Assembly: GCA_030614005.1 (NCBI GenBank)
Contig: JAUWKS010000039.1
Span: forward strand, 1-30,262
Source: Candidatus Heimdallarchaeota archaeon
Lineage (GTDB): Archaea > Asgardarchaeota > Heimdallarchaeia > JABLTI01
Length of the DNA stretch: 30,262 nt
Direction of reading: 5' to 3'
Shown: positions 1-30,262 of the stretch, one piece after another
Layout: the number at the start of each line of letters is the position of its first letter
How positions within the stretch are numbered: the stretch's first letter is position 1
Notes under the pieces: model-generated
The model's input: only the letters and a program-made list of their open reading frames with translations
Databases searched by the model: none
Told to the model about the DNA's origin: nothing
Program-made: the position numbers and the translations under genes

Positions 1-488
1 TATTGCTTTCCTTTGTATCCCGGTGGTTGTGCATCTTTATCGCCATTTCTCCTCAAAGCATGAAATGACTTGTAATCAGCTTCTAACTGCTTGAGCATTC
101 CTTGCAGTGTCTTTGAATAATTTTGTTTGTAACGAGGGTAAAGGACTTTTACCTTTGGTAGTTGTGCTGATTGCTTGTTGTAGGTAGGCTTTGTTTCTTT
201 GTCTCTGTTCTTCTTTGGTAAGTGCTTGTTTTTGTCCCACCACTCTTTTCGCTCTTTATTAGCAAAGTAATGTATTAATCGACAATTTTCTGCTAGAGCC
301 CAGAGAACTTTTTCTTGTTCTTTTGTTGGTTTGATCTTTACTTTAGCGGTTAGTTGGAGTGGTTTCTTCTTGGTTGGTTTTGTTACTTGTCGTACTTGTT
401 CCAGCGCTTTCTCTAATTCGTTCTTTGGCAAGTCAGCTATGAGTGTTTTATATGCTTTTCTTGTGAGGCGCTGTTCTTTTGAGAGCAT
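1..488 (-). CDS. tnpB: TnpB RNA-guided endonuclease, IS200/IS605 family; 5' part only (162 codons), runs off the left window edge
   Basis: My translation from ATG 488-486 has no stop before position 1: MLSKEQRLTRKAYKTLIADLPKNELEKALEQVRQVTKPTKKKPLQLTAKVKIKPTKEQEKVLWALAENCRLIHYFANKERKEWW...KQSAQLPKVKVLYPRYKQNYSKTLQGMLKQLEADYKSFHALRRNGDKDAQPPGYKGKQ. This matches the HTH_OrfB_IS605 pattern (KxxIxPTxEQ...L...CR) and the following 'LQ..LKxL...YKSF...PPxxK' segment. The RuvC domain is outside the window. Confidence 0.85.
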   Translation of the reverse strand, partial: MLSKEQRLTRKAYKTLIADLPKNELEKALEQVRQVTKPTKKKPLQLTAKVKIKPTKEQEKVLWALAENCRLIHYFANKERKEWWDKNKHLPKKNRDKETKPTYNKQSAQLPKVKVLYPRYKQNYSKTLQGMLKQLEADYKSFHALRRNGDKDAQPPGYKGKQ

Positions 489-540
489 TTTTTCTTCATA
501 CTATTATTGATTAGCTGAATATATTTCATTTAGCTAAAGA
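1..540 (-). mobile_element. Probable left part of a tnpB-only (IS1341-like) element or a derivative; left boundary uncertain
   Basis: tnpB has no tnpA (Y1 or serine recombinase) in the 317 bp before rio2. Imperfect hairpin ttagct...agctaa at 511-537. Confidence 0.45.
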
Positions 541-783
541 GATTACTGAAAGTATTGTCCTTTATTTAAAAGAATAGTTGAACAATTAGCCATTCGTACA
601 TCTTTTCTAAGAGGTATTTAAAAAGAAGAAAGAGTATTGAATTGTAGGAGAATCACTATGCAAAATTATTGAATTTTCTATGAAAAAAGATACTTGCTTA
701 TTTTCTTTGACTGTGGAAAATTTAAATATTGGTTAACGAAATGATATTGTAAACTAAAACAAATAATCCTAACCATTCAAAAG

Positions 784-805
784 CTTTTCCGGAAAAGAAA
801 AACAA
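784..805 (-). terminator. T-rich tract plus perfect 14-bp palindrome just after the rio2 stop
   Basis: The minus strand reads TGA ttgtttttcttttccggaaaagctttt; cttttccggaaaag (784-797) is its own reverse complement. Confidence 0.4.
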
Positions 806-1714
806 TCACTTTTTCTTTTTCTGAAGCTTCTCTTCATATTCGCTGTAAATTACATCAAGTATTTCTTTGGGGTTGGATTCAATGCTAAATTTTCTATTGA
901 AAAATTTACAAAGATTTTTGATATCTCTAAACAAGTATTCTTTCGCATTAGGATGATTAGCTAATTCATATTGGGGAAAGTCGATTATAAGAAAATCATG
1001 TTTTGGTGTGACTATGACATTATATTCGGATAAATCTCCATGAACAATATTGCCTTTTACAAAGAGCTTTCTTACTTGGGTCATAATACCATTAAATACT
1101 TTCAGTGGTTTTTTCAAATCGTAGGCATCAACCAATTCTATCCCATCAAAAAAATCCATCACTACAATGTGCCTATTTTGATCAATAGCGTTTGGTACTT
1201 TTGCTTTTATCTCCTTGGCTAATTTTAATCCCTGAAACTCTCGCTCTGCTGAAAGTCTTGATTTATAGAGCCAATTAATGTGCCCTCTCCTTCCAACATA
1301 ACTTCGAAGTTTTTTGCTTCTTTTAAAACTAGGTCGACCAACTCGATGTATCTTCGCTACTACTGTTTTCTGTTTTTTATCAAACGCAAAAAACACATCC
1401 GATTCCTTTCCCTTTCCTAACTCTCGACCAATGGCAACGATTACATCTCTCTCGGACAATGCTCTAAAAGCTAATACATCGTATCCATGATGCGTCAATT
1501 GATAACCAATATAATGCCCTTTCCAACGTAAAATTAGATCCTTGAAATGCAATGCATCTATTCTCTTTATTACTTCATCTATCGTTAATTTGCTGAATTC
1601 AACAACGGTTTCAATTGAAACATATTCAGATGTTCGCATTCCTACTTCTATAGATTGTAGTATGCGAAAGTCTGCTTTCTCTAGTTCAAGAAGATATTCA
1701 GCTGCTTTAGACAT
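806..1714 (-). CDS. rio2: RIO2-type Ser/Thr kinase/ATPase (small-subunit ribosome maturation)
   Basis: N-terminal winged helix (GYQLTHHGYDVLA), GxGKES P-loop, AKIHRVGRPSF, catalytic IVHGDLSEYNV, IDFPQ; GGAG SD upstream. Confidence 0.93.
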   Translation of the reverse strand: MSKAAEYLLELEKADFRILQSIEVGMRTSEYVSIETVVEFSKLTIDEVIKRIDALHFKDLILRWKGHYIGYQLTHHGYDVLAFRALSERDVIVAIGRELGKGKESDVFFAFDKKQKTVVAKIHRVGRPSFKRSKKLRSYVGRRGHINWLYKSRLSAEREFQGLKLAKEIKAKVPNAIDQNRHIVVMDFFDGIELVDAYDLKKPLKVFNGIMTQVRKLFVKGNIVHGDLSEYNVIVTPKHDFLIIDFPQYELANHPNAKEYLFRDIKNLCKFFNRKFSIESNPKEILDVIYSEYEEKLQKKKK

Positions 1715-1862
1715 TCTAAGTGATTACTCCTGCTATAATTAATAGAACATATTCGTTATTAATGCTTTTTTGTTTGCTTAATTACTAATTTATATTAAAT
1801 TTTGCTATTTCTTTTTACTAATAATATAGGCAAAAGAATAAATTAATACATTCAACAATCTT

Positions 1863-1870
1863 TTTATAAA
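1863..1870 (+). promoter_or_regulatory. Candidate TATA box (TTTATAAA) for the ArsR gene
   Basis: Consensus archaeal TATA box about 100 nt upstream of ATG 1968 in the divergent rio2/arsR intergenic region. Confidence 0.4.
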
Positions 1871-1924
1871 ACAAACGTCAGAAAAGTTACAGAAACTTTT
1901 ATTTATTACAATTATTCTTAATTG

Positions 1925-1944
1925 TACTTCTACAAGTAGAAGTA
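1925..1944. promoter_or_regulatory. Perfect 9-2-9 inverted repeat, probable ArsR autoregulatory operator
   Basis: tacttctac-aa-gtagaagta ends 23 nt before the arsR start codon. ArsR/SmtB operators are typically dyads with a 2-bp spacer. Confidence 0.6.
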
Positions 1945-1967
1945 AAGAATTGAATTGAGGTAATAAT

Positions 1968-2246
1968 ATGTCTGAAGAAACTCTCAATGTACATGAAGAC
2001 AAAATCAATAAAGTCGCAAAAGCTTTGTCATCAAAAACTCGTGTGAAAATATTAAAATTGACCTCTGAGAAAGATATTGACGTAAGCCGTATCGCTGGTC
2101 TGTTAAACCAGACAGAAGCAAATATTAGTGCTCAAGTTAAAATTCTCGAAGAAGCTGGTCTATTAGTTTCACGATATGAACCTGGTATGCATGGTGTAAG
2201 AAAAATATGCAGTACAAGGGTTGATACAGTTATTTTTAGTTTGTAA
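1968..2246 (+). CDS. ArsR/SmtB-family winged-helix transcriptional regulator
   Basis: AKALSSKTRVKIL...SRIAGLLNQTEANISAQVKILEEAGLL wHTH pattern; GAGGT SD 6 nt before the ATG. Confidence 0.85.
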   Translation: MSEETLNVHEDKINKVAKALSSKTRVKILKLTSEKDIDVSRIAGLLNQTEANISAQVKILEEAGLLVSRYEPGMHGVRKICSTRVDTVIFSL

Positions 2247-2261
2247 TGAACTAAACTAAAT

Positions 2262-2313
2262 ATCCAATCTATATTCAGGTAGGTATCAATAAGACTGAAT
2301 ATATGAGTTGGAT
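2262..2313. terminator. Long hairpin between convergent arsR and pyrG (bidirectional terminator or small structured element)
   Basis: atccaa/ttggat, tc/ga and tatattcag/ctgaatata give 17 bp with two 1-nt bulges and a 16-nt loop. Confidence 0.5.
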
Positions 2314-2349
2314 TTCATTTACTTTATTCTTGGAAAAGAGAGATGAATA

Positions 2350-3987
2350 CTAATTTTTCTTTAATTTCATTCTCTCAATTGCTGCGTCAACAAATCCTTT
2401 GAAGAGTGGATTCGGACTCCAAGGAATGGAGGTAAATTCTGGATGAAATTGTGACGCATGGAAAAAGGCATGACCGGGTAGCTCTAAGATTTCCATTCTT
2501 CGTTTGTCTTCTGATGTTCCTGAAAAGACCAGACCTTTTTCTTCGAATTTGCCGATATAATCTGGATTAACTTCAAATCTATGTCTATGGCGTTCACGAA
2601 TAGTTGTAGAACCATATAACTCGAATGTCTTGGTTCCTTCCTTGAGAAGAACAGTTTGTCCTCCTAAATTCATCGTTCCACCTAAATCGCTCACATTTTT
2701 CTGTTCGGGAAGCAAATCAATTACTAGATTCTTTGATTTTACATCACCATTCATTGTAAATTCATAGCTAGTGGCATCTGCTAATTTCAAAACATGTCGG
2801 GCGAATTCAACAGTTGCTAACTGGAAACCAAAACATAATCCAAGGAAAGGGATATTATTTTCTCTTGCATATTGAATCATTTTGATCTTTCCTTCTGTGC
2901 CACGATACCCAAAACCTCCTGGAATAATAAGACCATCGTAAGATTCCAGTACTTTCGTTTTCAGAGAATCATTTTCAATATCCTCAGTTTCAATCCAATC
3001 GATTTGGACAGTATATTTGTGTATTGCTGCTGCATGTTTTAAAGCTTCATTAACCGAAATATATGAATCAACTATTTGAGTATATTTTCCACCCATAGCA
3101 ATTTTAATAGTAGCAATGGGATTTTCATATCTGTCTATGAGTTCATTCCAAGTTTTCCAATTGGGTTTAGCTAATTTTAGATCTAACATTCCTAAAATTA
3201 AATCACCGAAACCTTCCTGATCAAGTAAATATGGTGCAGAATATACAGACCCTAAATCTGGTAAAGTGAATACCGCTTTTTGAGGAACATTACAGAATAA
3301 AGCAACTTTTCTTTCAGTTGCCTCGTCTAAAACATCATGACTGCGACAAACAATGATATCTGGATTTAATCCAATACTTCGAAGTTCTTTTACAGAATGC
3401 TGTGTAGGTTTTGTTTTTGGTTCACCTAAATGTGGTGGAACTGGGACATAGGTGGTGTGAACAAGAAGAGTATCTTCTTTATCTTCTTCCATTAGTATTT
3501 GACGGATAGCTTCCAAATAGGGTAAAGATTCAATATCTCCTACTGTACCGCCAACTTCAACCAACAAGGCATCTGGATTTTTATAGTCGATTACAGCTCG
3601 AATTCTTTTCTTGATTTCATCAACAATGTGGGGAATTACTTGAACGGTTTGCCCGAGGAAATCTCCTGCGCGCTCTCTTCTAATTACTTCTCGATATACT
3701 TTCCCCGTAGTAATGTTCTGACTCTTTTGCATACTGAGCCCTAAGATACGAGCGTAATGTCCAAAATCAACATCAATTTCCCCACCATCATCTGTAACGT
3801 AAACCTCACCATGTTGAATTGGATTCATAGTCCCAGCATCGATATTAAGATAAGGATCCATCTTTATGAGATCTACAGTTCCTTTTCTTACTTGGATATT
3901 CTTTCCAATACTAGAAGCAACAATTCCTTTCCCGATACCTGACATTACTCCTCCAACGACAAAGATATATTTTGTTTTCTTAGACAT
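2350..3987 (-). CDS. pyrG: CTP synthase
   Basis: GGVMSGIGKG, KMDPYLNIDAGTMNPIQHGEV, EVGGTVGDIES; glutaminase Cys in GLCFGFQ and QFHPEF. Confidence 0.98.
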   Translation of the reverse strand: MSKKTKYIFVVGGVMSGIGKGIVASSIGKNIQVRKGTVDLIKMDPYLNIDAGTMNPIQHGEVYVTDDGGEIDVDFGHYARILGLSMQKSQNITTGKVYREVIRRERAGDFLGQTVQVIPHIVDEIKKRIRAVIDYKNPDALLVEVGGTVGDIESLPYLEAIRQILMEEDKEDTLLVHTTYVPVPPHLGEPKTKPTQHSVKELRSIGLNPDIIVCRSHDVLDEATERKVALFCNVPQKAVFTLPDLGSVYSAPYLLDQEGFGDLILGMLDLKLAKPNWKTWNELIDRYENPIATIKIAMGGKYTQIVDSYISVNEALKHAAAIHKYTVQIDWIETEDIENDSLKTKVLESYDGLIIPGGFGYRGTEGKIKMIQYARENNIPFLGLCFGFQLATVEFARHVLKLADATSYEFTMNGDVKSKNLVIDLLPEQKNVSDLGGTMNLGGQTVLLKEGTKTFELYGSTTIRERHRHRFEVNPDYIGKFEEKGLVFSGTSEDKRRMEILELPGHAFFHASQFHPEFTSIPWSPNPLFKGFVDAAIERMKLKKN

Positions 3988-4238
3988 TTGCTCACTTCAA
4001 CATACTTGTTTTTTAAAAAAATAACTTCGTTTTATCGAGTATAATAATATTTGGTTAACCAATAATTTACATGTATTTCAAATTATGGTTCATAGGTCTT
4101 TTGTAAGAGTGAAAAATTAATTGTTATCTAAAATGATAACTCATATATACTTTATTATCGACATTTGATTCATTAAAAGAAAAAGATTTTCTTAAGCAAA
4201 GGATGCTAACTATTTGCTTAAGGATTTTGGTTTTTTTT

Positions 4239-5606
4239 CTACTGAGTTGCTGCAGTAATATTGCAATCTACTACCTTAATCGTAGGGATAAACGTAGGGG
4301 TATTTACTTCCCACCATCGTATTTGCTTTCGATCACTGCCAATTGCGGAGATATTTTTACTCATACGAAGAAGATTGTCAGCTATTCTAAGTTTCCTAAC
4401 TGGCTTTTTAATTTCACCATCTTCGATTAAGAACATACCATCTCGTGGGATTGAAGAGAATTCTCCTTCGAGCATGTTGGTGTAGCGTGTATACCAGTTT
4501 GATGTTACGTAAATAGTGGGTTTCTTCGAGTCTGCTACTATCTCATCAAATGATTGATTCCCTTGTGGATAAACCATGTTTGTGGGTGTGGGTGCAAGGA
4601 GTTTAGATCCTGCGCCAAAATCTAGTAGATCAGAATTACCAGTTGTTTATGCTTGCATCATTAAACCTGGCGTTGTGTTGGGTATTAATCCAATTAAAAC
4701 ACCTTTGTCGATAATAGGCGTTTTACTTGTAGGCGTCCCTTCGATATCAAATGGCTTACTACCAAATCCTTCACCGATGTGAGGGTCATCAACAATATTG
4801 AGGTTTTCAGGACCAATTTGTTCGCCGAAATGATCGCTAAGCGGGCTCATACCAATGAGCATCATAACGGGGTTGGCTCCATTGGTTATTTCACCGAGAA
4901 TATTAGCTGCGACAGTTGGGCTCATAATAAGATCATATTTGCCAGCCTTACCTTGTTTCCCACCAATAGCCATAGTAGCAATTTTTCCTGCATTTTTGCC
5001 TGCTAGAGCCATCTTCTTCTCCAAATCGCTCAAATCTCTGCCAACAATGATGTCTTGTCCACTGCTCTCATTATCAACAAAAGAACGAATCGTAGAACGA
5101 TAGTAAGATGATTCATAGGATGCATTTACACCATAGCCGGTCATAAGCTCAGTTTTTACATTGCCAAAATAGAGTACACCTGCAACTCTTTTTGCTCCAG
5201 CTTCGATGGCAGAATCAATGGCTATGTTGACCATTTCAGGTGCTTTTTCAAACAGGTTATGTGTACGCTTATCATATAATCCATCGATCTTCTTGTACGA
5301 ATGAACTTTTTGTTGCATACCAGCGTAGAGATCACTATCAGGCATTTTTTTAGCAAAACTAACTGCACGAGGAATCGTTTTTTCTATTTTCGCTTCAGTA
5401 GGATCTTGAATATCTACTTGAGTAATTTTTCTACCAACTGCTAGGAATACTTCTAATACATTGGTGTCCCATTTCTTAGAAATATCAATATTGGAATTAG
5501 AAAATCTAATTTGATAGCTTGGATTCTGGGTTAATTTTGCTATTACTTCAGTTGCTCCTTCTTTTTGCGCAAGTTTGATTACTTTTTCCGGATAATTCTC
5601 AGTCAT
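4239..5606 (-). pseudogene. pmbA: PmbA/TldE-family protease partner subunit interrupted by an in-frame TAA (pseudogene or sequence error)
   Basis: Track ORFs 4647..5606 and 4239..4577 share a frame. Read through, the sequence is ...GLIPNTTPGLMMQA*TTGNSDLLDFGAGSKLLAPTPTNMVYPQG..., giving about 455 aa. Motifs: DDPHIGEGFGSKPFDIEGTPT, YVTSNWYTRY, RDGMFLIEDGEI. No HExxxH motif. Confidence 0.8.
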
Positions 5607-5607
5607 C

Positions 5608-7053
5608 TTATTCTCCTCCTAAGCGAATATTTCTCATTCTCACTTGTGCACCGCCCATCCAACAGGGAGCACCTTGCATTGGGTCCGATTTTCCACAAGT
5701 TCCATATGGGAATTCAGTATCTTTAGAAACTGCATCTACACCACCAAATAAACCAAAAGTAGTTAGTTCAAGTGTGGGTCTACGAATCATCGTATCTGTT
5801 ACTTCTCCGTTCTCTATGAGATAAACTTCAAGACCAACGTATTTACTTTGGAAGCGACGGTCATCAATGTTCCATTCAGTGAAGCTCTTCATATAGATGC
5901 CTTTCTTCACATCTTCGATCAATTCTTCAACTTGAAATTCTCCTGGAGCAAAATAGGTATTAGCCATCCGAACTAATGGTTCACGATTGTATCCAATTGC
6001 CCTTGCAGCTGCATTTGATTTTGTTTCAAAACGTGAGGCAAATTCCCTATTAAGCAGAAGATCGTTTATCATCCCTTCTTTTATTAGAAATCTTGGCCTT
6101 GCTTTAACACATTCATCATCATAGAGATAATATCCTGCACTACCTGGCATTGTTGGATCATCAATTAGTGTCACTGCTTCTGTTCCAATTTTGATTTCAC
6201 CTAATTTTTGTTTTTCAAGCAAGTCGATATAGAATGATTCTCCTGCTTGTGCGCCTTCTCTACCTAATATTCGATCCCCTTCGGAAGGGTGTCCAGTATT
6301 TTCGTGTGCGATTATACCTGCAACTTCACCACTAACAACAACATCTGTGACCCCAAGTTTCATGTTTTTCGCTTGGTTTGCAGTTTTTACTAATGCTCGA
6401 TTGTCCTCAATGATTTTTTCAATGATATTATCTTCTTTGAACCATTCCCAACCTTTTGAACTTGCTTGTCCATAAAATCTTTGCTCAGAACCCAAAGGTC
6501 CTTTTGCTGTGTTGAATGTATAAAATGCAATTAGCGATTTATCTGATTCCACTTTTGACCCTTCGCTGTTTACAATGTATTTTTTGTTTCTAGTCATCTC
6601 GAGCAGAAGTGTTCGCATAACTAAGCTTTCACCAAAATCTTGGTTGACAAGTGTTTTATCTAAATCTATGATAAACTGAACCTTTTCCTCATCAGATTTG
6701 TCTTCAATATGTTGTTTAACATCTGCTTGCCATTTCGTTTCCACAACATCTTCTTCAGAAAAAACGATGGGTGTTTTTCTCTTGCTCGCTTGAGCCATTT
6801 TCAAAGCAATATCTATTGCTTTCTCAATATTTTGTTTCTCTAATTTTGCGGTAGAACAGAATCCAATTCCTCCCTCAGTGATTACTCTGATGCCAATTCC
6901 TTTGGAGAAGCTTTCTCCTCCACCAATGATAGCACCATTTCTGGTCGTATATCCTTCACTTCGAGAATCTACAAATCGAGCTTCAATATATGAGGCTCCT
7001 TTTTTGGTTCCGTATTCTACGGCATGCTCTGCAATTTCATAACCGTCTTTCAT
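5608..7053 (-). CDS. tldD: TldD-family metalloprotease (catalytic subunit)
   Basis: HENTGHPSEGDR (HExxxH), RMANTYFAPG, C-terminal GTCGKSDPMQ; directly upstream of pmbA (1-nt gap, GGAGG SD). Confidence 0.92.
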   Translation of the reverse strand: MKDGYEIAEHAVEYGTKKGASYIEARFVDSRSEGYTTRNGAIIGGGESFSKGIGIRVITEGGIGFCSTAKLEKQNIEKAIDIALKMAQASKRKTPIVFSEEDVVETKWQADVKQHIEDKSDEEKVQFIIDLDKTLVNQDFGESLVMRTLLLEMTRNKKYIVNSEGSKVESDKSLIAFYTFNTAKGPLGSEQRFYGQASSKGWEWFKEDNIIEKIIEDNRALVKTANQAKNMKLGVTDVVVSGEVAGIIAHENTGHPSEGDRILGREGAQAGESFYIDLLEKQKLGEIKIGTEAVTLIDDPTMPGSAGYYLYDDECVKARPRFLIKEGMINDLLLNREFASRFETKSNAAARAIGYNREPLVRMANTYFAPGEFQVEELIEDVKKGIYMKSFTEWNIDDRRFQSKYVGLEVYLIENGEVTDTMIRRPTLELTTFGLFGGVDAVSKDTEFPYGTCGKSDPMQGAPCWMGGAQVRMRNIRLGGE

Positions 7054-7209
7054 CGTATGTGACCCATTACAATTATTTTAGAATTACTCGTTTAATGAGT
7101 TTTAACTTATAAAAGAATATTTTGTGCAGTCTATTAGGGCAAAAATTTCTTAAAACGCTAACAAATATGTTCATATGGATTATCTTGAAACTTGGATGAA
7201 GGAATAATT

Positions 7210-8679
7210 ATGATTGATTTAACAATAAATGAAAAAATCCTTTCAAAAGCCGTTAAACGTGCTCGAGAGCAAAATATTATTATCCCAACCTTTGAGGAGC
7301 AAAGAAACCCAAGATTAATTCCAAAAAAAATAGTAAAAGAATTATCATCTTTGGGCCTTTGGGAAGTTCATCCAAGAAATCTCTTCCGCATTACTTGGAA
7401 AAATGAACCTAAAGACAAATGTGGTAAATTTTCTTCTCACCCCAATTATATTGAGTTGCCTCATGAACTTACAGGTGTTGAAGCTCGTATTATTGCTTTA
7501 GTAGGCAAATGGTTTCCAACAGGTTCACATAAAGTTGGCGCTACCTTTGGATGCTTAATACCTAAATTGATCACTGGACAGTTTGACCCAACTTCCCAAG
7601 TGGCTGTGTGGCCATCTACTGGAAATTATTGTCGAGGAGGTGCATATAACGCAACTCTTCTTGCATGTAAATCTTTAGCCATCCTCCCAGAAGAGATGTC
7701 TCAAGAGAGATTCAAGTGGTTGCAATCTGTTGCAGGAGAAGTTATAACTACTCCTGGTGGTGAAAGCAATGTGAAGGAAATTTTTGATAAATGCTCGGAG
7801 TTACGAAAAGAGCGTGGAGATAAATTAGTTATTTTCAATCAATTTGACGAGTTTGGAAATCACTTGTGGCATCACGAAGTCACAGGACCTTCTATGCAAG
7901 AAGTTCTGGTTAAAGAAATGAATAACTCGAAATTACGTGGCGTGTGTTTAACTACTGGTTCTGCAGGAACCTTGGGTGCTGCAGACTATCTGAAATCAAT
8001 TTACCCTCAATCAAAAACTGTTGCCGGTGAATCGCTACAATGTCCAACTATGTTACAAAATGGTTTTGGTTATCATCGAATAGAAGGTATTGGTGATAAA
8101 CACATTCCATGGATTCATAATACCAAACAAACAGATTTTGTAATCGCTATTGATGATCAAGATTGTATGAACCTTTTGAGACTCTTCAATGAACCTTTTG
8201 GCAAACAATATTTGTTACGTGAAGGAGTTCCTGAATATATGGTCAATGGCCTTCATCTTCTAGGCATCTCGAGCATTGCTAATCTTCTAATGGCAATTAA
8301 ATTTGCCAAATATTTTGAGCTTACTCGTCAAGATATTGTGCTAACTGTTTTTACCGATTCAACTGAATTATATTATTCTCGTCTTAAGGAACTGAACTTG
8401 CGTTATGGTGAATATTCTGAAATGCGAGCAGCAATAGATTTTCATCGATCACTTCAAAGTATAAGAACTGATAGTATGCAAGAGCTTCGTTATGCAGATA
8501 AACAGCGCTTGCATCATTTGAAATATTTTACTTGGGTGGAACAACAAGGAAAATCAGTTGAAGAATTAAATCAACAATGGTATGATGAAGAGAATTACTG
8601 GAATAATATTCATAAACAAACCTCCAAAATTGATGAATTAATTATTGAGTTCAACAATAAAGTGAATTTGTTTAAGTAG
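7210..8679 (+). CDS. Fold-type II PLP-dependent enzyme (cysteine synthase/threonine synthase-like); substrate unknown
   Basis: PTGSHKVGA (PLP Lys), PSTGNY, TTGSAGTL phosphate loop, HRIEGIGD. ATG 7210 with a GAAGGA SD is preferred over track TTG 7192. Confidence 0.8.
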   Translation: MIDLTINEKILSKAVKRAREQNIIIPTFEEQRNPRLIPKKIVKELSSLGLWEVHPRNLFRITWKNEPKDKCGKFSSHPNYIELPHELTGVEARIIALVGKWFPTGSHKVGATFGCLIPKLITGQFDPTSQVAVWPSTGNYCRGGAYNATLLACKSLAILPEEMSQERFKWLQSVAGEVITTPGGESNVKEIFDKCSELRKERGDKLVIFNQFDEFGNHLWHHEVTGPSMQEVLVKEMNNSKLRGVCLTTGSAGTLGAADYLKSIYPQSKTVAGESLQCPTMLQNGFGYHRIEGIGDKHIPWIHNTKQTDFVIAIDDQDCMNLLRLFNEPFGKQYLLREGVPEYMVNGLHLLGISSIANLLMAIKFAKYFELTRQDIVLTVFTDSTELYYSRLKELNLRYGEYSEMRAAIDFHRSLQSIRTDSMQELRYADKQRLHHLKYFTWVEQQGKSVEELNQQWYDEENYWNNIHKQTSKIDELIIEFNNKVNLFK

Positions 8680-8800
8680 AGAAGCAAAAACAAATATAAA
8701 TATCTCATTTCTTTTCACTCAACTTGAGCAATAAGAAGATAAAAGCATTCGAAAGAATTTTATCTTCTATTATTTACTAAAAAGATGAGAGTAGTAGACG

Positions 8801-9874
8801 ATGATACGAGATGCGCAACAATATGGTCCATTAAATGTTCATATGCGATGCCAGAGAACAGAATTATTTTCCGCTGGAACTTACAATTTACTCGCTAGTG
8901 CTACCGATTATGCTAATCTTATACAAATGCTTTCAAACACAAAATACAATGATATCATTGGTACTGAAATGGACAAGAAATACCCTAACCTCATTGTGGT
9001 TGATCGTCGACTTTCACAACATTTTGTAGATCAATACTCTACCGTTCGGAAATATATCCCTAAACGAGCAAAGGCATTTATTGATTTGTTAAGTAGAAAC
9101 TATTTCCTTAATAACGTCAAAGTTATCTTAGCTGCACTACATGGTGCTAGTAATTATGAGGAAGCACAAGAGATGTTACTCAATTTGACTCCGGCAGAAA
9201 ATGAAGAAACTGAATATCTCTATAAAGCTCAAAATGTTGAGGAAATGATTTCACGACTTACTGATGAAAAACTTCGAGAATCTCTTGAAAATGCTTTAGG
9301 TGAATATCGTTTTCTTGACTTGGTTTATCCTTTGATTATAGCAGTTGATCAATACTTCTACGAACATCTCTCTAAAGTGATATCCAAATTGAAAGGTGAA
9401 GACCGAACCAAGGTTAAGATATTAGTTGGTTCACGGATAGGCATCCAAAACATAGGAATTATTCTTCGGTCAAAGATTTTCGATATTGTTCCAGGAATGA
9501 TACGAAAATGGCTTATAGCGACTAAAATGTGCCCATTAAAAGAAGCTTTCCGTGAAAAATTAATTAATGCTCCTAATATGGAAACTGCTTTCAATCTCTT
9601 GAAAGATGAGTCTCCATTTGCTGAATTAGGAATAAGACTACTTGAGAACCTCGATAAAGACAAACCTCCATTAGACAATTTTGATTTGTTCGCTGATCAA
9701 ATATTAATACATAAGGCAAATTCCCTCTTCCGCGGTGTAAGTTTTAATATTTCTATTTTTCCAGCATTCTTCTTCTTGAAGGAAATGGAAATTCGTAATT
9801 TACGAGTAATAATCTTAGGAAAACTTCATAAAAGATCTACAAATGAAATACTCGAAAAAATAGTTTTAGTTTAA
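8801..9874 (+). CDS. atpC: A/V-type ATP synthase subunit C (Vo d homologue)
   Basis: 357 aa; YPLIIAVDQYFY, IQNIGIILRSK and C-terminal KEMEIRNLRVIILGK typical of AhaC/NtpC; next to subunit K. Confidence 0.85.
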   Translation: MIRDAQQYGPLNVHMRCQRTELFSAGTYNLLASATDYANLIQMLSNTKYNDIIGTEMDKKYPNLIVVDRRLSQHFVDQYSTVRKYIPKRAKAFIDLLSRNYFLNNVKVILAALHGASNYEEAQEMLLNLTPAENEETEYLYKAQNVEEMISRLTDEKLRESLENALGEYRFLDLVYPLIIAVDQYFYEHLSKVISKLKGEDRTKVKILVGSRIGIQNIGIILRSKIFDIVPGMIRKWLIATKMCPLKEAFREKLINAPNMETAFNLLKDESPFAELGIRLLENLDKDKPPLDNFDLFADQILIHKANSLFRGVSFNISIFPAFFFLKEMEIRNLRVIILGKLHKRSTNEILEKIVLV

Positions 9875-9942
9875 GACTATTAGTAAATGTTAAAAAGCAA
9901 TAAAAAATCAAATAGACTCTAGAAACAAATAAAACTCTTACT

Positions 9943-10344
9943 TTGGAGGTAATACCAATTCGTCAATCATTATCTAAAAAAATCTTCATCATGATGCAAG
10001 TATTAGTTATTGCTATTGGACTCTTAACAATAGTAAAATTTTCTTTAGCTTTAACAGGTGAATCAGGTGTAGCCATTGTTAGTAAAGGAGTGCCTGGTTT
10101 TGACCCAATTTCAGTTCTCGCAGCAGAGGATCAAGCTGGTTTAATTGCTATTGCTGCTGGTTTAGCAATGGGCTTATCTGCAATCGGTGCAGCATTAGGC
10201 TTGGGTACCGCCGCTTCAGCAGCTGCAGCTGCAATTACTGAAAGACCAGAATCTTTTGGTAAACTGTTAGTACTTCTCGCTCTAATTGAAGCTATTGCTA
10301 TTTATGGTTTCGTTATTGCATTTGTATTATCTGGTAGCATTTAA
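9943..10344 (+). CDS. atpK: A/V-type ATP synthase subunit K (c-ring proteolipid); start codon uncertain
   Basis: One hairpin, IAAGLAMGLSAIGAALGLG...ERPESFGKLLVLLALIEAIAIYG, with the carrier Glu, plus an N-terminal hydrophobic segment. Confidence 0.93.
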   Translation: MEVIPIRQSLSKKIFIMMQVLVIAIGLLTIVKFSLALTGESGVAIVSKGVPGFDPISVLAAEDQAGLIAIAAGLAMGLSAIGAALGLGTAASAAAAAITERPESFGKLLVLLALIEAIAIYGFVIAFVLSGSI

Positions 10345-10401
10345 AGATTGCATCTTAAGAAACAGAACTTGGACCCAATTCACCATTTTGAGTGACTGAT
10401 A

Positions 10402-10450
10402 GGCGGCTTTTTTGCCGTTCTTGTATATTTTTTATCTTTTTCTTTTATTT
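10402..10450 (+). terminator. Hairpin plus T-rich tract after atpK
   Basis: ggcggc-tttttt-gccgtt (4 WC + 2 GU) followed by long T-rich runs. Confidence 0.4.
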
Positions 10451-10601
10451 CTTTTAGTGTTTACTTACTTAATCCTAGTTACCAACACTTTTTTTAACCG
10501 ATTAATTTAATATTGTTTGAAGATTGATACATAAAAAAGGGTTCATATCAAGTTTTCACGATTAAAATACTAAATAATATACTATTTTGAGTTGAATTCA
10601 A

Positions 10602-11897
10602 ATGACAGACAATGAAGATAAATTTGATTTCGCGGCATGGACAAAAAAACTTCCCCCCTCTGAAATTCGGCAGTTATTAAAATACAAAGTAAAATATAAT
10701 TTTGGTGGCGGATTACCTGGTGCCTTACCAATAGACACTTTGGGTAACATTTTGATAGAAATTGGCGAAGAAAACATTCAAGATAACAAAGATGGTAATA
10801 TAGATAAGGCTCTTTCTTTATGGAATTATGGACCAACTGGAGGTCAGGAATTCGTTTTAAGAATTCTAGCAGAACGAATGAATCGTATTGATGGGCTCAA
10901 TCTCGATGCTGAGACAGGATGGCAAGACATTATTTTAACAGCGGGATCACAACAAGCACTTTACGCAATTCTTGATACAATAGTTGACCCAGGTGATGTT
11001 ATTTTAACACCCAGCCCAGCTTATTTAGGATTTCTTGCACCCGCTTACAAAATTGGAGGGGAAATTGTTACTATTCCTACTGATTCGGATGGTTTAATAC
11101 CTGAATATTTAGAACAGGCAATTCCAATGTGTGAAAAGAAATTCGGAAAGAAGCCATCAATGATTTATGTTGTTCCTGATTCTGATAATCCAAAAGGAAC
11201 TACTATTCCATTCAAAAGACGAAAACAAATCTTCGACATTGCCGAACAGTATGATATTCTATTAGTAGAAGATCAAGCATACAAAGAAATACAATTTAAA
11301 GGTGAACCAATTAAACCCATTAAATCTCTTGATAAAGATAATTGTAGAGTCGCATATTTGCGAACAACTTCTAAAGAAGCAGCTGTTTTACGTATGGGTT
11401 ATTCTGTTCTGCCTGAAAGTTTAAAGAATGAAGTGTTGAAGGCTAAAGGTTACTTGGATCTTTGTTCACCTACAATCTTGCAAAAAGTTATGGCAATCTA
11501 TTATGAAAAATACATTGACAAAGTATTGCCTGATTGCTTGGCAACTTATAAGAAACGCTCAGAAGCAATGCTAAAAGGTATAGAAGAATCCTTCCCAGCT
11601 GGTGACTATACTAAACCAAATGGTGGATTTTTTGTTTGGTTTGAATCTGAAAAACATTTCGATGCTAAGAAATTCTTACTCGAAAAAGCCATTCCAAATG
11701 ATATTTGTTTTGTCCCTGGAGCAGCATTCTATCCTATTAAAGGTTGGACTTTGGATACAGAAAAGAATGATTTAGTGGACTCTGTTGCAAAAACCAATAC
11801 GATGCGTTTAGGTTATTCCTACAATAACGCCGAAGTTATCTATGACGGTATCAAGAAATTGGGTAATATGCTATATAGAGATCTAGGCGTAGAATGA
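10602..11897 (+). CDS. Class I/II PLP-dependent aminotransferase (MocR/LysN/aromatic aminotransferase-like)
   Basis: FGGGLP, NYGPTGG, LTAGSQQAL, DNPKG, VEDQAY (PLP Asp), TTSKEAAVLRMGY (PLP Lys), PNGGFFVW, MRLGYS. Confidence 0.9.
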   Translation: MTDNEDKFDFAAWTKKLPPSEIRQLLKYKVKYNFGGGLPGALPIDTLGNILIEIGEENIQDNKDGNIDKALSLWNYGPTGGQEFVLRILAERMNRIDGLNLDAETGWQDIILTAGSQQALYAILDTIVDPGDVILTPSPAYLGFLAPAYKIGGEIVTIPTDSDGLIPEYLEQAIPMCEKKFGKKPSMIYVVPDSDNPKGTTIPFKRRKQIFDIAEQYDILLVEDQAYKEIQFKGEPIKPIKSLDKDNCRVAYLRTTSKEAAVLRMGYSVLPESLKNEVLKAKGYLDLCSPTILQKVMAIYYEKYIDKVLPDCLATYKKRSEAMLKGIEESFPAGDYTKPNGGFFVWFESEKHFDAKKFLLEKAIPNDICFVPGAAFYPIKGWTLDTEKNDLVDSVAKTNTMRLGYSYNNAEVIYDGIKKLGNMLYRDLGVE

Positions 11898-11906
11898 GAA
11901 ACACAT

Positions 11907-11950
11907 GGAAATTACTACTCAATAGCCTGAGTAATTTCCTTCTACTTTTA
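11907..11950 (+). terminator. Hairpin plus pyrimidine tract after the aminotransferase gene
   Basis: ggaaatt-act-actca-atagcc-tgagt-aatttcc, then ttctactttta. Confidence 0.5.
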
Positions 11951-12075
11951 TTTTCTATCATTTTTCCTTTCGTTACAATATTCAATAGCTAAGAAACAAT
12001 TATATGAAGTAAACACAAAAGTTTTTATCTACAAGTTCTTGAATTTCAAGAGACTTCGAACAGGTGTTTATTGAG

Positions 12076-14178
12076 ATGAGTTTATTACCTGACAGACTAA
12101 AAACGGTTAAAGTTGCTGTTCCAATAGAGTATTCGCGTAACTTGTACAGGTTTCTATCCTTAGAAGAAAATCTAGACATCATAGATATTCAGAAGAAACC
12201 TTTTGAAATAAATTCTTTTGAACATGGTTCTAAAATCAAAGAACTTTCTGAAACTTTTAGTAAGGTTGTAGAGAATTTTGAGATTGCTGATAAAATCTCT
12301 GCGAAAAAGCATATTTCAATCGATGATCGTGATTTTAGTGCTGTGTTAAAAGAAATAGATAGAATTTCCAAAGATGTTATCGTTAAATTAAGTCAAATTG
12401 CTGATCGAATAAAACTTGCGGAACAAGAACTTGAAAAGAACAAATCTGCCATCGAAATTGCTCAGAATTTAATTCCTTTTGGATTCAGTTTTGAAGATCT
12501 TGATGATGAGCACCCATATTTTGATATTATTGTTGGACATATTCTCTCTAAAAGAATTCCAAGATTCAAATGGAATTTGGATGCAATTACTGATGGAAAC
12601 TATGTATTTAAAGAATCGCCATCTGAAGGAAAGCATTCATTTATCGCCATTGGATTCCTTGAACGATACCAAGAAGATATAAACCGGTTACTTGTAGCAT
12701 ATGGCTTTGAAAAATCATCTGTTCCAGAAAGAATTACTGGAAGCCCTGATAAAGTAGTAAAAAGAAGTTCCGATAAAATTGCTGCTCTTGAGAAGAAAAT
12801 TGCTGAATTGAAGGAAGACTCTGATATACTCATTTCAGAATATGGTGGCGAAATTATCGGCTACTCTGAACAATTGCAGATAGAGATGAATTATCTTAAA
12901 ATTGCTAATAAGGTTCGCGAAACTCAAAAGAAAGTTTCATTCTGGGCTTGGGTTCCTGTCAAAAAGATTTCAAGTGTTGAAAAGGGAATTAAGACAGCAA
13001 CTGAAGACAAAGCACAAGTTGAGTTCACTGAACCCGTATTCGAGGAATCTGAATTTCCAACAAAAACCTCTGTTCCTAAATTTGCTCGGGTTTATGATGG
13101 ATTAGTAAATGCTTATGGAACACCTGGTTATAATGAATATAATTCTGCAATTTTACTCCAAATCTTCTTCCCAATAATGTTTGGAGTTATGTTTGCAGAT
13201 GTAGGTCATGGCTTACTTTTCGCTCTATTAGGTGTTTACGGATTAACACTACAAAAGAAAGAATTAAGAAAAGATAGTTTCATGGATGAAATTAAGGGCT
13301 ATTTCAAAGGTGGAGCAATGCTGATGATTGTTTCAGGAATAGTTGCGATGATTTTTGGAGTATTGTTCGGGTCCTATTTTGGAGTTACACATCATGCAGC
13401 TGAATTTGTACCAAAACCACTCTGGTTTAGTCCAGAAGGTCATGAATTATTTAATGGTGCAAGTCCTGTTATTATAATTTTAGAATTCTCTTTAGTCATT
13501 GGTATGATTCATATGACTATTGGATATATTTTGCGTTTCATCAATAATATAAGACAAAAACAATATTTAGACGCATTCGGTATTCCACTAATGTGGACAA
13601 TATTCCATTGGAGTTTATTCATTTTAATCTTTACTTTTGGTACAAACTTTATGACTTGGTTTGATCCAAGCAATTCAGGCTATTTTGATCTTGCATTATT
13701 TTCAGTAGGAGGAGAACCAATTCAATTCTTCTACATTCCAAATGCTTTGTTGTTCTTCGCTCTAACACTTGGTTTGCCAATTTTAGTGATGACTGTTTCC
13801 TTGATTATTCATGGAAAACGACATGGATCCATTTTAGACGGTGTTGCAGAGCTTATCGAATTATTACTTTCAACATTATCAAACACGGTTAGCTATGCTC
13901 GGATATTTGCAATGAACGCTGTACACGGGGCACTCTCTCATATCTTTACCCTTAAAGACTTTACAGGAGGGGAAAGCATGGGCGTAATTAATTACATTGG
14001 AGTTGCTATTGGTGCTCTAGTAATATTAGCTCTTGAAGGATTGTTTTCATTCATTCAAACCTTGCGTTTACAATGGGTTGAATTCTTTTCAAAAGTAGGT
14101 TACAAAGGAACTGGAACCCCATTCCAATCCATGGCTATTCCACGAAAGTATTCCAAATTTACTAAAGTCAATACATAA
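12076..14178 (+). CDS. atpI: A/V-type ATP synthase subunit I (Vo a homologue)
   Basis: FFPIMFGVMFADVGHG, GMIHMTIG, LSNTVSYARIFA (essential Arg), LEGLFSFIQTLRLQWVEFFSK. ATG 12076 follows an AGGTG SD; the track GTG 12064 lies inside that SD. Confidence 0.95.
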   Translation: MSLLPDRLKTVKVAVPIEYSRNLYRFLSLEENLDIIDIQKKPFEINSFEHGSKIKELSETFSKVVENFEIADKISAKKHISIDDRDFSAVLKEIDRISKDVIVKLSQIADRIKLAEQELEKNKSAIEIAQNLIPFGFSFEDLDDEHPYFDIIVGHILSKRIPRFKWNLDAITDGNYVFKESPSEGKHSFIAIGFLERYQEDINRLLVAYGFEKSSVPERITGSPDKVVKRSSDKIAALEKKIAELKEDSDILISEYGGEIIGYSEQLQIEMNYLKIANKVRETQKKVSFWAWVPVKKISSVEKGIKTATEDKAQVEFTEPVFEESEFPTKTSVPKFARVYDGLVNAYGTPGYNEYNSAILLQIFFPIMFGVMFADVGHGLLFALLGVYGLTLQKKELRKDSFMDEIKGYFKGGAMLMIVSGIVAMIFGVLFGSYFGVTHHAAEFVPKPLWFSPEGHELFNGASPVIIILEFSLVIGMIHMTIGYILRFINNIRQKQYLDAFGIPLMWTIFHWSLFILIFTFGTNFMTWFDPSNSGYFDLALFSVGGEPIQFFYIPNALLFFALTLGLPILVMTVSLIIHGKRHGSILDGVAELIELLLSTLSNTVSYARIFAMNAVHGALSHIFTLKDFTGGESMGVINYIGVAIGALVILALEGLFSFIQTLRLQWVEFFSKVGYKGTGTPFQSMAIPRKYSKFTKVNT

Positions 14179-14179
14179 A

Positions 14180-14216
14180 CAATCTGCTCATTGCAGATTG
14201 CTCATCATTTTTTTTA
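14180..14216 (+). terminator. Hairpin plus T-tract after atpI
   Basis: caatctgc-tcatt-gcagattg 8-bp stem, then a T run; the gene converges with the zinc-finger gene. Confidence 0.55.
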
Positions 14217-14326
14217 TAATTTCTTCTGTAAAGCACATAATCTATTTTTCGAAAGTGAATTAATAAAAAAATTAGTACAGCGGAGATATTTTCCGCTTCT
14301 TGCATACGAATAAATATGTAAAGCTA

Positions 14327-14623
14327 TTAAAAAGTAAATTCAAACTCTTCTTCTTTTGGTTCTGGTTTGATTCTTCTAGATGCGTCAGCGATTATCTCTG
14401 GATGGAAATTTTTGATATGTAAACGCCAATTTTTTACCCAAAGACCACAATAGCAACACATATACTTTTCTTCTTTTGCTTCTTTCTTTGCGATATATTC
14501 TAAATATTTTGGATGTCTCCTTTTCATATGTTCCTCAGGATCCTCTATGATACTTTGGCATATTTTGCAAATTTTGATACCATCTTTTCTTCTCACAATA
14601 AAGTTATTTAAATTTTTGACCAC
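14327..14623 (-). CDS. Small protein with two C2H2-type zinc fingers
   Basis: CKIC-x9-H-x4-HP and CCYC-x9-H-x4-HP; GTG start preceded by GGGGGG, which can pair with the anti-SD through a G.U. Confidence 0.7.
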   Translation of the reverse strand: MVKNLNNFIVRRKDGIKICKICQSIIEDPEEHMKRRHPKYLEYIAKKEAKEEKYMCCYCGLWVKNWRLHIKNFHPEIIADASRRIKPEPKEEEFEFTF

Positions 14624-14852
14624 TCAAGTGCCCCCCGGCATGGGAATAATATAGCTAGCAGCTATTCTTTTCTTTAGTTCAATTGATTATTTATTACTTC
14701 AAGTCATCTTATTTGAACATTTCCCTTTAAAATCCTTTTTCGGACAAAATTTTAATTTAGAAAGTAATTGACAGTCTTATAAATAGAATTTCCATTCAAA
14801 AAACAGTCTCCTTCAAAAAAGGAATCGTATACAATTAGAAAGAGACGCAATC

Positions 14853-14860
14853 TTTTTAAA
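14853..14860 (+). promoter_or_regulatory. Candidate TATA box of the ribosomal protein cluster
   Basis: tttttaaa about 25 nt upstream of the first hairpin of the structured leader (14886). Confidence 0.4.
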
Positions 14861-14885
14861 GAGTATTTTTGTGTTCTAGTTCCAC

Positions 14886-15072
14886 TGCAACGCTGAATTT
14901 CTTTAAGCGTTCGCATAATTGGGCTCCGACCTTGCGTTGATTCGCAGAAGGGGAGTCGCGCCTCTTGGAGGTTCCGAGAATAATCTATTGTTATTCGTTG
15001 GATTAAAGGATAAACTAGAGTGAAATTCCTTCGCGCATAAACCGAAGGAAAAAAAACTGTCTTTCCGACAGG
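14886..15072 (+). ncRNA. Candidate structured 5' leader RNA (ribosomal-protein leader) upstream of rpl22
   Basis: Five stem-loops in a GC-enriched non-coding stretch; G.U pairs favour the + strand; I did not recognise 5S, SRP, RNase P or tRNA signatures. Confidence 0.5.
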
Positions 15073-15108
15073 TTATTTAAAATAAATGCAATTACGAGGA
15101 AAAGCAAA

Positions 15109-15570
15109 ATGCCACAATATGGATACTCGATTTTCGGACTTGACCCGGATCGTACTGCCATTGCTAGTGCACGAGAACTAGACATTAGCCCTAAGGCTGC
15201 TAGAGAGATTTGCAATACCATTAAGGGTATGTTTCTTGACAAGGCAAAGGAATATCTTGAAGATGTCATTGATATGAAAAAAGCTGTCCCTTACAAACGC
15301 CACAAAAAACATGTTGCTCATCGAAAGGAATTAAGCAAATGGCCTTCAGGTCGCTTTCCTGTCAAAGCAGCTAAAAAGATCTTAGAAGTTCTTGAAAATG
15401 CAGAAAATAATGCAGAATTCAAAGGTCTTGATGTTGAACGAATGAAGATCATTCATGCAAGCTCACATAAAGCGATGATTTTGAAACGCTATTTACCAAG
15501 AGCTCATGGTTCATCTTCCCCTAGATTTAATTATTTATCACATATTGAATTAGCCATTGAAGAGGTCTAA
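15109..15570 (+). CDS. rpl22: 50S ribosomal protein uL22
   Basis: ISPKAAREIC, KKAVPYKRH, GRFPVKAA, LENAENNA, PRAHG, SHIEL. Confidence 0.97.
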   Translation: MPQYGYSIFGLDPDRTAIASARELDISPKAAREICNTIKGMFLDKAKEYLEDVIDMKKAVPYKRHKKHVAHRKELSKWPSGRFPVKAAKKILEVLENAENNAEFKGLDVERMKIIHASSHKAMILKRYLPRAHGSSSPRFNYLSHIELAIEEV

Positions 15571-15572
15571 AA

Positions 15573-16670
15573 TTGTCAGCAATTACTCATTTCATTAAAA
15601 AGGGTGTTCGCCAATCACAGATTGACGAATATTTAGGTAGTGAGCTCGGACGTGCCGGATACGGCGGTGTCGAAATAGCAAAAACACCTTTGGGTGAGCG
15701 CATTACCATTCATGCTGCAAGACCAGGTATTGTTATCGGTCGAAGAGGAAAAAACATCAGAATGATTACTGATGAATTAGTTGCCCGATTTGGTCTTGAG
15801 AACCCTCAAATTGAAGTTAAAGAAGTTACAAACCCTGAACTTAATTCTAAAGTTATGGCTTATTCTCTTGTTTCAGCTATTGAACGTGGAGTTCATAGAA
15901 GAAGAGCAGCTTATTCTGTTCTTAGAAGAGTAGTTAATGCTGGAGCAAAAGGATGCGAAATTCTCATTTCTGGTAAACTTACTAGTAAAAGATCACGCCA
16001 TGAAGCTTATAGAATGGGTCTTGTTGCTAAAAGTGGTGAACTTGGTTCTACTTTTGTTATGCACGCAAATGCAACCGCTGTAATGAAATTAGGAACTATT
16101 GGTGTTACTGTTAATATTATGAGAGGAGATGTTCAATTACCGGATGAAATCAGCATTTTAGCTGTAAAATTCGTAGATGGTAAAATCGTAGACGAAACCT
16201 CTCCTGAAGCTGTCGAAGTGTCACCTAAAGACGAAGCTCTAAAGAAGAAAGAAACCAAGGAAGCCGTTTCTCCTAAAAAGAAAGAAGCACCTTCTGCAAA
16301 GAAAGAAGACGCTCCAAAGAAGGTAGAGACGAAAGTAGCTGCCAAGAAGAAAACTGACCTTGATCGTGAAGTTGAAGAGCTTTCTGACTTAATTGAAAAG
16401 TCTCCTGGTGAAGAAGTTAAACCAAAGAAAACTGAGAAGAAACCCAAGGCAAAGACTACAAAGAAAGATGATGCTAAACCCAAGGCAAAGACTACAAAGA
16501 AAGACGGTGTTAAACCCAAGGCAAAGGCTACAAAGAAAGACGGTGCTAAGCCAAAAGCAAAAACTTCCAAGAAAGACGAAGCAAAGGCAAAGGACACAAA
16601 AGCAAAAGCAGCTAAAAAAGATGACAAGGATAAAAAACCCAAGTCAAAAAAGGAAGCCAAGAAAAAATAG
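15573..16670 (+). CDS. rps3: 30S ribosomal protein uS3 with a ~170-aa Lys-rich C-terminal tail
   Basis: RAGYGGVEIAKTPLG, RPGIVIGRRG KH motif, GCEILISGKL; TTG start after a GAGGT SD; core is about 196 aa. Confidence 0.97.
   Translation: MSAITHFIKKGVRQSQIDEYLGSELGRAGYGGVEIAKTPLGERITIHAARPGIVIGRRGKNIRMITDELVARFGLENPQIEVKEVTNPELNSKVMAYSLVSAIERGVHRRRAAYSVLRRVVNAGAKGCEILISGKLTSKRSRHEAYRMGLVAKSGELGSTFVMHANATAVMKLGTIGVTVNIMRGDVQLPDEISILAVKFVDGKIVDETSPEAVEVSPKDEALKKKETKEAVSPKKKEAPSAKKEDAPKKVETKVAAKKKTDLDREVEELSDLIEKSPGEEVKPKKTEKKPKAKTTKKDDAKPKAKTTKKDGVKPKAKATKKDGAKPKAKTSKKDEAKAKDTKAKAAKKDDKDKKPKSKKEAKKK
16440..16583 (+). repeat. Four 36-nt tandem coding repeats (KPKAKTTKKDDA-like) in the uS3 tail
   Basis: Units start at 16440, 16476, 16512 and 16548; the first is aaacccaaggcaaagactacaaagaaagatgatgct. 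Confidence 0.9.
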
Positions 16671-16684
16671 GAGATGAATGAAAA

Positions 16685-16903
16685 ATGGCAATTCTAAAAA
16701 TGCGTGAAATTCGTTATATGACCGCTGCACAAAGAAAAAACCAGCTAAAAAATCTCCACAAAGAGCTTGCTCTCTTGCGAGCAAGTAAAGCGACTGGTGG
16801 CTCATTAGAGAAACCAAGTAAAGTTAAAGAAGTTAAGAAAACAATCGCAAGGACCTTGACTGTTATGAAAGAGAATGGTGAGCTTGAGCCCACTAACAGC
16901 TAA
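16685..16903 (+). CDS. rpl29: 50S ribosomal protein uL29
   Basis: LKMREIR...LHKELALLR...KPSKVKEVKKTIARTLT; follows rps3. Confidence 0.95.
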   Translation: MAILKMREIRYMTAAQRKNQLKNLHKELALLRASKATGGSLEKPSKVKEVKKTIARTLTVMKENGELEPTNS

Positions 16904-17195
16904 AAATATCCACAGACACGAGTTGATTGGTTTGAATGTTGAAATAATAAAATCTACTGATAAGAATCTAATCGGAATGCAAGGTTGTATTGTCGATGAA
17001 ACAAAGCAAATGCTGGTTATAGATCTTATTAATTCAAAATCAAACACAACAGCATCTCGTCGACTCTCTATTGAAAAGAAAAACAATTCATTTCGATTCC
17101 AATTACCAAATAAAGAACTCGTGGATGTAGATGGAAGTTTACTAAACTCTCGAAGCGAAAATAGAATAAAAAATGTAATCCGTAAAAGGTGGTAA
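16875..17195 (+). CDS. rnp1: RNase P protein component 1 (Rpp29/Pop4)
   Basis: NIHRHELIGLNVEI, GCIVDETKQML, VDGSLLNSRSENRIK; canonical position between rpl29 and rps17; overlaps rpl29 by 29 nt. Confidence 0.93.
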   Translation: MVSLSPLTAKNIHRHELIGLNVEIIKSTDKNLIGMQGCIVDETKQMLVIDLINSKSNTTASRRLSIEKKNNSFRFQLPNKELVDVDGSLLNSRSENRIKNVIRKRW

Positions 17196-17199
17196 AAAA

Positions 17200-17544
17200 A
17201 TGTCCAGATATATTGGCGTTGATGTTCCAGAACCAGAAAATGTTTGTAATGATATAAACTGTCCTTTCCATGGCACTCTTCGTGTCAGAGGTAGGATCAT
17301 AAATGGAACTGTTACAAGTCATAAAATGCAAAAAGCATGTGTTGTTCGTAGAGACTTTCTCTTTTATATAAAGAAATTCAAACGATACGAACGCAGACAT
17401 GGTACTTACAGTTCTCATAATCCCCCATGTATCGATGCTCGAGAAGGAGACAAAGTAACCATAATGGAGTGTCGTCCTCTTAGCAAAACAGTTTCCTATG
17501 TTGTTATTGCAAAGGAAAAACCCGTGGAGGGCATAGAATCTTAG
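17200..17544 (+). CDS. rps17: 30S ribosomal protein uS17
   Basis: CNDINCPFHGTL, KRYERR, HNPPCI, ECRPLSKT. Confidence 0.97.
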   Translation: MSRYIGVDVPEPENVCNDINCPFHGTLRVRGRIINGTVTSHKMQKACVVRRDFLFYIKKFKRYERRHGTYSSHNPPCIDAREGDKVTIMECRPLSKTVSYVVIAKEKPVEGIES

Positions 17545-17567
17545 AAAACCGAGGAGAATAAAAGAAG

Positions 17568-17984
17568 ATGTCGAGAAGAAAAGTAACAGGTATATCTCTC
17601 CCAAAACTTAGCAAAGGTGTTACAGTAGGCACACGTTTAGTTTGTGCAGATAACACAGGCGCAAAAGTTATTCAGATTATTGCTGTGAAAGGATTCAAAG
17701 GTCGTCTTAATCGGTATCCTTCAGCATCTGTAGGAGACATGGTTATTGTCACAGTAAAGAAAGGTACCCCTCAAATGAGGCGACAAGTTCTCCCGGCAAT
17801 AGTTATTCGCCAGAGAAAATTGTACCGAAGACCAAACGGACTCTGGGTTCAGTTTGAGGATAATGCTGCAGTAATTGCCAGTCCTGAAGGTAGCCCAAGA
17901 GGAAGCGAAATTCGTGGGCCAGTAGCAAAAGAAGCTGCTGAGCGATGGCCAAGAGTTGCCCACGCTGCTAGTACTATTGTATAA
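17568..17984 (+). CDS. rpl14: 50S ribosomal protein uL14
   Basis: [39 protein letters not shown]. Confidence 0.98.
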
Positions 17985-18018
17985 AATAATACTATGGTAA
18001 ACTAAGGAGAAGAAAAAA

Positions 18019-18441
18019 ATGAAGAAAAACGCAAAACTAACTAAACAACCTTCCAAGCAAAGAAAAATGCTCTATCAAGCACCTTTGCATAAAAGAAGGA
18101 AGATGTTAACTGCTCCTCTCTCTCCAACACTTGCAGAAAAAGAAGGCGTGAAAAGCTTGGTTATCAGAAAGGGTGATACTGTACGAATTAGAAGAGGATC
18201 CTTCAGAGGTATTGAAGGTGAAGTGTCTAAAGTTGGCCTCAAAAATATGATGGTCACAATAGAAGGCGTCACATTCGAGAAATCTGATGGCTCAGCTCAA
18301 CATTTCCCAGTTCGTGCTTGTAATTGCGAAATCATAAATCTGAAAAATATGAAAGATAAACGCCGCAAAGCAATTGTTGATCGAAGACTTGTCACTTTAG
18401 ATGAAGGTGTAGCAAGTGAAAAAGAAGAGGAAACGAAATAA
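18019..18441 (+). CDS. rpl24: 50S ribosomal protein uL24
   Basis: QPSKQRKMLYQAPLH, IRKGDTVRIRRG KOW motif. Confidence 0.96.
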   Translation: MKKNAKLTKQPSKQRKMLYQAPLHKRRKMLTAPLSPTLAEKEGVKSLVIRKGDTVRIRRGSFRGIEGEVSKVGLKNMMVTIEGVTFEKSDGSAQHFPVRACNCEIINLKNMKDKRRKAIVDRRLVTLDEGVASEKEEETK

Positions 18442-18458
18442 AAGGAAAGTGAAAAAAA

Positions 18459-19214
18459 ATGACTAAATCAGGTGGCTCAAAGCATCAAAAGAGAATTGCA
18501 TCCCCACGTAACTGGACAATCCGCAGAAAGGCACACAAATTCGCTTTCCGTGCAGATCCAGGACCTCATAGTCGTAATTCATGTATACCATTAGGTATTC
18601 TGTTGCGAGATGTTCTTAACCTTGCAGAAACTGCTCGAGAATTAAAGATCATCGTAAATAAACGACTAGTAACAATTGATGGGAATGTAGTTACAAATCT
18701 AAAACATCCTGTCGGTCTTATGGATGTAGTTCAAATTGATGAATTAAACAAAGCATATCGTATTCTACCACATGAGTTACACGTAATGATGCCTTATGAA
18801 ATGAAGAAAACGGCTACAATTACTAAACTCTGTAAAATTTTGAATAAAACCACAATCAAAGGTGGCATTACTCAATTAAATCTCCATGATGGGAGAAATA
18901 TTCTCTTACCAAAGGAAGCAGGCATTGAACAAAAATATAATACAAAAGACTCAATCGAAGTAAAACTTCCTTCTCAAGAGATAGCTACTCACTTCCCATT
19001 CAAAGAGGGAATGTATGCGATTATTACAGCTGGTAAAAACGTCGGCAAACATGGATCACTCAAAGAAGTTCAATGGCGTTTTGGTCCCAGAGCTTCAACT
19101 GTGACTCTAGTATCCCCAGAAGATGGTACAGAGGTTCAAACCACACCCGAATATATCTTCATCATAGGTGAAAAATCACCTTGGTTTCAAGCAAAAGGAG
19201 TCGATAGCAAATGA
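18459..19214 (+). CDS. rps4e: 30S ribosomal protein eS4
   Basis: HQKRIASP, PGPH, PLGILLRD, PVGLMDV, QLNLHDGRNI, ITAGKNVG. Confidence 0.97.
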   Translation: MTKSGGSKHQKRIASPRNWTIRRKAHKFAFRADPGPHSRNSCIPLGILLRDVLNLAETARELKIIVNKRLVTIDGNVVTNLKHPVGLMDVVQIDELNKAYRILPHELHVMMPYEMKKTATITKLCKILNKTTIKGGITQLNLHDGRNILLPKEAGIEQKYNTKDSIEVKLPSQEIATHFPFKEGMYAIITAGKNVGKHGSLKEVQWRFGPRASTVTLVSPEDGTEVQTTPEYIFIIGEKSPWFQAKGVDSK

Positions 19215-19759
19215 CACTAACTAAAGAAGATTATTTGAAGGATTGGCAAGAAAATAAAATGCGCAAACCTAAAGTTGCTTCCTTAATCCTTCACTGCTGT
19301 GTAGGAGAATCTGGTGAAGCACTAGAAAGGGTAAAGAAAATTTTCGAATCCATTGCTGGAATGAAAACAGCCGAAACTCGTGCTAAACGTTCTTTCAGAG
19401 AATTCGGAATTCGCGAAGGTGAACCAATTGGTGCAATAGTTACAATACGTGACGAAGCAAGCATCAAGAAACTTGTTGAGCGACTTTTCTACCCTCGAGA
19501 CAACAAAATTTCCCCAAGAAACTTTGATCGAGAAGGCAATTTTGGCTTTGGAATTAAAGAACACATTGACATCCCAGGTACTAGGTATGACCCTAACCTT
19601 GGAGTAACTGGCTTGGATGTATTTCTAAAAATAGAACGTCCAGGTTTTCGGGTGAAACGAAGATTCCGCGCACCAACCAAGATTCCTATGAGACATAGGA
19701 TTTCTCGTGATGAAGCGATTGTTTTCGCTGAAACAGAATTAGGATTATCTGTAGAGTAG
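19211..19759 (+). CDS. rpl5: 50S ribosomal protein uL5
   Basis: [42 protein letters not shown]; ATGA-type overlap with rps4e. Confidence 0.97.
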
Positions 19760-19770
19760 GTGAAAAGCGA

Positions 19771-19953
19771 ATGGCAAAAGGATCAGGTTCAAAACCAAAA
19801 GTAGTCAAATTTGGCAAAGGCTCTCGAAAATGTACACGATGTGGAGCCCATGAAGGTTTGATTCGAAGGCATGGACTTAACCTATGCAGACGATGCTTCC
19901 GTGAGGTTGCAAAAACTGTTGGGTTCAAAAGATATGGAGGACACGGAGGATAA
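19771..19953 (+). CDS. rps14: 30S ribosomal protein uS14 (zinc-binding)
   Basis: RKCTRCG...LCRRCFRE. Confidence 0.96.
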
Positions 19954-19986
19954 TTCCTCTGTTAGATAAAGTAGGTGAATAATACT

Positions 19987-20379
19987 ATGCCATTATTAGA
20001 TACATTAGCAAACGCAATGAATAATATCTGGAATGCTGAAAAGCTAGGAAAACGTGAAGTTTACCTCAAACCTGCTTCAAAACTTATCTCTTCCGTAGTT
20101 AAAGTGATGATGGCTAAAGGTTACATCGGTGAGTTTGAATTCATTGATGATGACCGAGCAGGAATCTTCAAAGTACAATTACTTGGAAGAATAAACAAAT
20201 GTCAGGTTATTAAACCACGATTTCCTGTGAAGCACAAAGAATTCGAATCCTGGGAAGAAAAATTCCTTCCTGCAAGGGATATGGGAATTCTAATTGTCTC
20301 TACACCAAAGGGTGTGATGAGTCACGAAGATGCAAAAGCATTGGGTATAGGAGGAAGACTCCTAGCCTATATATACTGA
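19987..20379 (+). CDS. rps8: 30S ribosomal protein uS8
   Basis: [44 protein letters not shown] 19987 follows an AGGTGA SD (track start 19975). Confidence 0.97.
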
Positions 20380-20398
20380 TTAAGGATGCGATAATGAA

Positions 20399-20956
20399 AT
20401 GCCTAAAGCTGTCTTTGTAGAAAAAGCTGTAGAAGCACCGGAAGGAGTTACGCTAGAGCTTAAGGGCATGAAGGTAACTGTCACAGGTCCAAAAGGAATG
20501 TTAGACCGAAACTTTAACGGTGAACCTGTAGATATGTCCTTAGCAAAGAGCAAATTGACTTTGTCTGTAGCCTTTCCACGCAAAAGAGAATTAGCAATGT
20601 TGGGAACAATTCAAGCACATGTGAAAAACATGATCGTTGGTGTTACTCAAGGGTACACCTACAAGCTAACAATTGTCTATTCTCACTTTCCTATCACAGT
20701 AGATGTGAAACCAGAAGAAGTTGTTATCAAGAATCTTTACGGTCAAAGAAACCCAAGAAGAGCAAAAATCCTTGGTGACACGAAGGTTAAAGTTGACGGT
20801 GATGAGCTAATCATCACTGGAATAAATAAGGAGCATGTTGGCCAAACATCAGCTAACATCCAAGAAATCTGTAAACTAAGAGGAAAATTACACAAAGATC
20901 CTCGACGATTTATGGATGGTATTTGGTTGTCAGCACAATATGTTGGCATTGACTAG
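20399..20956 (+). CDS. rpl6: 50S ribosomal protein uL6
   Basis: VTGPKG, GVTQGY, YSHFPI, KEHVGQTSANI, KDPRRFMDGIW. Confidence 0.97.
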   Translation: MPKAVFVEKAVEAPEGVTLELKGMKVTVTGPKGMLDRNFNGEPVDMSLAKSKLTLSVAFPRKRELAMLGTIQAHVKNMIVGVTQGYTYKLTIVYSHFPITVDVKPEEVVIKNLYGQRNPRRAKILGDTKVKVDGDELIITGINKEHVGQTSANIQEICKLRGKLHKDPRRFMDGIWLSAQYVGID

Positions 20957-20968
20957 GAGTGAACCATC

Positions 20969-21796
20969 ATGACTGTTGATAAACGATTACTCCGTGAAAG
21001 AGCCAAAATAAGAAAGAAACGTCCTAAATTTAGACGACAAGAAAGTTGGCGATACAAACGATTACGAACCGGTTGGAGACGACCAGTAGGTATCGACAAT
21101 ACTATGAGACATCATAAACGAGGTTGGCCAAAAATAGTTAGGATCGGATTTAGAGGTCCTAAAGCCGTTAGAGGATTAACATCAACCGGAAAAGTTGAAG
21201 TTCTTGTTCATAATGTCAAGGAAATTGAACAAATTGACGTTGACGTTCAAGTAGCTCGTATTGCTTCCGCTGTTGGAATCAAAAAGAAAGTTGATATGAC
21301 CAACAGAGCTGATGAACTAAATATAAAGATCATCAATAGACCCGAAGAAGCATTAACATTTGCTACAATATCCGAAATCTCAGAAGAACTATTACTAGAA
21401 GACGACGAAGTTGATAAGAAGAAACCTTCTCGACCTCGTAAGAAGAAAACATCTTCAAGTGGATTAACTGCTAAAGAAATGGTTGAATTAGATCAGATTG
21501 AATCACAATTAGCAGGTAAAGCTAAGAAACCAACCACTAAAACCAAAGCTAAACCAGCTGCCAAGAAGACCACTACTAAGAAGCCTGCTACAAAACCAAA
21601 AACCACTACTAAGAAACCTACAACAAAGAAACCAACCGCAAAGAAAACCACCACTACCAAGAAAGCACCTGCAAAACCAAAAGCATCTACTACCACTAAG
21701 AAGAAGACCACTTCACCAGCGAAGAAGAAAGCAACCACTTCTAGTAAGAAGGCTGACGACACAAAGAAAAAAGCTGCCTCTAGCAAGAAAAATTAG
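20969..21796 (+). CDS. rpl32e: 50S ribosomal protein eL32 with a ~150-aa extension (acidic linker, then Lys/Thr/Ala/Pro-rich tail)
   Basis: KFRRQES, WRRPVGIDN, GFRGPKAVRGL, VLVHNVKE; core is about 125 aa. Confidence 0.96.
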   Translation: MTVDKRLLRERAKIRKKRPKFRRQESWRYKRLRTGWRRPVGIDNTMRHHKRGWPKIVRIGFRGPKAVRGLTSTGKVEVLVHNVKEIEQIDVDVQVARIASAVGIKKKVDMTNRADELNIKIINRPEEALTFATISEISEELLLEDDEVDKKKPSRPRKKKTSSSGLTAKEMVELDQIESQLAGKAKKPTTKTKAKPAAKKTTTKKPATKPKTTTKKPTTKKPTAKKTTTTKKAPAKPKASTTTKKKTTSPAKKKATTSSKKADDTKKKAASSKKN

Positions 21797-21814
21797 GAAT
21801 GAGGTGTAAAAAAC

Positions 21815-22348
21815 ATGACTGATTTGAAAACCCAAAGAAATATCGCTGCAGATATCCTCGGTATAGGAGTAAACAGAGTCTATATTGACCCTGATGCTGC
21901 AGATGAGGTTCAAATGGCACTAACTCGAAGAGATATTCGAGCTCTAATCCACAGCGGTGCTATTCAAGCCAGAAAAATTCAGGGTATTAGCAGAGGTAGA
22001 GCAAGAGCACTCCACATCAAACGTATCAGAGGTCAAAGACGAGGACACGGTAGTCGTAAAGGACGGAAAACCGCTCGTTCAGACACAAGACGAGATTGGA
22101 TTTATCGTATACGAAAGCAACGTACTTATCTAAAGGCTCTCAGAGATAAAAATTACCTCGATAAAGCAACTTATCGTATTTTATATCGACGAGCTAAAGG
22201 TGGTATGTTTCGTTCTGCTAATTACTTGAGAATGTACATTCAAGATAACAGAATGTCTAAAAGAAAATTACCTGAAGTAGATTCAGTAATGCGTGAACTC
22301 CGTTTAGCAAAATCGGAGTATCATAAGAATGAACAAAGGAGTACGTGA
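21815..22348 (+). CDS. rpl19e: 50S ribosomal protein eL19 with a ~30-aa C-terminal extension
   Basis: QRNIAADIL, RGHGSRKG, WIYRIRKQR, YRRAKGGMF. Confidence 0.97.
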   Translation: MTDLKTQRNIAADILGIGVNRVYIDPDAADEVQMALTRRDIRALIHSGAIQARKIQGISRGRARALHIKRIRGQRRGHGSRKGRKTARSDTRRDWIYRIRKQRTYLKALRDKNYLDKATYRILYRRAKGGMFRSANYLRMYIQDNRMSKRKLPEVDSVMRELRLAKSEYHKNEQRST

Positions 22349-23238
22349 AGAAAATGGCGAAAAGTGCAAGTTACCACGTTCCTTTCAGAAGAAGAAGAGA
22401 AGGTAAAACTAACTTTCGGAGAAGAAAACGTCTTCTCAGATCAGATAAACCAAGAATGATTGTAAGACGATCAAACAAACATGTCCGAGTTAGCATCGTT
22501 GGTGCTAAAGTTATCGGTGATGAGACTTTGGTCGATGCAACTTCTCAACATCTAAAAGAATATGGTTGGAAAGGAGCAACGGGCAATCTCCCTTCAGCAT
22601 ATTTAACCGGCTATTTAGCTGGAAAATATGCCCTAGCAGTTGGTGTGAAAGAAGCGATTCTTGATATCGGTATAAATTCAATTAGAAAAGCAACAAGAGT
22701 CTCAGCTATGTTAGCTGGTGCTATTGCAGCAGGTATTGACATCCCACATAATCCATCTGTCTTCCCAGAAGAAGATAGATATACAGGAAAACATATTGCT
22801 GATTTTGCTGCTAAATTGAAGAAAGATGGTGCAAAGAAATACGACCAACAATTTTCCGATTATAAGAAACGTTCAGCAAAACCAGAAAGCTTACCTACTT
22901 ATTTCAAAGCTACTATTAAAGCGATTGATGCAGAATTTGCTTCTGGATCAATGAAAGCTAAACTAAAGAATCGTACTAAAAAGAATAAACTCCCCACATC
23001 TCCAAAGAAAAAGCCTGCGAAAAAAGCAGCTGCAAAGAAACCAGTTACTAAACCAAAGACTACTACTACAGCAAAGAAACCTACTGCTAAACCAAAGACT
23101 ACTACAACAAAGAAACCAACCACAACAAAGAAAGCTACAAGTACGACCAAGAAAGCGAGCACAACAGCTAAGAAAAGCTCTTCTTCAGCAGGAAAAACAA
23201 CTGCTAAGAAAGGAACCACAACAAAATCTAAGAAGTGA
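22345..23238 (+). CDS. rpl18: 50S ribosomal protein uL18 with a ~100-aa Lys/Thr/Ala/Pro-rich tail (start GTG 22345 or ATG 22354)
   Basis: PFRRRREGKTN, NLPSAYLTGYLAG, AILDIG, RYTGKHI; core is about 198 aa. Confidence 0.96.
   Translation: MKKMAKSASYHVPFRRRREGKTNFRRRKRLLRSDKPRMIVRRSNKHVRVSIVGAKVIGDETLVDATSQHLKEYGWKGATGNLPSAYLTGYLAGKYALAVGVKEAILDIGINSIRKATRVSAMLAGAIAAGIDIPHNPSVFPEEDRYTGKHIADFAAKLKKDGAKKYDQQFSDYKKRSAKPESLPTYFKATIKAIDAEFASGSMKAKLKNRTKKNKLPTSPKKKPAKKAAAKKPVTKPKTTTTAKKPTAKPKTTTTKKPTTTKKATSTTKKASTTAKKSSSSAGKTTAKKGTTTKSKK
23032..23109 (+). repeat. Two 39-nt tandem coding repeats (AKKPxxKPKTTTT) in the uL18 tail
   Basis: Units at 23032 and 23071, followed by a degenerate partial third unit. 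Confidence 0.8.
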
Positions 23239-23244
23239 TAGAAA

Positions 23245-23865
23245 ATGTCAACATTAAATGAATGGAAACCAAAAACCAAACTTGGTAAATTGGTCAAAAA
23301 CGGAGAAATTGTTTCCATCCATGAAATCTTTCAACAATCTTTGAAGATTAGTGAAGAAGAAATCATTGATACTTTAGTCTCAAATCTTGAGGATGAAGTG
23401 ATAAACATAAATCTCGTTCAAAGACAAACCGATGCTGGTGAAAAATCAAGATTCAAAGCTTGTGTAGCTGTAGGAAACAAAAATGGTTTAGTTGGTATTG
23501 GTGAAGCCAAAACAAAGGAAATTGGTCCCGCAATTAGGAAAGCAATTATTGCTGCAAAACTAAACCTTGCTCCAGTTAGAAGAGGTTGTGGCTCTTGGGA
23601 ATGTTCCTGTAACGATCCACATAGTATTCCTTTCAAAGTAAGAGGCAAAACCGGTAATTGCGTTGTAGTTGCAAAGCCAGCTCCAAAAGGTTTAGGTCTT
23701 GCTTCTGGAAACGTAGGCAAGATAGTATTCGAGCTTGCTGGAATAACTGATATCTGGACCAAAACTAAAGGTGAAACAAGAACCACTGCTAATTATGCGA
23801 AAGCAACCTTTGATTGCTTAAAACGCACCTATAAAGTGATCACCCCAAGAGATTGGGGTAGATAA
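23245..23865 (+). CDS. rps5: 30S ribosomal protein uS5
   Basis: WKPKTKLGKLV, VQRQTDAGEKSRF, VRRGCGSWEC...HSIPF, PAPKGLGL. Confidence 0.98.
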   Translation: MSTLNEWKPKTKLGKLVKNGEIVSIHEIFQQSLKISEEEIIDTLVSNLEDEVININLVQRQTDAGEKSRFKACVAVGNKNGLVGIGEAKTKEIGPAIRKAIIAAKLNLAPVRRGCGSWECSCNDPHSIPFKVRGKTGNCVVVAKPAPKGLGLASGNVGKIVFELAGITDIWTKTKGETRTTANYAKATFDCLKRTYKVITPRDWGR

Positions 23866-23888
23866 TACATTAAGGACGTGTAAAAGAA

Positions 23889-24368
23889 ATGTCAAAATCA
23901 AAACAAGGGTTAATTGCTGTCATCAGAATAAGAGGACAAGTTGATCAACCTAAAGGTGTTAAACATGGCTTAAATCTACTAAGTCTAAATAGAGTAATGA
24001 ATGCAGTAGTCGTCCCTAATGACCCCACTCACGTAGGGATGATGCAACAGCTAAAAGATGCGGTCACTTGGGGCGAAATCGATAAGAAAACTTTAACGGC
24101 ACTAATTAAGAAGCGAGGAAGAATTGTTGGCAATAAGAAAATTGACATCAAATACCTCAAAGAACAAAAGTTCGATACAATGGCTGCTTTTGTCACAGCA
24201 ATTTATGACTGCAAAGCAGATATGCGACGAATAGATGGATTAAAACCACTCTTTCGATTACATCCACCAAGAAAGGGCTTTAAATCAGTTAAAAACCCAA
24301 TAACTCGTGGTGGCGATTTAGGCTACAGAGGAGACAAAATAAACGCTCTCCTTATGAGGATGTTGTAA
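23889..24368 (+). CDS. rpl30: 50S ribosomal protein uL30 (long archaeal form)
   Basis: IAVIRIRG, VTWGEID, FRLHPPRKGF, GDLGYRGDKINALL. Confidence 0.96.
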   Translation: MSKSKQGLIAVIRIRGQVDQPKGVKHGLNLLSLNRVMNAVVVPNDPTHVGMMQQLKDAVTWGEIDKKTLTALIKKRGRIVGNKKIDIKYLKEQKFDTMAAFVTAIYDCKADMRRIDGLKPLFRLHPPRKGFKSVKNPITRGGDLGYRGDKINALLMRML

Positions 24369-24386
24369 TTTCGTGAGGGAAAAATA

Positions 24387-24824
24387 ATGGTACAAAGATT
24401 TAGACGAAAAATCAGAAAACAACGTGGTAGTATGCACCATGGTTGGGGTATCCAAAAAGGACACAAAAAAGCCGGCAGTAGAGGCGGCGTTGGTAAATCA
24501 GGCGGAACAACCCATCAATGGATGCAATCTATAGTAACCGGTAAAGTCTATGGTAAACAAGGTTTCGTTAGACCACCAAGAGCTTCTCCTCACACTAAAG
24601 CAATGAATATCGGTGACATAACTGATAAAATAGATGCACTAATCGCAAAAGGCATTGCAACGAAAAAAGGAACAGAAATCATTGTTGATACCACTTTATT
24701 GGATGTAACAAAGGTTCTTAGTAAAGGACCAGCCAAGAAAATGACTATAATTGCTCAATCCTTCTCGGCTAACGCTAAAGCTAAAATCGAAAAAGCTGGC
24801 GGAAAAGCGAAAATCGCTTCATAA
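24387..24824 (+). CDS. rpl15: 50S ribosomal protein uL15
   Basis: RKQRGSMHHGWG, GSRGGVG, YGKQGF, FSANAKAKIEKAGG. Confidence 0.96.
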   Translation: MVQRFRRKIRKQRGSMHHGWGIQKGHKKAGSRGGVGKSGGTTHQWMQSIVTGKVYGKQGFVRPPRASPHTKAMNIGDITDKIDALIAKGIATKKGTEIIVDTTLLDVTKVLSKGPAKKMTIIAQSFSANAKAKIEKAGGKAKIAS

Positions 24825-24837
24825 ACAAATAACTTAT

Positions 24838-24882
24838 AATCTCCGGTATTTTCGGAGATTCAACTCTATTTTTTTTCTTTTA
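24838..24882 (+). terminator. Hairpin plus T-tract ending the ribosomal cluster
   Basis: aatctccg-gtatttt-cggagatt 8-bp stem, then caactctatttttttttctttt. Confidence 0.65.
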
Positions 24883-25048
24883 ATCTAATCAAAGTTTTGG
24901 TAATGATTTTTTTTCCACCAAAATATTAATTGACACTTAAAAATATCAAATTTAAGTAAGAATAAAATGACAGTAAAGCTAAAAAAGAAGTAATTTCTGA
25001 AAAGAAGAGGAAACAATCTTATTAAAATAACAACGTGCGTGATAAATC

Positions 25049-27805
25049 TTGTCCATAGATATTAACAAATTAAAAGATGAAATCAGAAAAAGCTCTAAAG
25101 ATAATCCAGAGAAATTTTACCCTGTAGACTCGTTACAAGAATTAGGATTCAGCAGAGGGATTTGCATTCATTGTGGTAAATCATTCTGGACAATCGGTGA
25201 AAGAGATTTTTGTGATGAACCTGAATGTCGTCTTAAAAGTGGTCTTATGCCATATGGTTTTATTAATGACCCACCATCAACTAAACGATATAATTATACT
25301 GAAACATGGAAGAATGCTTGGGTACCCATTTTTGAAAAACATGGGCATACAGTAATACCAAGGTATCCTATAGTCGCACGTTGGAGAGATGATGCTGAAT
25401 TTGTTCAAGCTTCTGTGTATGGTTTTCAACCCCATGTTGTAAGTGGTGAAGTTGATCCCCCTGCTAATCCAGTACTAATTCCTCAGCCTTGCCTGCGATT
25501 TAATGACATAGATAATGTTGGTTTATCCGGAAGGCATTTGACATCTTTTGTAATGGTAGGTGAGTTAGTCTTCAACAAACCAGGAAAATTCATCTATTTT
25601 ATGGATGATGGAATAAAATATATTCACGATTATTTAACCACAGGTCTTGGTATAAAACCACAAGAAATAGTTTATCATGAGGATGCTTGGGGTGGTGGTG
25701 GTAATCTTGGCAGTTCCATGGAATTCTTCGTACGAGGATTAGAAGTTGGCAATCAAGTTTATATGACCTATAAAATAGAACCGAATGGTAGTTATTCCAA
25801 ATTATCTACTACCGTAATTGATATGGGCGCAGGATTAGGTCGTTCTACTTGGCTCATAAATGGCACTCCAACTCAATATGAAGCTAATTTTGATACTGTT
25901 CTTCCAAAAGTACTCAAAAAAGTAGGCTTTAAACCCGATCAAACTTTATGGGAAAAATATGCTCGATTCAGTGGTGTTCTAAATTACCTCGAGACAGATG
26001 TTGCTAGCGTTTGGGTAGATGTTGCCAAATCATTGAATACTGATCCTAATATTTTGAAAGCTGAAATACAACCAATGAAAGCTGTATACTCTGTTATTGA
26101 TCACACTAGAACTCTTCTTTGGGCAATTTCTGATGGTGCACTGCCTTCAAATGTTGGTGGTGGATACAATCTACGTTTCTTACTCAGAAGAGCATGGTCA
26201 ATAGTAGCTGAAAATGACTGGAATCTCGATCTGTTTGATCTTATTGATTGGCATATGGATGATTTAAAAGATCTCTTCCCAGGTTACGCAAAACACGGTG
26301 AAACTGTTAAAGAAGTATTTGAAGTTGAATACAAGCGCTTTAAAACAAATAAAGCGAAAGGGATGAAAATTCTCAAGAAGAAATTGAAGTCTTCTAAATC
26401 AATTTCAGTTGATGAATTAGTAACTCTCTACGATTCTAATGGCATTGTTCCCGAAATGCTTGTAGAAGTCTCAAAAGAGCTAGGTTTAGAAGTAAGAATC
26501 CCTGATGATTTTTACAGCAGATTACATGCTATCCATGAAAAAACAAGTCGCGCAAAACCATTAGCCACACAAGGAGATTATAAAATACCTGAAGATTTAC
26601 CTGATACTATCATAGATTATGATGAGCTGAATTTTGAGGGAGAAGTTTTGTGGCAAAAGGATGATCTCATTGTCTTAAAGAAGACTGGATTTTACCCTAC
26701 TTCTGGTGGGCAATTACATGATCTTGGTTCAATTGACGGTATTGCTCTTAAAGAAGTAAGAAAAGTGGGTGCAGTAGTTGTTCATGTCCTGGAAAAACCA
26801 CGCCCAACAAAACGGAAGAAAGTTCGATGCTCCGTAGATGTTTATAGAAGAACTATCTTAATGCGACATCATACAGCAACCCATATTATTAATGCTGCAG
26901 CGAGAGAAGTTCTAGGCACTCATGTTTGGCAAGCAGGTGCAGAGAAAACCATGGAAAAGGGTCGATTGGATATTACTCATTTTGATTCCTTGACTCGAGA
27001 ACAGATGGCTGCAATTGAGAAACGATCAAATGAAATCGTTTACCTGAATATTCCAGTAACAATTGAAGTATTACCTCGAGATATTGCAGAGCAAAGATAT
27101 GGTTTTACCATTTATCAAGGTGGAGCCATTCCTGAGAAGAATCTACGAATAGTTGCAATCGATGACATTGATATCGAATGTTGTAGTGGAACTCATACAG
27201 AAAGGACAGGAGACGTAGGACCAATTGTTCTTTTAAGTTCAGAAAGAATACAAGATGGCATCGTTCGATTAGAATACGTTTCTGGAGAAACAGCTGTGAA
27301 TGCCATTCAAAGAAGAAATCAGATTGTACAAGAAACACTAGATATGTGGGGAATTGATCTCCCAGCTTTGCCTGCAACAGCACAACGATTCTTTAATGAA
27401 TGGAAAGCACAGAAAAAAGAGCTGCTTGAAATAAAGAAAGGTAAAGCCTTACTAGAATCTGAATTATTGGAAAAGAAAATGATTTCAGTTGGAAAAGTAA
27501 AAATCCTCGCTGAAAAGCTATCTGGGGATGCAGAATATCTCAGTCAATTAATCTTCACTTTAACAGCTAAGAACAAAGATCTCATAATATTACTAATAGA
27601 AGAAGAATCACTGTTCATGGCTATTGGCGCAGGAAAGAAAGCAGCAACCATTTTCTCAAGTAACGATCTTCTGAAAGAAACCTCTAAAGTCATGGGAGGC
27701 TCTGGTGGCGGGAAAGCCGATTTTGCTAGAGGAAGTGGAAAAGAACCCAAGAAAATACCCGAGGCAATAGCAAAATTCAAACTACTTGTAGAATCCAAAA
27801 AATAG
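25049..27805 (+). CDS. alaS: Alanine--tRNA ligase, archaeal type
   Basis: N-terminal CxxC...C motif, QPCLRFNDIDNVG, DMGAGLGR, DHTRT, editing motifs MRHHTATH and ECCSGTH, C-terminal GGSGGG; TTG start. Confidence 0.97.
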   Translation: MSIDINKLKDEIRKSSKDNPEKFYPVDSLQELGFSRGICIHCGKSFWTIGERDFCDEPECRLKSGLMPYGFINDPPSTKRYNYTETWKNAWVPIFEKHGHTVIPRYPIVARWRDDAEFVQASVYGFQPHVVSGEVDPPANPVLIPQPCLRFNDIDNVGLSGRHLTSFVMVGELVFNKPGKFIYFMDDGIKYIHDYLTTGLGIKPQEIVYHEDAWGGGGNLGSSMEFFVRGLEVGNQVYMTYKIEPNGSYSKLSTTVIDMGAGLGRSTWLINGTPTQYEANFDTVLPKVLKKVGFKPDQTLWEKYARFSGVLNYLETDVASVWVDVAKSLNTDPNILKAEIQPMKAVYSVIDHTRTLLWAISDGALPSNVGGGYNLRFLLRRAWSIVAENDWNLDLFDLIDWHMDDLKDLFPGYAKHGETVKEVFEVEYKRFKTNKAKGMKILKKKLKSSKSISVDELVTLYDSNGIVPEMLVEVSKELGLEVRIPDDFYSRLHAIHEKTSRAKPLATQGDYKIPEDLPDTIIDYDELNFEGEVLWQKDDLIVLKKTGFYPTSGGQLHDLGSIDGIALKEVRKVGAVVVHVLEKPRPTKRKKVRCSVDVYRRTILMRHHTATHIINAAAREVLGTHVWQAGAEKTMEKGRLDITHFDSLTREQMAAIEKRSNEIVYLNIPVTIEVLPRDIAEQRYGFTIYQGGAIPEKNLRIVAIDDIDIECCSGTHTERTGDVGPIVLLSSERIQDGIVRLEYVSGETAVNAIQRRNQIVQETLDMWGIDLPALPATAQRFFNEWKAQKKELLEIKKGKALLESELLEKKMISVGKVKILAEKLSGDAEYLSQLIFTLTAKNKDLIILLIEEESLFMAIGAGKKAATIFSSNDLLKETSKVMGGSGGGKADFARGSGKEPKKIPEAIAKFKLLVESKK

Positions 27806-27854
27806 CCTGAAAAAATAATTAAAAAGTTAAGGATAAAGTGAACTATTTCAAGTT

Positions 27855-28928
27855 TCACTTTATTTCTACTGCTTTTCCAGTTTTTGCTGCTTCAATTGCA
27901 GCTTCTATACACCTTACAGCGTCAGTTCCTTCTATGTCTGAAACTAATGGTTTCTTTCTGGAATCAATACAACTAAGAAAATCTTTGTCTTCAAGATAAA
28001 GGGGTTCTTGATCTTTACCCGCAGCAAGATAGTGATTAGTAACTTCAGTTGCTCTATAAGCTCCGAGAAACTCTGAGAATGAGTTACTAAGAGAGTGTTG
28101 TGCAAGCCCTTTTTCACTCATTATTGTTTGTAAAATGAAATCTAAAGTGACAACATCTTGAGTTGTTTGAACAATTAGTTTTCTACGTTTTAGATTTGGA
28201 TAAGCTCTCCAAGTTGCTCGGCAATCAAAGAGAATTGGATTTGTCTCTTGCCCTTTGAAGCCTTCATACTCGAAAATAGCAAAAAGCTCGACTTCATAAG
28301 GGAAGCCTTCAATATAACACGCTGTTGCAGTAACTCTCTTTGGAATCTTTCCAAGTAATCCATTTACGACATCAACATCATGAACCATAAAATCATGCCC
28401 GCAACCAAGATAATTGGAATCTAATTTTTTCCCGTCTAATTTCATTGGTCCAGGTCCAACTCTTCGACCTGTAAGATGCATAATTTTATCTTCGGTTTGT
28501 GCTTCCTCAAGAAGTGACTTCAAAGTGACTACAACTGGATTATATCTTTCTAAATGTCCTACTTGAATAATTCGATTATGCTCTTTCGCTTTTTTGGAAA
28601 TTTCATTGCACTCTTCTACGGTTGGAGCTAATGGTTTTTCGCATAATATATCACAATGTTCCAGAATTTTCATCGCTATCTCTTTGTGAATTTTCGTTGG
28701 AATCGCGAGAATTGCTCCAGACAAATTTTCTTTTTCAAGCATTACATTAAGATCATCGTATCTATTCTCTTCAGGAATATCGTTGAGATCGCCGATTTGT
28801 TTCAATCGATCTTTGTCTGCATCACAAATAACTACTTTATCACAGAAACTTTCGGAATGTAGTCGAACTACATTTCTGACATGGTTTTTTCCCCATTTTC
28901 CCAAACCTATAATGGCAATTGTTTTCAT
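27855..28928 (-). CDS. Gfo/Idh/MocA-family NAD(P)-dependent oxidoreductase (possibly nucleotide-sugar dehydrogenase-like)
   Basis: IAIIGLGKWG Rossmann motif, ILCEKP, VGHLERYNP, DFMVHDVD. Confidence 0.9.
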   Translation of the reverse strand: MKTIAIIGLGKWGKNHVRNVVRLHSESFCDKVVICDADKDRLKQIGDLNDIPEENRYDDLNVMLEKENLSGAILAIPTKIHKEIAMKILEHCDILCEKPLAPTVEECNEISKKAKEHNRIIQVGHLERYNPVVVTLKSLLEEAQTEDKIMHLTGRRVGPGPMKLDGKKLDSNYLGCGHDFMVHDVDVVNGLLGKIPKRVTATACYIEGFPYEVELFAIFEYEGFKGQETNPILFDCRATWRAYPNLKRRKLIVQTTQDVVTLDFILQTIMSEKGLAQHSLSNSFSEFLGAYRATEVTNHYLAAGKDQEPLYLEDKDFLSCIDSRKKPLVSDIEGTDAVRCIEAAIEAAKTGKAVEIK

Positions 28929-29089
28929 AGTAAGGTACCTCTTAAACTATGAAAGGTTTTGTTAAATTCATTTTAAAATTTTCTATGAAGTAAGAAAATG
29001 AAAAATAATACTATAATATTTAAGCAATTATTGTTTTAGAGTTCGAGTAGCATTTAATAATAGGTCGATAAATAGTAAATAAAGGATGG

Positions 29090-29575
29090 ATGCTAATGCA
29101 ATACGAATCGCCACTTTCACCATATGACGCAATAAAAAAAACAGAGAAATTTTTTACAGAAGAACTACTAAATGTAACAATTAAAGAAAAACCAATTGGC
29201 AAAGGAGATGCTCAAATGATAGATGTTGGCATTTCTGGTGGAAAGTGGGAAATATTCTGGATGAAAGTATATGCTTCAAAAAATCCTGTTGGTGGATCTA
29301 TAATAACAACAAAAGGACGTTCTGGCTTACAACAATTATCATTCGCAGCAATTATACTTGTGCTATCAGGACCCTTCTTTTTCTTAGTGTTTTCGAATGA
29401 AAACTATTGGGTACTTGCGTTTCCAGTATTGCTTCTTGTGGTGGGTTTTCTAAGCATACTAATGCCTATAATACGTGTAAGAACCACAAGCAAGCAATTA
29501 AAAGAAGTATTGACCGGCTCTCGAGATGTTATTAAAGGTGGAAAGAGTTCTTCCTCAACAATAAGACTTGAATAA
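29090..29575 (+). CDS. Hypothetical membrane protein with two C-terminal TM helices
   Basis: Hydrophobic segments SFAAIILVLSGPFFFLVF and YWVLAFPVLLLVVGFLSILMPII; no family recognised. Confidence 0.6.
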   Translation: MLMQYESPLSPYDAIKKTEKFFTEELLNVTIKEKPIGKGDAQMIDVGISGGKWEIFWMKVYASKNPVGGSIITTKGRSGLQQLSFAAIILVLSGPFFFLVFSNENYWVLAFPVLLLVVGFLSILMPIIRVRTTSKQLKEVLTGSRDVIKGGKSSSSTIRLE

Positions 29576-29738
29576 TAGATAAACAATAAATAGTTTACTT
29601 ATTTATTCGAAAGAATAATAGGTAGCAAAAATAGTGGTATTTTAAGTAATTATTTAACTAAAAAAAAAAATAGAAGAAAAAATCCTCTTAGATAAAGATT
29701 AAATAAAGAGTAACGATAATGATAACGCAAAAAATAAA

Positions 29739-30248
29739 GTGATAGAAATGAAAACAAAAGTTGTCGTAAAGAAGTTTTTGGGTACAGGAAGTACAATGGC
29801 AAAGCTAACCTTTTACCCTAATCGAAAATATTATACTCCTGTAATGAAAGTCAAAATTGAAATCTTTACCGGAAGAAACAGTGAAGGTTCTTTCGATTGC
29901 GATAGTATTGCTGAAGTTTCAGAAAAAATCCAAGCGTTTTACTTAGAGAGGAACGGTCATGATTTAGAAGTAAGACGTTTAGCTAGGTGGTATATTGAGT
30001 ACCTTGAAGAAGCTGGTCTCGAACCACCCGAACTGAACAAGATACTAAATGATATGCAATCTAAACCATCTGAAGTACAAGCAAGAGAAGGTTCTGCTGA
30101 GGAACCTGTTGAAGAAGTGATTGCTGAGGAACCTGTAGAGGAAGTGATTCCTGAGGAACCTGTAGAGGAAGTGATTGCTGAGGAACCTGAAGAGGAAGTT
30201 CTTGCTGATGAACCTGTTGATGAAGTGGTTACTGAGGAACCTGTATAA
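29739..30248 (+). CDS. Hypothetical protein with a globular N-domain and an acidic repeat tail (start GTG 29739 or ATG 29748)
   Basis: 169-aa ORF with normal composition up to about residue 110, then (A/P)EEPVEEVI repeats; no family recognised. Confidence 0.7.
   Translation: MIEMKTKVVVKKFLGTGSTMAKLTFYPNRKYYTPVMKVKIEIFTGRNSEGSFDCDSIAEVSEKIQAFYLERNGHDLEVRRLARWYIEYLEEAGLEPPELNKILNDMQSKPSEVQAREGSAEEPVEEVIAEEPVEEVIPEEPVEEVIAEEPEEEVLADEPVDEVVTEEPV
30096..30245 (+). repeat. About 5.5 tandem 27-nt coding repeats (AEEPVEEVI)
   Basis: Units at 30096, 30123, 30150, 30177, 30204 and a partial unit at 30231; adjacent, in frame, no spacers. Confidence 0.9.
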
Positions 30249-30262
30249 GAAGTATTAGATGA

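Follow-up and report, generated by a model that had tools for sequence, protein, structure and literature searches.

Asgard Cas1 (aCas1)-associated TnpB loci of the groups Cas1H-Asgard-1 and -2 have been proposed to be transposons, with mention of helicase and WhiA/meganuclease-like cargo, and a function of Cas1 as their transposase is put forward as a hypothesis (PMC10691335). The same work describes 'RIIr' clades, in which a glycine occupies the RuvC-II position and the glutamate follows the next strand (Altae-Tran et al., PMC10691335). In Fanzor2, Glu467 and Asp501 belong to the catalytic triad, with the glutamate shifted by about 50 residues (PMC11832414). The E467A variant of Fanzor2 is dead, and archaeal TvTnpB, with the same arrangement of residues, is active as a nuclease, depends on a TAM and shows no collateral activity (PMC10530073). 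Non-autonomous tnpB-only elements, right-end omegaRNAs and TnpB2-type active sites are already known.

Here, a stretch of 30,262 nucleotides from a Candidatus Heimdallarchaeota archaeon (the window) was analysed, the first base of which is base 1 of contig C89 in an assembly of 126 contigs (3.62 Mb, 33.5% GC, 90% complete). The incomplete frame at its edge is likely the 5' third of tnpB in a tnpB-only mobile element of Heimdall-group Asgard archaea of ~1.8 kb, which derives from elements of 11-17 kb and is probably moved in trans. Like the Asgard Cas1-TnpB loci, the long relatives of this element combine tnpB with genes for a Cas1-fold protein, an SF2 helicase and a LAGLIDADG-HTH (WhiA-like) protein in Heimdall-group archaea, possess repeat-related ends and have tnpB at one of them, where a conserved T is followed by a variable (guide) region. 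In contrast, the window element is reduced to tnpB alone, and the downstream GTTCACTCA motif of PMC10691335 was not seen here. While the mobility of Asgard Cas1-TnpB transposons has so far only been predicted, the present analysis delimits the ends exactly for this lineage, adds TTAT as the target and pairs filled with empty sites, and it assigns the TnpB subfamily to this lineage rather than to Y1-driven IS605 elements. Taken alone, the element represents one more TnpB insertion sequence, with a relocated-glutamate site of a type already described and active in relatives. Its practical value is that it provides, for poorly understood transposons, minimal and exactly delimited ends, a TTAT motif, a defined guide position and sites known in both the filled and the empty state, and an element of 1.8 kb is much simpler to reconstruct in assays of transposition or cleavage than its 11-kb parent.

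IS1341-type elements and the ISDra2 TnpB-omegaRNA system (PDB 8EXA, 8H1J) share with the element a single tnpB gene, a scaffold that overlaps the 3' end of the gene and ends at the right end, insertion directly behind a short T-rich motif without clear duplication, many non-autonomous copies and the TnpB/Cas12f fold. They differ from it in that no Y1 TnpA was found in the genus, the ends found here are imperfect inverted repeats, and the protein exceeds theirs by about 100 residues, has a clade-specific N-terminal extension and carries its RuvC-II glutamate at a relocated position. Hence, the label 'non-autonomous IS1341' given in a preliminary description of this DNA is apt as regards a non-autonomous, tnpB-only element inserting at a short motif with little or no duplication, but does not fit the lack of a Y1 TnpA match above the cut-off in 11 genomes of the genus, the imperfect inverted-repeat ends and the origin from a Cas1 element.

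The truncated tnpB gene at the rio2-PAP2 locus

According to the ORF list, a frame of 162 codons with its ATG at 488-486 stays open past the first base of the window (Table 1). It lacks a stop codon and was missing from the ORF track because the window begins at a contig end inside a repeat. Residues 46-88 of the frame match HTH_OrfB_IS605 (Pfam; E 5.9e-6, 26.1 bits, cut-off 21), and the fragment shares 81% identity with residues 1-162 of an intact 499-aa TnpB encoded on contig C8 of the same genome. This intact protein matches guided_TnpB (NCBIfam; 172 bits, cut-off 100) as well as OrfB_IS605 (Pfam; 46, cut-off 30.5) and Cas12f1-like_TNB (Pfam; 45.7, cut-off 26.3), and its AF2 model (pLDDT 81, pTM 0.70) resembles the structures of Cas12f, ISDra2 TnpB and Fanzor2. 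The open frame is the first third of a genuine TnpB gene, far above chance expectation, in agreement with the TnpB signature that the preliminary description had read from the stop-free frame. In the AF2 model, TnpB residues 1-45 form a helical N-terminal extension (helices 2-18 and 22-36). This two-helix extension (window 354-488, minus strand) precedes the HTH_OrfB_IS605 region and occurs in the closest relatives only, many of which are named Heimdallarchaeota; the homologues of 410-440 aa lack it, among them those named Loki/Promethearchaeota, MSBL1 or Hadarchaeota.

Table 1. Features of the window copy and its surroundings, and junctions compared with empty sites in relatives
Feature	Location	Strand	Description	Evidence or comparison
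tnpB 5' third (codons 1-162)	window 3..488	minus	gene truncated by the contig end	ORF list, Pfam, alignment
tnpB upstream non-coding region	window 489..657	minus		95% identity to C48:2-218, which continues into the LAGLIDADG-HTH gene
LAGLIDADG-HTH gene-start remnant	window 658..672	plus	ATG CAA, then diverged; stop at codon 5
Left-end terminal segment	window 673..748	minus	outermost sense-strand bases AATATCATTTCGTTAACC	alignment of 13 left-end junctions
Target-adjacent motif of the window copy	window 749..752	minus	sense strand TTAC	family consensus TTAT after a purine
rio2 (context)	window 806..1714	minus	stop codon 53 nt upstream of the insertion motif	Pfam RIO1 2.1e-47, Rio2_N 7.8e-24
Solo left-end remnant of a sister long element	window 4041..4150	plus	starts ATAATAATATTTGGTTAACC; in the spacer after the CTP synthase gene
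Short copy	left C83 / right C56		occupied ..TTTATT-AT-GATATC..GACC-AT-ATATACG..	empty ..TTTATT-AT-ATATACG.. (G010); G001 equivalent diverged
Long copy	C18/C8		occupied: same form as the C83/C56 copy	empty ..CATTT-AT-AAAACTATTC.. (G001)
C113 left junction	C113		TTAT at the break	relatives: TTAT in G001, ATAT in G010
C110 left junction	C110		TTAT at the break	relatives: CTAT or TTGT

As had been noted before, rio2 lies upstream of tnpB in the same orientation, with no transposase gene between the two (ORF list and Pfam). In seven congeneric genomes, rio2 is followed after ~95 nt by a gene for a PAP2-type phosphatase, and the spacer is empty. The PAP2 gene of the genome studied here is located at the end of contig C76, with a right end of the element just upstream of its start codon, and the final 126 codons of tnpB accompany this right end and run to the contig edge. 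Pairing of C76 and C89 by synteny places the putative 3' part and right end of the window copy at the end of C76, so that the copy would span C76:31722-32118, ~640 nt that are unassembled, and C89:1-748. It is oriented like rio2 and PAP2, 53 nt past the rio2 stop codon and 21 nt before the PAP2 ATG. The 126 codons of the 3' part are open and retain the RISE, CxxC..CxC and DRD motifs. Over window 1-321, the copy is 95% identical to a sister copy on C72, which provides the gene from codon 56 onwards. G010, the nearest relative (87% identity), was rejected as a clean empty rio2 site, as a deletion has taken out this site together with about 290 codons of PAP2; the empty-site comparison at this locus therefore used more distant congeners. 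It was further observed that the native upstream spacer of PAP2 is lost (C76:31701-31721; right end 21 nt before the start), and the gene may depend on read-through from the element.

In long elements, the equivalent of window 489..657 is the intergenic sequence that separates tnpB from the divergently oriented LAGLIDADG-HTH gene. A TATA-like box rich in A/T was read by eye only at about 613-625 of the window. The window and C48 are identical through ...CACTATGCAA and divergent beyond. The left end extends outwards to window position 748, or to 750 when the flanking AT/AC dinucleotide is assigned to the element. In addition, the window contains a remnant of a sister long element at 4041..4150, which matches C86:2049-2123 and C18:8933-8858 and is 88% identical to a decayed remnant in G010 (L061:1397-1491); no right end was found for it.

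Copies, ends and target site of the element

Comparison of window 1-900 with its own genome (BLAST) yielded 22 matches, mostly at contig ends, and the element accounts for a considerable proportion of the breaks between contigs. Thirteen short-form left ends are 93-97% identical over the ~260 nt preceding the ATG and diverge at the same point, and 16 right ends finish with ..GTTAACCAAGATAGACCAT and then diverge. The flanks differ at every one of these 13 left and 16 right junctions, which therefore represent distinct insertions. Thus, the frame belongs to a small mobile element (about 1.8 kb, with tnpB as its sole gene) present in about 13-16 copies and is not a lone or domesticated gene; this multicopy nature was not visible to the preliminary description. 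Right-end matches range from 0 to 5 in each of 10 congeners, nine of which carry the element, versus 17 in this genome. Truncated copies are also present: the copy on C7 stops at codon ~70, C29:3796-4282 comprises a 3' piece only, and C42 a left end only.

Four loci were compared with relatives at 80-91% identity for empty sites (Table 1). They show insertion after 5'-TTAT, either without duplication or with a 2-bp AT duplication, two readings that are indistinguishable. Among the short left junctions, T precedes the AT in 13 of 13 cases, the preceding position is T in 11 of 13, and the position before that is a purine in 12 of 13. A boundary with TATGA or ATG inside the element was considered and rejected, as the exact empty sites shifted it by 2-5 nt. 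The right end that would partner the C113 junction (possibly on C87) is not cleanly paired, with about 300 nt of the relatives' sequence missing.

When the left end (G-A-T/G-T..ATTTCGTTAAC) is compared with the reverse-complemented right end (GGTCTATCTTGGTTAAC), ~14 of 18 positions align. This imperfect terminal inverted repeat is modestly above shuffles, 24-47 of 2000 of which reach that score. Furthermore, the right end bears a covarying subterminal hairpin.

A recurrent loss of host DNA was observed next to insertions, on their right (guide) side. In G010, the rio2 site and ~880 bp of PAP2 are gone (L017 ~1500); the C110:66053 / C7:343-357 copy ends at tnpB codon ~70, with ~1.1 kb of host DNA gone; and a G010 remnant at the hut/CPSF locus (L061 1184-1500) is devoid of its right end and of ~17 nt of flank. 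Such losses may have arisen through TnpB cutting followed by imprecise repair.

Predicted guide-RNA scaffold and nuclease active site

Right-end regions from 22 copies in nine genomes are conserved over ~235 nt up to ..GACCAT and unrelated directly after, so that the check for an omegaRNA and right end 3' of the gene, suggested in the preliminary description, yielded a conserved, covarying scaffold of a putative omegaRNA with a shared boundary. This scaffold overlaps the last ~235 nt of tnpB and ends exactly at the right end. Its 47 pairs are 95% paired versus 34-42% with the partners slid, both sides are changed in 10 pairs versus 2-6 in the slid controls, and none of 500 shuffles reaches the observed values. 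Covariation is strongest in a terminal hairpin between two GTTAAC boxes, which RNAalifold missed through alignment gaps and which was added by hand before the pair count. Within the overlap of scaffold and ORF, dS falls to 0.2 and dN/dS rises to 0.5-0.6, and the ORF tail over the scaffold is unstructured in the AF2 model; both features fit an RNA constraint on this DNA. A search of Rfam with four loci including ends and scaffold gave no match at E <= 0.1. An optional extra hairpin of ~21 nt was also observed in the scaffold (A2 columns 143-163: C72, G010:C21, G003:C33, G004:C297); it exists in two versions, the stems of which differ by compensatory changes, and adds seven codons to the ORF tail.

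The host sequence following the right end of the window copy begins with AATTAAGCTAAGGTG.., and the candidate guide of this copy would be the ~20 nt starting there, which cover the PAP2 ribosome-binding site and start codon. The candidate TAM, deduced only from the insertion sites, would be TTAT.

To define the active site, 18 TnpB homologues with 48-83% identity were aligned, the source organisms of which are in part named Heimdall, Loki/Promethearchaeota, MSBL1, Hadarchaeota or Bathyarchaeia, with one from a bacterial candidate phylum (Zixibacteria). In 18 of 18 homologues, an invariant glycine (Gly341, IIIGDL) occupies the canonical RuvC-II position at the end of strand 4, and glutamate is absent there. 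D250 (RuvC-I), E395 and D429 (RuvC-III) are invariant, as are the zinc-finger residues C402, C405, C420 and C422, which are present in the 3' part of the window copy. E395 is located 54 residues downstream of G341, immediately after the strand 389-394 of the AF2 model (pLDDT 81), and E395 and D429 align with Glu467 and Asp501 of mimivirus Fanzor2 (HMMER). The family shares with TvTnpB of Thermoplasma volcanium and mimivirus Fanzor2 (PDB 9B0L) the replacement of the canonical RuvC-II glutamate by glycine and a conserved glutamate located about 50 residues further along, just after the next strand; it is an archaeal element and differs from them in its partner genes (TvTnpB is accompanied by an IS605 TnpA). 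As predicted from alignment and model, the RuvC site is of the relocated-glutamate type (TnpB2 / pro-Fanzor / RIIr), a known variant that is still within the TnpB family. Of the RuvC D-E-D triad and zinc finger that were to be checked according to the preliminary description, the aspartates and the zinc finger are in place, but the canonical glutamate is a glycine and a relocated glutamate is found instead.

Between copies, dN/dS is 0.08-0.16 over the protein body, which argues that the family is under purifying selection and not degenerate; the nuclease is predicted to be active.

Long elements, mobilisation and rival explanations

Elements of 11-17 kb possess the same tnpB family, right end and left terminus as the short form, and encode a LAGLIDADG-HTH protein, a protein of ~1380 aa with a Cas1-fold C-terminal part and an SF2 helicase-phosphoesterase. 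A long element of 11.1 kb in another Heimdall genome (L089) extends from TTTAT/GAGTCGATTTCGTTAACC to ..GACCAT/A and contains genes for a 1053-aa DEAD/Helicase_C protein, a 1383-aa protein and a LAGLIDADG_3+HTH_3 protein, together with a divergent tnpB. Long copies in the genome studied here are C8/C18 (about 16.8 kb), C29/C48, C86 and C15. The 1378-aa protein gave no match to Cas1 or any other family by sequence (Pfam, NCBIfam, PDB sequences and precomputed Pfam annotation of 16 homologues). Its C-terminal part contains Cas1-like conserved motifs (alignment A3), and for an AF2 model of residues 700-1378 (pLDDT 76), the top fold matches are solely Cas1 and casposase (E 5e-8), with TM scores of 0.5-0.57 normalised to the target. 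The Cas1-like motifs and fold of this protein therefore indicate that the long forms correspond to the Asgard Cas1-TnpB loci of Altae-Tran et al. The Cas1-fold gene adjoins tnpB in repeat-bounded DNA (L089, C8/C63), and the window copy is devoid of this gene.

The short form retains the divergent promoter region and the start codon of the LAGLIDADG gene (window 658-663), followed by the left terminal 75 nt, and the remnant at window 658..672 is read as a scar of internal deletion. A short form in another genome (L088) contains an independent, decayed remnant of 16 codons (MQDFFN*RTDP..). Both the retained promoter and start codon and the 16-codon remnant point to an origin of short forms from long ones by internal deletion, and the short form is, judging from its sequence, a non-autonomous derivative of a long Asgard Cas1-TnpB transposon. 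At a left-end-like site, C29:23395, similarity to the short left end is confined to the ~20-nt terminus, and none of the long left ends examined matches the inner 75 nt of the short one.

On the sense strand, the proposed layout of the window element would read host ...TTAC, a left end of about 260 nt, tnpB of ~500 codons, the right end ...GTTAACCAAGATAGACCAT, and host. The scaffold is probably transcribed together with adjacent host bases, which would serve as the guide. TnpB with this guide RNA would cut DNA in which TTAT is followed by a guide match, corresponding to the empty or excised site, and such cutting could favour retention or re-copying of the element. The predicted nuclease is of the relocated-glutamate type (D250, G341, E395, D429), with a layout as in active TvTnpB and Fanzor2. 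As the element lacks a transposase of its own and has its termini and tnpB in common with long elements, its movement is probably supplied in trans by a long element; the Cas1-like protein would be the leading candidate, and this is the least certain step of the model. No match to Y1 TnpA (PF01797) exceeded the cut-off in this genome or its 10 congeners (11 genomes of the genus), but these are metagenome-assembled genomes of 64-92% completeness, so that absence of a Y1 gene is not proof. Furthermore, no serine recombinase was found in this genome.

A more far-reaching proposal, which appears possible but rather doubtful, is that the giant Asgard Cas1-fusion protein moves the tnpB-only elements in trans by a chemistry that differs from that of casposases, with insertion at TTAT, no duplication or one of at most 2 bp, and coupled TnpB cutting of the vacated site. 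If true, the 13 or more recent insertions with defined ends and natural empty sites would be the first tractable substrates for a Cas1 transposase working with an RNA-guided nuclease. Casposons (PDB 6OPM) resemble these elements in the Cas1 fold of the long-element protein and in their inverted-repeat-like termini, but the long elements lack PolB, and their Cas1 domain is part of a fusion of ~1380 aa. Casposase-type Cas1 integration generates duplications of 14-15 bp, and the footprint of 0-2 bp found here is unlike it, which argues against Cas1 as transposase or at least complicates this role. Insertion after a 4-nt motif without duplication, or with one of at most 2 bp, is the hallmark of Y1-driven IS200/IS605 elements, and the copies might belong to an ordinary tnpB-only (IS1341-type) IS200/IS605 element that is moved by a Y1 HUH TnpA acting in trans through single-strand peel-and-paste. 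We regard this explanation as improbable. It would account for insertion directly 3' of a fixed TTAT without clear duplication, for tnpB and the guide scaffold at the right end, for the subterminal hairpin with compensatory changes beside the right end and for the name 'IS200/IS605 family ... TnpB' that close homologues bear in their source records. However, Y1_Tnp was not detected above the cut-off in this genome and 10 congeners, nine of which are carriers of the element, the ends are related in inverted and not in direct orientation, and the same ends bound elements with Cas1, helicase and LAGLIDADG genes in two different genomes.

Two further explanations concern the window copy itself. 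It may be a dead relic with a broken middle or a truncation, as in C110/C7 and C29, so that nothing functional would be present at rio2. The unassembled stretch of about 640 nt between C89:1 and C76:32118, the truncated copies elsewhere (C7, C29, C42) and the motif TTAC instead of TTAT are compatible with decay, but both assembled parts (162 and 126 codons) are open with all conserved residues kept, and the 95% identity to the sister copy on C72 over window 1-321 likewise speaks against a relic, to which we assign a low probability. By comparison with TldR proteins (nuclease-dead TnpB-like repressors), which resemble the locus in that a tnpB homologue lies beside host genes with no adjacent transposase, the copy could also be a domesticated, immobile RNA-guided regulator beside rio2 and PAP2. 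Its orientation is the same as that of both genes, and because its right end lies 21 nt ahead of PAP2, the ribosome-binding site and the initiation codon of this gene would fall within its guide. Unlike TldR, the family retains its catalytic residues and zinc finger and is multicopy and mobile, with element ends present and different flanks, and the rio2-PAP2 spacer is empty in seven congeners; domestication is thus extremely unlikely. Of the two alternatives left by the preliminary description, a domesticated TldR-like copy fails on this evidence, including the 13-16 copies, and a mobile RNA-guided nuclease is favoured by the multiple copies with different flanks, the empty locus in the seven congeners, the retained residues and dN/dS of about 0.1. 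The preferred interpretation remains that of a mobile, tnpB-only derivative of the long elements.

In the long C18/C8 copy, the interval from the helicase to the left end (C18:4000-8770) contains type I restriction-modification-like cargo (hsdR/S/M-like ORFs, identified by eye), and C29 retains just an hsdM-like fragment. A conserved, GC-rich block of ~75 nt (..CGCACTGACGCGTGAGGAATCGCTGTAAGCGATGAG..) is located 3' of the LAGLIDADG-HTH gene in this genome of 33% GC (C8 ~4520-4600, C86 ~3480-3560, C48, C63 and C9); it has no Rfam match and resembles a structured RNA between the LAGLIDADG-HTH and Cas1-like genes. The genome encodes 13 paralogues of the ~540-aa LAGLIDADG_3+HTH_3 (WhiA-like) protein (C8:4614-6239, C86, C48, C63, C9:142745-144358, C78:5638-7017 and seven more), at least six of which are divergent from tnpB genes of three TnpB families (499, 546 and 397 aa) and have a common intergenic region.

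What the first reader, a model, noticed from the sequence alone, without database searches (positions are those of the whole stretch)
14886..15108. Candidate new ribosomal-protein leader RNA ahead of rpl22
Seen: after a TATA-like box, five stems occupy a GC-enriched non-coding stretch: P1 tgc-aacgct/agcgtt-c-gca (14886-14915); P2, a three-part stem ggctcc/ggagtc, cctt/aagg, gcg/cgc with GA and AG bulges (14922-14957); P3 gcctc/gaggt (14960-14972); P4 ttccttcg/cgaaggaa (15026-15050); P5 ctgtc/gacag (15057-15071). G.U pairs favour the sense strand. Known: r-leaders mimic rRNA sites for autogenous control. I know of none described for an archaeal operon beginning at uL22, though that is from memory. 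Inference: the newly created operon start acquired its own cis-regulatory RNA, or this is a separate small RNA.
Basis: partly seen in the sequence, partly recalled or inferred. Interest (0 to 1): 0.65.

Follow-up and report, generated by a model that had tools for sequence, protein, structure and literature searches.

The report
rRNA-mimicking leader, probably binding uL6
The stretch in front of an 18-gene ribosomal-protein operon of an Asgard (Heimdall) archaeon is a real, family-wide folded RNA whose fixed part copies the piece of ribosomal RNA where protein uL6 sits, so it is probably an uncatalogued feedback sensor for uL6, a protein not listed as the ligand of any prokaryotic leader.

Summary
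The element is real. All 25 family loci with intact upstream DNA carry it, right after a conserved BRE/TATA box and directly before rpl22; whole genomes hold one copy. Its helices covary (9 of 40 pairs change on both sides, 97.6% of cells pair). It has no Rfam match and is not the genome's 5S, SRP or RNase P RNA. No U-tract separates it from rpl22, so it is most likely a ~225-nt 5' leader. New here: the invariant P1 tip, GCUGAA-N6-UAAGC, has the frame of 23S rRNA helix 97, the site of the uL6 N-terminal domain, and rpl6 lies in the operon. The loop differs invariably only at the two bases that pair with helix 42 in the ribosome. P2 weakly resembles the base of helix 42. The invariant pattern is expected 0.002-0.008 times in rRNA by chance, but blind whole-leader tests are weak (p 0.05-0.8). 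No binding or RNA data exist. Verdict: new r-leader family (about 0.8), ligand uL6 (about 0.55).

The parts
14837..14861 (+). Promoter: BRE (14837-14846) and TATA box (14853-14861)
   Evidence: TATA invariant in alignment A1; 36-39 nt before the P1 core in 25 of 25 loci
14884..14884 (+). Predicted transcription start (A of ACUGC), 31 nt after the first T of the TATA box
   Evidence: inference from archaeal promoter spacing (own knowledge); conservation begins at this base; not mapped
14886..14915 (+). P1 hairpin; core 14892-14908 has the frame of the tip of 23S rRNA helix 97
   Evidence: core frame invariant in 25 of 25 loci; same predicted architecture as own H97; 2 compensatory pairs
14922..14957 (+). 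P2, three-part stem with two 2-nt bulges; basal helix (14922-14929 with 14952-14957) resembles the base of 23S helix 42 with the strands in swapped order
   Evidence: 99.6% of cells paired; rRNA comparison; resemblance statistically weak
14960..14972 (+). P3 hairpin
   Evidence: 5 pairs, 100% paired, nearly invariant; different but pairing sequence in L010
14973..15002 (+).
   Evidence: 5 of 10 pairs with two-sided changes; coordinates
15018..15050 (+).
15057..15071 (+). P5 hairpin around a conserved motif; register differs in relatives
15096..15101 (+). Shine-Dalgarno GAGGAA, the same six bases in all family loci
   Evidence: anti-SD of genus 16S
15109..24824 (+). 18-gene operon uL22-uS3-uL29-Rpp29-uS17-uL14-uL24-eS4-uL5-uS14-uS8-uL6-eL32-eL19-uL18-uS5-uL30-uL15, gaps at most 34 nt
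   Evidence: Pfam; gaps; order kept in the genus
20399..20956 (+). rpl6 (uL6), the proposed ligand, 12th gene of the operon
   Evidence: PF00347
24838..24881 (+). Hairpin plus U-run ending the operon (shows what a terminator looks like here; the leader has none)
   Evidence: sequence

Best explanation
The element is the 5' leader of the rpl22-rpl15 mRNA and an autogenous control site for uL6. Shown: a conserved four-helix RNA starts at the promoter and runs without a terminator into rpl22; its invariant hairpin P1 has the sequence frame of 23S helix 97. From literature: the uL6 N-terminal domain binds H97 and locks it against H42. Inferred: surplus free uL6 binds P1, perhaps packed on P2 as H97 packs on H42, and lowers expression of the operon; new 23S rRNA draws uL6 away and lifts the block. 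The output step is the weakest part. My best guess is blocked initiation at rpl22, through a uL6-stabilised long-range contact of the P1 loop or a compaction that hides the Shine-Dalgarno, with polar loss of downstream genes. Control of termination or decay is the alternative.
For: Position: 25 of 25 loci precede rpl22; 8 of 8 metagenome pattern hits lie there; the full model finds one strong copy in 10 of 12 family genomes, each at rpl22, and recovers 4 held-out divergent leaders. Structure. No U-run over 4 nt after P3 in 24 leaders. Mimicry: the invariant pattern, chosen before H97 was looked at, hits own 23S H97 with the same 6-nt spacer; expected 0.002 for that spacer, 0.008 for spacers 5-8; H97 is the top gapped match in 4 of 4 genomes and the top profile hit by 9.5 bits. 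U2754 is kept in 25 of 25 and C2755 stays a pyrimidine; the only invariant differences are at G2751 and C2752, which pair with H42 in the ribosome (PMC2330231). uL6 binds H97 (PMC4199504) and fixes H97-H42 (PMC9638911). The longest exact leader-rRNA match (11 nt) falls on H42 in 2 of 4 genomes. Precedent: yeast Rpl9/uL6 represses RPL9B through a 3' stem-loop (PMC8047918).
Against: Blind tests are weak: profile p about 0.05 (156 of 3000); whole-leader gapped matches as good arise in 6-77% of shuffles; a covariance model of P1 alone does not find H97. The tandem GA/UA tip is a common RNA module (H11 and H18 have it too). The H42 likeness has p 0.32 in this genome and 0.013-0.022 in two relatives before correction for five helices. 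The invariant UU in the loop needs a reason of its own and none is shown. P1 lies about 190 nt from the Shine-Dalgarno, which is mostly unpaired in single-sequence folds. No transcript, start site or binding data. All loci are one family and not independent.
Confidence: 0.55

Rival explanations
1. It is an r-leader, but the ligand is another operon protein (uL24 through an H18-like stem, uL18 through a 5S helix II-like P3, or uS8, uL22, uS3), or several proteins bind different helices.
For: Own 23S H18 has the same two arms around H19/H20. P3 shares four pairs and flanks with helix II of the own permuted 5S. P2, P3 and P3b are conserved and H97 does not explain them.
Against: H18 arms differ in three of five genus rRNAs while those genomes' leaders keep the H97 sequence; H19/H20 are absent from the leader. 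The best rRNA match of P3 is at chance level. H11 does not match in this genus. P2 has two separate 2-nt bulges, not the tandem GA/AG pairs of a kink-turn.
Confidence: 0.22
2. It is a separate small RNA (about 120 nt, P1-P3b) with its own promoter, for example an rRNA-like decoy or assembly aid, and the operon uses a second promoter near 15003-15010.
For: A UUAAA stretch follows P3b in about 90% of genus leaders and could be a TATA box; conservation drops after P3b.
Against: No U-tract to end such an RNA; no BRE-like purine run before that stretch, and it is broken in L037 and L077; the element never occurs away from rpl22.
Confidence: 0.1
3. It is a cis-regulatory or stabilising 5' UTR that binds no ribosomal protein (mRNA protection, a sensor of another factor or metabolite); the H97 likeness is convergence on a common GA/UA module.
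For: Weak blind statistics; a hairpin at the very 5' end suits protection from nucleases (own knowledge); other Asgard families have unrelated structured leaders at the same place.
Against: Eleven arm bases, the spacer length and U2754 are invariant across 77-100% uL22 identity, more than a stabilising hairpin needs, and they coincide with the rRNA site of a protein of the same operon.
Confidence: 0.13

Closest known systems
rRNA-mimicking r-leaders: uL1 site of the L11/L1 operons (bacteria and archaea), uS8 site of the E. coli spc operon
   Same: Structured mRNA element of an r-protein operon that resembles the rRNA site of a protein encoded further down the operon (PMC10931766); narrow lineage range is typical (PMC7247131).
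   Different: Different sequence, structure and proposed ligand; the spc-type genes are controlled by uS8 inside the operon in E. coli, here by an element at the 5' end; binding site far from the start codon.
Archaeal r-leader candidates of Eckert and Weinberg 2020 (eL15-Euryarchaeota, L4-Archaeoglobi, S15-Halobacteria, S15-Methanomicrobia) and the L7Ae leader
   Same: Archaeal, promoter-proximal, covarying, found by comparison.
   Different: No Rfam 15 match; none lies before rpl22; L6 is not among the ligands in their Table 1 or Table S1; those motifs are 57-94 nt, this one about 120 nt of core in a 225-nt leader.
23S rRNA helix 97 tip (E. coli 2744-2760) and helix 42 base (1030-1036 with 1119-1126; numbering from memory)
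   Same: Same arms, spacer length, U2754 and predicted hairpin shape; six-pair helix with the U.G wobble.
   Different: G2751 and C2752 replaced by UU; smaller lower internal loop; H42 strands in swapped order and without the 1033 bulge.
Yeast RPL9B autoregulation by Rpl9 (uL6)
   Same: uL6 family protein acting on a stem-loop in its own mRNA (PMC8047918; PMC4838235).
   Different: 3' UTR, choice of termination pathway, single gene. The primary paper was not held, so I could not check whether its stem-loop resembles H97.

Membership tests
Ribosomal-protein leader (r-leader) | Consistently directly upstream of, and on the strand of, r-protein genes | tested here: met
   25 of 25 loci, one copy per genome
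Ribosomal-protein leader (r-leader) | Conserved secondary structure with covariation | tested here: met
   9 of 40 pairs two-sided, 97.6% paired, 0 of 500 shuffles; slid controls 37-44%; R-scape not available
Ribosomal-protein leader (r-leader) | Part of the same transcript as the regulated genes | tested here: inconclusive
Ribosomal-protein leader (r-leader) | Resembles the rRNA site of a protein of the operon | tested here: inconclusive
   H97 frame: expected 0.002-0.008, top hit in 4 of 4, but blind tests p 0.05-0.8
Ribosomal-protein leader (r-leader) | Binds the protein and represses expression | not testable with these tools
   needs binding and reporter assays
Any Rfam 15 family | Score at or above the gathering threshold | tested here: not met
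   0 hits in the window; only chance hits at E up to 10; 0 in 8 homologous loci
5S rRNA, SRP RNA, RNase P RNA, tRNA | Matches the family and is the genome's copy | tested here: not met
   RNase P at C82, SRP at C30, permuted 5S at C124, no tRNA in the window
L7Ae kink-turn leader | 3-nt bulge followed by tandem G.A/A.G pairs | tested here: not met
   by inspection of the consensus structure: P2 has two separate 2-nt bulges
uL24/uL4 site (H18-H19-H20 junction) mimic | H18 arms plus H19 and H20, tracking the lineage's rRNA | tested here: not met
   H18 varies in the genus while the leader does not; H19/H20 absent
uS8 site (16S helix 21) mimic | Conserved internal-loop core of helix 21 | tested here: inconclusive
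   no 16S match longer than 8 nt; no structure-aware test made

The most novel reading that the evidence does not exclude
A Heimdallarchaeian mRNA leader rebuilds the two-helix uL6 site of the ribosome (H97 tip docked on H42) from permuted pieces and lets uL6 control an 18-gene operon: the first uL6 leader in prokaryotes, the first described r-leader in Asgard archaea, and a parallel to Rpl9 autoregulation in yeast.
Probability: 0.35. Interest if true: 0.8.

Novelty: new variant of a known kind. Interest (0 to 1): 0.66.

Why it matters
Few archaeal r-leaders are known, and my searches found none for Asgard archaea or for uL6 (open-access library only). How the largest archaeal r-protein operon is balanced against rRNA supply is open; this gives a 30-nt hairpin and one named protein to test. 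In the lineage closest to eukaryotes it would also show that uL6 feedback exists on both sides of that divide, whether by descent or convergence. Other Asgard families show different conserved leaders at the same position, so a set of uncatalogued control RNAs may be there.

Tried and rejected
Rfam, tRNA, 5S, SRP and RNase P identities: rejected. 5S was missed by RF00001 in all 12 family genomes because it is permuted. H11 (eL15/uL15) and H18 (uL24) as the model for P1: rejected. An early idea that family f3 leaders mimic the sarcin-ricin loop, and that f2/f3 share a motif with this leader: dropped; those motifs lie at promoter distance and are probably second TATA boxes (inference). H97-like hairpins before rpl6-containing operons of other Asgard families: none found in about 60 loci; models find nothing convincing outside the family. 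Pairing of the P1 loop with the Shine-Dalgarno or with the AGAA of P2: complementary in most loci, broken at one position in 4 of 25, no compensatory change, so unresolved. A P1-only covariance model did not recover H97. In one search the 3' strand of P3b was entered 2 nt off, which affects that row only. The SERF paper on the L6 site and the RPL9B paper were not held.

Full report
Setting. The window is contig C89 of a 3.6-Mb genome. Its closest relatives are labelled Candidatus Heimdallarchaeota; one bears the accession prefix JABLTI01, which from memory marks the Gerdarchaeales. The element lies between a divergent 98-codon zinc-finger-like ORF and rpl22, first of 18 tightly packed genes that end at rpl15 with a hairpin and U-run. 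rpl3 and rps19 are on other contigs. This break is not new: rpl22 heads the run in several Heimdallarchaeia families and in many other Asgard families (compare PMC10833476).

The observation. The five stems exist as described. I collected 25 family loci with intact upstream DNA, from genomes, a metagenome pattern scan and protein look-ups; uL22 identity spans 77-100%, and some loci are near-duplicates. Every one has a TATA box followed 36-39 nt later by GCUGAA-N6-UAAGC, then 186-228 nt to the start codon. Conservation begins about 31 nt after the TATA box, where a start site is expected. On 20 aligned leaders, 97.6% of cells pair, 9 of 40 pairs change on both sides, and no shuffle or slid register comes close. 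P4 is private to this genome; P5 is a hairpin on a conserved motif whose register varies. The more distant members (L010, L070, L071, L075) keep P1 and mostly the base of P2, and a model built without them finds them.

What it is not. No Rfam family matches. RNase P and SRP RNAs lie elsewhere. 5S was not found by Rfam in any family genome, so I checked whether this was it; the genome's permuted 5S is on C124. The element is single-copy and tied to rpl22 in 10 of 12 family genomes; the two without it lack the start of rpl22 in their assemblies. It was not found in the other Asgard genomes searched. No U-run longer than four follows P3 in any of 24 leaders, so a 5' leader is more likely than a free RNA.

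The rRNA likeness. I searched the genome for the invariant P1 frame with spacers of 5-8 nt. Of eight hits, one was the leader, one was helix 97 of the genome's own 23S rRNA with the same 6-nt spacer, one was a stray 33-nt copy of that helix, and five were unrelated. The expected number in 23S plus 16S is 0.002 for one spacer and 0.008 for four. P1 and H97 fold to the same shape: three pairs, internal loop, five or six pairs, 11-nt cap. In the spacer, the base equal to U2754 is U in 25 of 25 and that equal to C2755 is C or U; the bases equal to G2751 and C2752 are always UU. Those two bases pair with helix 42 in the ribosome (PMC2330231), so they serve rRNA packing and a protein-site mimic may not need them. 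The N-terminal domain of uL6 binds H97 (PMC4199504) and locks H97 against H42 (PMC9638911), and rpl6 is in this operon in every genus genome whose contig reaches that far. The base of P2 resembles the base of H42 with strands swapped, including a U.G wobble; this is the longest exact leader-rRNA match (11 nt) in two of four genomes.

How strong this is. The a-priori pattern test is good, but blind tests are not: a profile of the P1 core ranks H97 first yet shuffled rRNA scores as high in 5% of trials; equal gapped matches arise in 6-77% of shuffled leaders; a P1 covariance model misses H97; the H42 likeness has p 0.32 here and 0.013-0.022 in two relatives, uncorrected. One test does separate candidates: H18, the uL24 site, shares the arms in this genome but differs in three of five genus rRNAs whose leaders keep the H97 sequence; H11 does not match. 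So H97 is the best model, and uL6 the best ligand, at moderate odds.

Mechanism. Shown: a conserved folded element between promoter and first gene, with an H97-like invariant tip. Inferred: free uL6 binds it when rRNA is limiting and lowers operon output. Not shown: the output step. The Shine-Dalgarno is the same six bases in all loci, whereas that hexamer makes up 22% of GAGG-type sites in the genome and the sites of most other operon genes vary more. The P1 loop is complementary to it and also to the AGAA of P2, but both pairings break at one position in 4 of 25 loci with no compensation. A uL6-stabilised contact of this loop, like the one uL6 locks in the ribosome, is my leading guess; control through termination or decay is the alternative, as for yeast RPL9B, where Rpl9/uL6 binds a stem-loop and shifts termination (PMC8047918).

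Novelty. L6 is absent from the tables of known and new r-leader ligands in PMC7247131 and is not a repressor in a 2024 review (PMC10931766). No paper in the library joined Heimdallarchaeia, leader and non-coding RNA. The kind of system is known; this family and this ligand appear not to be.

Verdict. Real structured RNA, about 0.97; 5' leader of the operon, about 0.85-0.9; r-protein feedback site, about 0.75-0.8; uL6 through H97 mimicry, about 0.55. Interest 0.66.

Noticed in passing
L067, 23S rRNA positions about 2836-2896 (G000:C95): The genome's 23S gene has an insertion of about 60 nt inside the sarcin-ricin loop; G005 (L114) has a similar one, G007 and G009 do not. A second insertion of about 65 nt lies near 2585-2650. 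Probably archaeal rRNA introns.
   Followed up: partly
G000:C95:20655-20687 (-): A 33-nt copy of 23S helix 97 (94% identical), inverted, 5 kb upstream of the 23S gene; could be an integration-site duplication.
   Followed up: no
G000:C112:14809-14952 and C71:50617-51482: Extra copies of the 3' end of the 23S gene on other contigs, 81-89% identical.
   Followed up: no
G000:C124:855-982 (-): Circularly permuted 5S rRNA gene, missed by RF00001 in all 12 family genomes.
   Followed up: partly
L144, L159, L160, L161, about 230 nt before rpl22 (family f11): A different conserved, G+C-rich leader candidate before rpl22; no Rfam match in the two loci scanned.
   Followed up: partly
L157, L158 before rpl22 (family f17); L171, L172 before rps17 (f2); L137, L139 before rps17 (f19): Further lineage-specific conserved non-coding stretches at r-protein operon starts; no Rfam match for L158 and L171.
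   Followed up: partly
L099 (G032), about 250 nt before rpl22: Long leader in another family with the same GGCUCC/GGAGUC helix as P2 but no P1 frame; not found by the full model.
   Followed up: partly
window 15573-16670, 20969-21796, 22345-23238: uS3, eL32 and uL18 carry long C-terminal extensions beyond their Pfam domains.
   Followed up: no
window 14327-14623 (-): Divergent 98-aa ORF with two Cys/His zinc-finger-like motifs and no Pfam match; an ORF of similar size lies there in several relatives.
   Followed up: no
window 8801-14178: A/V-ATPase subunits C, K and I with an aminotransferase gene between K and I.
   Followed up: no
L151 / L041, before rpl22: Borrarchaeum carries a tandem repeat of about 30 nt in three to four copies before rpl22.
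   Followed up: no

Follow-up and report, generated by a model that had tools for sequence, protein, structure and literature searches.

The ribosomal protein operon and its tailed proteins

The DNA analysed here, called the window, is a stretch of 30,262 nucleotides. Its source lineage is most likely the Gerdarchaeales (GTDB o__JABLTI01) within the Heimdallarchaeia. The window contains a ribosomal protein operon with the order uL22-uS3-uL29-Rpp29-uS17-uL14-uL24-eS4-uL5-uS14-uS8-uL6-eL32-eL19-uL18-uS5-uL30-uL15. Three of its products, uS3, eL32 and uL18, end in C-terminal tails of about 175, 150 and 97 residues, rich in K/T/A/P and with no match in Pfam. The operon and the three genes are:

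15109..24824, + strand: ribosomal protein operon (open reading frames; Pfam matches for 8 proteins, the others named by sequence and conserved gene order)
15573..16670, + strand: uS3 gene, 365 aa; KH_2 at residues 17-90 and Ribosomal_S3_C at residues 101-182 (Pfam)
20969..21796, + strand: eL32 gene, 275 aa; Ribosomal_L32e at residues 18-123 (Pfam)
22345..23238, + strand: uL18 gene, 297 aa; Ribosomal_L5e (Pfam), residues 4-198 aligned to solved archaeal uL18

All three are genuine ribosomal proteins of a Heimdallarchaeial archaeon. uS3 matches PF07650 (E 2e-17) and PF00189 (E 1.7e-19), both above the cut-off, and its gene lies in the order uL22-uS3-uL29. eL32 gives a full-length match to PF01655 over residues 18-123 (E 8.8e-34) and is encoded between uL6 and eL19. 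uL18, encoded between eL19 and uS5, matches PF17144 (E 8.6e-26). The Pfam L5e/L18p match ends near residue 127, and the conserved fold reaches about residue 198, as seen from the alignment to solved archaeal uL18 (PDB chains, E 1e-53). The remaining 15 operon proteins have 60-251 residues and carry no comparable tails. An earlier note on this DNA had described basic tails on these three proteins among neighbours of normal length, and this description is borne out.

Composition of the tails

The tails are built from low-complexity stretches and a few short conserved elements. Below, f1 denotes the family of the window and g1 its genus; f2, f3, f4, f11 and f14 are other families compared.

16143..16667, + strand: uS3 C-terminal tail, residues 191-365; mixed-charge and K-rich (K 33%, D+E 21%, net +23)
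16344..16415, + strand: invariant island of the uS3 tail, KKKTDLDREVEELSDLIEKSPGEE, residues 258-281 (alignment of f1 genomes)
16440..16578, + strand: uS3 tandem repeat of 36 nt (12 codons), 3.9 copies, encoding KPKAKTTKKDGA (TRF)
21338..21400, + strand: eL32 tail island 1, acidic-hydrophobic, RPEEALTFATISEISEELLLE, residues 124-144; near-invariant in f1, AF2 helix at 126-143
21434..21448, + strand: conserved K-block PRKKK of eL32, residues 156-160 (alignment)
21464..21517, + strand: eL32 tail island 2, LTAKEMVELDQIESQLAG, residues 166-183; conserved pattern L[TS]xxExxELxxIE, AF2 helix at 168-181
21518..21793, + strand: distal polycationic low-complexity K/T/A/P/S tail of eL32, residues 184-275, predicted disordered
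22945..23235, + strand: uL18 C-terminal K/T/A/P/S tail, residues 201-297; K 34%, T 26%, D and E absent, net +34, ending in conserved TKSKK

In the uS3 tail, VEELS[DE]LIEK is invariant in 11/11 f1 genomes, and VEELS or LIEK is found in 51 of the 52 uS3 database clusters of the window's clade. The units of the uS3 repeat are 82-95% identical and their copy number varies among close relatives. The eL32 tail (residues 126-275; K 28%, T 19%, net +28) is acidic at its start and becomes polycationic from about residue 184. Island 1, as read from the alignment, is the ancestral acidic tail retained, the other families being acidic at the same place. Over its first 40-50 residues the eL32 tail matches this ancestral tail, which corrects the earlier description. 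The AF2 helix in island 2 is the most confident part of the tail, and residues 184-275 have a pLDDT mostly below 50 (block means 41-50). In uS3 as in eL32, acidic blocks of the tail alternate with K-rich ones. Thr ranks second among the residues of the eL32 and uL18 tails, a place taken by Ala in H1. Predicted disorder, conserved composition and repeat-driven length change are all found, as in intrinsically disordered low-complexity regions.

Reading frames and conservation within the family

Given their base composition, the frames of the tails stay open well beyond what chance would give. After shuffling, a fraction of 5e-5 remains open for uS3, 2e-4 for eL32 and 6e-3 for uL18, and the other sense frames contain 2-21 stops. 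Parts of the tails were recovered in independent metagenome assemblies from three studies, and the tails are present in all genomes of the window's genus. The sole strain-level indel seen, at position 21604 in the eL32 tail, is 3 nt long and in-frame.

Between more distant congeners the tails are 25-49% identical, compared with 66-86% in the domains, and the K fraction is kept at 0.22-0.39. Tail length and repeat number differ among congeners, partly via in-frame repeat changes. Within f1 the uS3 tails have 147-230 aa (net +4 to +29), the eL32 tails 106-170 aa (net +13 to +34) and the uL18 tails 69-130 aa (net +25 to +35). The alignments thus show fast sequence divergence, yet composition and charge persist, as do the terminal motifs and a small number of short islands. 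The earlier note had itself named absence or random composition of the tails in close relatives as an observation that would count against it; since the close relatives conserve tail composition, its reading survives on this point. Open frames, kept composition, invariant islands and the in-frame indel are counted here as probable signs of selection on the tails.

Other families and wider archaea

The tails differ in charge from their counterparts outside the family. Outside f1, five Heimdallarchaeial families were sampled; their uS3 tails have a net charge of -7 to -44 and their eL32 tails of -17 to -36, and their uL18 is tail-less, stopping at ...KIDxEF; across f1 genomes the uS3 tail is basic. 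Sister families already have acidic uS3 tails of 69-177 aa, so the change in uS3 is mainly one of charge and composition. The 52 uS3 database clusters of the window's clade have a median net charge of +24, and no positive tail is seen in 68 more distant uS3 proteins, all being net 0 or below; uS3 tails are indeed acidic elsewhere in archaea, as had been supposed. For eL32 the median is +17 in the 63 clusters of the clade. Among the remaining eL32 C-extensions listed, acidic ones predominate (median net -11); the exceptions are one of +12, which probably belongs to the sister genus, and a few that are very short and reach +2 to +3. Acidic tails at the same position of uS3 and eL32 are found in other Heimdallarchaeia, the Lokiarchaeia-like f14, Odinarchaeia, Bathyarchaeia and haloarchaea. 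They range from -6 to -78, against +13 to +38 in the window's clade, and are usually shorter. These comparisons show a family-specific gain, in which the acidic tails of uS3 and eL32 were extended or replaced and the uL18 tail is new.

The claim that such tails are unique to the lineage does not hold. Thorarchaeota uL18 has a conserved basic tail of 51-63 aa (net +20 to +28) with the motif PPRAxPRKPKPKKL...GKGKKGK, and basic uL18 tails also occur in Altiarchaeales and unnamed archaeal lineages. Thorarchaeota eL32 carries N-terminal helix-hairpin-helix (HhH) domains and a K-rich linker. HhH is a nucleic-acid-binding fold, typically for duplex DNA. Thus basic appendages of a putative nucleic-acid-binding type are found on the same two large-subunit proteins in another Asgard class, and they look like convergence. 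They differ from those of the window in that the Thorarchaeota uL18 tail is short and conserved in sequence, the eL32 appendage is N-terminal with a folded domain, and the rRNA expansion segment ES39 is not enlarged. In the single Thor-type locus covered, uS3 remains acidic. AT bias does not account for the tails: AAA and AAG contribute about equally to their Lys codons, Thorarchaeota have 42-54% GC, and the low-GC f14 (31-33%) is without them.

Basic extensions on other proteins

The earlier note had treated the tails as a feature of three proteins in one operon, which proves too narrow. In the nine g1 genomes where the uS7 gene is complete, the protein carries a basic extension of 116-156 aa at its N-terminus, compared with a 36-aa acidic stub in the sister genus and none in other families. 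Like the uS3 tail, the g1 extension is a polyampholyte with about 20% acidic residues. The methionine aminopeptidase (MetAP) of g1 has a basic N-terminal extension of 95-128 aa (net +20 to +44), which is short and acidic in f2 and f3. K-rich segments are also present on aIF2-gamma, SRP19 and others. Ribosomal proteins carry four of the five longest K-rich segments of the proteome, and of the 32 carriers annotated by Pfam about 21 are proteins of translation or of RNA or DNA, an estimate that applies to Pfam-nameable ORFs. Similar segments are found in the same genome on the chromatin and DNA proteins Alba, Topo VI-B, RadA, RFC and a small protein with a weak HC2 match. They are also found on proteins without an obvious nucleic-acid role (TPR, HEAT, GltD-like oxidoreductases, ESCRT-II, RDD), and therefore a lineage-wide propensity contributes. 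We count the basic extensions, gained on at least five proteins of one lineage, as coordinated.

Proposed function of the tails

The most favoured reading is that the disordered, K-rich, net-positive tails on the solvent-exposed C-termini act as non-specific nucleic-acid-binding arms gained in the window's family, with a probability of about 0.5. The tails would be flexible polycationic arms gripping the phosphate backbone of nucleic acids without sequence specificity, and the likeliest target would be RNA at the ribosome surface. The arms of eL32 and uL18 may bind the ribosome's own rRNA, including the enlarged ES39, and those of uS3 and uS7, at the head of the small subunit, may bind mRNA at channel entry and exit. 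As a consequence, affinity and retention would rise locally. Docking of the tail bases to the ribosome or to a partner is probably the role of the conserved helical islands. With their acidic fifth, the tails of uS3 and uS7 are weaker polycations, which we count against a binding role, and the tails could be cleaved or could never touch RNA. The K-rich segments on proteins without an obvious nucleic-acid role and the absence of a small-subunit rRNA expansion matching the uS3 and uS7 tails weigh on the same side.

A neutral origin is unlikely but has several observations on its side. Replication slippage of lysine-rich repeats would yield low-complexity expansions, tolerated at solvent-exposed termini, in what would be constructive neutral evolution with no specific function. 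The tandem repeat units, the highly variable tail length among congeners, the low tail identity and the K/T/S-rich segments on unrelated TPR proteins and oxidoreductases of the same genome are all as expected from it. Less expected is a change in the same direction, from acidic or absent to basic, in five or more proteins of one lineage, with composition and net charge held across the genus and 52-63 database clusters and conserved end motifs lying beyond the variable stretches. The enrichment of nucleic-acid proteins among the carriers, the convergent eL32 and uL18 gains in the GC-richer Thorarchaeota, including a folded HhH domain, and the lack of tails in f14 at similarly low GC also argue against it.

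Relation to the expansion segment ES39

Measured between fixed anchors, ES39 has 179-189 nt in four f1 genomes, compared with 103-106 nt in f2, 120-121 in f4, 120-123 in f11 and 125 in f14. It is the largest among the families compared, and in other families its size does not predict tails. In Thorarchaeota, ES39 does not exceed the size seen in f4, a family whose tails are acidic and whose uL18 is tail-less. The small-subunit rRNA of f1 is not expanded to match the uS3 and uS7 tails (1491-1522 nt vs 1452-1485 nt). The link to rRNA expansion suggested by the earlier note is seen in f1 and fails as a general rule.

These sizes bear on a second alternative, namely that the tails of eL32 and uL18, and possibly that of MetAP, arose in specific co-evolution with f1's supersized ES39, neutralising and organising its extra helix. 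eL32 adjoins H25/ES7L (PMC10516650) and lies in the ES7L-ES39L neighbourhood (PMC5961077). Penev et al. predicted that the long Heimdall ES39 helix points either at the central protuberance or at the exit tunnel (PMC7594248), which are the sites of uL18 and MetAP, respectively. The eL32 and uL18 tails together have a net charge of about +62, similar in order to the additional 60-85 nt. The phylogenetic contrast is a single one, Thorarchaeota have basic eL32 and uL18 appendages at an ES39 size not above that of f4, and uS3 and uS7 belong to the subunit with unexpanded rRNA. We consider such a specific co-evolution distinctly unlikely.

Broadening the favoured reading of the tails as binding arms, one may imagine a Gerdarchaeales-type ribosome whose outer shell was remodelled coordinately, both subunits having grown polycationic arms on uS3, uS7, eL32 and uL18, joined by the ribosome-docking factors MetAP, aIF2-gamma and SRP19, in co-evolution with the supersized ES39. 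This is a speculative picture that we hold with little confidence. If true, it would be an independently evolved prokaryotic counterpart to the layer that expansion segments and protein extensions form in eukaryotes, and its arms could capture mRNA, recruit factors, or cluster and tether ribosomes. Taken with the HhH-containing eL32 and basic uL18 of Thorarchaeota, it would imply that eukaryote-like ribosome peripheries are explored repeatedly among Asgard archaea.

Comparison with histone H1 and other known systems

The earlier note compared the tails to the histone H1 C-terminal domain. A sequence of the H1-CTD/HC2 type contains about 40% Lys plus Ala and Pro, hardly any acidic residues and recurring S/TPxK motifs. 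The tails have 28-34% K, 21% D+E in uS3, and one S/TPxK per tail; in uS3 (residue 233) and uL18 (residue 219) there is a single SPKK, and its serine is not conserved in the uS3 alignment. In Pfam, at curated thresholds, uS3, eL32 and uL18 have no match to the linker histone GH1 domain, and their tails have none to HC2; the related MetAP extension reaches 24.6 bits for HC2, below the 40-bit cut-off. The resemblance appears to be one of overall composition, the eL32 and uL18 tails being T-rich and not A-rich. The earlier note's proposal that the arms tether ribosomes to genomic DNA in the nucleoid, or drive ribosome-containing condensates, could draw on this composition with its single SPKK motifs, on the similar segments of Alba, Topo VI-B, RadA, RFC and the small protein with weak HC2 similarity, on the HhH domains of Thorarchaeota eL32 and on the alternating acidic and K-rich blocks; given the failed domain matches, the T-rich composition, the unconserved SPKK serine in uS3, the acidic residues of uS3 and uS7 and evidence that does not tell DNA from RNA as ligand, it is very improbable.

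H1-like lysine-rich extensions of ribosomal proteins are known in insects, on mosquito RpS6 and RpL23a and on Drosophila eL22/uL23 (PMC548281; references in PMC11764897). Like these, the tails in the window's family are long, terminal, lysine-rich, low-complexity and lineage-specific, and they evolved independently on several otherwise normal ribosomal proteins. They differ in the domain of life and in the carriers (eS6, uL23 and eL22 there, uS3, uS7, eL32 and uL18 here). In insects the tails are A/K/P-rich and come nearer to true H1, while those of eL32 and uL18 in the window's family are T-rich and those of uS3 and uS7 polyampholytic; here there is also a charge inversion from acidic ancestral tails and an extension to ribosome-associated factors. 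Our literature search found no paper describing the present tails. Lysine-rich tails on ribosomal proteins and ribosome-associated enzymes of this family appear to be previously undescribed.

In eukaryotes, as here, basic extensions on peripheral ribosomal proteins and on a ribosome-bound enzyme accompany ES39 expansion. Eukaryotic MetAP2 has a lysine-rich N-terminus, a parallel to the MetAP extension. Eukaryote-specific extensions co-evolved with expansion segments, such as the tails of eL14 and uL13 with ES7L/ES39L (PMC5961077, PMC7594248). Sequence homology is lacking: the eukaryotic C-terminal domain Ribosomal_L18_c is not found in the window's uL18, whose Pfam matches are PF17144 and PF00861 only. 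Eukaryotic uL18 chains in the PDB align over about the first 100 residues, except 6zu5 (query 8-195), and none aligns over the tail. Because the tails were derived inside one Heimdallarchaeial family, they are a parallel to the eukaryotic state and not its ancestor. Within the same phylum, Heimdallarchaeal histones also carry lysine-rich tails (PMC6136690, PMC11764897), which are likewise disordered but short, N-terminal and on histones instead of ribosomal proteins.

Tailed proteins of the ribosomal operon

ORF calling in the window resolves an archaeal ribosomal operon of the S10/spc type on the + strand, running from uL22 (15109) through uL15 (24824). Three of its products carry long K-rich low-complexity C-terminal tails:

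15573-16670, + strand, uS3, 365 aa; KH_2 and S3_C domains (Pfam), which end at residue 182
20969-21796, + strand, eL32, 275 aa; L32e domain (Pfam) at residues 18-123
22345-23238, + strand, uL18, 297 aa; L5e/L18p domain (Pfam)

The C-terminal parts of the three proteins have no Pfam match, and alignment of the window uL18 with solved archaeal uL18 chains (197-205 aa) is confined to residues 4-198. The uS3 tail comprises 175 aa (K 33%, D+E 21%) with a net charge of +23, and includes 3.9 copies of a 36-nt repeat, the product of which is KPKAKTTKKDGA. The eL32 tail comprises 150 aa (K 28%, T 19%; net +28) and the uL18 tail 97 aa (K 34%, T 26%; net +34), the latter with zero acidic residues. The remaining 15 proteins of the operon have 60-251 aa and are without tails. 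The openness of the tail frames is far beyond the expectation from A-rich composition: frames of this kind stay open in 5e-5 (uS3), 2e-4 (eL32) and 6e-3 (uL18) of shuffles, and the other sense frames contain 2-21 stops across the tails. Metagenome contigs from three separate studies partly cover the tails; the only indel found over 7.7 kb lies in the eL32 tail, where ACT (3 nt) is inserted. Of the public runs listed for this sequence, none was of RNA, a result with no bearing on expression. The long basic tails described in the earlier note are confirmed by ORFs, Pfam domains, open frames and independent metagenome contigs.

Charge inversion in one family

Orthologues were taken from 40 relatives, in which the family of the window (f1) is represented by 10 congeners and, for uS3 alone, by one sister genus. 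Every complete f1 orthologue of the three proteins bears a basic tail of retained composition, as the earlier note would have it for close relatives. The tails measure 147-230 aa in uS3 (net +4 to +29), 106-170 aa in eL32 (net +13 to +34) and 69-130 aa in uL18 (net +25 to +35). In contrast, the class's five other families have acidic uS3 tails (69-177 aa, net -7 to -44), short eL32 tails of about 50% D/E (39-64 aa, net -17 to -36), and a uL18 that ends at the ...KIDxEF helix. A wider survey of a 5.8-billion-protein collection, with a domain identity of at least 72% defining the eL32 clade clusters, gives the same picture. The 63 long-tailed eL32 clade clusters have a median net charge of +17, versus -11 for the other extended eL32 proteins listed, which are predominantly acidic; the exceptions are a protein at +12, probably from the sister genus, and some very short ends. 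For uS3, the median is +24 in 52 clade clusters, and a positive tail is found in none of 68 more distant proteins, with values down to -78 in haloarchaea. Taken together, family comparison and database surveys identify the f1 tails as a lineage-specific charge inversion and expansion.

A partial, independent parallel is seen in one genus (g7) of family f2, whose uS3 tails (loci L043, L044, L047, L058 and L046) start acidic and continue with K-rich tandem repeats (KTEKVDKAS-like) to a KSKKK terminus.

Conserved islands within the tails

Among the more distant congeners, tail identity falls to 25-49% versus 66-86% for the domains, and the K fraction of the f1 tails is held at 0.22-0.39 throughout. 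The f1 alignments nevertheless contain fixed points. The uS3 tail has an invariant island, KKKTDLDxxVEELS[DE]LIEK, and VEELS or LIEK is found in 51 of the 52 uS3 clade database clusters. The eL32 tail retains RPEEALTFATISEISEELL, which is a retained ancestral acidic segment, together with a PRKKK block and L[TS]xxExxELxxIE; the uL18 tail retains MKxKLxxRNKKN and a terminal TKSKK. AlphaFold2, run on an f1-rich alignment, predicts both eL32 islands to be helical (residues 126-143 and 168-181) and gives residues 184-275 mostly pLDDT values below 50. The conservation of end motifs past stretches of variable length, along with the in-frame indel, argues that the entire tail is translated and that selection maintains its composition and charge. 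The tails of eL32 and uL18 resemble each other in composition and periodicity, which does not imply common descent. Recent gene conversion between them was rejected: their 43-nt units are only 63-79% identical, and BLASTP does not align them.

K-rich segments elsewhere in the genome

The earlier note confined the phenomenon to three proteins of one operon, a scope that proved too narrow. Strict K/T/A/P/S-rich windows occur in only 14 ORFs of the whole genome, eL32 and uL18 being the two longest; under a broader criterion (K-rich, hydrophobic-poor), uS3, uS7, eL32 and uL18 provide four of the five longest segments. The uS7 gene lies on another contig of the same genome (C123:9974-10957, L154) and encodes 327 aa with a K/E/A/P-rich N-terminal extension of 145 aa, in which an internal duplication places KKEEKKAPKKEKAAA twice. 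All nine congeners whose gene is complete have this extension, at 116-156 aa and net +6 to +33; the sister genus has an acidic 36-aa stub, and the extension is absent outside the genus. Methionine aminopeptidase (MetAP; C43:11597-12784, L092) carries a K/T/S/A-rich N-terminal extension of 100 aa (net +32), which has 95-128 aa and net +20 to +44 in relatives, while families f2 and f3 have short acidic N-termini instead. The N-terminus of eukaryotic MetAP2 is also lysine-rich and is paralleled by this extension. About 21 of the 32 Pfam-named K-rich carriers are translation, RNA or DNA proteins, including:

Translation and RNA: aIF2-gamma, methionine aminopeptidase, MetRS, SRP19, RIO1 kinase, Rpo7-like S1 protein, exosome RNase PH subunit
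DNA and chromatin: Alba, Topo VI-B, HhH protein, two RadA/Rad51, DnaG-type Toprim protein, GAN-like DHH protein, RFC-L

The aIF2-gamma extension is common to the lineage of the window and family f3. The remaining carriers include TPR and HEAT proteins, GltD-like oxidoreductases and ESCRT-II.

Two further ORFs of this genome are to be noted. A 149-aa protein (C85:9979-10428, L094) has a K/T/S-rich N-terminus of 69 aa with a weak, sub-threshold HC2 match and a C-terminal half of no assigned family, and is a candidate chromatin or RNA-binding protein. An S1-domain protein resembling Rpo7 (C122:10303-10917, L095) has a K-rich C-terminal tail of 80-90 aa and seemingly lacks the usual Rpo7 N-terminal half.

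Basic appendages in other archaea

The uL18 domain was searched against 1.84 billion representatives and the best 150 were examined. Their median length is 194.5 aa, and about 8-10 of them, one from Altiarchaeales, bear basic K/A/P tails that are 27-150 aa long and unrelated in sequence. Among 300 Asgard genomes, uL18 open frames of ~250-283 aa occur in one large family (f11), whose proteins carry the Thorarchaeota label. The appendages of this family are located as follows:

L273-L284, eL32 and uL18 appendages
L269:7707-8546 and L269:9001-9765, eL32 and uL18 appendages

In 11 f11 genomes the uL18 tail has 51-63 aa, a net charge of +20 to +28 and a conserved PPRAxPRKPKPKKL...GKGKKGK motif. The f11 eL32 is extended at its N-terminus, by one or two HhH_5-like domains and a K/P/A-rich linker in nine of the 11 genomes and by a K-rich extension without an HhH-like start in the other two; all 11 extensions have a net charge between +12 and +30, and all 11 proteins retain the acidic C-tail. 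An acidic uS3 is found on a contig related to f11. In a further lineage (50% GC), the uL18 tail reaches 146 aa and the eL32 tail begins acidic and turns basic. In the Lokiarchaeia-like family f14 (31-33% GC), uL18 is tailless and the eL32 tails are acidic. Basic, putatively nucleic-acid-binding appendages thus recur at eL32 and uL18.

The earlier note named the tails as its best candidate for an undescribed system. Our literature search found no description of these tails, of disordered regions in Asgard ribosomal proteins, or of the Thorarchaeota HhH-eL32 fusion and uL18 motif tail. Basic tails are not unique to the lineage, being also carried by Thorarchaeota, Altiarchaeales and the 50% GC lineage.

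On one Thorarchaeota-type contig, an HSP20 gene lies inside the ribosomal operon between uL30 and uL15 (L269:10952-11494).

Function and alternative explanations

The comparisons among relatives establish the evolutionary pattern of the tails. Their most economical functional reading is that of flexible polycationic arms, which would attach non-specifically to the backbone of nucleic acids, with RNA on the ribosome surface as the most probable target. We favor it because K-rich segments in this proteome are found mostly on nucleic-acid proteins, eL32 of Thorarchaeota has gained a folded HhH domain, the gains are convergent, and charge is kept despite sequence turnover. The likeness to histone H1 noted earlier holds in composition and in nothing beyond it. 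The closest precedent is given by the H1-like tails on insect RpS6, RpL23a and eL22 (PMC548281).

Near relatives differ in repeat copy number and tail length, and a neutral, slippage-driven origin surely furnishes raw material for the tails. It does not easily account for changes that all run in one direction, nor for the conservation and enrichment.

A less likely rival, specific to this lineage, links the f1 tails to an enlarged LSU rRNA expansion segment ES39. Measured between fixed anchors around H98, ES39 has 179-189 nt in four f1 genomes, versus 103-106 nt in f2, 120-121 nt in f4, 120-123 nt in Thorarchaeota (f11) and 125 nt in f14, the last figure omitting the LSU of genome G280, which does not align at the anchors. 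The f1 length agrees with the supersized Heimdall ES39 described by Penev et al. (PMC7594248). Since eL32 lies by H25/ES7L, within the ES7L-ES39L neighbourhood (PMC10516650, PMC5961077), such a link is plausible in f1. However, it is a single phylogenetic contrast, and Thorarchaeota have basic appendages with an ES39 not larger than that of the acidic-tailed f4; as a general predictor of basic tails, ES39 size fails across families. Furthermore, SSU rRNA is not expanded (1491-1522 nt versus 1452-1485 nt) and no SSU expansions matching the uS3 and uS7 tails were found, so these tails are not explicable by ES39. Of the correlated rRNA expansion suggested earlier, the enlarged ES39 in f1 therefore stands, but neither a rule across families nor an SSU expansion does.

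AT-bias is rejected as the cause. Lysine is encoded by AAA and AAG in about equal measure, the codons for Thr, Ala and Pro are not rich in AT, f14 has no such tails at 31-33% GC, and Thorarchaeota bear basic appendages at 42-54% GC. Low GC is therefore no explanation for the appendages.

From prokaryotes to eukaryotes, ribosome size and surface complexity increase sharply, and to our knowledge supersized rRNA expansion segments among prokaryotes exist only in Asgard archaea. Asgard lineages are remodelling the proteins of the ribosome periphery as well, and have done so repeatedly at the same two, eL32 and uL18. In one Heimdallarchaeial family, tails have changed cleanly from acidic to basic throughout the lineage, a switch that reaches MetAP. 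Opposite tail charge in sister families, combined with a graded ES39, offers a natural comparative system in which the co-evolution of protein extensions and rRNA expansion, and the role of disordered polycationic tails on the ribosome, can be tested. The tails and their compositional bias also affect the ribosomal protein alignments used for Asgard placement relative to eukaryotes.

LSU rRNA insertions

The LSU rRNA gene of the window's genome has 3259 nt (L031, C95:25794-29052). Total LSU length is a misleading proxy for expansion-segment size, because intron-like insertions of 61-880 nt differ between genomes. Across the LSU loci (L112-L122 and L031), all four f1 genes have a 69-nt insertion at reference position ~2524, and those of the window's genome and G005 have one of 61 nt at ~2707; insertions of 848-880 nt at ~1979 occur in G005 and G007, and of 182-389 nt at ~2496 in most other genomes. 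All the insertions that the other LSU genes of Heimdallarchaeia share are missing from a 2936-nt LSU rRNA (L110, G015:C57:307-3242). This gene gives the top score with the generic archaeal model, and its contig probably contaminates the G015 MAG.

Host lineage and surroundings of the operon

The assembly comprises 3.62 Mb at 33.5% GC and is 90% complete. One genus-level relative belongs to assembly JABLTI01, and the GTDB order o__JABLTI01 corresponds to Gerdarchaeales (PMC11193907); from this accession we infer the order of the window's genome to be Gerdarchaeales.

The ribosomal protein cluster begins at uL22, directly after a gene for subunit I of a V-type ATPase and a small, zinc-finger-like ORF on the minus strand (window 12064-14623), and the uL3-uL4-uL23-uL2-uS19 block is absent upstream of uL22 in the window. 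Alanyl-tRNA synthetase, not SecY, comes after uL15 (window 24824-27805). At 29739-30248, a 169-aa ORF has a C-terminal acidic tandem repeat (EEPVEEVI-like units), which reaches to within 14 nt of the window's end.
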